Source: Nitrospiraceae bacterium
Lineage (GTDB): Bacteria; Nitrospirota; Nitrospiria; Nitrospirales; Nitrospiraceae
Length of the DNA: 60,718 nt
Reading direction: 5' to 3'
Assembly: GCA_037442105.1 (NCBI GenBank)
Contig: JBBIQV010000014.1
Coordinates: 1 to 60,718 of the forward strand
The notes under the pieces are model-generated. The model was not told the origin of the DNA. It searched no databases and was given only the letters and a program-made list of their open reading frames with translations. Positions 1 to 60,718 of the stretch are shown here, piece after piece. Each line of letters begins with the position of its first letter. Position 1 is the first letter of the stretch. Made by a program: the position numbers and the translations under genes.

Positions 1-853
1 GCTTGTTCCCGTCGGTGAAAGGATGGTCTTTGATGAGGAAATACAACAGGTGGGCTGCACGCTCCTGGGCTGTCGGGTAGAGTGGCTTGACGTCAAACGT
101 CTGCTCGATATTACCGAGAACGGCCGCGAGCTGATCACCGTGCTCCCGACCGAATAGATCCGACGCCTCACCCCGAGCGCTCAACTCGTCGCGCAGCCGC
201 CCAATCGCCTCTCGCGCCTCACGGAGCGACAGCGACGCTCTCGGCGACACAGGCGTTTCCGGGACAGCCCCGAGACGGTTTTCGTCGTACTCCAGAAGCA
301 GCCGCCAGGCGCGCGTATACTGCTGCACCATGTCCAGGACCGCCCGGCCCTCGTCGGTGACCAACTCATGTTGCGAGAGTGTCCGAGTAAGAAGCTCCAC
401 TGCCTGTTCCATCTCCTTGAGCCCTTTGTCCCGAAGCCGCTTTTCATTGAGAGTGTAGCCCTGGATCAGATGATCCCGCAAAGTGCGGGTGGCCCAGATG
501 CGGAATTGGGTCCCGCGCTTGGAGTTGACGCGATAACCGACAGAGAGGATAGCGTCGAGGTTGAAGTATTCGATCTGCCGAACGACTTGACGACTACCCT
601 CCCTCTGAACCGTTGCATTTTTTGCAACAGTTGCCTTCCGATCCAATTCTTTCGAGACAAAGACATTGCGCAAGTGGCGGGAAACCACGGACTTATCTCG
701 TCCGAACAGCTTCGCCATCTGGTCGAGCGAAAGCCAAACGGTCTCCCGCTCCAGCCGGACATCCAAGCGCACCTCTCCGTCTGGCGATTGGTAGAGGGCG
801 ACTTCCCCGCCCAGTGAGGCCTCCTCCGGGCTTATGACGCGCTTTCGTCTCAT
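1..853 (-). CDS. RhuM-family/Fic (DOC) domain protein, 3' end outside the window
   Basis: Manual translation from ATG at 853 (not in the ORF track because it runs off the edge). MRRKRVISPEEASLGGEVALYQSPDGEVRLDV...YFNLDAILSVGYRVNSKRGTQFRIWAT is the RhuM signature; HLLYFLIKDHPFTDGNK is the Fic motif HPFxDGNxR. Confidence 0.88.
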   Translation of the reverse strand, partial: MRRKRVISPEEASLGGEVALYQSPDGEVRLDVRLERETVWLSLDQMAKLFGRDKSVVSRHLRNVFVSKELDRKATVAKNATVQREGSRQVVRQIEYFNLDAILSVGYRVNSKRGTQFRIWATRTLRDHLIQGYTLNEKRLRDKGLKEMEQAVELLTRTLSQHELVTDEGRAVLDMVQQYTRAWRLLLEYDENRLGAVPETPVSPRASLSLREAREAIGRLRDELSARGEASDLFGREHGDQLAAVLGNIEQTFDVKPLYPTAQERAAHLLYFLIKDHPFTDGNK

Positions 854-984
854 CGCCCTATCGTGAGCCTCCAGGTGCACCGAGAGCCTGGCACAATGTC
901 CGGGCCGTGTATAACCGCGTACCCAAGGCTATCCAGCCAAGCGAGGGCGGCTTGTTCAACGACGGATTCGGTGAAGACGGACAT
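850..984 (-). pseudogene. hsdR: 44-codon stub of a type I restriction subunit HsdR N-terminus
   Basis: Manual translation MSVFTESVVEQAALAWLDSLGYAVIHGPDIVPG... resembles the typical HsdR start (FTESVVEQAALAWL.SLG...HGPDIAPG). It then diverges; its TGA overlaps the RhuM-Fic ATG (ATGA). Confidence 0.75.
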
Positions 985-991
985 GAGCAAC

Positions 992-2498
992 TCAGTATTC
1001 GAACACCACGAACTCGCGACGCGGCACGATTGGTCGCAGCCCTTTTAACCGTTTTTTGTTTACGATAGTGCTTGGCCTAACAGTCTGCTTAAGCCCAGTA
1101 TCAGAAATCCAAGTATCGTTCCACAGATCCACCTTGTTACCTTCGACAAGACTACACAGTTTATCTCCATACGTAAGCTTCGGATTGAAGCAATAGCTGA
1201 TCCGTTGAAGCCATACCTCGAGATGTCCGTTGTTCGGCAGTTGTTCGAGACGCTTTCGGATGCGATCGACCGCAATAAGTTTTTCTTTCTTTGTTGGCAG
1301 CTTGCTCAAAAGCTTGCTGACGATCGCAGCACAGGCCGGGAAACAGCGCGGACTGTTGTAGCCGATATCAATTGCGATGCTTATGAGTTGCATTGGGTTA
1401 CGTACCGATTTTCGGGGAGCGAGTCGCCTATAGAACTGATCGAGGGCGATCATTAAACTGCCGCCGTTGGGGAATTCGACTCCATGAGAATGGATTAGCA
1501 GCAGGTGCTTCTGTAAATTTCTATCTGCCTGCCGGCGTCGCATCCACTCGCGCTTGTCCGTCTTGATAGAATTTACAATGACTGCTTGCGCAGTGGAGGT
1601 TTTGGAGGCATTAAGTTTAAGGCTAAGACCAATTAACACCTCGGTTACCGTCTTCAAGATCAACTCTCCAGCGCGAGTGCCATTTACGAAGATGCGGTAA
1701 TCGTCTCGATACCGAAGAACCTGGAAGTCTGTGATTCTTTCATCGGCCAACCGTTGGCTAAGCTTCAAGTCGGCATAGCCGAGAACCAACTCAGCAATTA
1801 GGTCCACGAGTACAGAACCCTGGGGGATGCCATTGGTTTGTCCGTGCTGCATATCTTGAAGTCGAGCATCAATTGCGTTGCCGATGAGCGATAGATCGCG
1901 CTCTTAGCCTTCGCCGTTGACTTCCCGTGCATGGCCCATGCAACTGAATGCGTGTATACAGAAGCATAGCAATCTGTAATGTCAGCATGGAGCACATAGT
2001 TGAAGTCCAATGCCAAATCGATAGAGGCCTGCTCGATTCCCTGCCACCAATGGAGAATCTGGGCGCCTTGATCTTTCTTCTTTGTCAGGGACTCTTGCGG
2101 TATGCTCAGACACCTAATCTTGGGATCCTTCGCAAACTCCTCGAATCTTGACCGGATGGCAGCCCAAGGTTTGGATTCTGTCATTAGATGCGCAAGATCA
2201 ACATAGATTACGGGGTGGATAAGTTGGAAGGGCCGCCACGCATAGCGTCCGTCCTTGTTCGAGTAGATTGTGTAATTAACATCTTCAAAGTCTCGCGGCT
2301 TTAGGTTGAGGCTAGCAAGCGGTTTGATTTTCAGAAACTTGCCCACAGGCCGCAAGAGCCGTCGAAAATCAAAGTATGGCGGAAGGTCAAGACGACAATA
2401 GCTTTCTGGCTTCAGAAAGAATGCACGAGCCTCGCTTGCTGACATATCGAGCACGGACCGATCTGTCGGCTTTCGCTTCGGCGTAACCGTCTTGCCAC

Positions 2499-2502
<4 letters not shown>
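992..2502 (-). pseudogene. Abi/UG-class reverse transcriptase (Abi-P2-like, YRDD), split by a 1-nt frameshift near 1901-1903
   Basis: ORF 1798-2502 carries ADITDCYASVYTHSVAWAMHG. ORF 992-1852 carries GIPQGS, LRYRDDYRIF, LKLNASKT and a helical C-terminus. Adding one base at GCT AAG AG CGC GAT joins them (..TAKAKxRDLSLIGNAIDARLQDMQHGQTNGIPQG) into about 503 aa. The GTG start overlaps the hsdS stop (GTGA). Confidence 0.88.
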
Positions 2503-3642
<1,140 letters not shown>

Positions 3643-3653
<11 letters not shown>

Positions 3654-3735
3654 ACCCAAGTTCCTTCTGGTTGGCAGCGATCGCAGCGTCTAGCTTTGCG
3701 GCTTCGGCTTGCTGTTCCCGCAGCGTCGCGGTCAT
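3643..3735 (-). repeat. 30-codon mini-ORF duplicating the HsdM C-terminal tail
   Basis: [30 protein letters not shown] versus the hsdM end [30 protein letters not shown]. It starts with an ATGA overlap on the DUF4062 gene stop and contains the hsdS ATG. Confidence 0.9.
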
Positions 3736-5339
3736 GGGGACTCCCGTCTCTTGCGGCCGGGCCGCCCTGGCTGGCGTGTAGCATCCTTCCGGTCGTGCCC
3801 CTTATGCCCCTTTGGTGCCCCATTGCCGCGGGGCGATCGAGCGGCATCCATCTGGCCTCCGTCATGCCCCTCATGCTCCTTTGGCGCCCCTTTGGCCATG
3901 CGGTAGAAGACACCTTTGCCGGTCGTGCCCTCCCTCTCGATGAGTCCGCGTTCGGCGAGGCGCGCAAGGTCCTGCGAAGCCGTGCGCTTGGCAACACGGA
4001 ACTGGTTCTGATACTGGGAATTGGATATGCGGCCGCGGTCCTTGACGAACAACACGGCCGACAGCAGGCGATCCGGCAATTGCAGGGCGGCGAGACGCTC
4101 GGGGGTTAGCCAGTCGCGCCACATGGTGACGACGAAGTGCGGGCCGCGCTGCTCGAAGTCCGGCTCTGGAAGACCGGCGGCAACGGCGGCGCGGATCATG
4201 TCGGTGGTGCCGGTGCCGGCCTTTTCGGCGTAACCCGCTCGGAACAGCGGCTCGGAGATCAAAGGGTTGCGCGGCACCGGACCATGAGCGACACGCAGAT
4301 CCTGGGGCGACATGCCGTGAGGCAGGTGGCCGGGATTCCAAACCTCCACCCGGTCGGCGAAGACGATCACCTGAACGAAGCCGCGGCTGGAGTAGTCACG
4401 GTGCGCGACAGCATTGACGATGGCCTCGCGCACCACGAACTCGGGAATCTCCGGAGCGACCGGCGCCGAGGCGCCGCCCCTGGCGATGCCGACCCGGCTC
4501 TCGATCTTTTCGAGGACAAATCCAAGGGCGCTCTCGATCATCTCGAAAGCCGTGCCGACGAAGGTTCGCTGGTCCCCGATCGGTTTCGACTTCTCGCGGC
4601 CGTCGAACCGAAGACATTGGACCTCGACGCCTGGCAGGAGCCGGTTCGGAGCAGCACCGAATAGCAACACTGCCGCACGAGTCGGCGTTCGCCCGGCGAG
4701 CAGATGGAAGTTTTTCAGGACTTCACCGGGGGAACTACGTTCGGAAAGGTTCAACCGCCCCTTTCCCTTCGACAGGCGCAGGAACTGCTCGACCTTACCC
4801 GCGGAGATGTCCCGCATGGATGCGCCTTCGCAAGGCGATGCGTCGAAAGGGGTCACAGGCAGGGCGCCCCGCCTCTTAAGGAAATCGACCAGCGCCCTGT
4901 AAACCTCGGCCTGCAGCGAGGCGAGATCGCTGAAGCGGCCATAGACCAGGTTGGGTTGAAGGGTGCCGATAAACGAGGCCATAGCAGGCTCTCGATCCTC
5001 TCCCTCCGGGAGCTCGCGGACGAAGGCGAGGCGCTCCGGGCGACTCTTCGTCGTTGTTGCGTGTCGGAACTCCAGAGCGGTCGCCGAAAGGCCGTCCCGG
5101 ACGATCCTCCCATATCGCTTTCCGAAGAGGCTGAGATAGATGGCCCTGCGATCGATCTCGCTCAGATAAACGTCGTCCGGTAGCCGGTCCCTCGCGGGGA
5201 CATCGATTTCGAAGACGAACACGTCGGGGAAGTATGCGCCCAGGAAAGCGTCGCGGGTGATGTACTCCTTGAGCGCCTTTCGTTCGGCGGCGAACTCAGA
5301 CGCAACGCTGCTGATGAAGATGGGGTAGGAACGATTCAT
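3732..5339 (-). CDS. DUF4062 + RecG-C-like HATPase_c_4 + winged-HTH protein
   Basis: N-terminal [14 protein letters not shown]...[10 protein letters not shown] (DUF4062-like); central [13 protein letters not shown]...VEVWNPG...PRNP...EKAGTG; C-terminal [15 protein letters not shown] 5339 overlaps the upstream TGA. Confidence 0.85.
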
Positions 5340-5436
5340 GTCGACGTGAACCCAAGCTCCTTTACGTTGGCGGCAACCTGCCTGCCGACGCCTTGGCCTG
5401 TCTGCCGGACAGGCGGGCGCAGGCAAGTGGCGGCTT
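5336..5436 (-). repeat. Degenerate third copy of the HsdM tail, interrupted by a palindromic repeat
   Basis: Removing 5377-5427 (51 nt) restores AAA GCC GCC ATT GCC GCC AAC GTA AAG GAG CTT GGG TTC = KAAIAANVKELGF, versus [13 protein letters not shown] in hsdM. Confidence 0.75.
5377..5427. repeat. Nested CCTGYCTGC...GCAGGCAGG-family palindromic (REP-like) element
   Basis: Outer CCTGCCTGC (5377) / GCAGGCAAG (5427) around an inner GCCTGTCTGCCGGACAGGC. Relatives at 5484-5506, 6350-6391 and 39227-39253. Confidence 0.75.
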
Positions 5437-5463
5437 TCCACAACACCCGGCGTACTTCCGCGC

Positions 5464-5983
5464 TCACCGCTTCCCTCGCTTCGGCCTGTCTGCCCGCCAG
5501 GCAGGCGCGAGCTCGGCCTCGATTTCTTCCACCGTCGGCAGGGCCGATTTCAGGTTCGGCGGCAGGGCGCGCGTCAGTTCGAATCGACCAGAGCAGGGCA
5601 TCTCTGATTTGTGCCGCAGGTTGCGGCACTTTCGACTGAGCCGACCTTTGTGCCGCTGTTTGCGGCCCGATTGGTTCGGGGGTGGGATAGGCCCGGTAGA
5701 ACGCCAGCATTCGTTTGATGTTACGCTCGGAAAAACCCTTGAGGTCCGGGAGCTCGTTGTGGAGTTCGCGGGCCAGGCGGGGGATCACGGCGGCGCCCCA
5801 CCCTTCGCGTTCCTGACGGCCGTGGATGATCCGGCCAATGTCCCAGTAGAGCCGGACGAGTTCGGCGTTGACCGCGAGCACGGCGCGAGTTTGGGCCGTC
5901 TGGATTCGCCCTTTCACGTCGGCCAGGAGGGCGGCGAAGTCATCTCGCGCGAGCGCCTTGGGCGCGATCAGCTTACCCGCCAT
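5464..5983 (-). pseudogene. YhcG/DUF1016 family gene with a large internal deletion
   Basis: The N-terminal DUF1016 region AVNAELVRLYWDIG...GWGAAVIPRLA...KGFSERNIKRMLAFY ends at LLWSI (~5580). In another frame the family C-tail FELTRALPPNLKSALPTVEEIEAEL follows directly, so the central nuclease region is missing. Confidence 0.85.
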
Positions 5984-7565
5984 ACCCAAGTTCCTTCAGA
6001 TTGGCGGCGATCGCGGCGTCGAGCTTCGCGGCTTCGGTCTGCTGCTGACGCAGCGTTGTCGTAAGCCGCTTCATCTTCTCTTCAAATGGCTCTCCGTCGT
6101 CCTCCTGCGCCTCGGCGCCGACGTAACGGCCGGGCGTGAGCACATGGCTGTGCTTGCGGACGTCGTCAAGCGTGGCGCTCTTGCAGAAACCGGGGATGTC
6201 TTCGTACTTGCCAACATTCTTCTCGCCTCGCCAGGCGTGGTAGGTATTGGCAATGCGGGTGACTTCTTCGTTCGTCAACTCGCGATGGGTGCGATCCACC
6301 ATGCGGCCGAGTTTGCGAGCATCGATGAAAAGGACGTGGCCGCGACGGTCCCTGCCTGCGTCGCGCTGCACTCCCGGCGCGGCAGGCAGGGCGGAACCTC
6401 GTTTGTCTCGTGCCAGGAACCAGAGACAGGCGGGAATTTGCGTCGAGTAGAAGAGCTGACCCGGCAGCGCGATCATGCAATCGACAATGTCGGCTTCAAT
6501 AATGTTCTTCCGGATCTCACCTTCATTGGATTGGTTCGATGACATGGAGCCGTTGGCCAGGACGAACCCCGCGATGCCGGACGGCGCGAGATGGTGGATC
6601 ATGTGTTGCACCCAGGCAAAGTTGGCATTGCCTGCGGGCGGAACCCCGTACTTCCAACGCTTATCGTCTCGCAAGAGCTCGCCGCGCCAGTCGCTCACGT
6701 TGAAGGGAGGATTGGCGAGGATGTAGTCCGCCTTGAGGTCGGGATGACGATCATTGTGAAATGTATCGCCGTGCGCGATCTGGCCATCGATCCCACGGAT
6801 GGCGAGATTCATCTTCGCCAGACGCCAGGTCGTGTAGTTGGACTCCTGTCCATAGATGCTGATGTCGCCGAGCTTGCCTCCATGCGCGGTAATGAACTCT
6901 TCCGATTGCACGAACATGCCGGATGAACCGCAGCAGGGGTCGTACACACGGCCTTTGTAGGGCTCCAACATCTCGACCAACAGCCTGACCACGCAACGCG
7001 GCGTGTAGAATTCGCCGCCTTTCTTGCCTTCGGCACTGGCGAATTGGGACAGAAAGTACTCGTAGACGCGGCCGAGCACGTCCTTCGATCGGCTTTCCTT
7101 ATCACCGATTTTGATGTTGGTAATGAGGTCGATGAGCTGACCCAGCCGGAGTTTATCGAGGGCGGGGCGGGCATACTCTCTGGGAAGCACACCCTTGAGC
7201 GAGGGATTGTCGCGTTCGATGCCGGTCATCGCGTCGTCCACGAGCTGGCCGATCGTGGGCTGCTTGGCCTGAGCCTTCAAATGAGACCACCGCGCTTCCG
7301 GCGGCACCCAGAAGATATTGAGTGCCCGGTATTCATCCGGATCTTCGGGGTCTGCCCCCTTCTTTCGTTCGTGGTCTAGCTTGGCGTGTTGCTCCTCAAA
7401 CGCGTCAGAGATGTACTTGAGGAAGATGAGCCCCAAGACCACGTGCTTGTACTCGGCAGCGTCCATGCTGCCGCGGAGGGCATCGGCCATTTGCCAGAGT
7501 TCGGCTTCATAGCCGACGTTGGCGCCAGTCGTTGCTTTTGACTCTGCCTTCGTCTTACTTGCCAT
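5973..7565 (-). CDS. hsdM: Type I RM methyltransferase subunit (m6A)
   Basis: [27 protein letters not shown] and ANPPFN motifs; 530 aa. Confidence 0.97.
6350..6391. repeat. 42-bp palindromic element inserted in frame in hsdM
   Basis: CCCTGCCTGC / GCAGGCAGGG perfect 10-bp inverted repeat. It encodes about [14 protein letters not shown] between LARDK and [12 protein letters not shown]. Confidence 0.75.
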
Positions 7566-7647
7566 TGGTGCTGTTGCTCCCCCCTATTTATCATCTCGAA
7601 ACTATGGCCGGTTTCGCGCCGAAGAATACCCCTTTCCCATCGAGAAA

Positions 7648-7821
7648 TCACCCGGATCCGGCAGGGCCAGAGGCCGCGGATGCCTTGGTTTTTAAAACGC
7701 AAACCGAGGCACAATTTCCCGCAAGATCCCCCACCGCGCGCAAATGCTCTCCAAGATCATGGACGACGAATGATCCATCATCGTCCTGGCGCACATGGGC
7801 GAGGAATTTGGTGTCACGCAT
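7648..7821 (-). pseudogene. cas3: Stub of the Cas3 HD-domain N-terminus (type I-C-like)
   Basis: MRDTKFLAHVRQDDDGSFVVHDLGEHLRAVGDLAG fits the Cas3 start pattern AH...HxLxxHLxxVxxLA. The HD motif and helicase are absent; stop after 57 codons. Confidence 0.65.
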
Positions 7822-7837
7822 GGTTTTTGTGATGGCC

Positions 7838-8158
7838 TCAGCCGGCCTTAGCCGTCACACGCAGCTTGACCCGCGTCTTCTTTTGCAGCGCGCTGACGAT
7901 TCCGAAAAAGTTCTCCGTGCTGGGGTTGCCATGCGGGGCCAGCATCCGGTGCAGGCTCTTGGGTGGCTTCTCGATCTCGGCCGCCAATTCCTCAAACCCC
8001 ACGGTGGCGTTGACGAGATCGCGCAGGATTGCCTTGCCGGTGGCGGTATCACCTCCGAGAAAGGCGTTGATCGCCTCCGTAAAGAGCGCTTCCCGAAAGC
8101 GTGGGTCGCGTTGGACCCGCGCGGCCACCGTGTCTTTGAATTCTCGTGTGAGTGCCAT
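7838..8158 (-). CDS. Addiction-module antidote (HTH antitoxin, HigA-like)
   Basis: VGFEELAAEIEKPPKSLHRMLAPHGNP HTH; directly downstream of a RelE-fold toxin. Confidence 0.85.
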   Translation of the reverse strand: MALTREFKDTVAARVQRDPRFREALFTEAINAFLGGDTATGKAILRDLVNATVGFEELAAEIEKPPKSLHRMLAPHGNPSTENFFGIVSALQKKTRVKLRVTAKAG

Positions 8159-8175
8159 GGCGCCTCCGTTCCGTG

Positions 8176-8514
8176 TCAGGTCTTCCCTGCGTCTTTTCGG
8201 CGACGATAATCAGCCCATCGCTCTTTCGCCGCTTTGATTGCAGACTGCTGCCGTTGTTTGGTACTGCCGCCGAGCAGGATCACCACTGTCTCACCGTCCT
8301 TGCCGAAATACACCCGGTAGCCAGGGCCGAAGTCGATCTTGCGTTCGCACACACCCGATCCGACGCTCTTCACGTTCGACCAGTTGCCCGCGGTCAGTTG
8401 GTACAAGGCCACGGCGACTTTTGCCGCTGCTGGTGCATTGAGCCCTTCAAACCAGGCCCGATACGGCGAGCGCCCCTCAGGGTCAAGATACTCAAGAAGT
8501 CGGATTTCTGTCAT
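8176..8514 (-). CDS. RelE/ParE-superfamily addiction-module killer toxin (HigB-like)
   Basis: GRSPYRAWF...KSVGSGVCERKIDFGPGYRVYFGKDG...ILLGGSTK signature. Confidence 0.88.
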   Translation of the reverse strand: MTEIRLLEYLDPEGRSPYRAWFEGLNAPAAAKVAVALYQLTAGNWSNVKSVGSGVCERKIDFGPGYRVYFGKDGETVVILLGGSTKQRQQSAIKAAKERWADYRRRKDAGKT

Positions 8515-8523
8515 CGTCTAAAG

Positions 8524-8539
8524 GTAACACATCGGTTAC
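8524..8539. promoter_or_regulatory. Inverted-repeat operator upstream of the toxin gene
   Basis: GTAAC-acatcg-GTTAC just upstream of the toxin start; typical of TA autoregulation (inferred). Confidence 0.45.
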
Positions 8540-8620
8540 TATATATCCGGACCGGATTCCCGCGCAAGTGCTCCGGCGTTCTGGGGCGAGGCCTGCCACC
8601 ACACATTGGACTATTCCAGC

Positions 8621-8692
8621 CACCGCCCGCAGATGCTCTTCGAGATCATGGACGACGAATGATCCATCAGCGTCCTGGCGCACATGGGCGAG
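8621..8692 (-). repeat. Second Cas3 N-terminal stub (72-bp imperfect direct repeat of 7732-7803)
   Basis: LAHVRQDADGSFVVHDLEEHLRAV. The two copies, 889 bp apart, bracket the TA module. Confidence 0.85.
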
Positions 8693-8699
8693 ATACTGT

Positions 8700-8755
8700 G
8701 GCGCAAACGGCACGTTGGGGTTGTACCGGTTCGCGGGATTCAGCGGATTGTCTGG
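8700..8755 (-). repeat. Stub duplicating the 3' end of the NP-repeat gene (copy of 9600-9655)
   Basis: PDNPLNPANRYNPNVPFAP versus PDNPLNPVNKYNPDVPFAP. The copies lie exactly 900 bp apart and bracket the Phd-VapC module. Confidence 0.85.
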
Positions 8756-8825
8756 ACGCGGACGAATGAGTTCTACGAATGCTGGATGATGGCCCGTGTC
8801 CGCAACGTCCGAGAGAACCTGTTGA

Positions 8826-8854
8826 TTGACAGACTTTGTACAACGCTGTACATT
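8826..8854 (+). promoter_or_regulatory. Sigma-70 promoter with tandem TGTACA operator cores
   Basis: TTGACA (8826)-17 bp-TACATT (8849). TGTACA at 8837 and 8847 is the core bound by YefM-type antitoxins. GGAGG RBS at 8869. Confidence 0.75.
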
Positions 8855-8878
8855 CCTCTTACGTTCACGGAGGCACTG

Positions 8879-9145
8879 GTGAAACTTTCGATCAGCGAAG
8901 CGCGCAAACGGTTGCCGGCCCTGGTCCGGCGGGTCCAGCGGGACGCGGGCACGAGCGTCCAGATCACGGTGCATGACCAGGTGGTCGCGGAGCTTCGGGC
9001 GGTCCAGCGAGAACCTGAGCCCGGGGCGGCCGCCACAGCGCTCTTGGAGATCATGGCCAGGCTTCCGAAGCGTCGTGGTGGCAAAACTCGGATCTCTTCC
9101 CGCGTCAAGACCCATCTCTACGGGCGGCGTGGCGTGCTCCGCTAA
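8879..9145 (+). CDS. Phd/YefM-like antitoxin
   Basis: GTG start after an RBS; KLSISEARKRLPALVRRV...VQITVHDQVVAEL; stop overlaps the toxin start. Confidence 0.8.
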   Translation: MKLSISEARKRLPALVRRVQRDAGTSVQITVHDQVVAELRAVQREPEPGAAATALLEIMARLPKRRGGKTRISSRVKTHLYGRRGVLR

Positions 9146-9561
9146 TGACCCTCCCCGCTCTGGTGTTTTGCGACACTTCATTCTTCTATGCTTGCCTCGA
9201 TCCGAAAGACGCCAACCACGCGCGGGCACGCCTGCTGGTAGCGGAATCGGCTTCTGCCGGAACGACGTGGTGCACCACCTGGGACATCATCAGCGAAACA
9301 GTGACACTGCTTCGCTATCGCCACAACGCACAAGCCGCGCTTGCGTTTCTCAGCGATGTCAAGCCCGAGCTTCACATTGTTCCCTACGGCGACCGCTTGA
9401 GGGACGAAGCCGAACTCATGTTTCGGACCTATGCCCGTGATCATCGCTTGTCTTTCTGCGATGCTATCTCGTTCATCGTGGTCACTTCGCTGCTCGATCA
9501 TGTTCCCTGCTTCACGTTCGATGAAGACTTCCGTCGCCTCGGTTTGACCGTTCTTCCTTGA
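9145..9561 (+). CDS. vapC: PIN-domain VapC toxin
   Basis: FCDTSFF, ISET, SFCDAIS and FTFDEDF provide the acidic PIN residues. Confidence 0.9.
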   Translation: MTLPALVFCDTSFFYACLDPKDANHARARLLVAESASAGTTWCTTWDIISETVTLLRYRHNAQAALAFLSDVKPELHIVPYGDRLRDEAELMFRTYARDHRLSFCDAISFIVVTSLLDHVPCFTFDEDFRRLGLTVLP

Positions 9562-9565
9562 CCAC

Positions 9566-9928
9566 TCATCGTCTTCTCTTTCCACTCTCCCCATCCAACG
9601 GCGCAAACGGCACGTCGGGGTTGTACTTGTTGACCGGATTCAGCGGATTATCCGGGTGATATTGGTTCACCGAATTGAACGGATTGTTGGGATTGTATTG
9701 ATTGATCGGGTTCGCGGGGTTGCCGGGATCGTAGCGGTTCACGGGATTGAACGCGCTGTTGGGATCGTAGGCGTTTGCGGGATTGAGTGGGTTATCCGGT
9801 TGATACTGTGTGACCGGATTGAAGATGTTGTAGTCCCGCTCGTAGCGCGAATCGAAACCTATCTCGGCCCAACCCGTTACCGCCGATGACAGCATCATCA
9901 CCGCGCCTATCCCTATTGCGTATCGCAT
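9566..9928 (-). CDS. Secreted small protein with six 12-aa Asn/Pro/Tyr repeats
   Basis: Signal-like MRYAIGIGAVMMLSSAVTGWA, then 6x xNPxNxYxPxNP; GGAGG RBS upstream. Confidence 0.75.
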   Translation of the reverse strand: MRYAIGIGAVMMLSSAVTGWAEIGFDSRYERDYNIFNPVTQYQPDNPLNPANAYDPNSAFNPVNRYDPGNPANPINQYNPNNPFNSVNQYHPDNPLNPVNKYNPDVPFAPLDGESGKRRR

Positions 9929-10017
9929 GGTCACCTCCTCTCTGCTTCTCACCCTTCCCCAAAAGGGAGAGGGTTCCAACTAGCGGTGACGCTATCATGC
10001 ACCTGTGACATCCGAGG

Positions 10018-10513
10018 TCACTTACACGTCGCGATCCTTTTCGCTTCCTCCACAACCACTGCCCGCAGGCTCGCCGGTTTCTCTACCCACACCCCGGTGC
10101 CGAAGCTGAGAATCCAGCCAACCAATTCGCATGAGTCGGCAACCGTCAGCGACATGCGCATTCGACCATCTTTGAGCAATTTCGTCACCTGGCCAGGATG
10201 CCAGGTGCGGGTCCTTGGCCCAGGCGGCGGTCGCTTTGTCGAACAGCAGTTCCATCTCGACTCTCGGCCCTCGCATGACGGTGAGCGCATCCTGCACGAA
10301 CGCGTCCAGCGGGGGTCTTTGCGCAGGTGGCAATAGCCGACGAGGTAGAGGCCACCCGATACGTACCCAAGCCGGTAGGGGGCGATCTTCCGCCGCACAG
10401 CTCCGGGATGTCTGAGGCAGTCGGCTGGCGATGTCGTCGAGCGTGACCCCGCGTGGCGACTCCAAAAGCCGGAGCAGGTGCCACTGACGAGTGACCTGAT
10501 CGTTGCGCGGCAT
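10018..10513 (-). pseudogene. WYL-domain transcriptional regulator, deleted and frameshifted
   Basis: Fragments in different frames: HTH MPRNDQVTRQWHLLRLLESPRGVTL; WYL RRKIAPYRLGYVSGGLYLVGYCHLRKD; C-terminal ELVGWILSFGTGVWVEKPASLR. About half the usual length. Confidence 0.8.
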
Positions 10514-10711
10514 CCGATGTGCCCTCTGTCGCCGCGAGGATAGCGTATTCTCCTTACGGTTACAACAGCACGGACTTTGGATTTGCGTGTCGCGGCAGAT
10601 GCCGAGAGGCCGTCGCGCCGTTCCTTCCTTCATTGCACCACGGGAACCATCTGTCTTAAGATTCGCAGTACGACCACACGGCTACTCACCCTTGGAGCCA
10701 GGAGGTGTGCC

Positions 10712-11020
10712 ATGCCCATGTATGTCAGCCTCGTCAAATTCACGCAGCACGGTCTGTCCACCATGAAGGATCAGGGAATGGCCCGCGCAGAGATGGTCAA
10801 GAAAAACGCCCAGTCGTTGGGCGGTAAACTGGTCCAGGCCTACTACTGCCTGGGCGAGTACGACGTCGTGGCGATCTGGGAATTTCCGGACAACCGCACG
10901 GCGATGAAGGCGGCGGTGCTCAATGCCGCGATCGGCCATATTCAGATCACCACGATGCCGGCCGTGCCACGGGACGAATGGAAGAAGCTGCTGCAGGAAA
11001 CCTGGAAGAAACAAAAGTAG
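10712..11020 (+). CDS. GYD-domain protein
   Basis: YVSLVKFTQHG...GGKLVQAYYCLGEYDVVAI; GGAGG RBS. Confidence 0.85.
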   Translation: MPMYVSLVKFTQHGLSTMKDQGMARAEMVKKNAQSLGGKLVQAYYCLGEYDVVAIWEFPDNRTAMKAAVLNAAIGHIQITTMPAVPRDEWKKLLQETWKKQK

Positions 11021-11071
11021 CCTCACCCCCATCGATGCAGCGCCCGTTCTGCCTGTGTTAGAGTAGCGGCC

Positions 11072-12031
11072 ATGCGCAACATCGTCATCATCGGGTCCGG
11101 ACCGGCCGGGTTGACCGCCGCCTTGTACACGGCGCGGGCGAACCTGTCGCCGCTACTGATCGAAGGCTGGCAGGCCGGCGGGCAGCTCACGACGACGACC
11201 GAGGTGGAAAATTACCCCGGCTTCGCCAAAGGCATTCTGGGCCCCGAGCTGATGCAGGAGATGCGGGCCCAGGTGGAGCGGTTCGGCACGGAGTTTCTGG
11301 CCGGTGATGTCAGCGCCGTGGACCTCACGAAACGACCGTTCACCATCACCATCGACGGAGAGAGAACGGTCGAGACCAAAGCGCTCGTCGTCGCCACCGG
11401 GGCTTCCGCCGTTCAGCTTGGGTTGCCGAACGAATCGCGCTTGACCGGCCACGGCGTCTCCACCTGCGCGACGTGCGACGGATATTTTTTCCGCGGGAAA
11501 GACTTGGTGGTCGTCGGCGGCGGCGACAGTGCGGTGGAGGAGGCCATCTTCCTCACCAAGTTCGCCGTGCGCGTGTCGGTCGTCCACCGGCGGGACAAGT
11601 TACGCGCATCAAAAATCCTGCAAGACCGCGCATTCAAGAACGAGAAGATTGCATTTATCTGGAACTCGGTCGTCGAAGATATTCTCGGGCAAGACATCGT
11701 AACCGGCGTGCGGCTCAAGAATGTGGTCACCGGCAAGACCTCGGACCTGGCTTGTGCCGGCGTGTTCGTCGCGATCGGCCATCGTCCGAACACGAGCCTC
11801 TTCATGGGTCAGCTCGATATGGACGAGAAGGGCTACATCCGCACGAACAACGGCACGGCGACGAGCGTACCCGGCGTGTTTGCCGCCGGCGACGTGCAGG
11901 ATGCCCGATACCGGCAAGCCGTCACCGCCGCCGGCTCCGGCTGCATGGCGGCCATCGACGCCGAACGGTTCCTAGAAAGCGAGCATGAATGCGCGATCAG
12001 CCTTCAGCAATCAGCACGACGTCAGAGCTGA
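11072..12031 (+). CDS. trxB: Thioredoxin-disulfide reductase
   Basis: [31 protein letters not shown]. Confidence 0.97.
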
Positions 12032-12058
12032 CCGCTGAGAGCTGACGGCTGAAAGCTA
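11997..12058. repeat. 7-nt-periodic inverted repeat tract (TCAGC../GCTGA..)
   Basis: TCAGC x3 facing GCTGA x4 at 7-nt spacing, overlapping the trxB 3' end. Confidence 0.65.
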
Positions 12059-12062
12059 AAGA

Positions 12063-13241
12063 ATGCGTTGCGCCATCGTCCACTATCACGAACTTGCCCT
12101 CAAAGGTCGCAACCGCGATTTCTTCGAGCAGCGGCTCGTCCGCAACCTGCGCCTGGCGCTGCAAGACCTCGTTATCACCCAAATCGATGCGCTCCAGGGT
12201 CGCGTTCGCGTCACGCTGCCGGACACGGCGAACGAGAGCGTTGTCAAAGATCGTCTTGCCCGCGTCTTCGGCGTCTCGAATTTCTTGCTCACCCGTTCGG
12301 TTCCCTTGAACTTGTCGCATCCCGATCTTACGGCGCTCACGGAGGGAGTCGTCGAGGCGGTTCGCTCCCTGTCCTTCGACACCTTTCGCGTCTCGGCCAA
12401 GCGGGCGGACAAACGCCTCGCCTTGACCTCCATGGATGTCGAACGCGAGCTCGGGGCGCGCCTCTGCAAACAAACCGGCAAGCGAGTCAAACTGGATCGC
12501 CCGGACCTCACGGTGCTGGTCGAGCTTCTCACCGACGAAGCGCATTATGCGGTGCGAAAGGAACCGGGACCAGGAGGGATGCCGGGCGGCGTCAGCGGTA
12601 AGGCGGCCTGTCTCATTTCCGGCGGCATCGATTCACCGGTCGCGGCCTGGCGTATGATGAAACGCGGGTGCAAAGCCCTCTTCATCCACTTCTCGGGACG
12701 CCCCCTGGTCAGCCGCGCATCGGAAGATAAAGTCCGCGAGATCGTCCAACTCCTGACCGCGTACCAATACTACTCGCGGCTCTATGTTATTCCGTTCGGC
12801 GAGATTCAGCGCGATATCGTCGCGAGCGCGCCGGCTCCATTCCGTGTCGTGCTTTATCGGCGTATGATGCTGCGAATCGCGGAGGAACTCGCGCGGCGGG
12901 AGGAGTGCTGGTGCTTAGTGACCGGAGACAGCCTCGGACAGGTCGCTTCGCAGACCCCGGAAAATCTCTCCGTCATACAGGAAGCGGCTCAGCTCCCGAT
13001 CCTTCGTCCCTTGATCGGCATGGACAAGATCGAGATCACTGAGCAGGCCCAACGCATCGGGAGCTTCGAGACCTCCATCGAACCCGACCAGGACTGCTGC
13101 AAGCTCTTTGTCCCGGCCCACCCGAGCACGAAAACACGGCTGGATGACATCCGCAAAATCGAGCGCGGTCTCGACATCGATGCCCTGACCAAGCAAGGGA
13201 TCGAGAAAGCCGAACTGAGCGAGTTTACCTTCCCTGCCTAG
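12063..13241 (+). CDS. thiI: tRNA 4-thiouridine synthase
   Basis: ELALKGRNR, THUMP domain, SGGIDS PP-loop, TGDSLGQVASQT, DCC. Confidence 0.95.
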   Translation: MRCAIVHYHELALKGRNRDFFEQRLVRNLRLALQDLVITQIDALQGRVRVTLPDTANESVVKDRLARVFGVSNFLLTRSVPLNLSHPDLTALTEGVVEAVRSLSFDTFRVSAKRADKRLALTSMDVERELGARLCKQTGKRVKLDRPDLTVLVELLTDEAHYAVRKEPGPGGMPGGVSGKAACLISGGIDSPVAAWRMMKRGCKALFIHFSGRPLVSRASEDKVREIVQLLTAYQYYSRLYVIPFGEIQRDIVASAPAPFRVVLYRRMMLRIAEELARREECWCLVTGDSLGQVASQTPENLSVIQEAAQLPILRPLIGMDKIEITEQAQRIGSFETSIEPDQDCCKLFVPAHPSTKTRLDDIRKIERGLDIDALTKQGIEKAELSEFTFPA

Positions 13242-14007
13242 TACGTTCCAGCGCCTTTTCTCGAAGAATCCGAAAGTGCGCTTCCAGCTCGCGCCGCATC
13301 GCCAGGGCCGCCAACCAATCCGGCACCAACGTGTCCATCTCGACGAGAAGTTCGAACTCCGCACGGGTCTGGCCCCCATCACCGATTGCGCTCAGCTTCC
13401 ACATGCGGTGGTACCGTTTGAAGTCCCCGCCGCGGAGGTCGGTCACGAGTCCGCCTTCCGGCAGAGTATGCGATTCGCACAGCAGCCGCCGCTCGCCCGG
13501 CAACAACGCATGCTTGATGCGGAGATCGGTCACCGCTCGTCCGTCTCGAATTTCCAGGCTTGCAACCTTCATGCGAACTTCAAACAGCTCGGGCCATTTC
13601 GCATAGTCCGTCAGGATCGCTTGCAAGATGTCCGGCCGCACCGGGAACAGAATAGTCGCCGCGGCCTTCACGCCTCCCTCTGGATCGGTCCGTACCTCCA
13701 ACGCCGATGCGCCGTCCGAAGCGGCCCAGGCTGAGTCCGGAGACAGCCAGTGCACTCCCGGACCGATCCCCAACATGCCGGCAAACCAGCACCCTACGAT
13801 CACTAGGAGCCTGTCCGACATTGCCGTTCGTGACGAGGCGAATGAGGCGCAGGCAGATGCGCGGCCGCAGACCGCGAAAAACCGGAGGCGTATTCGCTGG
13901 AATACGTCGAGGATTTTTCGGGGTCGAGAACAAGGCAGATGCCAGTGCATCGTTCGCCGCAGTAGAAGGGTCAATGTCGGACAGGCTCCTAGAGCCCACC
14001 GGATCAT
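13225..14007 (-). CDS. Exported SRPBCC/START-like protein carrying an in-frame MITE in its signal peptide
   Basis: ILTDYAKWPELF...GGDFKRYHRMWKL SRPBCC-like core. Without the MITE the N-terminus reads MIRWALVIVGCWFAGMLGIG. Confidence 0.7.
   Translation of the reverse strand: MIRWALGACPTLTLLLRRTMHWHLPCSRPRKILDVFQRIRLRFFAVCGRASACASFASSRTAMSDRLLVIVGCWFAGMLGIGPGVHWLSPDSAWAASDGASALEVRTDPEGGVKAAATILFPVRPDILQAILTDYAKWPELFEVRMKVASLEIRDGRAVTDLRIKHALLPGERRLLCESHTLPEGGLVTDLRGGDFKRYHRMWKLSAIGDGGQTRAEFELLVEMDTLVPDWLAALAMRRELEAHFRILREKALERTRQGR
13803..13992. mobile_element. MITE with ~21-bp terminal inverted repeats in a CTAG site
   Basis: CTAGGAGCCTGTCCGACATTG ... CAATGTCGGACAGGCTCCTAG; the CTAG copies are 186 bp apart; no transposase. 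Confidence 0.85.
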
Positions 14008-14065
14008 GACAGGATTATAGCGGGCTAGCCCACGAGCGTATAGTTGGGAGGCGCGCCTCCGTTGG

Positions 14066-14231
14066 CTAGCCCGCATTATTCATGACGGTTCGTCGCGAAA
14101 GCAGCGAATAGCGAATAGCAAGTAGCGCACAGCTCAAGAGGGCTTTTTTCTCTCCGGCTGTTCGCTGCTCGCTACCAGCTACTCGCTCCTTGGTCTTTGC
14201 AGCAGAAGCGTTCATGAATAATGCGGGCTAA
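14066..14231. mobile_element. Second MITE with ~19-bp TIRs and internal heptamer repeats
   Basis: CTAGCCCGCATTATTCATGA ... TCATGAATAATGCGGGCTAA; internal GCGAATA repeats; related right end near 20021-20054. Confidence 0.75.
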
Positions 14232-14232
14232 G

Positions 14233-14649
14233 ATGGAACGGTTTGTGATAGGATGCGCCGCGATGGGAACGATTGTCCGGTCTTTGGCTGCCTCTCGTGC
14301 TCTCTGGTTGGCGGGAAGCATGGCGTTGTGGTTTGGTCTGCCGAGCATGGCGTCCGCCCAGCCGCTTGAAGATCCCCATGCGACCACCGAATTGACGTGC
14401 AGCTTCGGCATGGCAAAGGGAGAGGCCTCACAGAAGTGCCAGGTTCCCTTTCCCGCCGGGTGCGTCGTCGCTCGCATCCCCGGCACGACGAAACCGTGGA
14501 CATCGGTATCGAAAGGCGGAAAGACCGCCTGCCGGTTCCACGAAAAGGAAACCGACTGGAAGACCCGCATCACCGGCATCTGCGGCCGGTGTACGTCAGC
14601 ACAATGTTCGGCCAAGTTCCACGTCAGATTCGATTGCTCGAACCGCTGA
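14233..14649 (+). CDS. Cysteine-rich exported hypothetical protein
   Basis: Signal-like N-terminus ending ASAQP; eight Cys in the mature part. Confidence 0.6.
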   Translation: MERFVIGCAAMGTIVRSLAASRALWLAGSMALWFGLPSMASAQPLEDPHATTELTCSFGMAKGEASQKCQVPFPAGCVVARIPGTTKPWTSVSKGGKTACRFHEKETDWKTRITGICGRCTSAQCSAKFHVRFDCSNR

Positions 14650-14686
14650 CAGTGTCCCGAACCTCGTACCCCTCGCTACCTGCATC

Positions 14687-15787
14687 ATGTCCCTGTCCGA
14701 GACGATCAAGCATGAGGCTCGCGCCCTGGGCTTCGACGCGGTCGGAATCAGCCGCGTAGTTCCAAGCCCTCAGCGCACAGACGCCGGCGATCAGCCAGAC
14801 CCCCTCCCCGCTTCCTCTCCCCCAAGCGGGGGAGAGGGCAGAGGTGAGGGGACATCCTGTCTCTTCGTCGAACGTCTGATGGAGTGGCTCCGCCGCGGCT
14901 ATCACGGTGTGATGGCCTGGATGGAGCGAGACCCGCAGCGCCGCGCCGATCCGACCCTTGTACTGCCAGGCTGCCGGTCTGTCATCTCCGTCGGGATGAA
15001 CTACTTTACCGGCCAACAGGCGAATGAGGGGCCCGGCTATGGCCGGATCGCCAGCTACGCATGGGGCCACGACTATCACCGGGTGTTAGGAAACCGCCTG
15101 GAACAGTTGGAGGACCGCATAAAGGCCCTAGCGCCCAAGGCACGTACCCGCTCCTATGTCGACACGGGACCGGTCATGGAAAAAGCTTGGGCGCAACAGG
15201 CCGGCCTGGGCTGGATCGGGAAACATACCAATCTTGTCTCAACCCAGTTCGGATCATGGCTGCTGCTGGGCGAGATCCTCACGACCCTGGACCTCGATCC
15301 TGATGAACCGGCCGAGGACCTCTGCGGCACTTGCGCCCTGTGCATCAAAGCCTGCCCCACCGGCGCTATCGTCGAGCCCTACGTCGTCGATGCCCGCCGC
15401 TGCGTGTCGTACCTGACGATCGAATTGCGAAGCTCGGAAGAAGCGATCCCCGATGATCTTGCGATCAAGATGGGCAACCGCATCTTCGGATGCGACGACT
15501 GCCTGGACATCTGTCCCTATAACATCCAGGCCCAGCCCACGGAGGAACCGGCTTTTCGGGCCACTCCCCTCACGCTGGCTCCCTCGCTGCAGGAGTTGGC
15601 AGAGCTCGACGAACCTTCCTTTACAGCCATGTTTCACAAAAGCCCGATCCGACGGACAAAACTCGCCGGCCTGCGCCGCAATGTCTCCATCGCCTGCGAC
15701 AACGAGTCCCGCCACCAGGCAGCAATCAGCCTCTCCGCTCCAAATCAGGCTCCTAGCCTCTGCCATTCCAAAAGTGTTAGCCTATAG
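14687..15787 (+). CDS. queG: Epoxyqueuosine reductase
   Basis: IASYAWGHDYH, VDTGPVMEK, GLGWIGK, CGTCALCIKACPT, RCVSYLTIE, GCDDCLDICPYN. Confidence 0.95.
   Translation: MSLSETIKHEARALGFDAVGISRVVPSPQRTDAGDQPDPLPASSPPSGGEGRGEGTSCLFVERLMEWLRRGYHGVMAWMERDPQRRADPTLVLPGCRSVISVGMNYFTGQQANEGPGYGRIASYAWGHDYHRVLGNRLEQLEDRIKALAPKARTRSYVDTGPVMEKAWAQQAGLGWIGKHTNLVSTQFGSWLLLGEILTTLDLDPDEPAEDLCGTCALCIKACPTGAIVEPYVVDARRCVSYLTIELRSSEEAIPDDLAIKMGNRIFGCDDCLDICPYNIQAQPTEEPAFRATPLTLAPSLQELAELDEPSFTAMFHKSPIRRTKLAGLRRNVSIACDNESRHQAAISLSAPNQAPSLCHSKSVSL
14800..14852. repeat. CCCTCTCCC/GGGAGAGGG-type palindromic element in frame in queG
   Basis: CCTCTCCCCC-aagc-GGGGGAGAGG core encoding PLPASSPPSGGEGRGEG; related sequence at ~9948-9974. 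Confidence 0.65.
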
Positions 15788-15834
15788 GCGCTCCCGCCGT
15801 TTCAGCTAGGAGGACCGTTTTTGGAGAGACTCCT

Positions 15835-17208
15835 ATGCGCTCGCCCACCATCCTCATCATCGAAGACGACGAACGCTTGCGCCATGTGATCGACCTGGTG
15901 CTCAAGTCTGAGGACTATCGCCTGGTCTTTGCGGCTTCGGGCGATGAGGGCGTCCGGATCGTCCGTGAATCAGGCGAGCTGGATCTGATCGTGACGGACC
16001 TGCAATTGGGTCGCGTCTCAGGCATGGATGTCCTCGACACCGCCAAGAAGGCCAGGCCCGGTGTACCGGTGCTCATCCTCACCGGGCACGGCTCGATCAA
16101 GTCTGCCGTGGAGGCCATGCGGAAAGGCGCCTACGACTACATCGCCAAACCGGTGGACAACGACGAACTCAAGATCGTCATCGCGCGCGGGTTGGAGCTG
16201 CGGAGGCTGCACCAAGATCATGAGCGCTTGCAATCCGGCCTCGAAGAGAAGTTCGGGTTCGACCGAATCGTGAGCGTCTCTCCGCAAATGGAGCTGGTAA
16301 AACGGCTTGCACAGGAAGTCGCACAGACCGACTCGACGATCCTGCTGACCGGCGAGAGCGGCACCGGCAAGGAACTGCTTGCCCACGCGATCCACCTGGC
16401 CAGCCCCAGAGCCAAAGGCCCGCTCGTCGCGCTGAACTGCGCCGGCATTCCTGAACACCTATTGGAGTCCGAACTCTTCGGCTACGAGAAAGGCGCCTTC
16501 ACCGACGCCAAGCAGTCCAAACCGGGGCGCTTTCAACTGGCAAATCACGGCACGCTCTTCCTGGACGAGATCGGCGAGATGAGCCTCACCGCCCAGACGA
16601 AACTCCTCCGGGTGTTGGAGGAACATGTCGTCGAACCGCTGGGAAGCATCCGGAGCGTCAAGGTCGATATCCGCGTGATCGCCGCCACGAATCAAGATTT
16701 GCCAGGACTGATTAAGGCAGGCCGATTCCGGCTCGACCTCTATTACCGACTCAACGTGTATCAGCTCCGCATCCCGCCCTTACGTGAGCGGACGGACGAC
16801 ATCACCGCAATCTTGGAATCGTTTCTGGATATCGCTTGCCGCGAACGAGGCAGCCGTATCCGCTCCGTCAGTCCGGAAGCGTCGGCGCTGCTCAAAGCAC
16901 ACGACTGGCCCGGCAATGTGCGGGAGTTGCACAATGTCGTGGAATGGCTCACCATCACGTGCAAAGAAGGCGAGATCAAACCGGAGCATCTGCCGCAGAC
17001 ATTGAGGAGCAATGGCCGGGCCCCTGCCGCATCGGTTCAGGAGCCTCTATCGCTGCTGAAGTTCGGTCTGTCGGTAGAAGAAGTCGAGAAAAAGATGCTG
17101 GAAGAAGCGCTCAAGAAAACCGGCGGCAACGTCTCCGAAGCCAGCCGGCTGCTCAAGATCACCCGCAATACGCTCCGCTACCGGATGGCGAAATACCACC
17201 TCTCATAG
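15835..17208 (+). CDS. Sigma-54-dependent NtrC-family response regulator
   Basis: REC domain, GESGTGKE, GAFTDA, LFLDEIGE, WPGNVREL, Fis HTH. Confidence 0.95.
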   Translation: MRSPTILIIEDDERLRHVIDLVLKSEDYRLVFAASGDEGVRIVRESGELDLIVTDLQLGRVSGMDVLDTAKKARPGVPVLILTGHGSIKSAVEAMRKGAYDYIAKPVDNDELKIVIARGLELRRLHQDHERLQSGLEEKFGFDRIVSVSPQMELVKRLAQEVAQTDSTILLTGESGTGKELLAHAIHLASPRAKGPLVALNCAGIPEHLLESELFGYEKGAFTDAKQSKPGRFQLANHGTLFLDEIGEMSLTAQTKLLRVLEEHVVEPLGSIRSVKVDIRVIAATNQDLPGLIKAGRFRLDLYYRLNVYQLRIPPLRERTDDITAILESFLDIACRERGSRIRSVSPEASALLKAHDWPGNVRELHNVVEWLTITCKEGEIKPEHLPQTLRSNGRAPAASVQEPLSLLKFGLSVEEVEKKMLEEALKKTGGNVSEASRLLKITRNTLRYRMAKYHLS

Positions 17209-17375
17209 GGTCCTCACACCATCGAGTTCTTTGCTGGATCATCATTTCGATGAGATTCTTGAGACCAGTCGAGCGGAATGGAAACTGGGCAGTGGATGGT
17301 ATGGATCAAGCAGTGCCGGAAGAGGGAGATTGCTGAGGTGTGCCACTTGTGCTACACTCTGTGACGAGGTGCATG

Positions 17376-17624
17376 ATGCCGGCGACTAATCCAAGAGTGA
17401 ATGTCGTGTTGGAAGAACCCATGTATGACAGCATCCGGCGACTGGCGAAGCGAGATAAGGTCTCGCTCTCGCTGAAGGTTCGGGATCTCGTCAAAGAGGC
17501 GCTTGAAATGGAGGAGGACCGCGGACTCACTGCTCTGGCCGAGGAACGAGAACGTACCTGCGACGCGTCAAAGGCGCTGACTCACGAACAAGTGTGGGGA
17601 CCTCTGCGACGGAAGAGGCGCTGA
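17376..17624 (+). CDS. Ribbon-helix-helix-type antitoxin
   Basis: PRVNVVLE...SLSLKVRDLVKEALE.EED; abuts the RelE toxin gene. Confidence 0.8.
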   Translation: MPATNPRVNVVLEEPMYDSIRRLAKRDKVSLSLKVRDLVKEALEMEEDRGLTALAEERERTCDASKALTHEQVWGPLRRKRR

Positions 17625-17900
17625 GTGTCCTTCAGACTGACGTATCACCCGGCAGTCGCACAAGAAGACGTGCCGTCAATTCCTGGAAACCTCAGGCGCC
17701 GCATTGCAGACGCGATTGAGACTCGCCTCACAGAAACTCCCCAACAGTTTGGATCTCCACTTCGGAAGACACTCAAGGGTTACTGGAAACTTCGCGTCGG
17801 CGACTATCGTGTTGTCTTCAAGGTAACGGCAGCGGAGGTCCGAATCCTCGCCATCCGTCATCGGAGGCACGTCTACCAAAGACGTGGTCAGCCGGATTGA
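17625..17900 (+). CDS. RelE/ParE toxin
   Basis: GSPLRKTLKGYWKLRVGDYRVVF...IRHRR. Confidence 0.88.
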   Translation: MSFRLTYHPAVAQEDVPSIPGNLRRRIADAIETRLTETPQQFGSPLRKTLKGYWKLRVGDYRVVFKVTAAEVRILAIRHRRHVYQRRGQPD

Positions 17901-17996
17901 GCGGCCCGATCAGTGACGCTGCTCGTCGATACTTGGCTCTCTCGATCTCACCGCCGAGAGTCTGTAAAAGACCCCCGGTACATCTTGCTTCTCCCG

Positions 17997-18254
17997 TTAG
18001 CGGTAGACTTCTTTGCGATCACCGATCTTCACGACGAGGACGATGAGTTCCTTATCTTGGATTGCATAGATGATCCGGTAGTCGCCTTCGCGGATGCCGC
18101 ACAGGTCATCTTCGCCGGCGAGTTTCTTCACACCCTGGGGGCGTGGGTTTTTCTTCAACGTGCGAAGGCGTTTCACGATCCGTCTTTGAACCGGTTCAGT
18201 GAGCGCTTTGAGTTGTCGCTCGGCCGGCGGGGCGAGGAGGATCGAGTACGCCAT
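17997..18254 (-). CDS. RelE/ParE toxin
   Basis: NPRPQGVKKLAG...IREGDYRIIY...VVKIGDRKEVYR. Confidence 0.88.
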   Translation of the reverse strand: MAYSILLAPPAERQLKALTEPVQRRIVKRLRTLKKNPRPQGVKKLAGEDDLCGIREGDYRIIYAIQDKELIVLVVKIGDRKEVYR

Positions 18255-18263
18255 CGGAGAGGG

Positions 18264-18518
18264 CTAGAGACCGAGGTCCTTCAGAATTGCATCAAGAGGC
18301 TTTGCTCCCTTCTTTTTCGTCTCGGCCAAAGCGGCGCGCGCATCCGCGAGGTCAATACGATCTTCCAGTTCCTCCAAGAGACGCAAGTCATCAATCGGCA
18401 CCACTGCGGCAATTTCTTTCCCGCGCCGCCGCACCACCACGCGCTCTTTTCCATAGGCCGCGCGGTTGATCGTATCCGCAAATCCTTGTCTGGCCTTACT
18501 GGCGGGAAGATGTGCCAT
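18264..18518 (-). CDS. Phd/YefM antitoxin
   Basis: ASKARQGFADTINRAAYGKERVVVRRRGKEIAAVVP. Confidence 0.88.
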   Translation of the reverse strand: MAHLPASKARQGFADTINRAAYGKERVVVRRRGKEIAAVVPIDDLRLLEELEDRIDLADARAALAETKKKGAKPLDAILKDLGL

Positions 18519-18547
18519 CGCGTCCTCCTCCTCAAATCCGTTCGAAT

Positions 18548-18600
18548 GTACTAAGCGTACGAACGGTACAAATTGTACGGCAAGGTGATTGGACGGTCAA
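18548..18600 (-). promoter_or_regulatory. Sigma-70 promoter with four GTAC operator cores
   Basis: Minus strand TTGACC-17 bp-TACAAT; GTAC at 18548, 18557, 18566 and 18575 (9-bp period). Confidence 0.7.
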
Positions 18601-18754
18601 GAGATGGGAACCCGGGTTCGCCAGGGATAAGGAGAAGGGCGAGAACAAAAGGGGACACCTATGAAAAATGGAAAAGGCTGTCAAGCGGGCGACCAGATGC
18701 GAGGCCGTAGACTCGATTCGACTGTCAACAGACGAGCCGTCCGTCGCGCTCACG

Positions 18755-18819
18755 CCGCTTCCCCAGTCGAGAACGTGGTAACAGGTTCCCCCAACCAACG
18801 CGCGGGCGGTACGTGGCAT
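18755..18819 (-). pseudogene. N-terminal relic of a REP-associated tyrosine transposase (RAYT, Y1)
   Basis: MPRTARALVGGTCYHVL matches the RAYT start MPRxxR......YHV; flanked by AAAGGGGACA (~18648) and TGTCCCCTTT (~18869). Confidence 0.55.
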
Positions 18820-19027
18820 GGCGGTTCGCTAGCCGATCCAGCCGACTCCTGTCCCTTGAAAAGTAGAATGTCCCCTTTTCTCATTCCCGACCCCACGGCC
18901 AATTACAGATCGCCGAGATTGTCCGATCCCAGCCGTCAGGAGCGAGCGGGTATCACACGATCATCGCCGACGTTGAACAAATCTGACCTCGCGCCTCAAC
19001 GCCTTCCCCTTATATCGGTATGAGTGT

Positions 19028-19056
19028 TTGACGGTTGGCTCTCGATCGTGTACCCT
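19028..19056 (+). promoter_or_regulatory. Putative sigma-70 promoter of the Phd-PIN module
   Basis: TTGACG-17 bp-TACCCT, about 30 bp before the antitoxin ATG. Confidence 0.5.
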
Positions 19057-19085
19057 ATTGTCACTCACTCCGCATAGGGTGGCAC

Positions 19086-19373
19086 ATGAAATTCATCACA
19101 GTACGGGATTTGCGCGGGCGTTCAGGTCAAGTCTGGAACAAACTCGCGCGCGAGCGCGATGTCATCCTCACATCGAACGGCAAGCCCATCGCCATTCTAT
19201 CCGCCGTGTCGGAAGACACGCTGGAAGAGTCGCTTGCCGCCGTAAGACGCGCGCGAGCTGTTACCGCTGTGGAAACATTGCAACGACAGTCGGTCCAAGC
19301 TGGTACGGATAAGCTTTCCCCCGCAGAAATCGCCGCTGAAATTCGTGCGGTACGGAAGGCCCGCCATCGGTGA
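19086..19373 (+). CDS. Phd/YefM antitoxin
   Basis: MKFITVRDLR...DVILTSNGKPIAIL. Confidence 0.88.
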   Translation: MKFITVRDLRGRSGQVWNKLARERDVILTSNGKPIAILSAVSEDTLEESLAAVRRARAVTAVETLQRQSVQAGTDKLSPAEIAAEIRAVRKARHR

Positions 19374-19801
19374 AGGTAGTGGTGGATACCAACGTCCTGG
19401 TCGCAGGGCTGTTGTCTCCATTTGGGCCTCCAGGTGAGATTGTCCGTATGATTGCTTCGGGCACGTTGCGCTTGTGCTTCGACGCCAGAATCCTCACCGA
19501 ATACGGCGAAGTCCTTGCCAGACCGAAGTTTCAGTTCAACTCCGAGCAGACTCAGATATTGCTGGAGCAGATTAAGCTGGAAGGACTCGGCATTGCCGGC
19601 AATCCGTTACCGACCAGGCTCCCAGATCCCACCGACGAACCATTCCTGGAAGCAGCCGTGGCAGGCAAGGCTGAATGTCTGGTTACCGGCAATGCCAAGC
19701 ATTTTCCCACAGCACGACGTCAGGGAGTGGTCGTGCTTTCGCCGAGCGAATTTCTCGATCACTATCGAAAGCGCACACGGCCAAGGAAGCGCAAGAGTTA
19801 G
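19370..19801 (+). CDS. PIN-family toxin
   Basis: VVVDTNVLVAG...EY.EVLARPKF...DPTDEPFLE...LVTGN.KHF. Confidence 0.9.
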   Translation: MKVVVDTNVLVAGLLSPFGPPGEIVRMIASGTLRLCFDARILTEYGEVLARPKFQFNSEQTQILLEQIKLEGLGIAGNPLPTRLPDPTDEPFLEAAVAGKAECLVTGNAKHFPTARRQGVVVLSPSEFLDHYRKRTRPRKRKS

Positions 19802-19898
19802 CATGGCCGCTACCGACGGGGGCGATCGTCCGGACAATACCGGTTGTACTCATGGAAGAAAGATCCGAAAACCGGCAAGCGAAGAAACCTCGATCAGT

Positions 19899-20054
19899 GA
19901 ATAGCCGGTAGCGCATAGCTCTCAAACAGAAGCGAATAGCTGATAGCTAATGGCGAATAGCATGGGAGTGTGAAGCTCCGAGCTGCCTGTCTGTCGCTAC
20001 CAGCTACTCATTCTTGGCGATTGCAGCAGAAGCGCTCATGAATAATGCGGCCTG
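19899..20054. repeat. Partial copy of the heptamer-containing MITE
   Basis: GAATAGC/GATAGC repeats, TCGCTACCAGCTACTC and TTGCAGCAGAAGCG.TCATGAATAATGCGG are shared with 14104-14227. Confidence 0.7.
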
Positions 20055-20079
20055 GATGCGAGTAGATCTGTCTGTGCTA

Positions 20080-20613
20080 CTACGGTTTCTTTTGTTCCGA
20101 GGGCGCCGGCTCCTCCTGCTTTTCCACTTTCAGGAGAGTGACGTCGAAGGTGAGGTTCTTGCCGGCGAGGGGATGGTTCAGATCCAACACGACAGTCTCC
20201 TCATTGACGGCCAACACTCTGGCAGGCTGGCCGTCGGCTGATTGGAGCATCATACCGGGCTTGATGTCGGGCGGCACACGACTCTTCTCCACCGTGATAC
20301 GCTTCTTCTGATTATAAGGTCCGTAACCTTCGACCGCCGGCACTTCGACTCGCTTGCGCTGGCCTGCCTTCATACCGGCCAACGCTTTTTCCAAACCCGG
20401 CACGATCTGTCCCGCCCCCTGGATGTAGGAGACCGGCGCCTTCCCGACATTCGAATCGGCCACCGTGTTATCGGGAAGCGTGAGCGTATATTCGATCGTG
20501 ACTTTGAGGCCGTCCGCGACGGGAAGATCGTTCTCCGCCAGCGCGACTCCCGTCCCCAGTTGCCCGATGACCATCGCCGCAATTCCCACAAGTCGAAGAC
20601 CGATCAGTGCCAT
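20080..20613 (-). CDS. Exported FKBP-type (SlyD-like) peptidyl-prolyl isomerase
   Basis: Signal peptide; GQIVPGLEKAL, DLNHPLAGKNLTFDV. Confidence 0.9.
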   Translation of the reverse strand: MALIGLRLVGIAAMVIGQLGTGVALAENDLPVADGLKVTIEYTLTLPDNTVADSNVGKAPVSYIQGAGQIVPGLEKALAGMKAGQRKRVEVPAVEGYGPYNQKKRITVEKSRVPPDIKPGMMLQSADGQPARVLAVNEETVVLDLNHPLAGKNLTFDVTLLKVEKQEEPAPSEQKKP

Positions 20614-20622
20614 GGGTTCTCC

Positions 20623-21972
20623 TCAAGGCCGTTGTGCCGATGGCCTAGCCGGCCTCCAGCCCCCGGCGCCATGTGCATGTCCATGCTCACGCCGTCTCGG
20701 TCCCTCGTGCATAGCCGGTACTCGATGCCGCGATACATGCCCATGTGGATGCCGGCGAGGGCGCGGGTTTTCCCGCTCTTCATGCGCGGCAACCGGCATC
20801 GCCATCAGCTCCGGCAGTTGCAACCGCCTCGTCTGAATTCGCAGCCGCCTGACCATGTGCAAGTACTCATGCTCCTCCTGCGGGGACAGGATTAAGAGCG
20901 TGGTCCCGCTTTTCTCGGCCCGTCCCGTTCGCCCCGTCCGGTGCACGTAGGAGTCCTGGCTCGCGGGCAGTTCATAGTGGATCACCTGCGCCACGGCCGG
21001 GATATCCAGGCCGCGCGCCGCCACATCTGTCGCCACGAGCGATTGTAGCCGGCCGGACCGGAACGCCGTCAAGGTGCGCTCGCGCTGGGCCTGCGAGTGG
21101 TTGCCGGTAATCGCACCGACCGACGCCGGCTCGCCGCCGAGCCGCGCCGCCAACCGCTTCACCTTGTACTTCTGATCGCAGAAGACCATGGACCGCTCGC
21201 CGGACGCCACGCCACGCAGCAACGTGTGCACGAGCTGAACACGCGAGGTTTCGGTCGGCACCACGTAATAAGCGTGGGTGATGGTCGTGGGAGTTGTGAC
21301 CCCGCGATCCACGGCTGCCCGCACCGGCTGATTGAGCATGGTTTCCGCGAGAGCTTGGATGTCCGGCGAAAACGTCGCAGAGAACAGCAACGTCTGCCGT
21401 TGCTTCGGCAGCAGGTCGAGGATGCGCCGGATGTCCCGCAAAAATCCCCGATCCAGCATCTGGTCAGCTTCATCCATCACGAGATACCGCACGCCCTGCA
21501 AGTTCAGGTGGCGCGTGCCCACGAGATCGAGCAGACGACCCGGCGTCCCAACCACGACGACGGGCGGCCGACGCAAGGCGCGGTAATGGCGTTCAATGGG
21601 TGTGCCGCCATACACGGCAAGCGACGTGAGCGCCGGAGGTGCGTACTTCCGCAGCTCGGTTTCAATTTGCAGCGCAAGTTCGCGCGTGGGCGCCAGAATC
21701 AATGCTTGCGGGCCGCTGCTCGACGGAGACGTCGTGCGAGCGGCATCGCCTCCAGCGGTCGCCGGCGGCATGGGCCGCATTGCGCGCTCGATCAGCGGAA
21801 TCAGAAACGCCAAGGTCTTGCCGCTACCGGTCTTGGCCTGGGCCAGCACGTCGCGACCTTCGATCGCCGGCGGAATGGCCGCCGCTTGAACCGGCGTCGG
21901 AGTTGTAAACCCAGCCTGTTGCACACGCTGGGCAAGAAACGGGGACAGAGATAATTCACTAAACGTCGTCAT
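20623..21972 (-). CDS. DEAD/DEAH-box RNA helicase
   Basis: Q motif, AKTGSGKT, PTRELA, TPGR, DEAD, SAT, ARGLD, HRTGRTGR. Confidence 0.95.
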   Translation of the reverse strand: MTTFSELSLSPFLAQRVQQAGFTTPTPVQAAAIPPAIEGRDVLAQAKTGSGKTLAFLIPLIERAMRPMPPATAGGDAARTTSPSSSGPQALILAPTRELALQIETELRKYAPPALTSLAVYGGTPIERHYRALRRPPVVVVGTPGRLLDLVGTRHLNLQGVRYLVMDEADQMLDRGFLRDIRRILDLLPKQRQTLLFSATFSPDIQALAETMLNQPVRAAVDRGVTTPTTITHAYYVVPTETSRVQLVHTLLRGVASGERSMVFCDQKYKVKRLAARLGGEPASVGAITGNHSQAQRERTLTAFRSGRLQSLVATDVAARGLDIPAVAQVIHYELPASQDSYVHRTGRTGRAEKSGTTLLILSPQEEHEYLHMVRRLRIQTRRLQLPELMAMPVAAHEERENPRPRRHPHGHVSRHRVPAMHEGPRRREHGHAHGAGGWRPARPSAQRP

Positions 21973-22071
21973 GAAACTCCTATTCTTCTTCTCTTCCTCG
22001 GAACACAGGGCTGGCTAAGAAGGCAGACCTGAAGAGCTGGGGAGAGGATCGATGATATGAGGGAACAGCGA

Positions 22072-22097
22072 GGGGGCCGCCACAGTAGGCGGCCCCC
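22072..22097. other. GC-rich stem-loop between the RRM and helicase genes
   Basis: GGGGGCCGCC-acagta-GGCGGCCCCC perfect 10-bp stem. There is no clear U-tract, so a terminator or mRNA-stabiliser role is uncertain. Confidence 0.5.
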
Positions 22098-22123
22098 GGT
22101 CAGTACATTCGAACTGGACCGGA

Positions 22124-22429
22124 CTAGCGCCGGCCACCACCAAATCCGCCACGGCCTCCGCCTCCACCACCGGAGCGGGGCTCCTGGGGACGGGCCTCGT
22201 TGACGGTCAGGGTGCGTCCACCGAATTGGGTGCCGTTCAGCGCGGTGATCGCCGCCTGGGCTTCGGAGTCCGAGGACATCTCGACAAAGCCGAAGCCTCG
22301 CGACTGTCCCGTGAACTTGTCCGTGATAATCCGCGCCGACGCCACCGCCCCGTGCGCAGCGAACAAATCGTTCAACTGCTGCTCGGTTGTAGAATACGGC
22401 AACCCACCAACATAAATCTTCGAACCCAT
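22124..22429 (-). CDS. RRM RNA-binding protein with Gly-rich tail
   Basis: KIYVGGL (RNP2) and RGFGFVEM (RNP1). Confidence 0.95.
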   Translation of the reverse strand: MGSKIYVGGLPYSTTEQQLNDLFAAHGAVASARIITDKFTGQSRGFGFVEMSSDSEAQAAITALNGTQFGGRTLTVNEARPQEPRSGGGGGGRGGFGGGRR

Positions 22430-22686
22430 CGGGTTCCTCCTTTGAGAAAATGGTGTTGTCTTGGACTCGAGAACGAAACGAGGAAGGGATGGCCCGAAGA
22501 CGCAAACACAGCGGCGACTTAGGTCTGGCTTCCGATCAAATTCCCGGGCACGACCAAAACAACATCGATTCAGGCCTTGTCACTCTCTCAGCCTCACCAC
22601 CAGGCCCATCGCAATGAAGCAGCCCCATGCTAACGCACAGCCCCCCGCAAACGCAAGAGAGAAATCTGTTTCGGAGCTTCTACCTC

Positions 22687-23031
22687 CTACTTTGGCTGGC
22701 GCTGCTTGATCTGAAGAATTTCCTGCTGAAGGCGATCCCGCTGAGCCCGCTCTTGCTTGAGCCGTTTCCATCGATCCCAGGTCCACCAGCGGAGTTTCTG
22801 TGCGAAGGAAACCGTCGGGGGAGGAACGCTGCCGGAAGGCGCGTGCTGAAACTCATAGCCCTGATGAGTATCTTTGTTTTCGTAGTACCGTTTGTAGAGA
22901 TGATCGTACGGACCGCGCTCGGAATCGCCCATGACTCTTCTCCACCAACTTGCGCCGGCCTCGCCGCCCGCGATGGGCAGCCTTGGCACACGGTAGGAGG
23001 CATGGTACCCTGTCGGCGCAAATGTCTGCAA
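22687..23031 (-). CDS. Hypothetical protein (start uncertain)
   Basis: ORF filling the gap with natural-looking composition (YKRYYENKDTHQGYEF...WWTWDRWKR); no family recognised. Confidence 0.4.
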   Translation of the reverse strand: MQTFAPTGYHASYRVPRLPIAGGEAGASWWRRVMGDSERGPYDHLYKRYYENKDTHQGYEFQHAPSGSVPPPTVSFAQKLRWWTWDRWKRLKQERAQRDRLQQEILQIKQRQPK

Positions 23032-24554
23032 TGGGTATGTGGCCTTCGAGTCGCGCGGTTTTGATCGGGACCTTCGCCGGCTGGTGCGTGACCATGATGG
23101 CAGCGGGGCTTCCCGCGGCCGGCGTGGCAGAAGATCGGCAGGAACTGGTCGGGGCTCTGGCCGGTATTTCCGGCGAGCGCATGCTTGCCGATGTCGCCAG
23201 GCTCAGCAGCGCCGAGTTCAACGGGCGGCAGACGGGCACTGAGAACGATCTCCGCACAGCGCAATTCGTGGCTGAACGATTCGTTTCTCTCGGTCTGTTT
23301 CTGGCCGATGTCCCCTTCGATCGCTTTCGAGGCGATGTGGCCACGGGGCTTATGACGAGGCCCGTCACGGCCACCACCGTTGCCCCCAATGCGTCTCTTC
23401 GGTTGTCCACGACCGGAAATGCCGCACCCGCCCGCCTCGGTTCGGATTTTTTGCCGATCCTCGATTCGCCATCCGCCGATGTGTATGCGCCGATCGTGTT
23501 CGTCGGTTACGGCATCTCCGATCCTGCTCAGGGATTCGACGAGTACGCGAACCTCGATGTCGACAATTCGATCGTATTGTTTCTTCGAGGCAAGCCGGAC
23601 CATTACCCGAAACCGATGAGCCACGCCGAGAAGGAACGGATCGCGCGCGAGAAAGGCGCGGCGGCCTACCTCACGGCGACGGGACCGGTCTTGAACGCCT
23701 ATGAAGCACGGCGGGGCATCACCGGAAAGCCGAGCGCGTTCTACGCGCACCCACAGGCCCTCCCGGGAGCCTGGATCAGCACCGAACTGGCCGAGCAGAT
23801 TCTTTCGCGCGGCGACGAGAAGCAGCGCGACCGGCTACGAGACATGCAGGAACAACTCAACCGCTCCTCCACCCCGCAATCGGTCAACACCACCATCTAT
23901 GGCCGTCTACAGTGGGAAAGCCGGGAGGAGACCGGCGTCTTAGTGAATGTGCTCGCCGGCATTCCCGGCAGCGATCCAGACCGGCGAGCGGAAACGGTGA
24001 TCGTGGGCGCCCACCGCGATCACTTCGGGACACAGGCGGGGCTCCTCTTTGCCGGCGCCGACGACAACGCCTCGGGCACCGCCGTGTTGCTGGAAGTCGC
24101 GCGGGCGTTGGCTCAAACCGGCCTGAAACCCAAACGATCCATCCTTTTCATCTCCTTCAGCGGCGAAGAACAGGGCCTGCTCGGGTCCCGGATGTATGTC
24201 GAACGAGCCGTGGCTCCGCTCGGATCGACCAAGGCCATGATCAATGTGGATCATGCCGGCATCGGGAACGGCCGGCTCACGGTGGGCGTGACAGGCCTGG
24301 AGAAGCCGGTGGCTGCGGAAGCCGGTCATGCGGCGGGGCTGGCCGATAAGATCGACCTCTTTGGATTTTTCCCCGGCGGTGACCATGTGCCGTTCAAGGA
24401 AGCCGGAGTGCCGACGGTCACGGTCGTCAGTTCCGGCCACCATCCGGACTTCCACCAGCCCACCGACACCGCGGATAGGGTGCAGCCGGCCATTCTTGAA
24501 GCCGCTGCGCGTTACGTGACCGCTCTGGTCTGGACGTTGGCGAATCCCCCATGA
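23022..24554 (+). CDS. M28-family aminopeptidase with PA domain
   Basis: GAHRDH, GADDNASG, GEEQGLLGS, DH...FHQPTD. Confidence 0.9.
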   Translation: MSAMGMWPSSRAVLIGTFAGWCVTMMAAGLPAAGVAEDRQELVGALAGISGERMLADVARLSSAEFNGRQTGTENDLRTAQFVAERFVSLGLFLADVPFDRFRGDVATGLMTRPVTATTVAPNASLRLSTTGNAAPARLGSDFLPILDSPSADVYAPIVFVGYGISDPAQGFDEYANLDVDNSIVLFLRGKPDHYPKPMSHAEKERIAREKGAAAYLTATGPVLNAYEARRGITGKPSAFYAHPQALPGAWISTELAEQILSRGDEKQRDRLRDMQEQLNRSSTPQSVNTTIYGRLQWESREETGVLVNVLAGIPGSDPDRRAETVIVGAHRDHFGTQAGLLFAGADDNASGTAVLLEVARALAQTGLKPKRSILFISFSGEEQGLLGSRMYVERAVAPLGSTKAMINVDHAGIGNGRLTVGVTGLEKPVAAEAGHAAGLADKIDLFGFFPGGDHVPFKEAGVPTVTVVSSGHHPDFHQPTDTADRVQPAILEAAARYVTALVWTLANPP

Positions 24555-25171
24555 AGACAACTATCGCCGGGCTTCCGGCCAACCTCTTCCATTCGGTGCT
24601 TGTCTCCTGCCTCTTGCTGGTTCTTGGCAGTTCCGCGTCCTGCGGGATTCGCCCGCATCTCATTGTTCGCCAGACGGATTCAATACTGGTTGCCCTCCAC
24701 GAGTTACCGGCCGGGTACCCGTCGTTAGGGTCCCATAACCAACCCTATACGCTCCCCCCTAAAGCGGTATTGCACATACTAGATTCACTTGATTACCGTG
24801 AGGGCTCGTTTCTGCCGTTTGCTTGGGGACAACCACGCAGGGTGTTTACCAGACACCAAGCGGAAATGTTGGCTCCTGAACTATCGAAAGCCTTGAGCCT
24901 GGCTCTGCCGCAGGAGGTGGTTATCTTCAGCGTCGTCGATGAAGAAAACCCGGACCGGCACACGAAAGGGCTGAGTTTCGTGCTCGGCGACGAGTTGCAC
25001 CTGATCATTGAAGAGTTGCGGCAGCCGTCATATCAGGGAGAGCAGAAGACGTACCAACAGCAGACGCATCGGTGGGAGCTGATCCCAGGCCACAGGCAGC
25101 GGTTGTTTACCAGCCGTCCCGGAGGCAAAGGGGTGGCACCGAATTGGGTCATTGCTCCCCTCACGCAATAA
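24551..25171 (+). CDS. Hypothetical (lipo)protein
   Basis: ATGA-coupled to the peptidase gene; hydrophobic N-terminus ending ASC. Confidence 0.6.
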   Translation: MKTTIAGLPANLFHSVLVSCLLLVLGSSASCGIRPHLIVRQTDSILVALHELPAGYPSLGSHNQPYTLPPKAVLHILDSLDYREGSFLPFAWGQPRRVFTRHQAEMLAPELSKALSLALPQEVVIFSVVDEENPDRHTKGLSFVLGDELHLIIEELRQPSYQGEQKTYQQQTHRWELIPGHRQRLFTSRPGGKGVAPNWVIAPLTQ

Positions 25172-25172
25172 C

Positions 25173-26480
25173 ATGAAATCCTGTCGGCCGGCACACCAGA
25201 GCGGCAGCGCATTGACTCCCAGGACGCGCACATCGCCCGCGCTCGTGCTGCTGATCTTCACGCTCTGCACGGTCTTCCCAAGCTCGCTCTACGCACAAAC
25301 ATCGAACTCTTCTTCGGGAAACCAGAACGAGGATCAGATCGAGCAACTGAGATCAAAGCTGCACCAGATTGAGAAACAGTACCAGAAGGAGTTGTCCGAA
25401 CTGCAAGAACGCCTCGGCCTGGTAGAGAAACGACAGAGCACGATATCGGATGAGCTTGTCCAGCATGTCAAGGCGGGCGCCTATGGCGTCGTGTCGTTTG
25501 AAGATTTTCGCGATCGAAAAACGACCTTCGACGGCAAGCTCGAATTGCTGATCTCAGGACAATTCCATGACCGCATCCGGTTCTACAATGAAATCGAACT
25601 CGGCGTCCCGGGCGGAACCGCGCTGGTGGAACAGGGGTACGTGGATCTCCTCCTGACTCAGTTGTTCAACCTCCGCGCCGGAGTCCTCCTGATTCCGTTC
25701 GGCAAGTTCAACCTCGATCACTTCGACCCGCGCCGCGACCTCACGGACCGTCCGGTCGTCGCGCGCCGCATCACTCCCACCACCTGGTCCGATCTCGGCG
25801 TGGGGGCGTTCGGTCTGGTTCCCCTCACTGAAAACCTCAAGGCCACCTATGAAATCCAGGTCATCAACGGCCTGACGGACAAATTTACGGCCGCGGCCGG
25901 TACGGCTCCGGATGTCGGCCTGCGCGATGCGCGAACATTTTTGAGGACGGACAACAACGGCGACAAGGCGGTCGTCGGGCGCGGCACGATCAAACTTTTC
26001 GATCAATATGAAATCGGCGTCAGCGGCTATCGCGGGGCATACAAGGCCAATTCCAATGACGTGATCACCGGCACAGCCCTTGACGCGGAATTCAAACCCC
26101 GGGGCGTCACGTTTTGGGAGGACTTCGAATTCAAAGGCGAATATGCTCGCTTTAACATCGAAGGGTCCTCGGCTCCTTCAAGCCTGTGGGGCTATTATGC
26201 CCAAATCAATTATCACTTCTGGCCGTCACTGTTGAACTCGACCGTCCTGGGAAGACACTTCAGCAGTCCGACCTTCACGCTCGTGGGCCGGTACGGATAT
26301 GCCAGGATCAGCACCCTCGCGACAAGCGCCGGCAAACTGACCGAAAACACGACCGTCGTCGGCCTCAACTATCGCCCCGTCCAAGATTACGTCATCAAAG
26401 CGGAATACCAATTCAACTCCGGTCAACTCGAACGGAAATCTTCGGACGGATTTCTGGCCTCCGTCGCGTGGATTTTCTGA
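25173..26480 (+). CDS. Outer-membrane porin-like beta-barrel (OprO/P-like)
   Basis: Signal peptide, coiled-coil N-region, alternating beta-strands, terminal aromatic residue (SVAWIF). Confidence 0.75.
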   Translation: MKSCRPAHQSGSALTPRTRTSPALVLLIFTLCTVFPSSLYAQTSNSSSGNQNEDQIEQLRSKLHQIEKQYQKELSELQERLGLVEKRQSTISDELVQHVKAGAYGVVSFEDFRDRKTTFDGKLELLISGQFHDRIRFYNEIELGVPGGTALVEQGYVDLLLTQLFNLRAGVLLIPFGKFNLDHFDPRRDLTDRPVVARRITPTTWSDLGVGAFGLVPLTENLKATYEIQVINGLTDKFTAAAGTAPDVGLRDARTFLRTDNNGDKAVVGRGTIKLFDQYEIGVSGYRGAYKANSNDVITGTALDAEFKPRGVTFWEDFEFKGEYARFNIEGSSAPSSLWGYYAQINYHFWPSLLNSTVLGRHFSSPTFTLVGRYGYARISTLATSAGKLTENTTVVGLNYRPVQDYVIKAEYQFNSGQLERKSSDGFLASVAWIF

Positions 26481-26491
26481 AGACGCACGCC

Positions 26492-26947
26492 ATGAGCGCC
26501 CCGCCTCACACAAGAACGCGTTGGCCGTGGGCGCTCGTGATCGCGTTCGCCCTCTCGTTTCTCTCTGCCGTCGTCCACGCCGAGCCCATCGCCGTCATCG
26601 TCAACAAGAAGAACCCCGCACAGCAACTGACGGTAGGGCAGGTCGCCGCCATCTATCGGGGAGAGGACTTGCACTGGCCCAACGGGGAACGGATCAAGAT
26701 CGTCAACAGAGAAATCACCGCGGGGATCAGGGCGGAATTCTACCGCCAGGTGCTGAACGCCAAGCCTGATCAACCCTACTATCACCCCAACACGCCGGTC
26801 CCCATCCAGAATCTCATCGAGCGATCGGATGAAGGTGTGATGCGCTTCGTCGGGACCATCGAAGGCGCGATCGGATACGTGAGAGCGTCTAAGCTCAACG
26901 ACGGGGATCCTACCGTCAAGGTGATTTTGATCATCGACAGCCGATAA
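26492..26947 (+). CDS. Small PstS-like substrate-binding protein
   Basis: IAVIVNKKNP..LT..QV..IY.G...W...V.FVG...GAIGYV. Confidence 0.75.
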   Translation: MSAPPHTRTRWPWALVIAFALSFLSAVVHAEPIAVIVNKKNPAQQLTVGQVAAIYRGEDLHWPNGERIKIVNREITAGIRAEFYRQVLNAKPDQPYYHPNTPVPIQNLIERSDEGVMRFVGTIEGAIGYVRASKLNDGDPTVKVILIIDSR

Positions 26948-26957
26948 CGACGGGAAC

Positions 26958-29549
26958 ATGAAATATTCGTTGAACCAGAAGTTACTGGCCCTGTTCTTCG
27001 GCATCTTTTCCCTCGCCACCGGCGCGTTGACATACTTTGCCTACACCTCGAGCCGGAACGCCATGCTGCAGGAATTTCATATCCGTGGCCGGACATTGGC
27101 CAAGGCGATCGCATCGGAATCGCGTCTCTACTATCAGCGAGCGGATGTGGAGGGGTTTACAACGTTGCTCCAATCGTTGGGCGAAACGCAAGACGTCGTC
27201 GCGGTGTTGTCCTATCGCGAATCACGCGAGCTCTGGGTAGAGGCGTCGATTATTGATCTGTCCGGGAACGATCTCAGGCTCCCTGATGCGCTCGGTGAAC
27301 GGGAGCAGAACATCACCCTGGCAAAAGAAAGGCGGGTCACTGAATTCATAAGCCCTGTGCTCGGCACACTCTTTCTTCAAGAGACAGGTCCGGCCCGCCC
27401 ACTGTGGGGATGGATCAGAGTGTTGGTGGATCGCCAACCGCTGGTAACGCGGCTGGATGGCTTGCTATCCAGGACGCTGCTCGTCGGCGGCGCCATCGTC
27501 GCTACCGGGGCGATCTTCTTCGCCTTTCTGCTCCGCCGGTCTCTCCGCGTGATCGGACCGTTGACGGAAGCGACAAGACAGGTCGCCCAGGGGAATTTAC
27601 ATGTCTCGGTTCCCATTGCGAGCACCGATGAACTGGGCGAGTTGGCGGCCTGCTTCAACAGCATGACCGAGCAGTTACTGAATACCACCGTGTCCAAAAA
27701 CTACGTGGACAACATCATTCGTTCCATGATCGATACTCTGATCGTCTTCAATCCGGATTGCACCATCCGAAGCGTCAACCACGCCGCCTTACTGCTCCTC
27801 GGATACGAGGAGCATGAGTTGTTGGGACGACATGTCGCCATCCTCTTTCCGTCGAAGGAAGGATTTCTCTGTGGGAATACGTACGAAGCGCTCTTACACA
27901 AGGGCGTGATCGATCATGGCGAAACGATGTACCGGACGAAGGACGGCCGAACTATCCCGATGCTCTTTTCCGCCGCCGTGATGTGGAACGAGGACGGCGG
28001 CGTCCAGGGAATCGCCTGTGTCGCCAAAGATATGACCGAGCTCAAGCAGGCGGAGGAACAACTCCGGCTGCACGGTGCCGCGCTCGCATCCGCGGCGAAC
28101 GCGGTCGTGATTACGGACCGGAGAGGGCGCGTCACCTGGGTCAATCCCTCCTTCACCACGTTGACGGGATATGCTTCGGAAGAAGTCATCGGCCGGGACA
28201 TGCGCATTCTGAAATCAGGTCGCCACGATCAGCCGTTTTATCAGACGCTTTGGGAAACGATCCTGAGCGGGAAGGTGTGGCACGGTGAAATCATCAATCG
28301 AAGGAAGGATGGAAGCCTGTATACCGAGGAGGAGACCATCACCCCGGTGCACGACCGGAACGGGGTCATCAGCCACTTCATCGGTATCAAGCAGGACATC
28401 ACCGTGCGCAAGCAAATCGAGGAAGCACTGGTGGCAAGTGAAGAGTACAACCGGACGCTGTTCGATCTCTCGCCCATCGGGTTGGCCCTCTTCGACATGA
28501 CTGGAACCATCGTGGATTGCAACGAGGCCTATGCAGCGATCGTGGGGTTGACCCGCAACGAAGCGTTGGGCACAACGTACTGGGAGCTGACGCCGAAAGA
28601 ATATGACGAACAGGCCTACAACATCATGGAAGTTCTGACGAAGACGGGATGTTTCCGGAATTATGAGAAACACTACATTCATCGTGACGGTCATTTGGTG
28701 CCGGTGCGACTGTTCGGCAGGCTGATTGAGCGAGACAACGTGCTCTATATCTGGTGCAGCGTGGAAGACATCACGGACCGCCGCCAAGCCGATGAGGCGC
28801 TACAGGCAGCACTCCAGAAACTCACGGAATTGAATGAGGCGAGATCGCAATTTTTTGCCGACATCAGCCATGAGCTTCGGACACCGTTGACCGTGATTCG
28901 CGGCGAAGCCGAAGTGACTCTCCGGGGAAAGGATAAGCCCGTTGCCGAATATAAGACGGCTCTGGAACGGATCGTCCAATTGACCAACCAGGTCAACAAA
29001 CTGGTCGGGGACCTGTTGTTCTTATCACGATCCGAGTCGGGCACCATTGAGATCGACAAGCACCCCGTCCCGCTTCTCGACATCCTGCAGGAGGTGCACC
29101 AGGAAGCGCACGTGCTGGCGGAGAGAAAGCACATCACCGTGACTCTCCACACCCGGAGCAACACGCTCATCGTGAACGGAGATCCGCAGCGTCTTCGACA
29201 ACTGTTTATGACCATTGTCGACAACGCGGTGCATTATACGAGACCCGGCGGGAGCATCGAGGTGGATCTCGATCGTGAGGGAGATTACGCCGGAGTGGTC
29301 GTTGCCGATAACGGCATCGGGATACCGGAAGCGGAACTCCCGCGTGTTTTTCAGCGGTTCTATCGGGTGAAACGGGCGCACCATCACATGCACATGGTCC
29401 ACAGCGGGTCCGGTCTGGGGCTGCCGATCGCCAAGTGGATCGCCGAGACGCACGATGGGAACATCTCCATCGCGAGCGTTCCCGATCAGGGAACTGTGGT
29501 CACCATAAGACTCCCCCTTTACAGGCCCCCGACAACCGAGGCACTCTGA
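26958..29549 (+). CDS. Membrane sensor histidine kinase (HAMP, three PAS, HisKA, HATPase)
   Basis: Two TM segments, DELGELA HAMP, PAS/PAC repeats, SHELRTPL, DNAVHY, DNGIGI, GSGLGL. Confidence 0.95.
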   Translation: MKYSLNQKLLALFFGIFSLATGALTYFAYTSSRNAMLQEFHIRGRTLAKAIASESRLYYQRADVEGFTTLLQSLGETQDVVAVLSYRESRELWVEASIIDLSGNDLRLPDALGEREQNITLAKERRVTEFISPVLGTLFLQETGPARPLWGWIRVLVDRQPLVTRLDGLLSRTLLVGGAIVATGAIFFAFLLRRSLRVIGPLTEATRQVAQGNLHVSVPIASTDELGELAACFNSMTEQLLNTTVSKNYVDNIIRSMIDTLIVFNPDCTIRSVNHAALLLLGYEEHELLGRHVAILFPSKEGFLCGNTYEALLHKGVIDHGETMYRTKDGRTIPMLFSAAVMWNEDGGVQGIACVAKDMTELKQAEEQLRLHGAALASAANAVVITDRRGRVTWVNPSFTTLTGYASEEVIGRDMRILKSGRHDQPFYQTLWETILSGKVWHGEIINRRKDGSLYTEEETITPVHDRNGVISHFIGIKQDITVRKQIEEALVASEEYNRTLFDLSPIGLALFDMTGTIVDCNEAYAAIVGLTRNEALGTTYWELTPKEYDEQAYNIMEVLTKTGCFRNYEKHYIHRDGHLVPVRLFGRLIERDNVLYIWCSVEDITDRRQADEALQAALQKLTELNEARSQFFADISHELRTPLTVIRGEAEVTLRGKDKPVAEYKTALERIVQLTNQVNKLVGDLLFLSRSESGTIEIDKHPVPLLDILQEVHQEAHVLAERKHITVTLHTRSNTLIVNGDPQRLRQLFMTIVDNAVHYTRPGGSIEVDLDREGDYAGVVVADNGIGIPEAELPRVFQRFYRVKRAHHHMHMVHSGSGLGLPIAKWIAETHDGNISIASVPDQGTVVTIRLPLYRPPTTEAL

Positions 29550-29652
29550 TGAAAGAGAACCGGTTTTCTCACACTGGGATGGACCTTTCGTTTACGACGC
29601 CTGATTGTATCCGTCTAAATAAGCGGCACCGTGCTTCTGAGGATGCACCAGT

Positions 29653-30333
29653 ATGCGGATCTTAGTAGTTGAAGACGACGAGCGGATTTCAAGTTTCGTG
29701 AAACGCGGCCTTGAGGCCGAAGGCTACCTGGTCGATATCGTCCAAGACGGCCAGGAAGGGATTCAGAAGGGCATGGACCCCTATGACGCGATCATCCTCG
29801 ACCTTCTGCTTCCCGGAAAAACCGGCCACGATGTCTGCCAAGCTCTGCGCCATGAGCAAATCCAAACCCCGATCTTGATCCTGACGGCGAAGGACGCGCT
29901 TCAAGACAAAATCCGTGGCTTCGACTATGGAGCGGACGATTATCTCACTAAGCCCTTTGCCTTCGAGGAGCTGCTCGCCCGCATCAAGGCTCTGCTCCGG
30001 CGTAAGTCGTACAAGGAGTCGCCTGCAGAGCTGAAGGTGGCCGATCTCACGCTGAATCGTGACTCCCGCGAGGTTCGCCGCGGGACCAAGGTCATGGCCT
30101 TGACCCGGAAGGAATTCGACCTGCTGGAATTCTTGATGTCCAATCCCAACAAAGCGTTAAGCCGCGTGTCTCTTCTCGAACATGTCTGGGGATATCATTA
30201 CGACACGCTGACCAATGTCGTCGATGTCTACATCGGGTATCTTCGGAAAAAAGTCGACGGCGGCTCTAAGAAAAAGCTGATTCAGACCGTGCGGGATTTC
30301 GGATACAAGATCTCCGAACACCAATCCTCCTGA
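29653..30333 (+). CDS. OmpR/PhoB-family response regulator
   Basis: REC domain plus winged helix (LTRKEFDLLEFL, VDVYIGYLRKK, IQTVRDFGY). Confidence 0.95.
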   Translation: MRILVVEDDERISSFVKRGLEAEGYLVDIVQDGQEGIQKGMDPYDAIILDLLLPGKTGHDVCQALRHEQIQTPILILTAKDALQDKIRGFDYGADDYLTKPFAFEELLARIKALLRRKSYKESPAELKVADLTLNRDSREVRRGTKVMALTRKEFDLLEFLMSNPNKALSRVSLLEHVWGYHYDTLTNVVDVYIGYLRKKVDGGSKKKLIQTVRDFGYKISEHQSS

Positions 30334-30377
30334 CCCCCATCTCCATCGGGCCCCTTCTCGCGCCTGTTTTATCCCAT

Positions 30378-30416
30378 TTCTTAACAACTTCTCATGTCGT
30401 TCTCATTCGGCTCTTA
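30378..30416 (+). promoter_or_regulatory. Four 11-bp-periodic direct repeats, candidate OmpR/PhoB-family operator
   Basis: TTCTTA (30378), TTCTCA (30389), TTCTCA (30400), CTCTTA (30411), upstream of the PilZ-glycosyltransferase operon. Confidence 0.65.
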
Positions 30417-30471
30417 CCTTTTTCGTTTAGGCTAGCCGCCTATCAGTTTTCGGAAAACACGGTCCGACGTC

Positions 30472-31035
30472 ATGGCGAACTCCCCGACACATTGCATACG
30501 TTCTTGTGGGCAGCAACGGAGCAGCGTCCTGACCGTGCCACCTTGCACGCGTTGCGGCGAAACATTTGTGCGGCACATGCCCACCGGCGGGCTGGTCGAT
30601 CACCTGTTGGCATTCGCGCGCATCACCTCTTTCCGCTGTCAGGTCTGTACCAATCGTTTCAGGACATTCCAGTGGCAGGCTCGCGCAAGGCAAGCGTCTG
30701 ACTCGCGCCAGTATCAACGCATCCCGGCCAATGTCCGTGCGACGTTTTTCGATGGACGGACGATTCGAAAGGGAGGAATGGTCGCTCTCTCGATGGGAGG
30801 TTGTACCATGAAAGTCGGCGCACCCTTGCCGCAAGGAGCGTTCATAGAGCTTTGGATGTGGCCGCCGGACCAGATCATTCCGATCAGGGTCAGCGTGGCC
30901 ATGGTCCGCTCGGTCCGGTCGACATCCGTCGGTCTCCAGTTCCTGGAGTTCACGCCCGGAGAGCAGGGTCGGCTGAGCCGATTCGTGCATAACCTGTTAC
31001 GCCGCCAACTCGTCGTGACGGAAGCCGGAGCGTAG
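30472..31035 (+). CDS. PilZ-domain protein with an N-terminal CxxC/CxxC segment
   Basis: CTRC...CQVC, then RQYQR (RxxxR), LSMGG and GLQF. Confidence 0.75.
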   Translation: MANSPTHCIRSCGQQRSSVLTVPPCTRCGETFVRHMPTGGLVDHLLAFARITSFRCQVCTNRFRTFQWQARARQASDSRQYQRIPANVRATFFDGRTIRKGGMVALSMGGCTMKVGAPLPQGAFIELWMWPPDQIIPIRVSVAMVRSVRSTSVGLQFLEFTPGEQGRLSRFVHNLLRRQLVVTEAGA

Positions 31036-31112
31036 TGAGCCCACAGCAATTCATGCAGGAGGACTTGCCATCATTTCAGTTCTCCCAACTTCTTATGGAG
31101 GAGGGACATACG

Positions 31113-31508
31113 GTGCGTATCCTACTTGTGGAAGACGATGAGTGGATCGTCGGTTTCATGAAGCGCGGACTTGAAGCTGAAGAATATGAGGTGGACCTCG
31201 CTTCGGGAAAAGCTCAGACCCTCGATCTGACCGAATCCCGCACCTACGACGTCATCATCCTGGACATCTTTCTGGGACCGGATGACGGGCTTGACATCTG
31301 CCGGACTCTTCGGCGGCGATCGGTGGAAACTCCCATTCTGGTCATGACGGCCAAGGATTCCGCAGAGACCATAAAGGCGAGCGCGGAAGCCGGCGCGAAC
31401 GCGTACCTTCCGAAGCCCTTTCTGTTCGAAGAACTCTTGGTGACGATCAAGCGTCTTCGCGAGTCTTCTGTGTCTTCTGATTCCCTGAAAGAAGTCCAGG
31501 CAGAATGA
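31113..31508 (+). CDS. Single-domain response regulator (receiver only)
   Basis: RILLVEDD...IILD...TA...KPF with no output domain; GGAGGAGG RBS. Confidence 0.85.
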   Translation: MRILLVEDDEWIVGFMKRGLEAEEYEVDLASGKAQTLDLTESRTYDVIILDIFLGPDDGLDICRTLRRRSVETPILVMTAKDSAETIKASAEAGANAYLPKPFLFEELLVTIKRLRESSVSSDSLKEVQAE

Positions 31509-31659
31509 CCCAGTGCTTCAGAGTAAGGCAGACGACTGCGTTTACATATCACCACGTGTCTCGTCAAACGGACGTGGATGCATCGGAGAGGGACATAAGG
31601 GTCGTATCGACTTTCACCTGAGAGGACCCTATGAGTCCCTAGGAGATAAAGGAGCGGTC

Positions 31660-32871
31660 ATGAAAAGACTCCTCATCTATTCCCACGACACCTTCGGTCT
31701 CGGAAATATCCGGCGGGTACTGGCGATCTCCACCTATCTGCTCGACGCAATCCCGGACTTGTCGATTCTCATCGTGACCGGGTCCCCCATGATCCATAGC
31801 TTCCGGATTCCGAAGCGGCTTGATTACATCAAGCTCCCTTGCCTCAGCCGAACGGAGCGGGAGGGGTACTCGGCAAAATATATCGAGTCGAGCACGAGCG
31901 AGATCGTTCGCATGAGGGCCGGTCTGATCCTGTCGGCAGTGATCAACTTTGCGCCGGACGTCATGCTCATCGACAAAAAACCTTACGGCGTCAAGCACGA
32001 ATTGAAAGAAGCCCTTGCGATGGTGAAGGCCTATCTTCCCAAAACCAAGCTCCTCCTGCTCCTCCGGGATATCCTCGATACACCGGCGTCAACCTCGAAG
32101 GTATGGAAGGAAAACGGATACTACGAAGCCGTAGAAACCGCGTACGATCTCGTCCTCGTTCTTGGTAAGCCGGAAATCTTCGATCCTCGAAGCGAGTACG
32201 ACTTCCCGATATCGGCCGCAGGAAAAGTCGAATTCTGCGGATACCTTCGCCCCCAGGCACCGCTCAAAAACCGGGAAACGATCAGGCAGGAGCTTCACGT
32301 AGGGGACGATGAACGACTCATCCTCGTCACCGCAGGCGGGGGAGAAGACGGATATGCGCTTCTCGACACCTATGCCATGGCCTTGAAGCACATCTCTCCT
32401 GGGATGCGCGCTCACAGCTTGATCGTGTCCGGACCCGAGATGCCGGAGCCGCAACGGACCATGTTGAGCCGATTGGTGTCGGGGTACCCCAAGGCCAACA
32501 TGCTTGAATTCACCAACGACCTCCTGAGTTACATGAACGCCTCCGACCTCGTCGTCGCGATGGGAGGCTACAACACCGTCTGTGAAATTCTGAGTCTCAA
32601 GAAACGCGCGATTATTGTGCCTCGCGTCAGGCCGGTGGAGGAACAATGGATCCGCGCCGAACGCATGGCGCGCATGGGACTTCTGACCACCATTCATCCG
32701 GACTCGTTGAATCCGGACGACTTGCTCCGCACGATTCTGACGGAACTTGGTTCCGAGCCGCCTGCGCGTCCTTCCATGGATCTGGCCGCGCTTCCCACGC
32801 TCACGAGTTACGTCTCAATGATGCTGAACGGCAAGCATGACCCGGCCCAACCTCATTGCATCTCTCACTAA
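31660..32871 (+). CDS. COG4671-type glycosyltransferase (GT28-like C-terminus)
   Basis: IYSHDTFGLGNIRR, LVTAGGGEDG, MGGYNTVCE, EQWIRA. Confidence 0.85.
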   Translation: MKRLLIYSHDTFGLGNIRRVLAISTYLLDAIPDLSILIVTGSPMIHSFRIPKRLDYIKLPCLSRTEREGYSAKYIESSTSEIVRMRAGLILSAVINFAPDVMLIDKKPYGVKHELKEALAMVKAYLPKTKLLLLLRDILDTPASTSKVWKENGYYEAVETAYDLVLVLGKPEIFDPRSEYDFPISAAGKVEFCGYLRPQAPLKNRETIRQELHVGDDERLILVTAGGGEDGYALLDTYAMALKHISPGMRAHSLIVSGPEMPEPQRTMLSRLVSGYPKANMLEFTNDLLSYMNASDLVVAMGGYNTVCEILSLKKRAIIVPRVRPVEEQWIRAERMARMGLLTTIHPDSLNPDDLLRTILTELGSEPPARPSMDLAALPTLTSYVSMMLNGKHDPAQPHCISH

Positions 32872-32885
32872 CGGTGACGCACGGC

Positions 32886-34160
32886 ATGAAGACGAACACG
32901 CAGACAGTGGGGTATCTCCTCAAGACCTTTCCCAAGGTCTCGGAGACCTTCATCCTCAATGAAATCCTGGGCCTGGAACGGCAGGGAATCGCCCTTGAAA
33001 TATTCTCTCTTTGCCGTCCCGCCGACAGCGAATTCCACTGTGTGTCGGCGCAGGTCCAGGCTCCGGTCCGCTACCTTCCCTACGGCCTCTCGCGTTGGGC
33101 GCTGCCCGCTCTGAAAGCCCACGTCCGCCTGTGCCGTCGAGACCCCCGGCGGTATGCCAAGGCCGTCCGGTCTATCGCCGGACGGAAGGAAGGCTTGACG
33201 GTTTTCAAGTTTCTCAAGGCCGGCTATCTCGCCGCCTTGCTTGAGGAACGTGGTATTCAGCACCTGCACGCGCACTTTGCCAACGTTCCCGCAACCATGG
33301 CCGAGCTCGTCCATCTCCTGACCGGGCTCCCCTTCAGCTTCACGGCTCACGCCAAGGACATCTATCTATCGGATCCCGACATACTGAATCGGAAAATTCA
33401 CCATGCCGAGTTCGTCGTCACCTGCACGGAGTACAACCGCGCCTTTCTCCAAAATATCTCCACCAACGGCACTCCCATCCATCGCGTCTATCACGGGCTC
33501 GATCTGGACCGATTTCAACCTGCCGGCTCCGCCGGCCCGGAAGGGGGACAGTCCCTGGTCGGGACAGTCCCCGCCGGTGCCTGTCCCCATGTTCCAATGC
33601 TGCTCAGCGTCGGCCGCCTGAGAGAGAAAAAAGGCTTTCCTGTCCTTCTGCAGGCCTGCCGAATCCTCAAGGACCGAGGATACCGATTTCGCTGCCAGAT
33701 CGTCGGGTATGGACCGCTCCAACCGGAACTCGAACGCCTGATTCGAGCCCTCGATCTCACGGACCACGTATTCCTCCTGGGCAAGAAACCTCATACCGAG
33801 GTACTGGCCCTGTACCGGCAAGCCACGGTGTTCGTGCTGCCGTGCCAAATCACGAGCGATGGGGATCGAGACGGCATCCCGAATGTGCTGCTGGAGGCCA
33901 TGGCGATGCAGGTGCCGGTTGTCTCGACCGACATTTCCGGAATCCCCGAACTCATTGATCACATGACCAACGGGTTGACGGTGCCGCCGGAAAATCCGGA
34001 GGCCCTCACGCAGGCTCTCGCTCGGCTCCTGGACAGGCCCGACCTTCGGGTCGCGCTTGGGCGGGCAGGCCGCGACAAGGTCTCCGAACGGTTCGCTCAC
34101 TCATGCGCCACCGCGACCCTTCAAACCCTCTTCACCGGAACATGCGAGGTGTCGCGATGA
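32886..34160 (+). CDS. GT4 glycosyltransferase (WcaL-like)
   Basis: FPKVSETFI, HLHAHF, TAHAKDIY, DRDGIPNVLLEAMA. Confidence 0.9.
   Translation: MKTNTQTVGYLLKTFPKVSETFILNEILGLERQGIALEIFSLCRPADSEFHCVSAQVQAPVRYLPYGLSRWALPALKAHVRLCRRDPRRYAKAVRSIAGRKEGLTVFKFLKAGYLAALLEERGIQHLHAHFANVPATMAELVHLLTGLPFSFTAHAKDIYLSDPDILNRKIHHAEFVVTCTEYNRAFLQNISTNGTPIHRVYHGLDLDRFQPAGSAGPEGGQSLVGTVPAGACPHVPMLLSVGRLREKKGFPVLLQACRILKDRGYRFRCQIVGYGPLQPELERLIRALDLTDHVFLLGKKPHTEVLALYRQATVFVLPCQITSDGDRDGIPNVLLEAMAMQVPVVSTDISGIPELIDHMTNGLTVPPENPEALTQALARLLDRPDLRVALGRAGRDKVSERFAHSCATATLQTLFTGTCEVSR
33544..33588. repeat. GGGGACAG..CTGTCCCC REP-like element in frame in the GT4 gene
   Basis: Encodes GQSLVGTVPAGACP. The 16-mer GCCGGTGCCTGTCCCC also occurs at 52420-52435 and, reverse-complemented, at 56349-56364. 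Confidence 0.8.
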
Positions 34161-35524
34161 CACCGATTGAAACTGCCGGCGCCTCCCGAAGGTCAGTCGG
34201 CACGCACGAGCCGAAGGTCGAGGTTCCATCCTTGGAAGGTGTGCGCAGCTTCCTCCATGCGCAGCTTGTCGCTCAAGGCACGCTTCGGAACCTCAGCCTC
34301 CGGCGCGCCTGGGTTGATCCTGTTCAAGGGTTGCGGCTCCTGTACCAGGGATGGAACGCGGACGACTCAGCAGCCATCCTCTGCGCCGCTGAAACTCTGG
34401 ACCCATCGGTCGGCTTCAAAGAAGCAGAAAGGCTCAATCGACAATTTCGAGAGAGAGCAGCCGATCCGTCGAGACCGCGAGCGCAAGCCGCCGCCTATTC
34501 ACCCGATCTCGGACTGATCTTTACCATGTTTCCCATCGATCGCCATCTGACATCGCTCAGCAGGGCAATAGACCCGCGGTTGATGAAACCGGTCCTGGAA
34601 ACCCGGCTCGACCAGGCCGCATTGCCGCATCGCCTCAGCCAGATCGCCATCGGACCGGTTCAATACAAACCGGGTCGGAAGTGCATGCTGGAGTATCGCC
34701 TGGAATGGGAAACCCCGGCCGACCGAAGGGAACTGCCGCCACTGGTCTATGGCCGTGTGTCGCGCCACGCGAGACGAGCCTATACGACTCTTCAGGCCTT
34801 GCGCGAGGCATCCTCCGAACACGCGTTTCGCTTTCCCCAACCTGTGGCCCTGATTGAGGACCTTGAACTGGAGTTGATAGGCCACCTCCCAGGACGGCCT
34901 CTTTCCCGACTGTGTCATGACCCGGACTTTCCTCGCTGGTGTGGAGCAGCCGGCGAGGGACTGGCGGAGTTCCACCGCGCTCCTGTCGTGCTGGAGAGAC
35001 GGGCGAGTGAGCCCCTCGACCCGGCACGAATCGAGCAGTGCGCTGCACGCTTGGCCGAGGAGTTGCCTGAGTACGGACCCCGCATCCGATCCGTCGCGCA
35101 GGCCATCTCCCGGAGGTTCGCCGGCGCTGACGGGCTACTCAGCCCCGTTCATGGCGACTTTCACCCCGGCAACATCTTGGTCGACGAAAGCCGGCTTGGT
35201 CTGTTGGATTTTGAAGCCTGCGGGATGGGTCAGCCCGAAAGCGATGTGGGATTTTTTTGCGCCGAGCTCACGTTGCTGTCGCTCAAAGAATTCGGCGAGA
35301 CCGGCGCATTGGATGCCGGCCTTCGCGCATTCATCGAGGCCTACAGGCGTACCGCCACCGGCGCTTACATAGGCGATCTGGGCGCCTATGCCGCCGCAGC
35401 CTGTCTATGGTGCGCCGATTACCAATGCCTCAGGCGCCCCGAAGCGGCCGGTTGGCGAGAGCGCGCCCAAGCCATGGTCGAGGCAGCCGGCCGGCTGGCC
35501 CAAGAGGACCCAACAGGATGCTGA
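34157..35524 (+). CDS. Aminoglycoside-phosphotransferase-like kinase
   Basis: YKPGRKC, HGDFHPGNILV, LLDFE. Confidence 0.8.
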   Translation: MTPIETAGASRRSVGTHEPKVEVPSLEGVRSFLHAQLVAQGTLRNLSLRRAWVDPVQGLRLLYQGWNADDSAAILCAAETLDPSVGFKEAERLNRQFRERAADPSRPRAQAAAYSPDLGLIFTMFPIDRHLTSLSRAIDPRLMKPVLETRLDQAALPHRLSQIAIGPVQYKPGRKCMLEYRLEWETPADRRELPPLVYGRVSRHARRAYTTLQALREASSEHAFRFPQPVALIEDLELELIGHLPGRPLSRLCHDPDFPRWCGAAGEGLAEFHRAPVVLERRASEPLDPARIEQCAARLAEELPEYGPRIRSVAQAISRRFAGADGLLSPVHGDFHPGNILVDESRLGLLDFEACGMGQPESDVGFFCAELTLLSLKEFGETGALDAGLRAFIEAYRRTATGAYIGDLGAYAAAACLWCADYQCLRRPEAAGWRERAQAMVEAAGRLAQEDPTGC

Positions 35525-36855
35525 GAAAGGCCACCGTGACAGACGCCATGCCGATCAGCGCACCAACCATTGCCGACTTCCGGGATCCACGGCTCCCAGG
35601 CCTTTCCCTGCTCCTGGATCCCGAAGCCATGAAGAACACGTTCGCCGAGAGTTTTTTTGAACAAGCCGCCGGGCAATCCGACGATCGGTTGCAGTGCCGT
35701 CTTCTTTCCGCATGGTACAGCCCTGGAAAGCAGTGCCATGCGCTCTACGAAATCACGTGGCCTGATCGCGCCGATCGGCGGCTCCTTGTCGCCCACACGA
35801 ACAGCGCGCGTGGCCATCACCCGCTCCCTCGCCTGCTCAGAACAGCCGGCGTTCAACATATCGCCAGACAGGGGGTCTGGCTCTGGGGATTTCCGAACGA
35901 TCCTGCGCTACCCTGGCTCGCTTGTTTGACCGATTCGGACACGCTCAAATCCGTCATCCCCTATGCTATCGGCGCAACATCGCGCGAGTATCACGTGGAA
36001 GTCTTACGCTATGCGCCGCTGAAGCGGTGCGCGCTCCGCCTGGCCCTCTCCTCTACCACACAAGAGCCTCAGGAGGTGCTCGTCGCCAAGATAGACGTCA
36101 ACGGCGCTCCAGCCAAAGCCCACGCGGTGATGACGCAGCTCTGGGAGCATCGCCTGAGAGGAGATCGGCGCTATGAAGTCGCCGAACCGTTAGGGGACTC
36201 CCCCGCCGGCGGGTTTCTCTGGCAACGCTGGTGTCCGGGCGAGCGGTTCGCAGATGCGGCCAAGCGCCTGGGGCTTCTTCGAGCCACCCGCTTGGCCGCC
36301 GAGGCTCTGGCGGATCTTCACCAAGCCCCCATCGAAGGATTGTCCCGGCGCACGGCGGCCGAGGACCAGGCCAAGCTGACACACCGCGCCCGCGTGCTGG
36401 CGGAATTTCACCCGAGCCTGACCGAGCCCGTGCGTCGCGTCGCGTCGCGCTTGGCCGAATCAGCGATCTTCTCGGACTCCTCAGTCGTCGTGCCTCTCCA
36501 CGGAGATTTCAACGATGGGCAACTGCTCATTCACCACGAGCGGCCGATCGTGCTCGATTTTGACGCCTGCGCCTTGGGCGACCCTCACTACGATCTTGGG
36601 CACTTCATCGCGGGCCTCTACCGCCTGGTCCGCAGCGGCATCGTGTCCGAGTCGGACCTGCGCTCGGCCGAGGCCGAGTTCCGGGACACCTACCAGTCCA
36701 ACGTGCCGTGGCACGTCTCCCGGACACGCTTGGAACATGTTGTCGCGCTGGCTCTGATCTGCCGGCGGGCACACAAGGCCCTCCGCAGGCTGGAACCGGG
36801 AGCCGTCGAATCCATTCGGACCTATGTCGCTCACGCCGAAGCGCATCTCGGCTAA
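35518..36855 (+). CDS. Second APH-like kinase
   Basis: FPNDPALP, RYAPLKRC, HGDFNDGQLLI, VLDFD. Confidence 0.8.
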   Translation: MLRKATVTDAMPISAPTIADFRDPRLPGLSLLLDPEAMKNTFAESFFEQAAGQSDDRLQCRLLSAWYSPGKQCHALYEITWPDRADRRLLVAHTNSARGHHPLPRLLRTAGVQHIARQGVWLWGFPNDPALPWLACLTDSDTLKSVIPYAIGATSREYHVEVLRYAPLKRCALRLALSSTTQEPQEVLVAKIDVNGAPAKAHAVMTQLWEHRLRGDRRYEVAEPLGDSPAGGFLWQRWCPGERFADAAKRLGLLRATRLAAEALADLHQAPIEGLSRRTAAEDQAKLTHRARVLAEFHPSLTEPVRRVASRLAESAIFSDSSVVVPLHGDFNDGQLLIHHERPIVLDFDACALGDPHYDLGHFIAGLYRLVRSGIVSESDLRSAEAEFRDTYQSNVPWHVSRTRLEHVVALALICRRAHKALRRLEPGAVESIRTYVAHAEAHLG

Positions 36856-36872
36856 GAAGAAAGGAAACACCG

Positions 36873-37988
36873 ATGTCACAGATACAGGTCTCCACCGATC
36901 CGGAAAACCATCTGATTCAGATCAAGCCGGCAGGGGGTACCCACCTCCATGCCAAACGGGAGGAAGTGCATGCTGAGAAAGGCTTGCGGACGATGAGCCT
37001 TGCGCCGAACGAGGAGGGCCTCTATTCGAAAAAGTTCATGATCGAGCCGACGAGCCTCTGCAACCTCAAGTGCCCCCTCTGCCCGGTGCCGAGCCACCTG
37101 CACCGGCCCACCGGTCACATGACGATGGAGACCTATAAACATGCGATCGACAGCATTGCCGGCTATGCCAAGAAGGTCGATCTCTGGAATTTCGGGGAAC
37201 CGTTCCTGAACCCCGAGTTATTCGACATGATCCGGTACGCCGAAGACCGCCGGATCAAGGTGCGCGTCAGCACCAACTCCACGTTCCTGAGCGCCGAGGA
37301 GATCGACAAGATTTTCTGGTCCAATCTCAGCTCCATCATCGTCTGCCTCGACGGCGCCAGCAAGGACACGCATGAACGGTATCGCATCGGCAGCGAGTTC
37401 GAAAAGGTCGTCGAAGGTATCCGGGCGCTGGCCCGGAAGAAGCGCGCCCTGGGACGGGAGCGACCGTTCATCCGGCTCCAGTTCCTCGTGTTCAGCTACA
37501 ACGAGCATGAGATCGACGACATTATCGCTCTGGCGGAAGAGATGCAAGTGGACCAGCTCTCGTTGAAAAACCTCTCGCTGGGGACCTGGATCGGAGAGAG
37601 TATCCGGCAAAGCATCGGGAGGAAGCTGCTGCCGAAGGATGAGAAATTCCGCAAGTATCGCGTGGAAGCCAACAACTTTGAACTGAAGGCGCAGGACGAG
37701 GTCTGCAGTTGGGCCTATGCCAACGGCGTGGTCTTGGCCAACGGCGATGTGACCACCTGCTGCTACGACAGCAGCGGCGACCATGCGTTTGCGAACGTCC
37801 ACAAGGACGGCGGGTTGATGCAGATTCTGAAAAGCGACGCCATGAAGAAGGTACGGGGGCAGATCATCGCGCGGGAGCTGGCTCTCTGCAAGACCTGCCA
37901 GTACAGCGATTACGGAGCGACGCACATTAATTTCGAGTACCGGCCGGACACGGTCATCACCGGCGCACCAGCGCCGACACCCAACTAA
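36873..37988 (+). CDS. Radical SAM enzyme with a SPASM/Twitch auxiliary-cluster domain
   Basis: CNLKCPLC, FGEPFL, STN; C-terminal C...NGDVTTCCYD...CKTC. Confidence 0.9.
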   Translation: MSQIQVSTDPENHLIQIKPAGGTHLHAKREEVHAEKGLRTMSLAPNEEGLYSKKFMIEPTSLCNLKCPLCPVPSHLHRPTGHMTMETYKHAIDSIAGYAKKVDLWNFGEPFLNPELFDMIRYAEDRRIKVRVSTNSTFLSAEEIDKIFWSNLSSIIVCLDGASKDTHERYRIGSEFEKVVEGIRALARKKRALGRERPFIRLQFLVFSYNEHEIDDIIALAEEMQVDQLSLKNLSLGTWIGESIRQSIGRKLLPKDEKFRKYRVEANNFELKAQDEVCSWAYANGVVLANGDVTTCCYDSSGDHAFANVHKDGGLMQILKSDAMKKVRGQIIARELALCKTCQYSDYGATHINFEYRPDTVITGAPAPTPN

Positions 37989-37999
37989 GGAGCAACACA

Positions 38000-39199
38000 A
38001 TGGAACGACAGGAATACCTTGAGCGAGCAGGCCGTCACATCTTCTATTCGGAGCCGATCGATGTCGGCGCCCAACTCTGCCTGGAGAACCTGAGATACGG
38101 CGTCGCGAAGATGCACGCCGTGCAGGAACAGCTCGGGTTCAAACCCGACGCCACGTTCGTGGCGTCTCCCGACTGCACCATCACGGTCAACGAGTACCGC
38201 TGGAATACGGGATTCGGCTACGGCGGGAAGCTGGCCTGGGGAGACGGTGATTCCGACCTCGTCTTTCTGGAAACCAAGCCCAACTGTTGCGGGATGCTGG
38301 TGGGAGGGCTCCGGACTCTCCCCGCGAAAGAGACCGTGATGAACCGCGCGGTCAGGATGAAGCAAGAACGCTGTGAAGTGGACGGCATCAAGATCAAGTG
38401 GAACCTGGAAAAAGGCAACCACTTCGTGGACGTGTTCGAAGTGCGGCCGCTGAGCCCCGAGCCGAAACTTCCGCCCTACGCCTTCATGCTCCATACGTCC
38501 GGGAGCGAGCTCAAGAAGGAGACGAAGCTCGGACCGGGGCTCTACATCGACTCCAGCGAAACCTTGAATCAGATGGCCGAGTACATCGACACGCCGTTCG
38601 GCCGATCGCCGATTCTCACCGGCACGAAGGCGAAAGACTACTACGACTTCTACAAGGTCGCGGACGACTTCGCTCACCGCCGGCGCATTCGGGCCGGTGA
38701 ACTACTGTTCGAGGACTTCGAGCTGATCGTGGACGCCACCCACCAAGGGCTGACCGATCAGAACGCCATTGCGTTGGGGACGAATACGCTCCACCTCGGT
38801 CATGGGAGTAGGTTTTTCCCCCTCGCGCTTCAGCCGGACCTGCCGTCCTACTTGATGGAAGGATTCCAGAATTACACGCCGGCCACCATCGACCAAATCG
38901 GGTGGACCAAGCGAGCGACGGAGTTGGGGGTCACTCACCGGCTGCTGGGAGCGGACTTGCTGCCTCACGGAGCGGGGTACAACTTCCCCCAACTCGATAA
39001 AGTCGTCAAGGTCCATGAATTAGACGGCAAACGCGTGTTCGAAGTGAAATCCAGACGGGGAAAAGGAGTGGAACTCATCGGCGACTTTTCAAACCTGCCC
39101 TTCGAGTACCGCGGCGAGGAAATTCTCAAGCGGACGGAGGAACTGGGTTTAGGTCGCGCGGTGGCGGCGCTCATCCCGGTGTATGTGTTCAAAATCTAG
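38000..39199 (+). CDS. Divergent RtcB-fold protein
   Basis: RtcB-like motifs in order: SPDC..GFGYGG, PNCCGM, GNHFVD, LHTSGS, THQ, PHGAGY, LPFEYR, LIPVYVFK. Confidence 0.7.
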   Translation: MERQEYLERAGRHIFYSEPIDVGAQLCLENLRYGVAKMHAVQEQLGFKPDATFVASPDCTITVNEYRWNTGFGYGGKLAWGDGDSDLVFLETKPNCCGMLVGGLRTLPAKETVMNRAVRMKQERCEVDGIKIKWNLEKGNHFVDVFEVRPLSPEPKLPPYAFMLHTSGSELKKETKLGPGLYIDSSETLNQMAEYIDTPFGRSPILTGTKAKDYYDFYKVADDFAHRRRIRAGELLFEDFELIVDATHQGLTDQNAIALGTNTLHLGHGSRFFPLALQPDLPSYLMEGFQNYTPATIDQIGWTKRATELGVTHRLLGADLLPHGAGYNFPQLDKVVKVHELDGKRVFEVKSRRGKGVELIGDFSNLPFEYRGEEILKRTEELGLGRAVAALIPVYVFKI

Positions 39200-39271
39200 G
39201 GGACCGGCCCCCTTCCTGCGCGTCTTCCTGTCTGCGTGCAACGCACAGGCAGGCGCGCGGGGCCTGTCCCC
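39199..39271. repeat. Composite nested palindrome (two REP families)
   Basis: GGGGACCGGCCCC ... GGGGCCTGTCCCC encloses CCTGTCTGCGTGC-aac-GCACAGGCAGG. Confidence 0.7.
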
Positions 39272-39312
39272 CTCGCGAACGTTGTCGCATGAAACAATAG
39301 GGAAGGCTATTT

Positions 39313-40173
39313 ATGCCGAAAACCCGAAGCTTGACTGAAATCAACGATCGGCTCATCGAGGGTTCTACCGTCCTCGAAACCACGCTGTCGGAGATGCTGG
39401 CCAGGCGAAGTCCTCTGAAGGTCCTGGAAGTCGGCTTCGGCCATGGACGCGCGTTGATGGAACTCGCCTGGAAGTTCCGCGACGCCCCCATCAGCTTCTA
39501 TGGGATCAACAAAAAACCCGCCAGAGCGATGCGTGAGCGCGAGGACTTGCTCGAAACGGCGCGGCTGTACCACATCGTTCCCGACCACGAACCGGCCACC
39601 ATCACGTTGCCTAACGTGTCTTTCTACGACGCGACGCGCCTGCATTTCGAGGACTCGAGTCTCGATGTGATTTACTCGGCGGTCTCGCTTCGGTTCTTCG
39701 AGGACAAGGCAACCTTCCTGGAAGAAGTCGCTCGAGTCCTGAGACCGGGGGGAACAGCCTTGCTCGACTTCAGCGAACTCCCTTGGGATCATCCCCATAC
39801 CCTGACGCGCGACCATACGCTCTTAACCCCGGCCTTGAGCCATTTTGTGCTCATGTACGGGAATGAACTGATTCCCGTTTCATCCTACCTCAAGCTGTTC
39901 GAAGACCACGCATTTGAGTGGCGCTTTCTAAGGAAGGACCGCTTCACGCTCTCTGCGCGGAAGTTGAAACCCGGACGCTTGGATCTCAAACTGGCGTTCA
40001 ATGCGGCGCTCAGCCGCCCGATGCGGGAACTTTCTCATCAACATCAAGAAATCCTTGGGAAGGAGAAAGGAGGGTTCCGCAGCGTGTACGACATCCATCC
40101 GGATGTGTATCGCGCCTTGTGCGAGCGCGGACTCCTCTCCCGAGAACAGGTGTGCGCCGTGACGAAGGACTGA
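39313..40173 (+). CDS. Class I SAM-dependent methyltransferase
   Basis: VLEVGFGHG, DATRLHFEDSSLDVIYS, RVLRPGG. Confidence 0.85.
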   Translation: MPKTRSLTEINDRLIEGSTVLETTLSEMLARRSPLKVLEVGFGHGRALMELAWKFRDAPISFYGINKKPARAMREREDLLETARLYHIVPDHEPATITLPNVSFYDATRLHFEDSSLDVIYSAVSLRFFEDKATFLEEVARVLRPGGTALLDFSELPWDHPHTLTRDHTLLTPALSHFVLMYGNELIPVSSYLKLFEDHAFEWRFLRKDRFTLSARKLKPGRLDLKLAFNAALSRPMRELSHQHQEILGKEKGGFRSVYDIHPDVYRALCERGLLSREQVCAVTKD

Positions 40174-40202
40174 TGAACCCGCGCGATGGACACAGGTGAT
40201 GT

Positions 40203-42263
40203 ATGCTGAACCGATGGTCTGATCAGGCCGCTGAAAAGTTAGAGGGGCTTGACCTGCTGGTATACACCACTCGGCTGATCGGAGCCGAGCCGGAATTGGT
40301 GGTGTGGGGCGGCGGCAATTCGTCCGTCAAGACCGTCACGGCCGATCATCGAGGGCAGGAGACCAGGGTCCTGTGGGTCAAAGGCAGCGGCTCCGACATG
40401 CGCACCATCACCGCGCAGCACTTCACGCCTCTTCGCTTAGACGACCTGCTGTTGTTGCGGGATCGGACGGCTATGACCGATGAAGAGATGGTGGACTATC
40501 AATCTCGTTGCCTGCTGGCTCCGCACGCGCCGAAACCATCCATCGAAACGTTGCTTCACGCCTTTCTCCCGGCCCCCCACATCTACCATACGCACCCGGA
40601 CATGATCTGCGCCCTGACCAACGTGTCGGACAGCTCCACCGTCATCAAACGCGTGTTCGGGGAGCATGTCGCGCTGATTCCGTATCGGCGGCCCGGGTTT
40701 GCGCTGGCGAAACTGGTCGGCGAAGCCTTTCTCATAACTCCGGGCCTCCGGACCATCATCCTGGACAAACACGGGCTGATCACCTGGGGAGACACCGCCA
40801 AGGAGGCCTACCTGAACACCATCCACATGGTCAGCGAGGCGGAGTCTTTTATTCAGCACGCTCTCAACGCTCACCCTTGGCCCCGGAGGGAGCCAAAGCT
40901 CAAATTCTCAATCGATGAACGGCACGAGCGAGCGGCAGCGGTCGCCCTGGCGCTCAGGAGAGCCATCAGCCGGCAGAAACGTATGCTGGTAGCCTTTGAT
41001 GATCAATCAGATGTCCTGCACTTCCTTGACGGCGATCTGGCAAAAGCATCATCCCAGGTCGGCCCGCTGACGCCGGATCACATCCTGCACACCAAACCGA
41101 AGCCGCTCTTTCTTGATGTCCTTCCATCCGATTCACCCGGCGCAATCGGAGGGGTCGTGGAACAGGCGGTCGAAGCCTACCGTTGCGGCTATCAGCAGTA
41201 TTTCGAACGGCACAAGACGCCGGAGACCGTGATGCAGGATCCCAATCCTCGGGTGATCCTGGTTCCAGGCCTCGGGCTGTTCACCTCCGGCAAGGACCGG
41301 CGGGCCTGCCGCATCGCGCACGATCTCTACCTGCACACCATGAAAACCATGATCGCCTCATCGGCGATCGATACCTACACCACGCTGTCGCTGAAGGAGT
41401 ACTTTGAATTCGAATATTGGCCCTTGGAAACTTATAAGCTGACGCTGTTGCCGCCGGAGAAAGAGCTGTCGCGGCGCATCGTCCTGGTCACCGGCGCTGC
41501 TGGTGCCATCGGAAAGGCCGTTGCCGCCCGGTTCGCGGCGGGCGGCGCCGCGGTGATCCTGACGGACATCGACCAAGTAAAGATCGAAACTCTCTCCGCC
41601 GAACTCAATCACCAATTCGGTGAAGAAGTCACTAGGCCCATCGTCATGGATGTGCGCGATGAGACCAGCGTCGCGCAGGCCTTTCATCGGGCTGTGCTCG
41701 CATATGGAGGAGTGGATATCTGCGTCTCCAATGCCGGGATTGCCCGATCGGGATCGGTTGAATCCCTTTCGCTGGTCGATTGGGAGGATTCCCTGGCCGT
41801 GAACGCTACCGGCCATTTCCTCGTCTGCCGCGAGGCCATGCGCCTGTTTCGCCGGCAGGGGCTCGGCGGCAACATCGTGGTGGTCGCCACCAAGAACGTG
41901 CTCGCCCCCGGCAAGGAATTCGGCGCCTATTCGGCATCCAAAGCGGCGCAGGCTCAGCTTGCGCGAGTCTTAGCCCTGGAAGGCGGCGAGTGGGGCGTTC
42001 GGGTCAACATGGTCAACCCCGATGCGGTGCTGGACGACTCCGGTCTCTGGTCACAAGCCATGCGCCGGGCTCGCGCGCAGGCATACGGGATTCAGCCGGA
42101 GGAATTGGAGCGCTACTGCATCGCCCGCAATCTCTTGAAGGTCAAGATTACCGCCCAGGATGTGGCCGAAGCCGTGCTGTATCTGGCATCCGACCGATCG
42201 GCCAAAACGACCGGCGCCATGATTCCCGTGGACGGGGGCGTGAAGGAAGCATTTCCGCGATGA
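40203..42263 (+). CDS. rhaD: Bifunctional rhamnulose-1-phosphate aldolase / short-chain dehydrogenase
   Basis: GGGNSSVK, VKGSG, PSIETLLH, HTH, PDH, EYW.LE; SDR domain TGAAGAIG, NAG, YSASK. Confidence 0.88.
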   Translation: MLNRWSDQAAEKLEGLDLLVYTTRLIGAEPELVVWGGGNSSVKTVTADHRGQETRVLWVKGSGSDMRTITAQHFTPLRLDDLLLLRDRTAMTDEEMVDYQSRCLLAPHAPKPSIETLLHAFLPAPHIYHTHPDMICALTNVSDSSTVIKRVFGEHVALIPYRRPGFALAKLVGEAFLITPGLRTIILDKHGLITWGDTAKEAYLNTIHMVSEAESFIQHALNAHPWPRREPKLKFSIDERHERAAAVALALRRAISRQKRMLVAFDDQSDVLHFLDGDLAKASSQVGPLTPDHILHTKPKPLFLDVLPSDSPGAIGGVVEQAVEAYRCGYQQYFERHKTPETVMQDPNPRVILVPGLGLFTSGKDRRACRIAHDLYLHTMKTMIASSAIDTYTTLSLKEYFEFEYWPLETYKLTLLPPEKELSRRIVLVTGAAGAIGKAVAARFAAGGAAVILTDIDQVKIETLSAELNHQFGEEVTRPIVMDVRDETSVAQAFHRAVLAYGGVDICVSNAGIARSGSVESLSLVDWEDSLAVNATGHFLVCREAMRLFRRQGLGGNIVVVATKNVLAPGKEFGAYSASKAAQAQLARVLALEGGEWGVRVNMVNPDAVLDDSGLWSQAMRRARAQAYGIQPEELERYCIARNLLKVKITAQDVAEAVLYLASDRSAKTTGAMIPVDGGVKEAFPR

Positions 42264-42306
42264 TGGAGAGTTGCGCCTTATCCAACGTGAAGGAGGCAGG
42301 CTTCCT

Positions 42307-44346
42307 GTGAACCCAACAGACTCAGACCGGAAGAAGAGAGTGCTGTTCTATTGCCAGCACCTGCTGGGAATGGGCCACCTGATCAGAAGCCTCGCAATTC
42401 TGGAGAAGCTGAGGGACTTTGAGGTCCGATTCATCAACGGCGGCGAAGTGGCCTCGGACATCGAGGTACCGTCCTTCGTTCAGGTCGTGAATCTGCCGCC
42501 CTTGCATTCGAAACCTGATCTCAAGGGGCTTCACACGGCCAGTGACTCCGCAAGCCTGGACACGGTGAAAGAAATCCGGAGAAGGCTGCTTCTCGACGAG
42601 TTTGAGCGATTCCAACCTCACGCGTTGGTGATCGAGCTGTTCCCATTTGGAAGGAAACAGTTCGCCTTCGAACTCATTCCCGTATTGGCGAGAAACCGCT
42701 TGAACGGCAAACCGACCACCGTCGTCTGCAGCCTCCGGGATATCCTGGTCAGCAAAAGCGACCCGACTCGCCATGAGGAGCGGTGCGTGCGGTTCGTGAA
42801 CCGGTATTTTGACGCAGTCCTCGTGCACTCCGACCCTACGTTTCAGATACTCGACGAGACGTTTTCGAGGACGGCCGATCTCGAATGTCCGATCCGGTAC
42901 ACCGGATTCGTCGCGCGGGAGGTCGGGCCCGCGCAGCCGCAGGCCGGCGAGCAAGCTTCCGTCGGAGATCCGGAGACCCCGGTGATCCTGGTGAGCGTCG
43001 GAGGTGGACGCGTCGGGTACGAACTGGTCGCATCATCGATCCAGGCCAGTTCTATCCTGTACGCCGCGCTCCCCCACCGCCTGCTGGTGTTTACTGGACC
43101 GTATATGCCGGAGACGCACATTGCGAGCCTCGAGCAACTTGCCGCGGGCCGGACACATGTGATACTTCGGCGATACACGGCAGAGTTCCCCTCTCTGTTG
43201 GAAAAGGCCGACCTTTCAATCTCTATGGCCGGTTACAACACCTGTATGGACCTCCTCACGACCGGAGTTCGGGCGCTGGTGCTGCCATTCACCGCCCAAG
43301 GGAACGATGAGCAAATCATGCGGGCCCAAAAATTGGAGCGCCATGGGATAGTGACCGTCCTTGACCCTGTTGATCTTGAGCCCCACACCTTGGCTCAGAA
43401 GATGGCTTCTCTCCTCCGGTCGGATCGGCCGGACCCCACGGTAGGCCTCGATACTAACGGCGCGCAACAAACCGCCGATCTCATCGCAAAACTGCTCACC
43501 CATCACGACGCGCCAGGCTTGCAGATCTCGGAGGGGGCTGTCTCCGTTCACACCCCACCCTGGCGGCAGAGGTTGGAGGCATTTCTTGAGCAACAACGTG
43601 AAACCGGGTCCGAGGTGATGCATCTCTTCCTGCGCGATGACGATGTGGACGAGGATGAAGAGTCCTTGCGCCGGCTGTTGGATATCACCGTCTCCCGATG
43701 GATCCCGGTCAATCTCGAAATTATCCCCGGCAGGCTGACGGAATCCGGCATCACAGTATTGGACACCTATGCGCGTTCCCTCCCGGGACTGTTCGAACTC
43801 CATCAGCACGGCTGGCAACATGCGAATCACGAGCCAGAGGGGAAGAAATGCGAGTTCGGGCCCAGTCGCCCATTTCATGAGCAACTTGACGATATCCGAA
43901 AGGGCAAGGAACTGCTCGACAGGGTGTTCAAAGGTTTGGTTTACCCAGCCTTCACGCCGCCCTGGAACCGATGCACGCCCGATACCTACAAGGCTCTCGA
44001 TGACTTGGGCTTCCTCGTCCTGTCGAAGGACCACGCGGTACAGCCGATGACCGGTTACCGGTTTCGCGAACTCTCCACGACCTTGGACCTCTATCGGTGG
44101 AAAGGCGGCCCCGCCATGAAAGCCCCGGACGAGATCGTCACCGTACTGATCCAACAACTGGCGGACGGCCTGAGCCCTATCGGCCTGCTCTTGCATCACA
44201 AGGTCATGGACGATGCCGCCTTTTCCTTTCTGGACGACTTGCTGGCCGTCCTGGCGGCTTCACCGCTCATTCGCTGTCATTCGTTCCACGGCCTCATGGC
44301 GGAACTTGAACGACAGGACCTTCAACTCCAAGGAGTCCGACCGTGA
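42307..44346 (+). CDS. COG4671-type glycosyltransferase fused to a polysaccharide-deacetylase-like domain
   Basis: YCQHLLGMGHLIR...SMAGYNT, followed by FLRDDD, HQHGWQH.NH, FTPPWNR and GLLLHH. Confidence 0.85.
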   Translation: MNPTDSDRKKRVLFYCQHLLGMGHLIRSLAILEKLRDFEVRFINGGEVASDIEVPSFVQVVNLPPLHSKPDLKGLHTASDSASLDTVKEIRRRLLLDEFERFQPHALVIELFPFGRKQFAFELIPVLARNRLNGKPTTVVCSLRDILVSKSDPTRHEERCVRFVNRYFDAVLVHSDPTFQILDETFSRTADLECPIRYTGFVAREVGPAQPQAGEQASVGDPETPVILVSVGGGRVGYELVASSIQASSILYAALPHRLLVFTGPYMPETHIASLEQLAAGRTHVILRRYTAEFPSLLEKADLSISMAGYNTCMDLLTTGVRALVLPFTAQGNDEQIMRAQKLERHGIVTVLDPVDLEPHTLAQKMASLLRSDRPDPTVGLDTNGAQQTADLIAKLLTHHDAPGLQISEGAVSVHTPPWRQRLEAFLEQQRETGSEVMHLFLRDDDVDEDEESLRRLLDITVSRWIPVNLEIIPGRLTESGITVLDTYARSLPGLFELHQHGWQHANHEPEGKKCEFGPSRPFHEQLDDIRKGKELLDRVFKGLVYPAFTPPWNRCTPDTYKALDDLGFLVLSKDHAVQPMTGYRFRELSTTLDLYRWKGGPAMKAPDEIVTVLIQQLADGLSPIGLLLHHKVMDDAAFSFLDDLLAVLAASPLIRCHSFHGLMAELERQDLQLQGVRP

Positions 44347-46205
44347 ACACGATCGGCGCCGTTCGCTTCCGACAAATCCTGAAAGCCCAGATGGGCCGGA
44401 TGAAGGGCAGCTTGTGCCTCGCGGCCTTGTGCCTCCTCGGCGTCACTCTGACTGAGCTTTTGGCACCGTGGCCGCTGAAACTGATCTTTGACTACATTCT
44501 TTTAGCCAAACCCCTTCCTGCCTCCTTCTCCTTCCTTCACGATATCGTGCAGGCGGGACCGGCCATTTCCCTGACCGTCCTCTCGCTCTCCATCGCCGCC
44601 ATCGCCGCCCTCAACGGGGGCTGTTCCTACGGACAGATCTATGTGACCTCGAAAGTCGGGTATTGGCTCGTGTACACCATCCGGCGCGAGCTGTTCTCGC
44701 ACCTCCAACAGCTTTCTCTCTCTTTTCACAACCGCGCCCAATCCGGCGAGCTACTCACCAAACTGGCCGGCGATACGACGACGCTGCGGGAAGTCTTCAC
44801 CGACTGGGCTCTCACGACGACCGCTCATGTGCTGACCGTCCTGGGCATGTTCGTCATCATGTTTCTGGTGAATTGGAAGCTGAGCCTCCTGGTTGCCGCC
44901 ACCTTTCCGCTGCTGCTGGCGGTCCTGTACGTGCTCAACCGGAAAATCAAGAAGAGCGTGCGCACGCAGCGCAAACAAGAAGGCCGAATCGCCACGCGGA
45001 TCACTGAAGTCATGTCGTCGATCGCGCTGGTCCAAGCCTTCGGCCGCATGGAGTATGAAGAAGATCGGTTTGAGGCCGAAAGCAGCCGGCACTTGGCGGC
45101 GGGCATTCAAACGGCCAGGGCGCGGGCTGCGGTCACAAAGACGGTGGCCTTGATCAGCGCCCTTGGTACCACAGGCACGGTCCTCTTCGGCGCATGGCAG
45201 GTTCTTGCCGGGGTCATGACCCCGGGAGATCTGCTCATCTTCGTCGCGTATTTGAAAGGCCTCTACAAGCCCGTTCGCGACCTCGCCAACCTGTCGGCCA
45301 AATTTTCGCGAGCGATGGTCAGCGTCGAGCGGATCAGCGAATTGCTGAGCTACGAACCGGAGATTTGCGACATCCCTCACGCCGTTCGTGCTTCCCGCCT
45401 CGCCGGAGACGTCCGGTTCGAGGACGTGTCGTTCGGATATGGCACAGACAAGAAGGTTCTCCACCACGTGTCGTTCCATATTCGCCCGGGCCAACGGGTG
45501 GCCTTGGTCGGAGTCTCCGGAGCCGGCAAATCGACGATCGTGAACCTGCTTCTTCGACTCTACGATCCACAGGAGGGCACTATCCGCGTGGATGAGATCC
45601 CGCTCACCGGCTACAATCGTGAGTCCCTCCGACGCGAAATCGGCATCGTGCTCCAGGATACCGTGCTGTTCGGCGCGAGCATTCGAGAGAACATCTCCTA
45701 CGGGAAGCCCGAAGCGACGTCGCAGGAAGTCGAGGAGGCCGCTCGCTTGGCCCATATTCACGACTTCATTACGGCGTTGCCGAACGGCTACGAGAGCCTG
45801 GTGGGTGAGCGCGGTTGCACCTTATCGGGTGGCCAGCGGCAGCGGATTTGCCTGGCTCGGGCGCTCCTCAAACAACCGTCGATCTTGATCATGGACGAAC
45901 CGACTGCGGCGCTGGATGCGATTTCGGCGTTTCAGATTCGTGCCATCATCGCGCGCGCCCAGAAAGGCAAAACAACCATCGTGATTTCTCACCAATTCTT
46001 CGCCATGGACCAGTTCGATCAGATCCTGGTCCTCGATCGCGGCTCGCTGGTTGAGCAAGGCACGCACGCGCAACTGCTGGCCAGGCAAGGCCTGTATGAG
46101 CGCCTGTTTCGGCAGCAGATGACGACGCTACAGTTCACCCATGAAGAGGATGCGTTGAGATCGCTCGAACATGAAGCTGAGAAGGAGACCAAGAATCATG
46201 CTTAA
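44343..46205 (+). CDS. ABC exporter (fused TMD + NBD)
   Basis: Six-TM-like N-half; GVSGAGKS, LSGGQRQR, IMDE. Confidence 0.93.
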   Translation: MNTIGAVRFRQILKAQMGRMKGSLCLAALCLLGVTLTELLAPWPLKLIFDYILLAKPLPASFSFLHDIVQAGPAISLTVLSLSIAAIAALNGGCSYGQIYVTSKVGYWLVYTIRRELFSHLQQLSLSFHNRAQSGELLTKLAGDTTTLREVFTDWALTTTAHVLTVLGMFVIMFLVNWKLSLLVAATFPLLLAVLYVLNRKIKKSVRTQRKQEGRIATRITEVMSSIALVQAFGRMEYEEDRFEAESSRHLAAGIQTARARAAVTKTVALISALGTTGTVLFGAWQVLAGVMTPGDLLIFVAYLKGLYKPVRDLANLSAKFSRAMVSVERISELLSYEPEICDIPHAVRASRLAGDVRFEDVSFGYGTDKKVLHHVSFHIRPGQRVALVGVSGAGKSTIVNLLLRLYDPQEGTIRVDEIPLTGYNRESLRREIGIVLQDTVLFGASIRENISYGKPEATSQEVEEAARLAHIHDFITALPNGYESLVGERGCTLSGGQRQRICLARALLKQPSILIMDEPTAALDAISAFQIRAIIARAQKGKTTIVISHQFFAMDQFDQILVLDRGSLVEQGTHAQLLARQGLYERLFRQQMTTLQFTHEEDALRSLEHEAEKETKNHA

Positions 46206-47448
46206 GGCAGTATGGCCATACGGAACCATCGCCGCCGTGATCCTGACCGTGGGGGGATACCTGGCGCTTACCGGCGAGGAGAAGGTTCCTATCCGGTATA
46301 AGACGATGCCGGTCACCCGCGGCACGATCGCGTCCGGCGTGACCGCCACCGGGATGATCAACCCCGTGCTCTCGGTGCTGGTCGGCGCCCAGGTGACGGG
46401 AAGGGTCAAGAGCCTCCACGCTGATTTTAACTCCGTGGTCAAGGCGGGCGACATCATCGCGGAGATCGACCCGGCCGTGTACCAGGCCCGCCGGGACCAG
46501 GCCGCGGCGAATTTGGCGACGGCGCAGGCCTCGGTCGCCAACGCCTCGGCCACGATGGCGCAACGGAAACGGGAACTGGATCGAGTCTCCAGGCTCCTCG
46601 AACAGCAGTTTGTGTCGCAGAACGAGGTGGACTTGGCTGTCACGCTGCATCAAGGAGCCGTCGCGCAACTGGAGGTCGCACACGCGCAGGTCAAGCAAGC
46701 GGAAGCGCAATTGCGAGCCGCGGACCTGGACCTGAAATACACCGTGATTCGCGCGCCGGTCGATGGGATCGTCATCGCCCGCAATGTGGAGGTGGGGCAG
46801 ACCGTCACGTCCGGCTTTCAGACCCCCAACCTGTTCTTGATCGCGCAAGATTTGGCCCGCATGCAGATCGACACCAGCGTCAGCGAAGCGGATATCGGCG
46901 GGATCACCATAGGAAACGCGGCCTCGTTCACCGTGGATGCCTATCCATCCGAGGAATTCACGGGAACCGTCAAACAGGTTCGCTTGGCCCCGGTGAACAT
47001 CCAGAACGTCGTCACCTATAACGTCGTCATCGAAGTGGACAACCATGACTTCCGATTAAAACCGGGCATGACGGCTCATGTCGTGGTGACGGTCTCGAAG
47101 AAGGACGATGTCTTACGAGTGCCGAGCGCCGCTCTCCGGTTCACCCTTCCCGCCCCGGATCGTCCGGCACTCGCCTCCAAGGCCGCCGGTTCCCCTGACT
47201 CCCGCACCGAGGCCGGCGTTCCATCCAAACGCGTTTGGAAGCTCGGATCTTCAGGTACGCCGGAAGCCGTCACGGTTCGACTCGGAACGTCCGACGCTCA
47301 GTATGTAGAAATATTGGAGGGGTCGTTGAAGGAAGGAGAGGAGGTGCTGATCGGCATGGAAGCTTCACGGCATAAAAAAGCCGATCCACTCCCTCCAGGA
47401 TTTAATCCGACACAGAAGCGAGGAAAGTCCCGTGATGGAGGCCTGTAA
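46198..47448 (+). CDS. MacA-like periplasmic adaptor
   Basis: VGAQVTG, IRAPVDGIV, VSEADIG, LKPGMTA. Confidence 0.9.
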   Translation: MLKAVWPYGTIAAVILTVGGYLALTGEEKVPIRYKTMPVTRGTIASGVTATGMINPVLSVLVGAQVTGRVKSLHADFNSVVKAGDIIAEIDPAVYQARRDQAAANLATAQASVANASATMAQRKRELDRVSRLLEQQFVSQNEVDLAVTLHQGAVAQLEVAHAQVKQAEAQLRAADLDLKYTVIRAPVDGIVIARNVEVGQTVTSGFQTPNLFLIAQDLARMQIDTSVSEADIGGITIGNAASFTVDAYPSEEFTGTVKQVRLAPVNIQNVVTYNVVIEVDNHDFRLKPGMTAHVVVTVSKKDDVLRVPSAALRFTLPAPDRPALASKAAGSPDSRTEAGVPSKRVWKLGSSGTPEAVTVRLGTSDAQYVEILEGSLKEGEEVLIGMEASRHKKADPLPPGFNPTQKRGKSRDGGL

Positions 47449-48169
47449 TTCTCAGCCTTCGCGTGCGTTGATCCGGTGTGAGGACTTGTGGAAAACCTAT
47501 CAGGTCGGCCTCCATCCGGTCCATGCGCTGTCCGGTCTGAGCTTGGACATCGAACGAGGATCGTTCGTGGCCATTATGGGAGCGTCCGGTTCAGGCAAAT
47601 CCACCCTGATGAACATCATCGGATGCTTGGACAAGCCGACGCGGGGGAGCTACTTTCTCGACGGGATCAATGTCGCCCAAGCATCCCCTGACGACCTGGC
47701 CGAGACGCGGAATCGCGGCATCGGGTTCGTCTTTCAGAATTTCAATCTGATTGCGAGGACCAGCGCATTGGAGAACATCCAACTGCCCCTGTTCTACCAA
47801 GGCATGCCGGTTCGAGACCAACGGGCAAAGGCCAAGGACGCACTGGCACGGGTCGGCCTCACCGGGCGCGAGCACCACTATCCGGCTCAGTTGTCCGGAG
47901 GCCAACAGCAACGGGTGGCCATCGCCAGGGCATTGGTCACATCTCCTTTGATGGTGCTCGCAGATGAACCGACGGGCAACTTGGATACGCACTCCAGCCA
48001 TGAAGTGATGAAACTCTTGAGGAACCTCAATCAACGTGACGGCCTCACCGTGATCATCGTCACCCACGAAGCGGATGTCGCCGCTTATGCCGATCGCGTC
48101 ATCCAGGTCAAAGACGGCCGGATCGTTCAGGACCATCCGGCTTCTCCTACGCTTGTCGCGCAGTCGTAA
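47435..48169 (+). CDS. MacB/LolD-type ABC ATPase
   Basis: [26 protein letters not shown]. Confidence 0.93.
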
Positions 48170-48172
48170 TCT

Positions 48173-49414
48173 ATGGGACCTCTACGGATCATCTTTCACA
48201 CGACGCTGTCCGCCACGCGGATTCTTCAGCGCCATCGGCTCAGGACCGGCCTGGCCATGCTGGGCATCATCATCGGGGTCGGCGCGGTCATCGCGTTGGC
48301 CGGCATCGGACAAGGCGCCAAAGCCACCATCAACGCGCAGGTGGCCAGCATGGGCACGAACGTCATCATCATCGTGCCGGGAGCGACTTCGGCAAGCGGC
48401 GTCCGCGGCGGACAGGGCGGTGCCGTCACGTTGAGGATCAGTGATGCCCTCGAGATGAAAGCCAGAATCCCGCAATTGGCCGAAACAGCATGGGCGAAGA
48501 GAGAACAGATCCAGATCGTTCACGGGAATCAGAACTGGAATACCGCCGTCAAGGCCATCTCTCCTGGCTATTTGACGATCAGGGATTGGACGTTCAGTGC
48601 CGGCGGGCCCATCAGTCAGACGGACATGGACGCAACGGCCCGTGTTGCCTTGTTGGGGCAAACTGTTGTGGACAACCTTTTTGCCCCCGGCGAGGAACCC
48701 ATCGGCACGACGATTCGAATCAAGAACGTTCCCTTTCAGGTGGTCGGCGTGCTGGCCCCCAAAGGACAGTCCTCCCAGGGCAACGACCAAGACGATATCG
48801 TCTTCGTGCCGTTTTCAACTGGCGAACGAAAAGTCATGGGGACGGCGTTTCCCGGTTCAGTCAGCCACATCTACGCGTCGGCGAAGCGACCGGAAGACCT
48901 GGCCGAAGCCGTCGAGGCGATTCGGCAGCTTCTCCGCGTCCGGCACCGGCTTCAACCCGACCAGCCGGACGACTTCACGATCCGCACTCAAGCGGATATC
49001 GGCAAGGTTCGAGAAGAAGCGAACCAGACCCTGATCGTCATGCTGTTCGCCGTGGCTTCGATTTCGCTCCTGGTCGGCGGGATCGGCATCATGAATATCA
49101 TGCTGGTGCTGGTGACCGAGCGAACCCGCGAGATCGGAATCAGGATGGCCGTCGGCGCAAAACGCCGGCAAATCCTGTTGCAATTTCTTATCGAGGCCAT
49201 CTTGATGAGTCTCGCCGGAGGGCTGGCAGGGGTCGGATTCGGCATCACGAGCGCACGTGTCGCCACGGCGTTTGCCGGCTGGCCGACCATCGTGACCCCC
49301 GATTCCATCCTGTTGGCGGTCTGCTTTTCGCTCGCCGTCGGGCTGTTTTTCGGCCTCTATCCGGCCAACAAAGCGGCTCGCCTCAACCCGATCGACGCCC
49401 TGCGCTACGAATGA
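48173..49414 (+). CDS. MacB-type ABC permease
   Basis: LGIIIGV, VGGIGIMNIML, ERTREIGIRMAVGA, PIDALRYE. Confidence 0.93.
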   Translation: MGPLRIIFHTTLSATRILQRHRLRTGLAMLGIIIGVGAVIALAGIGQGAKATINAQVASMGTNVIIIVPGATSASGVRGGQGGAVTLRISDALEMKARIPQLAETAWAKREQIQIVHGNQNWNTAVKAISPGYLTIRDWTFSAGGPISQTDMDATARVALLGQTVVDNLFAPGEEPIGTTIRIKNVPFQVVGVLAPKGQSSQGNDQDDIVFVPFSTGERKVMGTAFPGSVSHIYASAKRPEDLAEAVEAIRQLLRVRHRLQPDQPDDFTIRTQADIGKVREEANQTLIVMLFAVASISLLVGGIGIMNIMLVLVTERTREIGIRMAVGAKRRQILLQFLIEAILMSLAGGLAGVGFGITSARVATAFAGWPTIVTPDSILLAVCFSLAVGLFFGLYPANKAARLNPIDALRYE

Positions 49415-49489
49415 GCCTTCTGCTCACCCCTTGCCTCTCGCCCCGCGCCTCTTGCCTGTCGTGAAGGACGCGCGGTCGACCAGCAGGGT

Positions 49490-49963
49490 TCAAGGAATCT
49501 GGCTGAGGTTGGGAAAAGCCGGCCCATCCTCATCAAACTCGGCGGGCAACGGGGTTTGCGGCAACGGCGGGGTTTGCAAGATGGACATGGACTGGATGGT
49601 GGATTGAATCAGCGGCAAGGGCGCGGCCTGTCGAGGAGGAGAAGGGAAACGAACCCCGGTTCCGCTTTGGTTGGCGCCTTGGATCAGGCCGATCGTGAGG
49701 TTCGGGCCCAAGGTCATCAGCGCCCCGCTCCAGCTTTGTCCGCCCGGCGTACTGAAGCTGTATGATTGAAAAAAATCACGATTATAGGTCCAGCCCTGCG
49801 TACCTTGGGCGTCTATGTAAAAGCGACCGAGCCCGACCAGTTCAAAGAACGGTGCAATGCCGCCGTCCAAGCCACGTATTCCGGAGACACCCTGGGCTGA
49901 GACCACCGAATGCACCATGAGGATGACAACGGTCAGAGCAAATCGTATGATCATGGCTCGCAT
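49490..49963 (-). CDS. Exported hypothetical protein
   Basis: Signal-like N-terminus and Pro-rich tail; no family recognised. Confidence 0.55.
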   Translation of the reverse strand: MRAMIIRFALTVVILMVHSVVSAQGVSGIRGLDGGIAPFFELVGLGRFYIDAQGTQGWTYNRDFFQSYSFSTPGGQSWSGALMTLGPNLTIGLIQGANQSGTGVRFPSPPRQAAPLPLIQSTIQSMSILQTPPLPQTPLPAEFDEDGPAFPNLSQIP

Positions 49964-50105
49964 GGCATCGACTCCTTCTTTTCCGAAAATGCGCGCCTAC
50001 GTTGCAAGAACGGCTTCTCGCGGGCTACTCTTACCGTCTTCCAGGACAATTCAAATTCGGGCTTCATTCTAAATGAATACGCTCACCGAACTCAAGGGGG
50101 ATCAC

Positions 50106-51668
50106 ATGCAGGAACATTTCTCAGATTGGCTGCGTCGGCTCTTCATCGGCATGACGCTCGTCACATTCTCGCTCGTTCTTGGGGGCCCCTCGTGGGGTCA
50201 GCCGCCTACGACCAAATCCGCAAGCACGGACCGTCGCGAAGCCATCTCGTTGGCCGACGCAGCGATTCGAGCCCTTCAGAATAACCTGGACATTTCGATC
50301 AGCCGCCAGACAAAAGAAAGCCGGCTGACCGACATCATCGTCGAACAAGCCAAGTTCGATCCCACGTTCAGCCTCAACGGCACCTATACGCGCACCGTGA
50401 GCCCATTGAACCGGCCGGTGTTCGGCTTCTCGGGAGCAGCGCTCGACCAGGTACAGACCTTCGACGAAAAGCAGCATCAAGTGACGCTGGACCTGGCCCA
50501 AAATCTCCTGACGGGCGGCAACTTCGATCTCAACTACAACCCCCATCGCCGGAACGTTGCCGGTCAGACGACCTTCCTATTCAATCCTGCTTACTCCGGA
50601 GGCCTTTCCCTCACCCTGACCCAACCGCTGTTGCGCAACGCGGGAACCGAAGTCAACAGGACCTTCATCAAGATCGCCCAGAATAATGCCAAGGTCGAGG
50701 AGCACGTCTTCTTGGACCGCGTGTTGACGGTCCTCGCGACCGTGGAGCAGACGTACTGGGAATTGGTCTTCGCCAACGAGAATTTCAAGGTCGCCCAAGC
50801 CGCCCTGAAAGCGGCCGAGGAGCTTCTGGCCAGCAACCGTGCAAAAGCCAAAGCCGGTGTGATGTCGGTGGTGGACGTGCTACAGGCTGAGGCGGCCGTC
50901 GCCGCCCGTGTCGAACAGACCTTGATTGCGGAGAAAGCGATTCGCGACCAGGAGGATCAGTTTCGGCGGTTACTCAACCCCGCGGAGGAGGAACTGCGTC
51001 AGGAGCTTCGTCTGCTCCCCACAGACCAGCCCTTGACCATGCTGGAGCCGATCAGCTTGCAAGAAACCATCGACATTGCCATCGAGCGCCGGCCGGAAAT
51101 CCTGCAGGCCAACAAAAATGTTGAAACCAGCGAGCTGAATACCAAATTTGCCAAGAATCAGTTGTTGCCGACGCTCTCCTTCCAGGGAAATGTCGGGATG
51201 GCCGGCCTCGGAGGCGACATTCCGGACTATTTCCAGCGCAACTTCAATGGCGAATTTTATAACTATGCAGCCGGGTTCGTACTGAGTTTCCCCTTGGGCA
51301 ACCGCTCAGCCATCAGCACCTATAATAAGCGCCAGCTTGAAGCCAAGAACGCCGGATTCACCCTTCAGAGCGTGCGCCAGCAGATCATTATCGGTGTCAA
51401 AGAGGCCGTGCGCCGGGTGCAGACGGACTTCAAGCGCATCGAAACGACAAGGTCCGCGCGGATCATGGCTGAAAAGCAGTTGCAGGCCGAGCGGGAGCGC
51501 CTGAACGTCGGCTTGAGCACGACGCGATTCGTCCTCGATTTTCAACGTGACTTGGCGACGGCCCAGGGCAACGAGCTGCGCGCGACCGTGGACTACAACA
51601 AGTCGCTCTCGAATTTGGCCAGACACAAGGCCACGACGCTGGACCGCTACGATCTCCAATTGCAGTAG
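50106..51668 (+). CDS. TolC-family outer-membrane efflux protein
   Basis: AL.NN, TQPLL, RRPE and LPTL repeated OEP halves. Confidence 0.9.
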   Translation: MQEHFSDWLRRLFIGMTLVTFSLVLGGPSWGQPPTTKSASTDRREAISLADAAIRALQNNLDISISRQTKESRLTDIIVEQAKFDPTFSLNGTYTRTVSPLNRPVFGFSGAALDQVQTFDEKQHQVTLDLAQNLLTGGNFDLNYNPHRRNVAGQTTFLFNPAYSGGLSLTLTQPLLRNAGTEVNRTFIKIAQNNAKVEEHVFLDRVLTVLATVEQTYWELVFANENFKVAQAALKAAEELLASNRAKAKAGVMSVVDVLQAEAAVAARVEQTLIAEKAIRDQEDQFRRLLNPAEEELRQELRLLPTDQPLTMLEPISLQETIDIAIERRPEILQANKNVETSELNTKFAKNQLLPTLSFQGNVGMAGLGGDIPDYFQRNFNGEFYNYAAGFVLSFPLGNRSAISTYNKRQLEAKNAGFTLQSVRQQIIIGVKEAVRRVQTDFKRIETTRSARIMAEKQLQAERERLNVGLSTTRFVLDFQRDLATAQGNELRATVDYNKSLSNLARHKATTLDRYDLQLQ

Positions 51669-51674
51669 CGCGGC

Positions 51675-52391
51675 ATGCAGGGGCGCGAGCCATCCGCAGC
51701 AGAGATAGAGGCTCGGGCGCCTGAACGGAGCGCCGCGCTCGCGCTGCTTCCGATCGCTTCCACAGTTCTGTTCTATCTTCTCCCCGACTCGCTGCAACGG
51801 GAACGGCTTATCCAGTTCTTGCCGCAACTACTCGCCTACGCCAGCCTGGCTTTCTGGTGCACCCGGAACACGAATCGGCTGCAGAAGCTGGGACTCTCTC
51901 TCGACCGGCTCCGTGCCGGTCTGTTGCCGGGCGCCATCACGGGCGTTGCTCTCGGAGCCCTCAACGTGCTCGTCATCCTCCGTCTCACTCCCTGGCTCGG
52001 CTACGACATCACCTTCCTCCAAGACACGCCTCATGCCAACATCCCCGTCCTCGTGATGCTGCCCTGGTTCATCCTGTTCATCGCCGTCGCCGTGGAGCTG
52101 AACTTCCGCGGCTTCCTGCTGGGACGGGTGCTGGCATTGGGGCGATCGTTTCCCAATTCCGTTGTCACTCGTATGGCATCGCCCATCGCGATCATCGCCA
52201 GCGCCCTGGCATTTGCCTTCGACCCCTTCCTGGTGGCAACCTTTCAATACCTGCATTGGATCGCGATCTGGGACGGCGTGGTCTGGGGCATCATGCGGGT
52301 GCGGATGGGAAGCCTCTACGCCCCGATCATGGCCCACGCGGTCGAGGTCATCATCATGTACTCGGTAATAAGGAAAGTCTTGATCTCGTGA
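51675..52391 (+). CDS. CPBP (CAAX-protease/Abi-like) intramembrane protein
   Basis: VELNFRG and SLYAPIMAH; multiple TM helices. Confidence 0.75.
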   Translation: MQGREPSAAEIEARAPERSAALALLPIASTVLFYLLPDSLQRERLIQFLPQLLAYASLAFWCTRNTNRLQKLGLSLDRLRAGLLPGAITGVALGALNVLVILRLTPWLGYDITFLQDTPHANIPVLVMLPWFILFIAVAVELNFRGFLLGRVLALGRSFPNSVVTRMASPIAIIASALAFAFDPFLVATFQYLHWIAIWDGVVWGIMRVRMGSLYAPIMAHAVEVIIMYSVIRKVLIS

Positions 52392-52461
52392 TTTGGTGAT
52401 CCGGCGAGGTACTGTCCCAGCCGGTGCCTGTCCCCATTTTCACTCAATCACCACATTCCCC

Positions 52462-53490
52462 ATGAATCCATCTTTCTCCAGCTACCTCGTCAACGATGTC
52501 TTCGGCGACCCCGGTGTCTATGTGGAAGTCCGGTGGTCGAAACGTGCGCTGCTCTTCGATCTGGGACACAACGAGGCCCTTGGCCCCACTCGCTTACTGC
52601 GCGCCAACGACATCTTCATCTCCCATACCCACATGGATCATTTCATCGGCTTCGACCAGGTGCTGCGGGTCGCGCTCGGACGAGGCAAGACACTGAGACT
52701 TTACGGACCACCGGGTCTGATCGCCAATGTTCAAGGCAAACTCAAGGGCTATACCTGGAACCTGGTAGACGGCTACCCGCTCTCGATCAAGGTGCAGGAG
52801 TTTCACCGGCACGAGGTACGGCTGGGGACGTTCTTGGCGACGGACGGCTTCTTGCTTCATGAAGAACCGTCCCAGCCTGAACCGGCGCGATCGGCTGCTG
52901 GCCTGTTCCCGGTCCTTGACGACCCCATGTTCATGATCAGCGCGGTGACGTTGAACCATCGCGTTCCCTCATTCGCCTACGCGCTACGAGAGCAATTTCA
53001 CATCAACGTCAACAAGCAGAAGCTCCATGACGCCGGGCTCCCGGTCGGCTCCTGGCTCAAGGACGTGAAGCAGTATCTGTGGCAAGGAAAGCCGGACGAT
53101 TTTCGATTCACCGCCACCCTGTATTTCGAGCACAGGAAGCAAGAGCTGGAGTTCATCCTCGGGGAGCTGCGCGAGCGGTTCTTCACGATCACGCGCGGAC
53201 AAAAGATCGCCTACGTGGTGGACGCCCGCTACGACGAGGAGAACGAAGCGAAAATCGTGGAACTGGCCCGCGGCGCCGACATCTTCTATTGTGAAGCACC
53301 CTACCTGGATCAAGATGCGGACAAAGCCTGGGAACGGTATCATCTGACGGCGCGGCAAGCCGGCCTGATGGCCAAGAAAGCCGGCGTGCGGGAACTGGTC
53401 GTCTTTCACTTCTCGCCGCGCTATACGGGAATGGGCGATACGATCGTGCGGGAGGCCATGGCTGAATTGAAGGAGAATCGAAATGGGTGA
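52462..53490 (+). CDS. rnz: Ribonuclease Z-like metallo-beta-lactamase
   Basis: SHTHMDHF, NH, YHLT, FHFSPRY. Confidence 0.8.
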   Translation: MNPSFSSYLVNDVFGDPGVYVEVRWSKRALLFDLGHNEALGPTRLLRANDIFISHTHMDHFIGFDQVLRVALGRGKTLRLYGPPGLIANVQGKLKGYTWNLVDGYPLSIKVQEFHRHEVRLGTFLATDGFLLHEEPSQPEPARSAAGLFPVLDDPMFMISAVTLNHRVPSFAYALREQFHINVNKQKLHDAGLPVGSWLKDVKQYLWQGKPDDFRFTATLYFEHRKQELEFILGELRERFFTITRGQKIAYVVDARYDEENEAKIVELARGADIFYCEAPYLDQDADKAWERYHLTARQAGLMAKKAGVRELVVFHFSPRYTGMGDTIVREAMAELKENRNG

Positions 53491-53821
53491 ATTAGTGAAG
53501 TACGGGTTGTATTTTCTACTCGGTGGACTCGTCGTCAGCCTGTCCACCTATCTGGGTGCCAGAGGCGAAGGGTTTCTTGCAGCCTTCGCCAGCACCTTTC
53601 CGGCTATTACCGGTGTGACGTTCGTGTTGATCTATTTGAACGGTGGGAATGACTCGACGCTCATCTACGCGAAACACCTCCTCTGGTTTGTCCCGCCCTG
53701 GCTGGCTTATGTCGGCTTCATGATTTTCGCCCTAAACCGGTTGGGTTTCTGGCCCACCATGGTCGGCTCGTTGGCGCTTTACATGGGATGCGTGGGGCTG
53801 CTGAGGCTGACGTTGCGATGA
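53483..53821 (+). CDS. Small membrane protein (DUF3147/GlpM-like)
   Basis: Four hydrophobic segments; FLLGG...AAF.STFP. Confidence 0.65.
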   Translation: MGELVKYGLYFLLGGLVVSLSTYLGARGEGFLAAFASTFPAITGVTFVLIYLNGGNDSTLIYAKHLLWFVPPWLAYVGFMIFALNRLGFWPTMVGSLALYMGCVGLLRLTLR

Positions 53822-53849
53822 AGCGGAATAGACGAGTAAAAGGTGCCTT

Positions 53850-56690
53850 GTGCTGAACCCTACACCCTCTTCCCACACTTCCGGCGACCTCATCGTCGAG
53901 GGTGCCAGGCAGAATAACCTCAAGAACATCTCGCTGCGGATTCCGCACAACCAAGTCACCGCCATCACCGGCGTGTCGGGGTCCGGCAAGTCCTCGCTGG
54001 CCTTCGACACGCTCTTTGCCGAAGGCCAATGGCGTTATGTCGAATCGCTTTCGACTTACGCTCGTATGTTCCTGGAAAAGGTGGATCGCCCGGATGTGGA
54101 CCGGATCATCAATGTCCGCCCCGCCATCGCAATCGAGCAGAAGAACCCGGTCCGCACGGCCCGCTCGACGGTCGGCACCGCGACCGAGATTGCCGACCTG
54201 CTGCGGCTGCTGTTCGCCAAGGTCGGCAAGCCGGTCTGTCCAGACTGCAAGATCGAAGCACGTGGCTACCATCCCGGCTCGGTGACCGATGACCTTCTCT
54301 CCCGCTTTCCCGACGCAAGGGCTCTGGTGCTATTCCCGATCCACGATCCCGGTCCGGCCCATGATCGCTCGTTGATTGAGTCGCTCCGCACGCGCGGCTT
54401 TACCCGACTGAAATGCGGCGAGGAGGTATTGGATTTACATGGCGAGGTGGTCCTACCGAAGACTGAGCGACCGGCCCTGTCCGTTGTGTTGGATCGTCTC
54501 GTCCTGCGGCAGGACAATCGAACCCGCCTCGTTGAAGCGATCGAAACGGCTTTTCACGAAGGAGAAGGAATCTGCCGCGTCGAAATCATCGGCAAAGGGG
54601 GCCAGACCTACAGCACCCAGTTTCGTTGCCAGAACTGTGGCCGCACGTTCGAACCGGTCCGCCCCTTGCTCTTTTCCTTCAACCATCCGCTTGGCGCCTG
54701 CCCGGAGTGCAAAGGCTTCGGCAATGTGCTGCGCTATGACGAAGACTTGGTGGTCCCCGACCGGTCACGCTCCCTCGCCCAAGGCGCCATCGAGCCCTGG
54801 AGCAAGCCGAGCGCCGACTGGTGGCAGAAGCAGATGCTGCTGGCGATGAAGCGCCGGGGCGTAGACCTCACCATCCCCTATCAGGAATTACCGGCTGAGA
54901 TCAAACACCTACTCTGGGAAGGAGACGGCAAGTTTGACGGAGTCCAGCAGTTCTTTGAATACTTAGAGACGAAGCGGTACAAGCTGCACGTCCGTGTCCT
55001 CCTCAGCCGGTACCGGAGTCCTGTTTCCTGTGGGACGTGCAGCGGCAGCCGGCTCAAACCAGAAGCCCTGTATGTGAAACTGGCGGGAAAGGATATCCAT
55101 GAGATTGCAACGCTCACGATTCACGATGCCGTCGGATGGATCGATTCGCTCCAACTTTCGCCGTTCGATGCGCAGGTGGCGAACGATATCCTCCGGCAAC
55201 TGCGTGCCAAGCTGGGCTTTCTGGTCCGCGTCGGCCTCGGCTATCTGACCCTGTCACGTCAGACCAAAACCCTCTCAGGAGGCGAAGCGCAACGGATCGC
55301 GCTAGCCAACCAACTGGGCTCCCGTCTGGTCGGGACGCTCTACGTGTTGGATGAGCCAACGATCGGCCTCCATGCCCGTGACACGGCGATGCTCGCCGGC
55401 ATCCTGCACGATCTTGCTGCAAGCGGCAACACGGTTGTGGTCGTCGAACATGACCGGCAGGTGATCCAAGCCGCCGACCACATTATCGAACTGGGCCCCT
55501 GGTCCGGCGAAAAAGGCGGTGAGGTGGTCTGCGGGGCGCCGCGCGAAGAATTCCTGAAGGACCGGCGATCCATCACGGCGCGCTATTTACGCGGAGAAGA
55601 GACTATTCCCGTTCCCCCCGCACGACGACCGGGAAACGGCAAAACACTCACCGTTGCCGGCGCCTGCGAGCACAATCTCAAACATCTCCTCGTGCGGATT
55701 CCCCTGCACATGTTGGTTTGCGTGACCGGCGTGTCCGGTTCCGGCAAAAGCACGCTCGTGGAGGAGACCCTGTACCGGGCGGTCGCGCGCGCCTTCCGCG
55801 TGGAATCGCTGCCGATGGGCCGGTTCCGCGCCATCAAAGGCCTTGAACACCTCAAAGGCGTGCGTCTCATCGACCAGCAGCCGATCGGCCGGACGCCGCG
55901 GTCCAATCCCATCACCTACCTCAAGGCCTTCGACGAGATTCGTTCGCTCTTTGCCTTCGAGCGGGACGCGCTGCGTCAGGGCCTGACGCCGGGACATTTT
56001 TCCTTCAACGCCGCCGGGGGACGGTGCGAGCGATGCGAGGGGAATGGCTACGAGAAGTTGGAGATGTACTTCTTCGAAGACATCTACGTCACCTGCGAGG
56101 AATGCAACGGCCGGCGTTTCAAGCCGGAAGTGCTCGGCATCCGCTACCGAGGCAAAACTATCCACGAGGTGTTGGGCATGACCGTCGATGAAGCCAAGTC
56201 GTTCTTTTCCGGCTCCCCCAAGTTGACGGAGAAGCTCTACCTGCTGTCTTCCATCGGCCTCGGGTATCTTCGGCTGGGCCAATCTGCCACCACTCTGTCC
56301 GGAGGCGAAGCGCAGCGGTTGAAAATTGCCGCCGAGCTGACGATGTCCGGGGACAGGCACCGGCAGGGACTCTCCCCCCAGGGGACCGTCCCCCTTCATA
56401 GCCGGAGCCAGTCCCCCGGCATGCTCTACATTCTGGACGAGCCGACCACCGGCTTGCATTTCGAAGACATCAAGAAACTGCTGGCGGTGCTCAACAAATT
56501 GGTGGATGCCGGCAACACCGTGGTCGTCGTCGAGCACAACCTCGATGTCATCAAGACTGCCGACTGGATCATCGACCTCGGCCCGGAGGGCGGCGAAGCA
56601 GGCGGCCAGATCGTGGCGGAAGGACGGCCGGAACAGGTAGCGCAGGTTGCGGCGTCTTATACCGGACGATTTCTGTCTCAGATCATCTAG
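53850..56690 (+). CDS. uvrA: Excinuclease ABC subunit A
   Basis: Two GVSGSGKS, two LSGGEAQR, zinc fingers, DEPTTGLH. Confidence 0.95.
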   Translation: MLNPTPSSHTSGDLIVEGARQNNLKNISLRIPHNQVTAITGVSGSGKSSLAFDTLFAEGQWRYVESLSTYARMFLEKVDRPDVDRIINVRPAIAIEQKNPVRTARSTVGTATEIADLLRLLFAKVGKPVCPDCKIEARGYHPGSVTDDLLSRFPDARALVLFPIHDPGPAHDRSLIESLRTRGFTRLKCGEEVLDLHGEVVLPKTERPALSVVLDRLVLRQDNRTRLVEAIETAFHEGEGICRVEIIGKGGQTYSTQFRCQNCGRTFEPVRPLLFSFNHPLGACPECKGFGNVLRYDEDLVVPDRSRSLAQGAIEPWSKPSADWWQKQMLLAMKRRGVDLTIPYQELPAEIKHLLWEGDGKFDGVQQFFEYLETKRYKLHVRVLLSRYRSPVSCGTCSGSRLKPEALYVKLAGKDIHEIATLTIHDAVGWIDSLQLSPFDAQVANDILRQLRAKLGFLVRVGLGYLTLSRQTKTLSGGEAQRIALANQLGSRLVGTLYVLDEPTIGLHARDTAMLAGILHDLAASGNTVVVVEHDRQVIQAADHIIELGPWSGEKGGEVVCGAPREEFLKDRRSITARYLRGEETIPVPPARRPGNGKTLTVAGACEHNLKHLLVRIPLHMLVCVTGVSGSGKSTLVEETLYRAVARAFRVESLPMGRFRAIKGLEHLKGVRLIDQQPIGRTPRSNPITYLKAFDEIRSLFAFERDALRQGLTPGHFSFNAAGGRCERCEGNGYEKLEMYFFEDIYVTCEECNGRRFKPEVLGIRYRGKTIHEVLGMTVDEAKSFFSGSPKLTEKLYLLSSIGLGYLRLGQSATTLSGGEAQRLKIAAELTMSGDRHRQGLSPQGTVPLHSRSQSPGMLYILDEPTTGLHFEDIKKLLAVLNKLVDAGNTVVVVEHNLDVIKTADWIIDLGPEGGEAGGQIVAEGRPEQVAQVAASYTGRFLSQII
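56349..56416. repeat. REP-like palindrome in frame in uvrA
   Basis: GGGGACAGGCACCGGC ... GCCGGAGCCAGTCCCC encodes GDRHRQGLSPQGTVPLHSRSQSP between the signature motif and Walker B. Confidence 0.8.
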
Positions 56691-56691
56691 C

Positions 56692-56720
56692 TTGACAGAA
56701 TTCTGCACATTATTTAGACT
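56692..56720 (+). promoter_or_regulatory. Sigma-70 promoter of the TA module
   Basis: TTGACA-17 bp-TAGACT starting 2 bp after the uvrA stop. Confidence 0.7.
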
Positions 56721-56750
56721 TGGCGCAGGCATCCTGTTATGGAGGACACG

Positions 56751-57032
56751 ATGGGCATTACATCCAAAGACATCATCTCGCTCAGCCAGGCAAGGGCGAA
56801 GCTCACCGAACTGTGTGACGAAGTGCGCACAACAGGGAGCGAGAAACTCATTACCAAGAACGGAGGCAGCTGCGCGGCGCTTATCGACGCGGACCGCTTG
56901 GACTACTACCATCGCTTGGAACGGGAGCACATCCACCTCGGCTTGCTGGAAGAAGCGATCAAGGGTCTCGTCGACGTGAAGGCGGGCAAGACGCTGAGCC
57001 TCGCCCAACTCAAATCGCGTCATGGCCGGTAG
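56751..57032 (+). CDS. Phd/YefM antitoxin
   Basis: SLSQARAKLTEL...KLITKNG..AALI; GGAGG RBS. Confidence 0.85.
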   Translation: MGITSKDIISLSQARAKLTELCDEVRTTGSEKLITKNGGSCAALIDADRLDYYHRLEREHIHLGLLEEAIKGLVDVKAGKTLSLAQLKSRHGR

Positions 57033-57396
57033 GCGACCGCGTTTCACTGACAACTTCTCGACCAACCTAGCGGCCATTGAAGCATTCCTCGCCCCCCAGA
57101 GCCGGACGGCATATCATCGCTTCCTTGATCGCCTCTTCGACGACGTGATTCCCATGCTCTGCCGATTCCCACAATCCGGTCGATCGTTCCTGGCCCGCGC
57201 GGTGATGTCTGCCAAAGCGAAGGTGGCCACGGCTGATCTGCGACAGTTCCTCAGCAAAGGAGACGAACTGCGCGAATTCGTAATCGACGACTATCTGGTG
57301 CTTTACCTGGTACGCCGGCATCACGTGATCTTCCTGGCTGTCAAGCACCATCGGCAATTGTCATTCGATCTCAAGCGATTCTGGTGCGAGGAATGA
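57022..57396 (+). CDS. RelE/ParE-like toxin
   Basis: FP.SGR...LREFVIDDYLVLY...LAVKHHRQL; overlaps the antitoxin gene. Confidence 0.8.
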   Translation: MAGRRPRFTDNFSTNLAAIEAFLAPQSRTAYHRFLDRLFDDVIPMLCRFPQSGRSFLARAVMSAKAKVATADLRQFLSKGDELREFVIDDYLVLYLVRRHHVIFLAVKHHRQLSFDLKRFWCEE

Positions 57397-57432
57397 TTGC
57401 GAGATGCCAGCGTCCACCTGGCGAGAGTTACC

Positions 57433-57568
57433 GTCCTGCACAAGCTGGTGGATACCGGCAACACCGTGGTCGTCGTCGAGCACAACCTCGACGTGGTCAG
57501 GACCGCCGACTGGATCATCGATCTCGGCCCCGAAGACGGCGGGGCAGGGGGCCAGATCGTAGCGGAAG
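57433..57568 (+). repeat. 136-bp diverged duplicate of the uvrA 3' region (56487-56622)
   Basis: [45 protein letters not shown] versus [45 protein letters not shown]. Confidence 0.92.
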
Positions 57569-57815
57569 AGGAGTCCGAAGCCCCGTGGACAGACTAGCCA
57601 TCCGCCTACCTCCTGGACAGGCAGAACGGAATGATGCCGGTCAGCCATAATGGGATTATGCTGGTCAGGGCCAGTCGGCACGAGGTCGGGGGCACAAGAT
57701 CTTAACAGGTATTGGGAAACCGAACAGAATTGCGACGTTTATTGGAGCGTTTGAGAGCGGATATAGCCGGTCAGCCTACTTAATGGTTAGGCGCACAAAG
57801 GAAGATGATCCGGAC

Positions 57816-58107
57816 TGTAATCCCAAAATGATAATGTCCGGTTTTGCCAAAGTAGAAATGTCCTCTTTAGCGATAGACTGTCCCCTCTCAGAAGGAGGAG
57901 GGTGGGATGGTCAGAGAGGACGAGGTGATGATGAGTGGGAAGGAATTGCGACGGGTACATGTGATTCGCCAGGTGGTGGAGAAGACGCTGACGCAGGTGG
58001 AGGCGGCCACACTGTTAGGGCTGACCGATCGGCAGATTCGACGTCTGATGCGACGAGGAAGGAAAAGGGGACAGAGGAAGGAAAAGGGGACAGGCTACTT
58101 TTTCTGA
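57816..58107 (+). mobile_element. IS481/ISNCY-like element relic (left end plus transposase HTH fragment)
   Basis: TGT-initiated end with repeated ATGTCC motifs; ORF 57907-58107 MSGKELRRVHVI...QVEAATLLGLTDRQIRRL, truncated at GGGGACAG repeats. Confidence 0.65.
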
Positions 58108-58331
58108 TTGATCAGTCCGGCCAGCCTCCCATCGCGCTCCGATTCGCGGCTCTTTTGCAGCCAGTTAAGACTGCTTCGCGCTCCAAGATTTGGGGTCAGG
58201 TCTTGCAATCCAACATTACGGGTTGCGGGCGCTCGATTACTGCGACTGGATGTTGGTGTGTTCAGCACGTGAGATCACAATACGGTGCTTGAGTGTGAGG
58301 AGGTTTACGCATGGGCGTCTTGCAAACCCTG

Positions 58332-58646
58332 TCAGGCTGCAGTCAGTGGTGAAATGCGATTGATTCTCCCCTTGGCTTGTTTGGCTGCCTCCCATAGATC
58401 AACTGCCCGCTGGGCGTTCAACCAAAACTCTGGCGTGTTGCCGAACAATCGGGATAGCCGCAGCGCCATGTCTGGGCTCACGGCCCGCCGCTCACGAAGC
58501 ACCTCATTGACAGTCTGACGTGATACCCCAATAGCCTTGGCCAGGCCAGACACGGTCAGCCCATAATCCGGTAGGAAATCCTCTCGTAGCATCTCGCCTG
58601 GATGAGTGGGGCGAACTTTTCGAGACCCCTTATTGGGAAGGCTCAT
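58332..58646 (-). CDS. higA: HigA-family antitoxin
   Basis: RPTHPGEMLREDFL...SRQTVNE...MALRLSRLFGNTPEFWLNAQ. Confidence 0.92.
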   Translation of the reverse strand: MSLPNKGSRKVRPTHPGEMLREDFLPDYGLTVSGLAKAIGVSRQTVNEVLRERRAVSPDMALRLSRLFGNTPEFWLNAQRAVDLWEAAKQAKGRINRISPLTAA

Positions 58647-58654
58647 ACAGCACC

Positions 58655-58771
58655 TCAATGATAATCGGTCAATTCAACCTCATATGCATCTCCGTCGACA
58701 AATCGAAAGCAAATCCGCCACTGCTTGTTCACCGAAATAGAATACTGGCCCGCTCGATCCCGTTCCAGTTT
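58655..58771 (-). pseudogene. higB: HigB toxin C-terminal remnant
   Basis: Manual translation KLERDRAGQYSISVNKQWRICFRFVDGDAYEVELTDYH*. The 5' half is replaced by a GGGGTCGGGAGTCTTT repeat. Confidence 0.8.
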
Positions 58772-58970
58772 ACGGGGGGGAAGAAAGGGGTCGGGAGTCT
58801 TTGTTAGGCGACCGTGTCCGAGAATCTGGCTCTGTGATTCGCGTGGCGGCTCGCCCAGGAATCTACCCCATGGCCGCTTGGCCTGCGAAAAGTTGGTTTG
58901 ACAAAGACTTCCGACCCCTTTCTTGTGGCCTCGACCCCTTTCTTGCGGCCTTGGAAGTCGATGGCGTGCA

Positions 58971-59059
58971 GCCTAACCAGAACGTGAAGCTGACGACGTA
59001 GAAGGTTCTGTGGCACAATTCGCGGTGATTGGCCGCGGCGGCTCACCCTGTCGTCAGGC
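58971..59059. other. attC-like imperfect palindrome downstream of the MTase gene
   Basis: GCCTAAC-6 nt-GTGAAGCTG ... CGGCTCAC-6 nt-GTCAGGC: R and L box pairing with one unpaired base. One core deviates from consensus and there is no integrase in the window. Confidence 0.4.
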
Positions 59060-59082
59060 CGCAATTGCCACGTGAGAGCGAT

Positions 59083-60060
59083 TCAGTCGAGATCAAATCG
59101 AAACTTACTTCCCGCGAGATATTCCTCGACCGCATCAACGGCAATCCAGCGACGTGAGAGGGTTTCAGCTACGGCCCCTGTTGTGTTAGAGCCAGCGAAA
59201 GGATCAAGTACAACATTCCCCTCGTCAGTCAGCATCTTGATGAAAAATTCAGGCATTGCCGAGGGGAATCTAGCAGGATGAATCTTCATTCCGGCTTCTT
59301 TACACCGCGTTGTGTAAAGGTCATTGCTGGCATTATTGCCCATTCTGAGGAATTCGGTTGGAATGTCATCCTCAAAGACATTCGGCGGTATCGATCCACC
59401 GGCCGAAATATCGTCAAAAGAAGAATTGATGTTGTGGCCGGAAGGACGAACGGTTGTTTTCACACCTCTCTGGTTGAGCCTTAACATGTCCTTGCTATAA
59501 GGACGCAAGACTTTCCGATTGTCCGCCTTTGGCCACGGAGTTTTCGAGAACCACCAAACATGCTCGACGGCATCCTTGACCCGGATGCGACGAACGGTAA
59601 CCCACTCCGCAGGTACAGGCATCTTGGCTGGGTTATACCAGTAGCACTCTTGGGCAAGGTAAAAACCGATTTCCTCTACCAAGGCTGTAAGGAGTTTATA
59701 TTGGTAAATCGAACGAGTTGGGGTGCCAGGATTCCAACTGCCGCCGATATTCAGGACAAAACTGCCATCTTCCGCTAGAATACGTCGAAATTGTTCGGCG
59801 AACCCGATGAACCACTCGACGTATTCAGACTTTTGGACATTCCCATATTCCTTTTTGAAGTGGAGCGCATATGGCGGCGATGTGAATACCAAGTTTACGC
59901 TCGCGTTTGGTATCGCCCTCATCACTTCGAGAGAGTCGCCGAGAAAAGCCGCTCCATGATCTGTCTGATAGTAGGGCGCAATTCCGCTTACCAGTTTACT
60001 GGGTGGCTGCTGTCCATTAAAAGGCAGTCTTAGCGACTTGGGAGCTACCGGTGCTTTCAT
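59083..60060 (-). CDS. Beta-class amino-MTase, probably m4C (M.PvuII-like), type II RM
   Basis: FTSPPY precedes HPARFP and [12 protein letters not shown]. Confidence 0.9.
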
Positions 60061-60123
60061 GGGGCATCACCGAATCTTGGCCATTTTCCGATAGGATCGA
60101 GATTGTAGACAAATAGGTTTACC

Positions 60124-60330
60124 ATGTCAACCGATTTATTGTCAGACCTAATAACCCAAGCTGAAGCGGCGCGTTTACGGCATTGCTCTCGCCAAGCCAT
60201 CGCGAAACTGGTGAAACAGGGCAAGTTCAGAACCTTCATGGTCGCAGGCCGGCGGCTTCTGAGCAAGGCCGAAGTTATGAATTATGAAGTTAAACCTGCG
60301 GGTAGGCCACGAAGTAATGACCAACGTTGA
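60124..60330 (+). CDS. Small HTH protein, candidate RM regulator
   Basis: LITQAEAARLRHCSRQAIAKLVKQGK; divergent from the MTase and overlapping the next ORF. Confidence 0.65.
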   Translation: MSTDLLSDLITQAEAARLRHCSRQAIAKLVKQGKFRTFMVAGRRLLSKAEVMNYEVKPAGRPRSNDQR

Positions 60331-60712
60331 TCTCAAGAAAATCAGTGCGCTTCTCAACCAGTGCTCCCGCGAAGAACGCCGAGAGATATTGCGTATGCTT
60401 CGGCGGGAATTCCCTATACACGAACTGGAAAGAAAGCTCAACGTATCCGCGGAGATTATCCTCGAAGCCATCGACCGCAGCTCTGACCTGACACTCCGCG
60501 GCATAAGAGGAGTCATAGCCGAGGCTGCATTCAAAGAGTACATCGTAATTCCGATGACTGAAAACGGCTGGAAGGATATCCCGATTAACGGAAACCCGAC
60601 CTATGATTTTCTGATGGAATCCCCTTCGGGGTCGAAGGTGAAGATCCAAGTAAAGATGCAGCGTATCAGTAGTGTCCCAACGTTGATGCCCTGTATCTCG
60701 CTAACATGCTGA
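60317..60712 (+). CDS. Putative PD-(D/E)xK restriction endonuclease, probably truncated
   Basis: RGVIAE...PTYDF...KIQVK fits an E...D...QxK nuclease core; the ORF ends shortly after the motif. Confidence 0.5.
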   Translation: MTNVDLKKISALLNQCSREERREILRMLRREFPIHELERKLNVSAEIILEAIDRSSDLTLRGIRGVIAEAAFKEYIVIPMTENGWKDIPINGNPTYDFLMESPSGSKVKIQVKMQRISSVPTLMPCISLTC

Positions 60713-60718
60713 GCACAC

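Follow-up and report, generated by a model that had tools for sequence, protein, structure and literature searches.

Gene organization of the locus

The window, by which we mean the whole stretch of DNA that was analysed, comprises 60,718 nt of contig JBBIQV010000014.1 (GCA_037442105.1) from a Nitrospiraceae bacterium. It encodes a 399-residue protein of RtcB fold among genes for glycosyltransferases, phosphotransferases, a radical SAM protein and an exporter (Table 1). The RtcB-like gene begins with ATG, its AAGGAG ribosome-binding site overlaps the stop codon of the radical SAM gene, and re-reading of the sequence confirmed the co-orientation and the 11-nt gap that the initial annotation gave for this pair. 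The second phosphotransferase is likely to start at the ATG at 35518, which overlaps the preceding stop codon, in a reading frame that is open from 35257. The methyltransferase, also proposed as a close partner, turned out to be separated from the RtcB-like gene by 113 nt and to be missing from all six orthologous loci, and is therefore no conserved partner of it. Methyltransferase and aldolase together were rejected as core partners on the same absence from six of six loci. No rtcA, archease, RtcR or TROVE gene was found when the 44 open reading frames of the window were scanned against Pfam, in agreement with the initial annotation. Between 36.5 and 40.5 kb there is neither a promoter-like site nor a surplus of terminator-like sites.

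Several other features of the window were recorded. A co-oriented upstream block (24551-31508) encodes an unannotated beta-barrel-like protein, a periplasmic binding protein, a PAS histidine kinase, two response regulators and a PilZ protein, and is a possible regulator of the cassette. At 992-7565 a DUF4062/RecG-C gene and a fragment of a reverse transcriptase (Pfam RVT_1, E 1e-8) are interleaved with the M and S genes of a type I restriction-modification system, and the lower-GC contig end (57022-60060) carries a ParE-type toxin gene and an N6/N4 DNA methylase.

Table 1. Features of the window around the RtcB-like gene
Feature	Position	Strand	Remarks
GT28-C-like (GT-B) glycosyltransferase	31660..32871	+	Cassette backbone
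GT4 glycosyltransferase	32856..34160	+	Best NCBIfam match EpsE, below cut-off
APH-family phosphotransferase 1	34103..35524	+	PF01636 E 9e-21; HGDxxxxN and DFE motifs
APH-family phosphotransferase 2	35518..36855	+	PF01636 E 4e-17
Radical SAM/SPASM protein	36873..37988	+	Fixed upstream partner of the subclade
RtcB-fold protein	38000..39199	+	399 aa; structure model, fold matches, residue alignment
Short imperfect palindrome	39227..39253	+	In the 113-nt downstream gap; 3 genome copies at 3 mismatches or fewer
SAM methyltransferase	39313..40173	+	Window-specific; absent from 6 orthologous loci
RhaD-like class II aldolase/short-chain dehydrogenase	40203..42263	+	TIGR02632 over cut-off; window-specific
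GT28-C-like glycosyltransferase fused to DUF2334/deacetylase-like domain	42271..44346	+	Downstream in 5/5 loci extending there
MsbA-like ABC exporter	44343..46205	+	Cassette backbone

Relationship of the 399-residue protein to RtcB

The initial annotation had recognized a divergent RtcB-like enzyme from short motifs, and a motif scan recovered these in the order claimed: PD (57-58), KPNCCGM (93-99), GNHF (139-142), LHTSGSE (164-170), THQG (247-250), PHGAGY (322-327), PxxY (367-370) and PxxxxK (393-398). The same scan bore out the lack of HRKGA and DIxC and the tyrosine after HGAG. The protein has no match above the cut-off of Pfam PF01139 or NCBIfam, and searching PDB, Pfam and NCBIfam with its sequence alone gave no match. 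Among 120 family members, nine match PF01139 weakly (best E 0.036), and a search with a family profile returned P. horikoshii RtcB as its sole match (E 0.28). Profile-profile comparison with RtcB gave a probability of 4.9% with a narrow alignment and 94% (E 1e-7) once the alignment was broadened; the residue mapping below follows this profile alignment, not model coordinates.

The fold is clearer from structure comparison. An AlphaFold2 model built from 120 homologs (pLDDT 95, pTM 0.93) was compared with known structures, and all 12 Foldseek rows at E of 3e-6 or less, among the matches listed, are RtcB. VIA-align superposed the model on the GMP-bound P. horikoshii enzyme (4dwq) with Z 21.3 and rmsd 3.3 A over 312 residues, and on ten RtcB entries with Z 18.5-21.7 over 301-316 residues at 14-19% identity, other folds reaching 5.3 at most; a wide structure search likewise gave Z 20.6 for RtcB and 5.1 for the next fold. 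From residue 2 to residue 399 the entire chain can be aligned to the fold shared by canonical RtcB (PF01139; P. horikoshii 1uc2/4dwq/4dwr, T. thermophilus 2epg, human RTCB). Only RtcB structures match well, so the fold proposed in the initial annotation stands. An Atlas feature search with a homolog, which serves as a lead only, gave as its third match a cluster with 13% RtcB annotation.

Conserved active site and lost RNA contacts

Numbering was transferred through canonical RtcBs fetched from the phylum and aligned to P. horikoshii RtcB, and conservation was counted in 120 family members, 101 diverse full-length members and 25 canonical RtcBs. Metal site M1 of RtcB consists of Cys98, His234 and His329, and M2 of Cys98, His203 and Asp95 (Jacewicz 2022, PMC9745838). 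The bridging Cys98 corresponds to C97 (120/120 family members; 96/101 diverse members), His203, His234 and His329 to H141, H165 and H248 (120/120; 101/101), and the nucleophile His404 of the HGxG motif to H323 (120/120; 100/101). By this sequence comparison the Cys and His metal ligands and the catalytic histidine appear to be kept, as the motifs had implied. Asp95 is absent at its register, and N95, one residue nearer to Cys97 (Asn in 118/120, Asp in 2/120), probably stands in for the missing aspartate of DIxC as fifth metal ligand, giving N/DxC in the family where canonical RtcB has DxxC. The acceptor Asn202 (N140) is present in 120/120 members, as is D58, the counterpart of Asp65 in RtcB.

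The guanine pocket of RtcB comprises Glu206, Ser385, Glu446, Lys480 and the Ala406-Gly407 backbone (PMC9745838; Kroupova 2021, PMC8668186). Most of it is retained as D144 (99/120), K398 (101/120), D/E/N365 (97/120), Y370 (117/120) and G326 (120/120), with Ala, Ser or Gly at position 283 (Ser385 in RtcB). D144 and K398 vary among the 101 diverse members, and the pocket is weaker in distant members.

Residues that hold the RNA are another matter. The contacts of RtcB to the 5'-OH strand, which include Arg238 (Banerjee 2021, PMC8051266), are Arg238, His242, Arg190, Gln194 and Asn202, of which the family keeps only Asn202. The Arg238 position is occupied by Ser, His, Pro or Gly followed by an invariant Glu, His242 is gone, and the segment bearing Arg190 and Gln194 is deleted, the protein being ~55 residues shorter than RtcB; in the canonical set these RNA-strand residues are each present in 24-25 of 25 proteins (Gln194 in 20). 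Asn330, HRKGA and Arg408 are also replaced: HQ, xxLG and HGxGY occur in 120/120 family members vs HN, HRKGA and HGAGR in 25/25 canonical RtcBs. The latter three motifs have roles in phosphate binding. Family members are acidic, with a median pI of 5.9 vs 8.0 for canonical RtcB, and have invariants of their own (R67, W68, Y74, W80, E170, Y327, R371). With the core kept and the RNA contacts lost, it appears from the sequence that the protein can still guanylylate itself but no longer dock an RNA 5'-OH strand. We considered whether the radical SAM protein might mature the active-site cysteine, as sulfatase maturases do, and rejected this because the CC motif is not specific to the query's subclade (C96 is found in 51/120 members).

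Distribution and paralogy of the family

A single-sequence search collected 166 proteins, and clustering at 50% gave 388 representatives. GTDB yielded 413 stretches, and we fetched the best 80 of these; with 49 metagenome loci they make 129 loci. Partner scoring covered 122 loci, the window among them; two GTDB loci (L014, L073) and five of the metagenome loci, in which the gene was missed by the open-reading-frame calling, are left out of it. The hosts include Chloroflexota, Armatimonadota, Spirochaetota, Planctomycetota, Bathyarchaeia, Woesearchaeota and others. Searches of IMG/VR and of phage and plasmid collections gave no family member. Canonical RtcB is also encoded in 46 of 50 carrier genomes (50 of the 80), including all six subclade genomes, and the RtcB-like protein is thus a paralog of it and no replacement. 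This coexistence, together with the loss of RNA-gripping residues, upholds the separation of the family from canonical RtcB that the initial annotation had anticipated.

Canonical rtcB or archease lies inside the fetched DNA of only one of the 129 loci, and outside that locus no rtcA, rtcR, archease or prfH family was found among the scanned neighbours. In that locus (L046:4215-7995) canonical rtcB and an archease-like gene are convergent to an RtcB-like/HD pair. The genome of the window has rtcA on a different contig (G000:C13:17102-18151), and no rtcB or archease was found in it, probably owing to an assembly gap.

In two distant members from different sources (P0142 and P0371, 743-748 aa) an APH-family kinase precedes a full RtcB-like domain in the same chain, an independent fusion that strengthens the link to kinases proposed for the window. 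Fusions of greater length were not found among 8000 candidates of 780-2225 aa, which is weak evidence, in a size range that lies above the known 743-aa fusion. A literature search found no description of the family or of non-RNA RtcB chemistry, which does not establish absence from print.

Usual partners of the family

A dedicated HD-domain gene lies within 3 kb of the RtcB-like gene in 25 of the 78 scored GTDB loci and is the commonest partner. Other neighbours are ATP-grasp-like (8), AstE/AspA-like (7) and PHP-like (5) genes and a LON-substrate-binding gene on the opposite strand (6), and 32 loci have no scored partner. The glycan cassette accounts for six of the 78, five by scoring of open reading frames and the sixth by tblastn. 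Homologs therefore do occur in contexts unrelated to the glycan cluster, the eventuality that the initial annotation had named as counting against its reading, and with an HD hydrolase as commonest partner the glycan-cluster context fails for the family as a whole.

The HD gene may lie on either side of its RtcB-like partner, and the association recurs in several deep-branching parts of the tree. The HD gene was detected at E<1e-80 in 23 of 50 genomes, all of them among the 44 non-subclade genomes, and a midpoint-rooted FastTree suggests that HD, not glycosyltransferases, is likely to be the ancestral partner. Among 20 genomes of one Spirochaetota class, which are kin and not independent, seven have both genes adjacent, twelve have neither and one has a contig-end fragment. 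The nearest solved relatives of the HD partner are YedJ and YpgQ, the latter a Mn-dependent NTP pyrophosphohydrolase (PMC8177086).

The module of RtcB-like and HD genes (L036:10001-11887 and 24 other GTDB loci) occurs in either order, in bacteria and archaea. Its HD protein forms a distinct YedJ/YpgQ-like subfamily with a GHDYSH motif and no Arg in the usual HxxRV position, and tandem HD pairs occur at L023, L130 and L131. In Chloroflexota (L008:11207-12574, L063:7677-10000, L031, L023) the gene adjoins an AstE/AspA-like hydrolase and an unannotated 455-aa protein that resembles a circularly permuted ATP-grasp ligase by its motifs and a weak glutathione-synthetase match (E 0.02); U32 peptidase genes lie upstream in three of these loci. 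In one clade, beside nusA/infB, a PHP-type gene that we take to be endonuclease-Q-like directly follows the RtcB-like gene (L035:11193-12431, L013, L018, L039, L040).

The query subclade and its cassette

The query belongs to a subclade of 15 tree rows (support 100, stem 0.55) whose context is more uniform. The same radical SAM gene lies directly upstream in all six fetched orthologous loci (72-74% identical), which with the window makes seven of seven readable loci. An APH kinase is present in four of the four loci that reach far enough upstream (counts made with kinase 1 as query), the fused GT28-like/deacetylase gene in all five that reach downstream, the ABC gene in three and an alginate-export porin in four. 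Four further radical SAM orthologues lie on contigs equal in length to those of subclade members, an indirect sign of the same pairing. The initial annotation's expectation of a clade tied to glycosyltransferase, kinase and radical SAM genes thus holds for the subclade and not for the family at large. Five of the six fetched subclade loci come from one phylum, in which the gene is found in 5 of 167 genomes, so that the subclade stands for about three independent lineages. No HD partner was found at E<=1e-10 in the six subclade genomes, which are incomplete; the best match in the genome of the window has E 3e-4.

Two residues also set the subclade apart. R63 (Arg or Lys in 106 of 106 other proteins) and D135 (105 of 106) are replaced in 14 of 14 subclade proteins, by V63 and N135 in the query. 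D135 lies in the loop before N140, a loop that in RtcB contacts the incoming strand.

Neither the RtcB-like gene, sought in 60 host relatives, nor any close copy of the kinase of the cassette, sought in 40, was found, so the cassette has probably been acquired; GC and GC3 do not set it apart as foreign. Its GT28-like/GT4/APH-kinase/ABC/alginate-export-porin backbone is shared with plasmids of Ca. Manganitrophus, from which the RtcB-like gene is absent. Since the cassette exists without the radical SAM/RtcB-like pair, the pair is a tailoring add-on. The pair is 61-74% identical across loci where the backbones are only ~21-43% identical, and the backbone of the window is nearer to the pair-less Ca. 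Manganitrophus cassettes (43-62% identical). Similar pairs on divergent backbones point to re-insertion into the same cassette type and not to hitch-hiking, which suggests that the pair is a mobile tailoring module returning to this cassette type.

In one Ca. Manganitrophus cassette (L182:24079-25711) the slot of the pair is taken by an unrelated radical SAM gene (SPASM, 29%) and a histidine phosphatase, a hint in favour of a hydrolase role. The radical SAM clade comprises ~45 clusters at an identity of at least 62% vs 14 for the RtcB-like subclade, so the radical SAM protein probably often works without the RtcB-like protein. Its tight clade (P0293-P0310) includes Rokubacteria proteins, with a cluster of 111 members to which no RtcB-like cluster corresponds. 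A search of 400 further genomes of the class gave no orthologue of it but three distant matches (30-33%), and no viral locus was found for it. Synechocystis sll1722-sll1726 is presumably of the same cassette type as that of the window. Those genes are reported to act in exopolysaccharide production.

Proposed function and alternatives

The protein may be a Mn- and GTP-dependent histidine nucleotidyltransferase of RtcB fold whose substrate is a small phosphate other than a nucleic acid. H323 would attack GTP on two metals (C97 bridging; H165/H248; H141/N95) to form enzyme-GMP, a step that is likely and well supported by the conserved residues. GMP would then pass to a phosphate monoester made by the APH-type kinases of the cassette on a sugar or polyol, giving X-ppG; this transfer is plausible from the gene context, and radical SAM tailoring perhaps precedes it. 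X-ppG might itself be the product, a GDP-activated donor or cap, which makes up about half of the proposal, or a hydroxyl held at N140 might attack it to leave a phosphodiester or cyclic phosphate on the glycoconjugate that the ABC transporter and porin export. The phosphodiester and the GDP-capped product are equally compatible with the data and equally open. Comparable ping-pong chemistry is known from CobU/CobP and GalT, in which a kinase-made phosphate reacts with enzyme-His-NMP to give an NDP-activated small molecule. Those enzymes resemble the proposed mechanism and differ in fold (P-loop or HIT), and none was among the fold-search matches.

Transfer of His-GMP to a kinase-made small-molecule phosphate, with a GDP-capped or phosphodiester-linked outcome, has in our estimate an even chance of being correct. 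The narrower idea that an old non-RNA branch of RtcB gave rise to a subclade that joins a kinase-made sugar phosphate to a hydroxyl, or cyclises it, with a radical SAM step, is possible and rather doubtful. Radical SAM and RtcB-like genes would form an optional tailoring module, added to a more widespread export cassette of glycosyltransferases and kinases; the subclade would have been drawn from an older family in which an HD hydrolase is the usual partner. Against the proposal stand the usual contexts of the family, which are not glycan clusters, and the cassettes that are complete without the gene. The repurposed fold of the initial annotation therefore survives in outline for the query subclade, where the core is kept, the RNA grip lost and the context one of kinases and glycosyltransferases; as a family-wide reading it does not.

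Alternatively, the family may cap or process non-tRNA nucleic-acid ends without sealing them, the HD protein healing or uncapping the ends and the glycan context being incidental. Capping-type paralogs such as RtcB3 of Myxococcus xanthus, and DNA 3'-capping by E. coli RtcB, are a precedent for stopping at a guanylylated product; they act on nucleic-acid ends and are, presumably, Pfam-detectable RtcBs. Maughan and Shuman are said to have reported in 2015 that canonical-type paralogs cap nucleic-acid ends instead of ligating them. Capping of DNA ends by RtcB and variable capping by Myxococcus paralogs are on record, and the PHP gene, probably endonuclease-Q-like, directly follows the RtcB-like gene at five loci of one clade. 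Moreover, loss of Arg238 in E. coli RtcB slows sealing 200-fold and 3'-guanylylation only 3-fold (PMC8051266), so a capping-only enzyme would fit the residue pattern. We nevertheless consider capping unlikely given the acidic surface with most basic residues lost, the 128 of 129 loci without RNA-repair neighbours, the lack of members in IMG/VR, phage and plasmid collections, and a subclade without HD in a fixed metabolic context. A phosphoesterase, hydrolysing the kinase-added phosphate or a cyclic phosphate at the binuclear site by chemistry of RtcB's cyclic-phosphodiesterase type, would be consistent with the histidine phosphatase in the equivalent Ca. Manganitrophus slot, could replace the HD hydrolase that the subclade has lost, and recalls the hydrolysis of 2',3'-cyclic phosphate by RtcB (Jacewicz 2022, PMC9745838). 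A plain phosphatase would have no need of the conserved guanine pocket and histidine nucleophile, and a separate hydrolase already adjoins the gene in other clades, which makes this explanation quite unlikely.

The HD partner, nearest to YedJ and to the Mn-dependent NTP pyrophosphohydrolase YpgQ (PMC8177086), could also be the eraser of a Gp3N/Gp4N-type dinucleotide made from enzyme-GMP, with the subclade protein regulating the glycan and not building it. The Spirochaetota class in which the two genes are adjacent (7 genomes), both absent (12) or fragmentary (1) accords with such a pair. We regard a signal synthase as improbable, because the subclade has no HD partner and its gene is translationally coupled to biosynthetic genes. 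Finally, the genome of the window, in which rtcA was found and canonical rtcB and archease were not, could be using the protein as a divergent but ordinary tRNA/rRNA ligase in place of an rtcB that 63 of 81 genomes searched in the phylum possess. That genome is 87% complete, and the gene that precedes rtcB in relatives is missing from it as well, which an assembly gap would lead one to expect; the other six subclade genomes all have canonical RtcB, and the RNA-strand residues are lost. An ordinary ligase is thus highly improbable.

Implications for the RtcB fold

The literature examined describes RtcB solely as an enzyme of RNA or DNA ends. A widespread family of paralogs with the catalytic core retained, free of the RNA contacts and invisible to Pfam and NCBIfam, would carry the RtcB fold into metabolism, and the family is found repeatedly beside small-molecule enzymes: kinases, HD hydrolases, ATP-grasp-like ligases and glycosyltransferases. 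Joining of a kinase-made sugar phosphate to a hydroxyl by His-GMP chemistry, if true, would provide a GTP-driven route to glycan phosphodiesters without a CDP-alcohol or NDP-sugar-1-phosphate transferase. The query subclade is the most testable entry into the family: its candidate substrate-making kinases and its export route share an operon, and its two specific residue changes point to the acceptor pocket.
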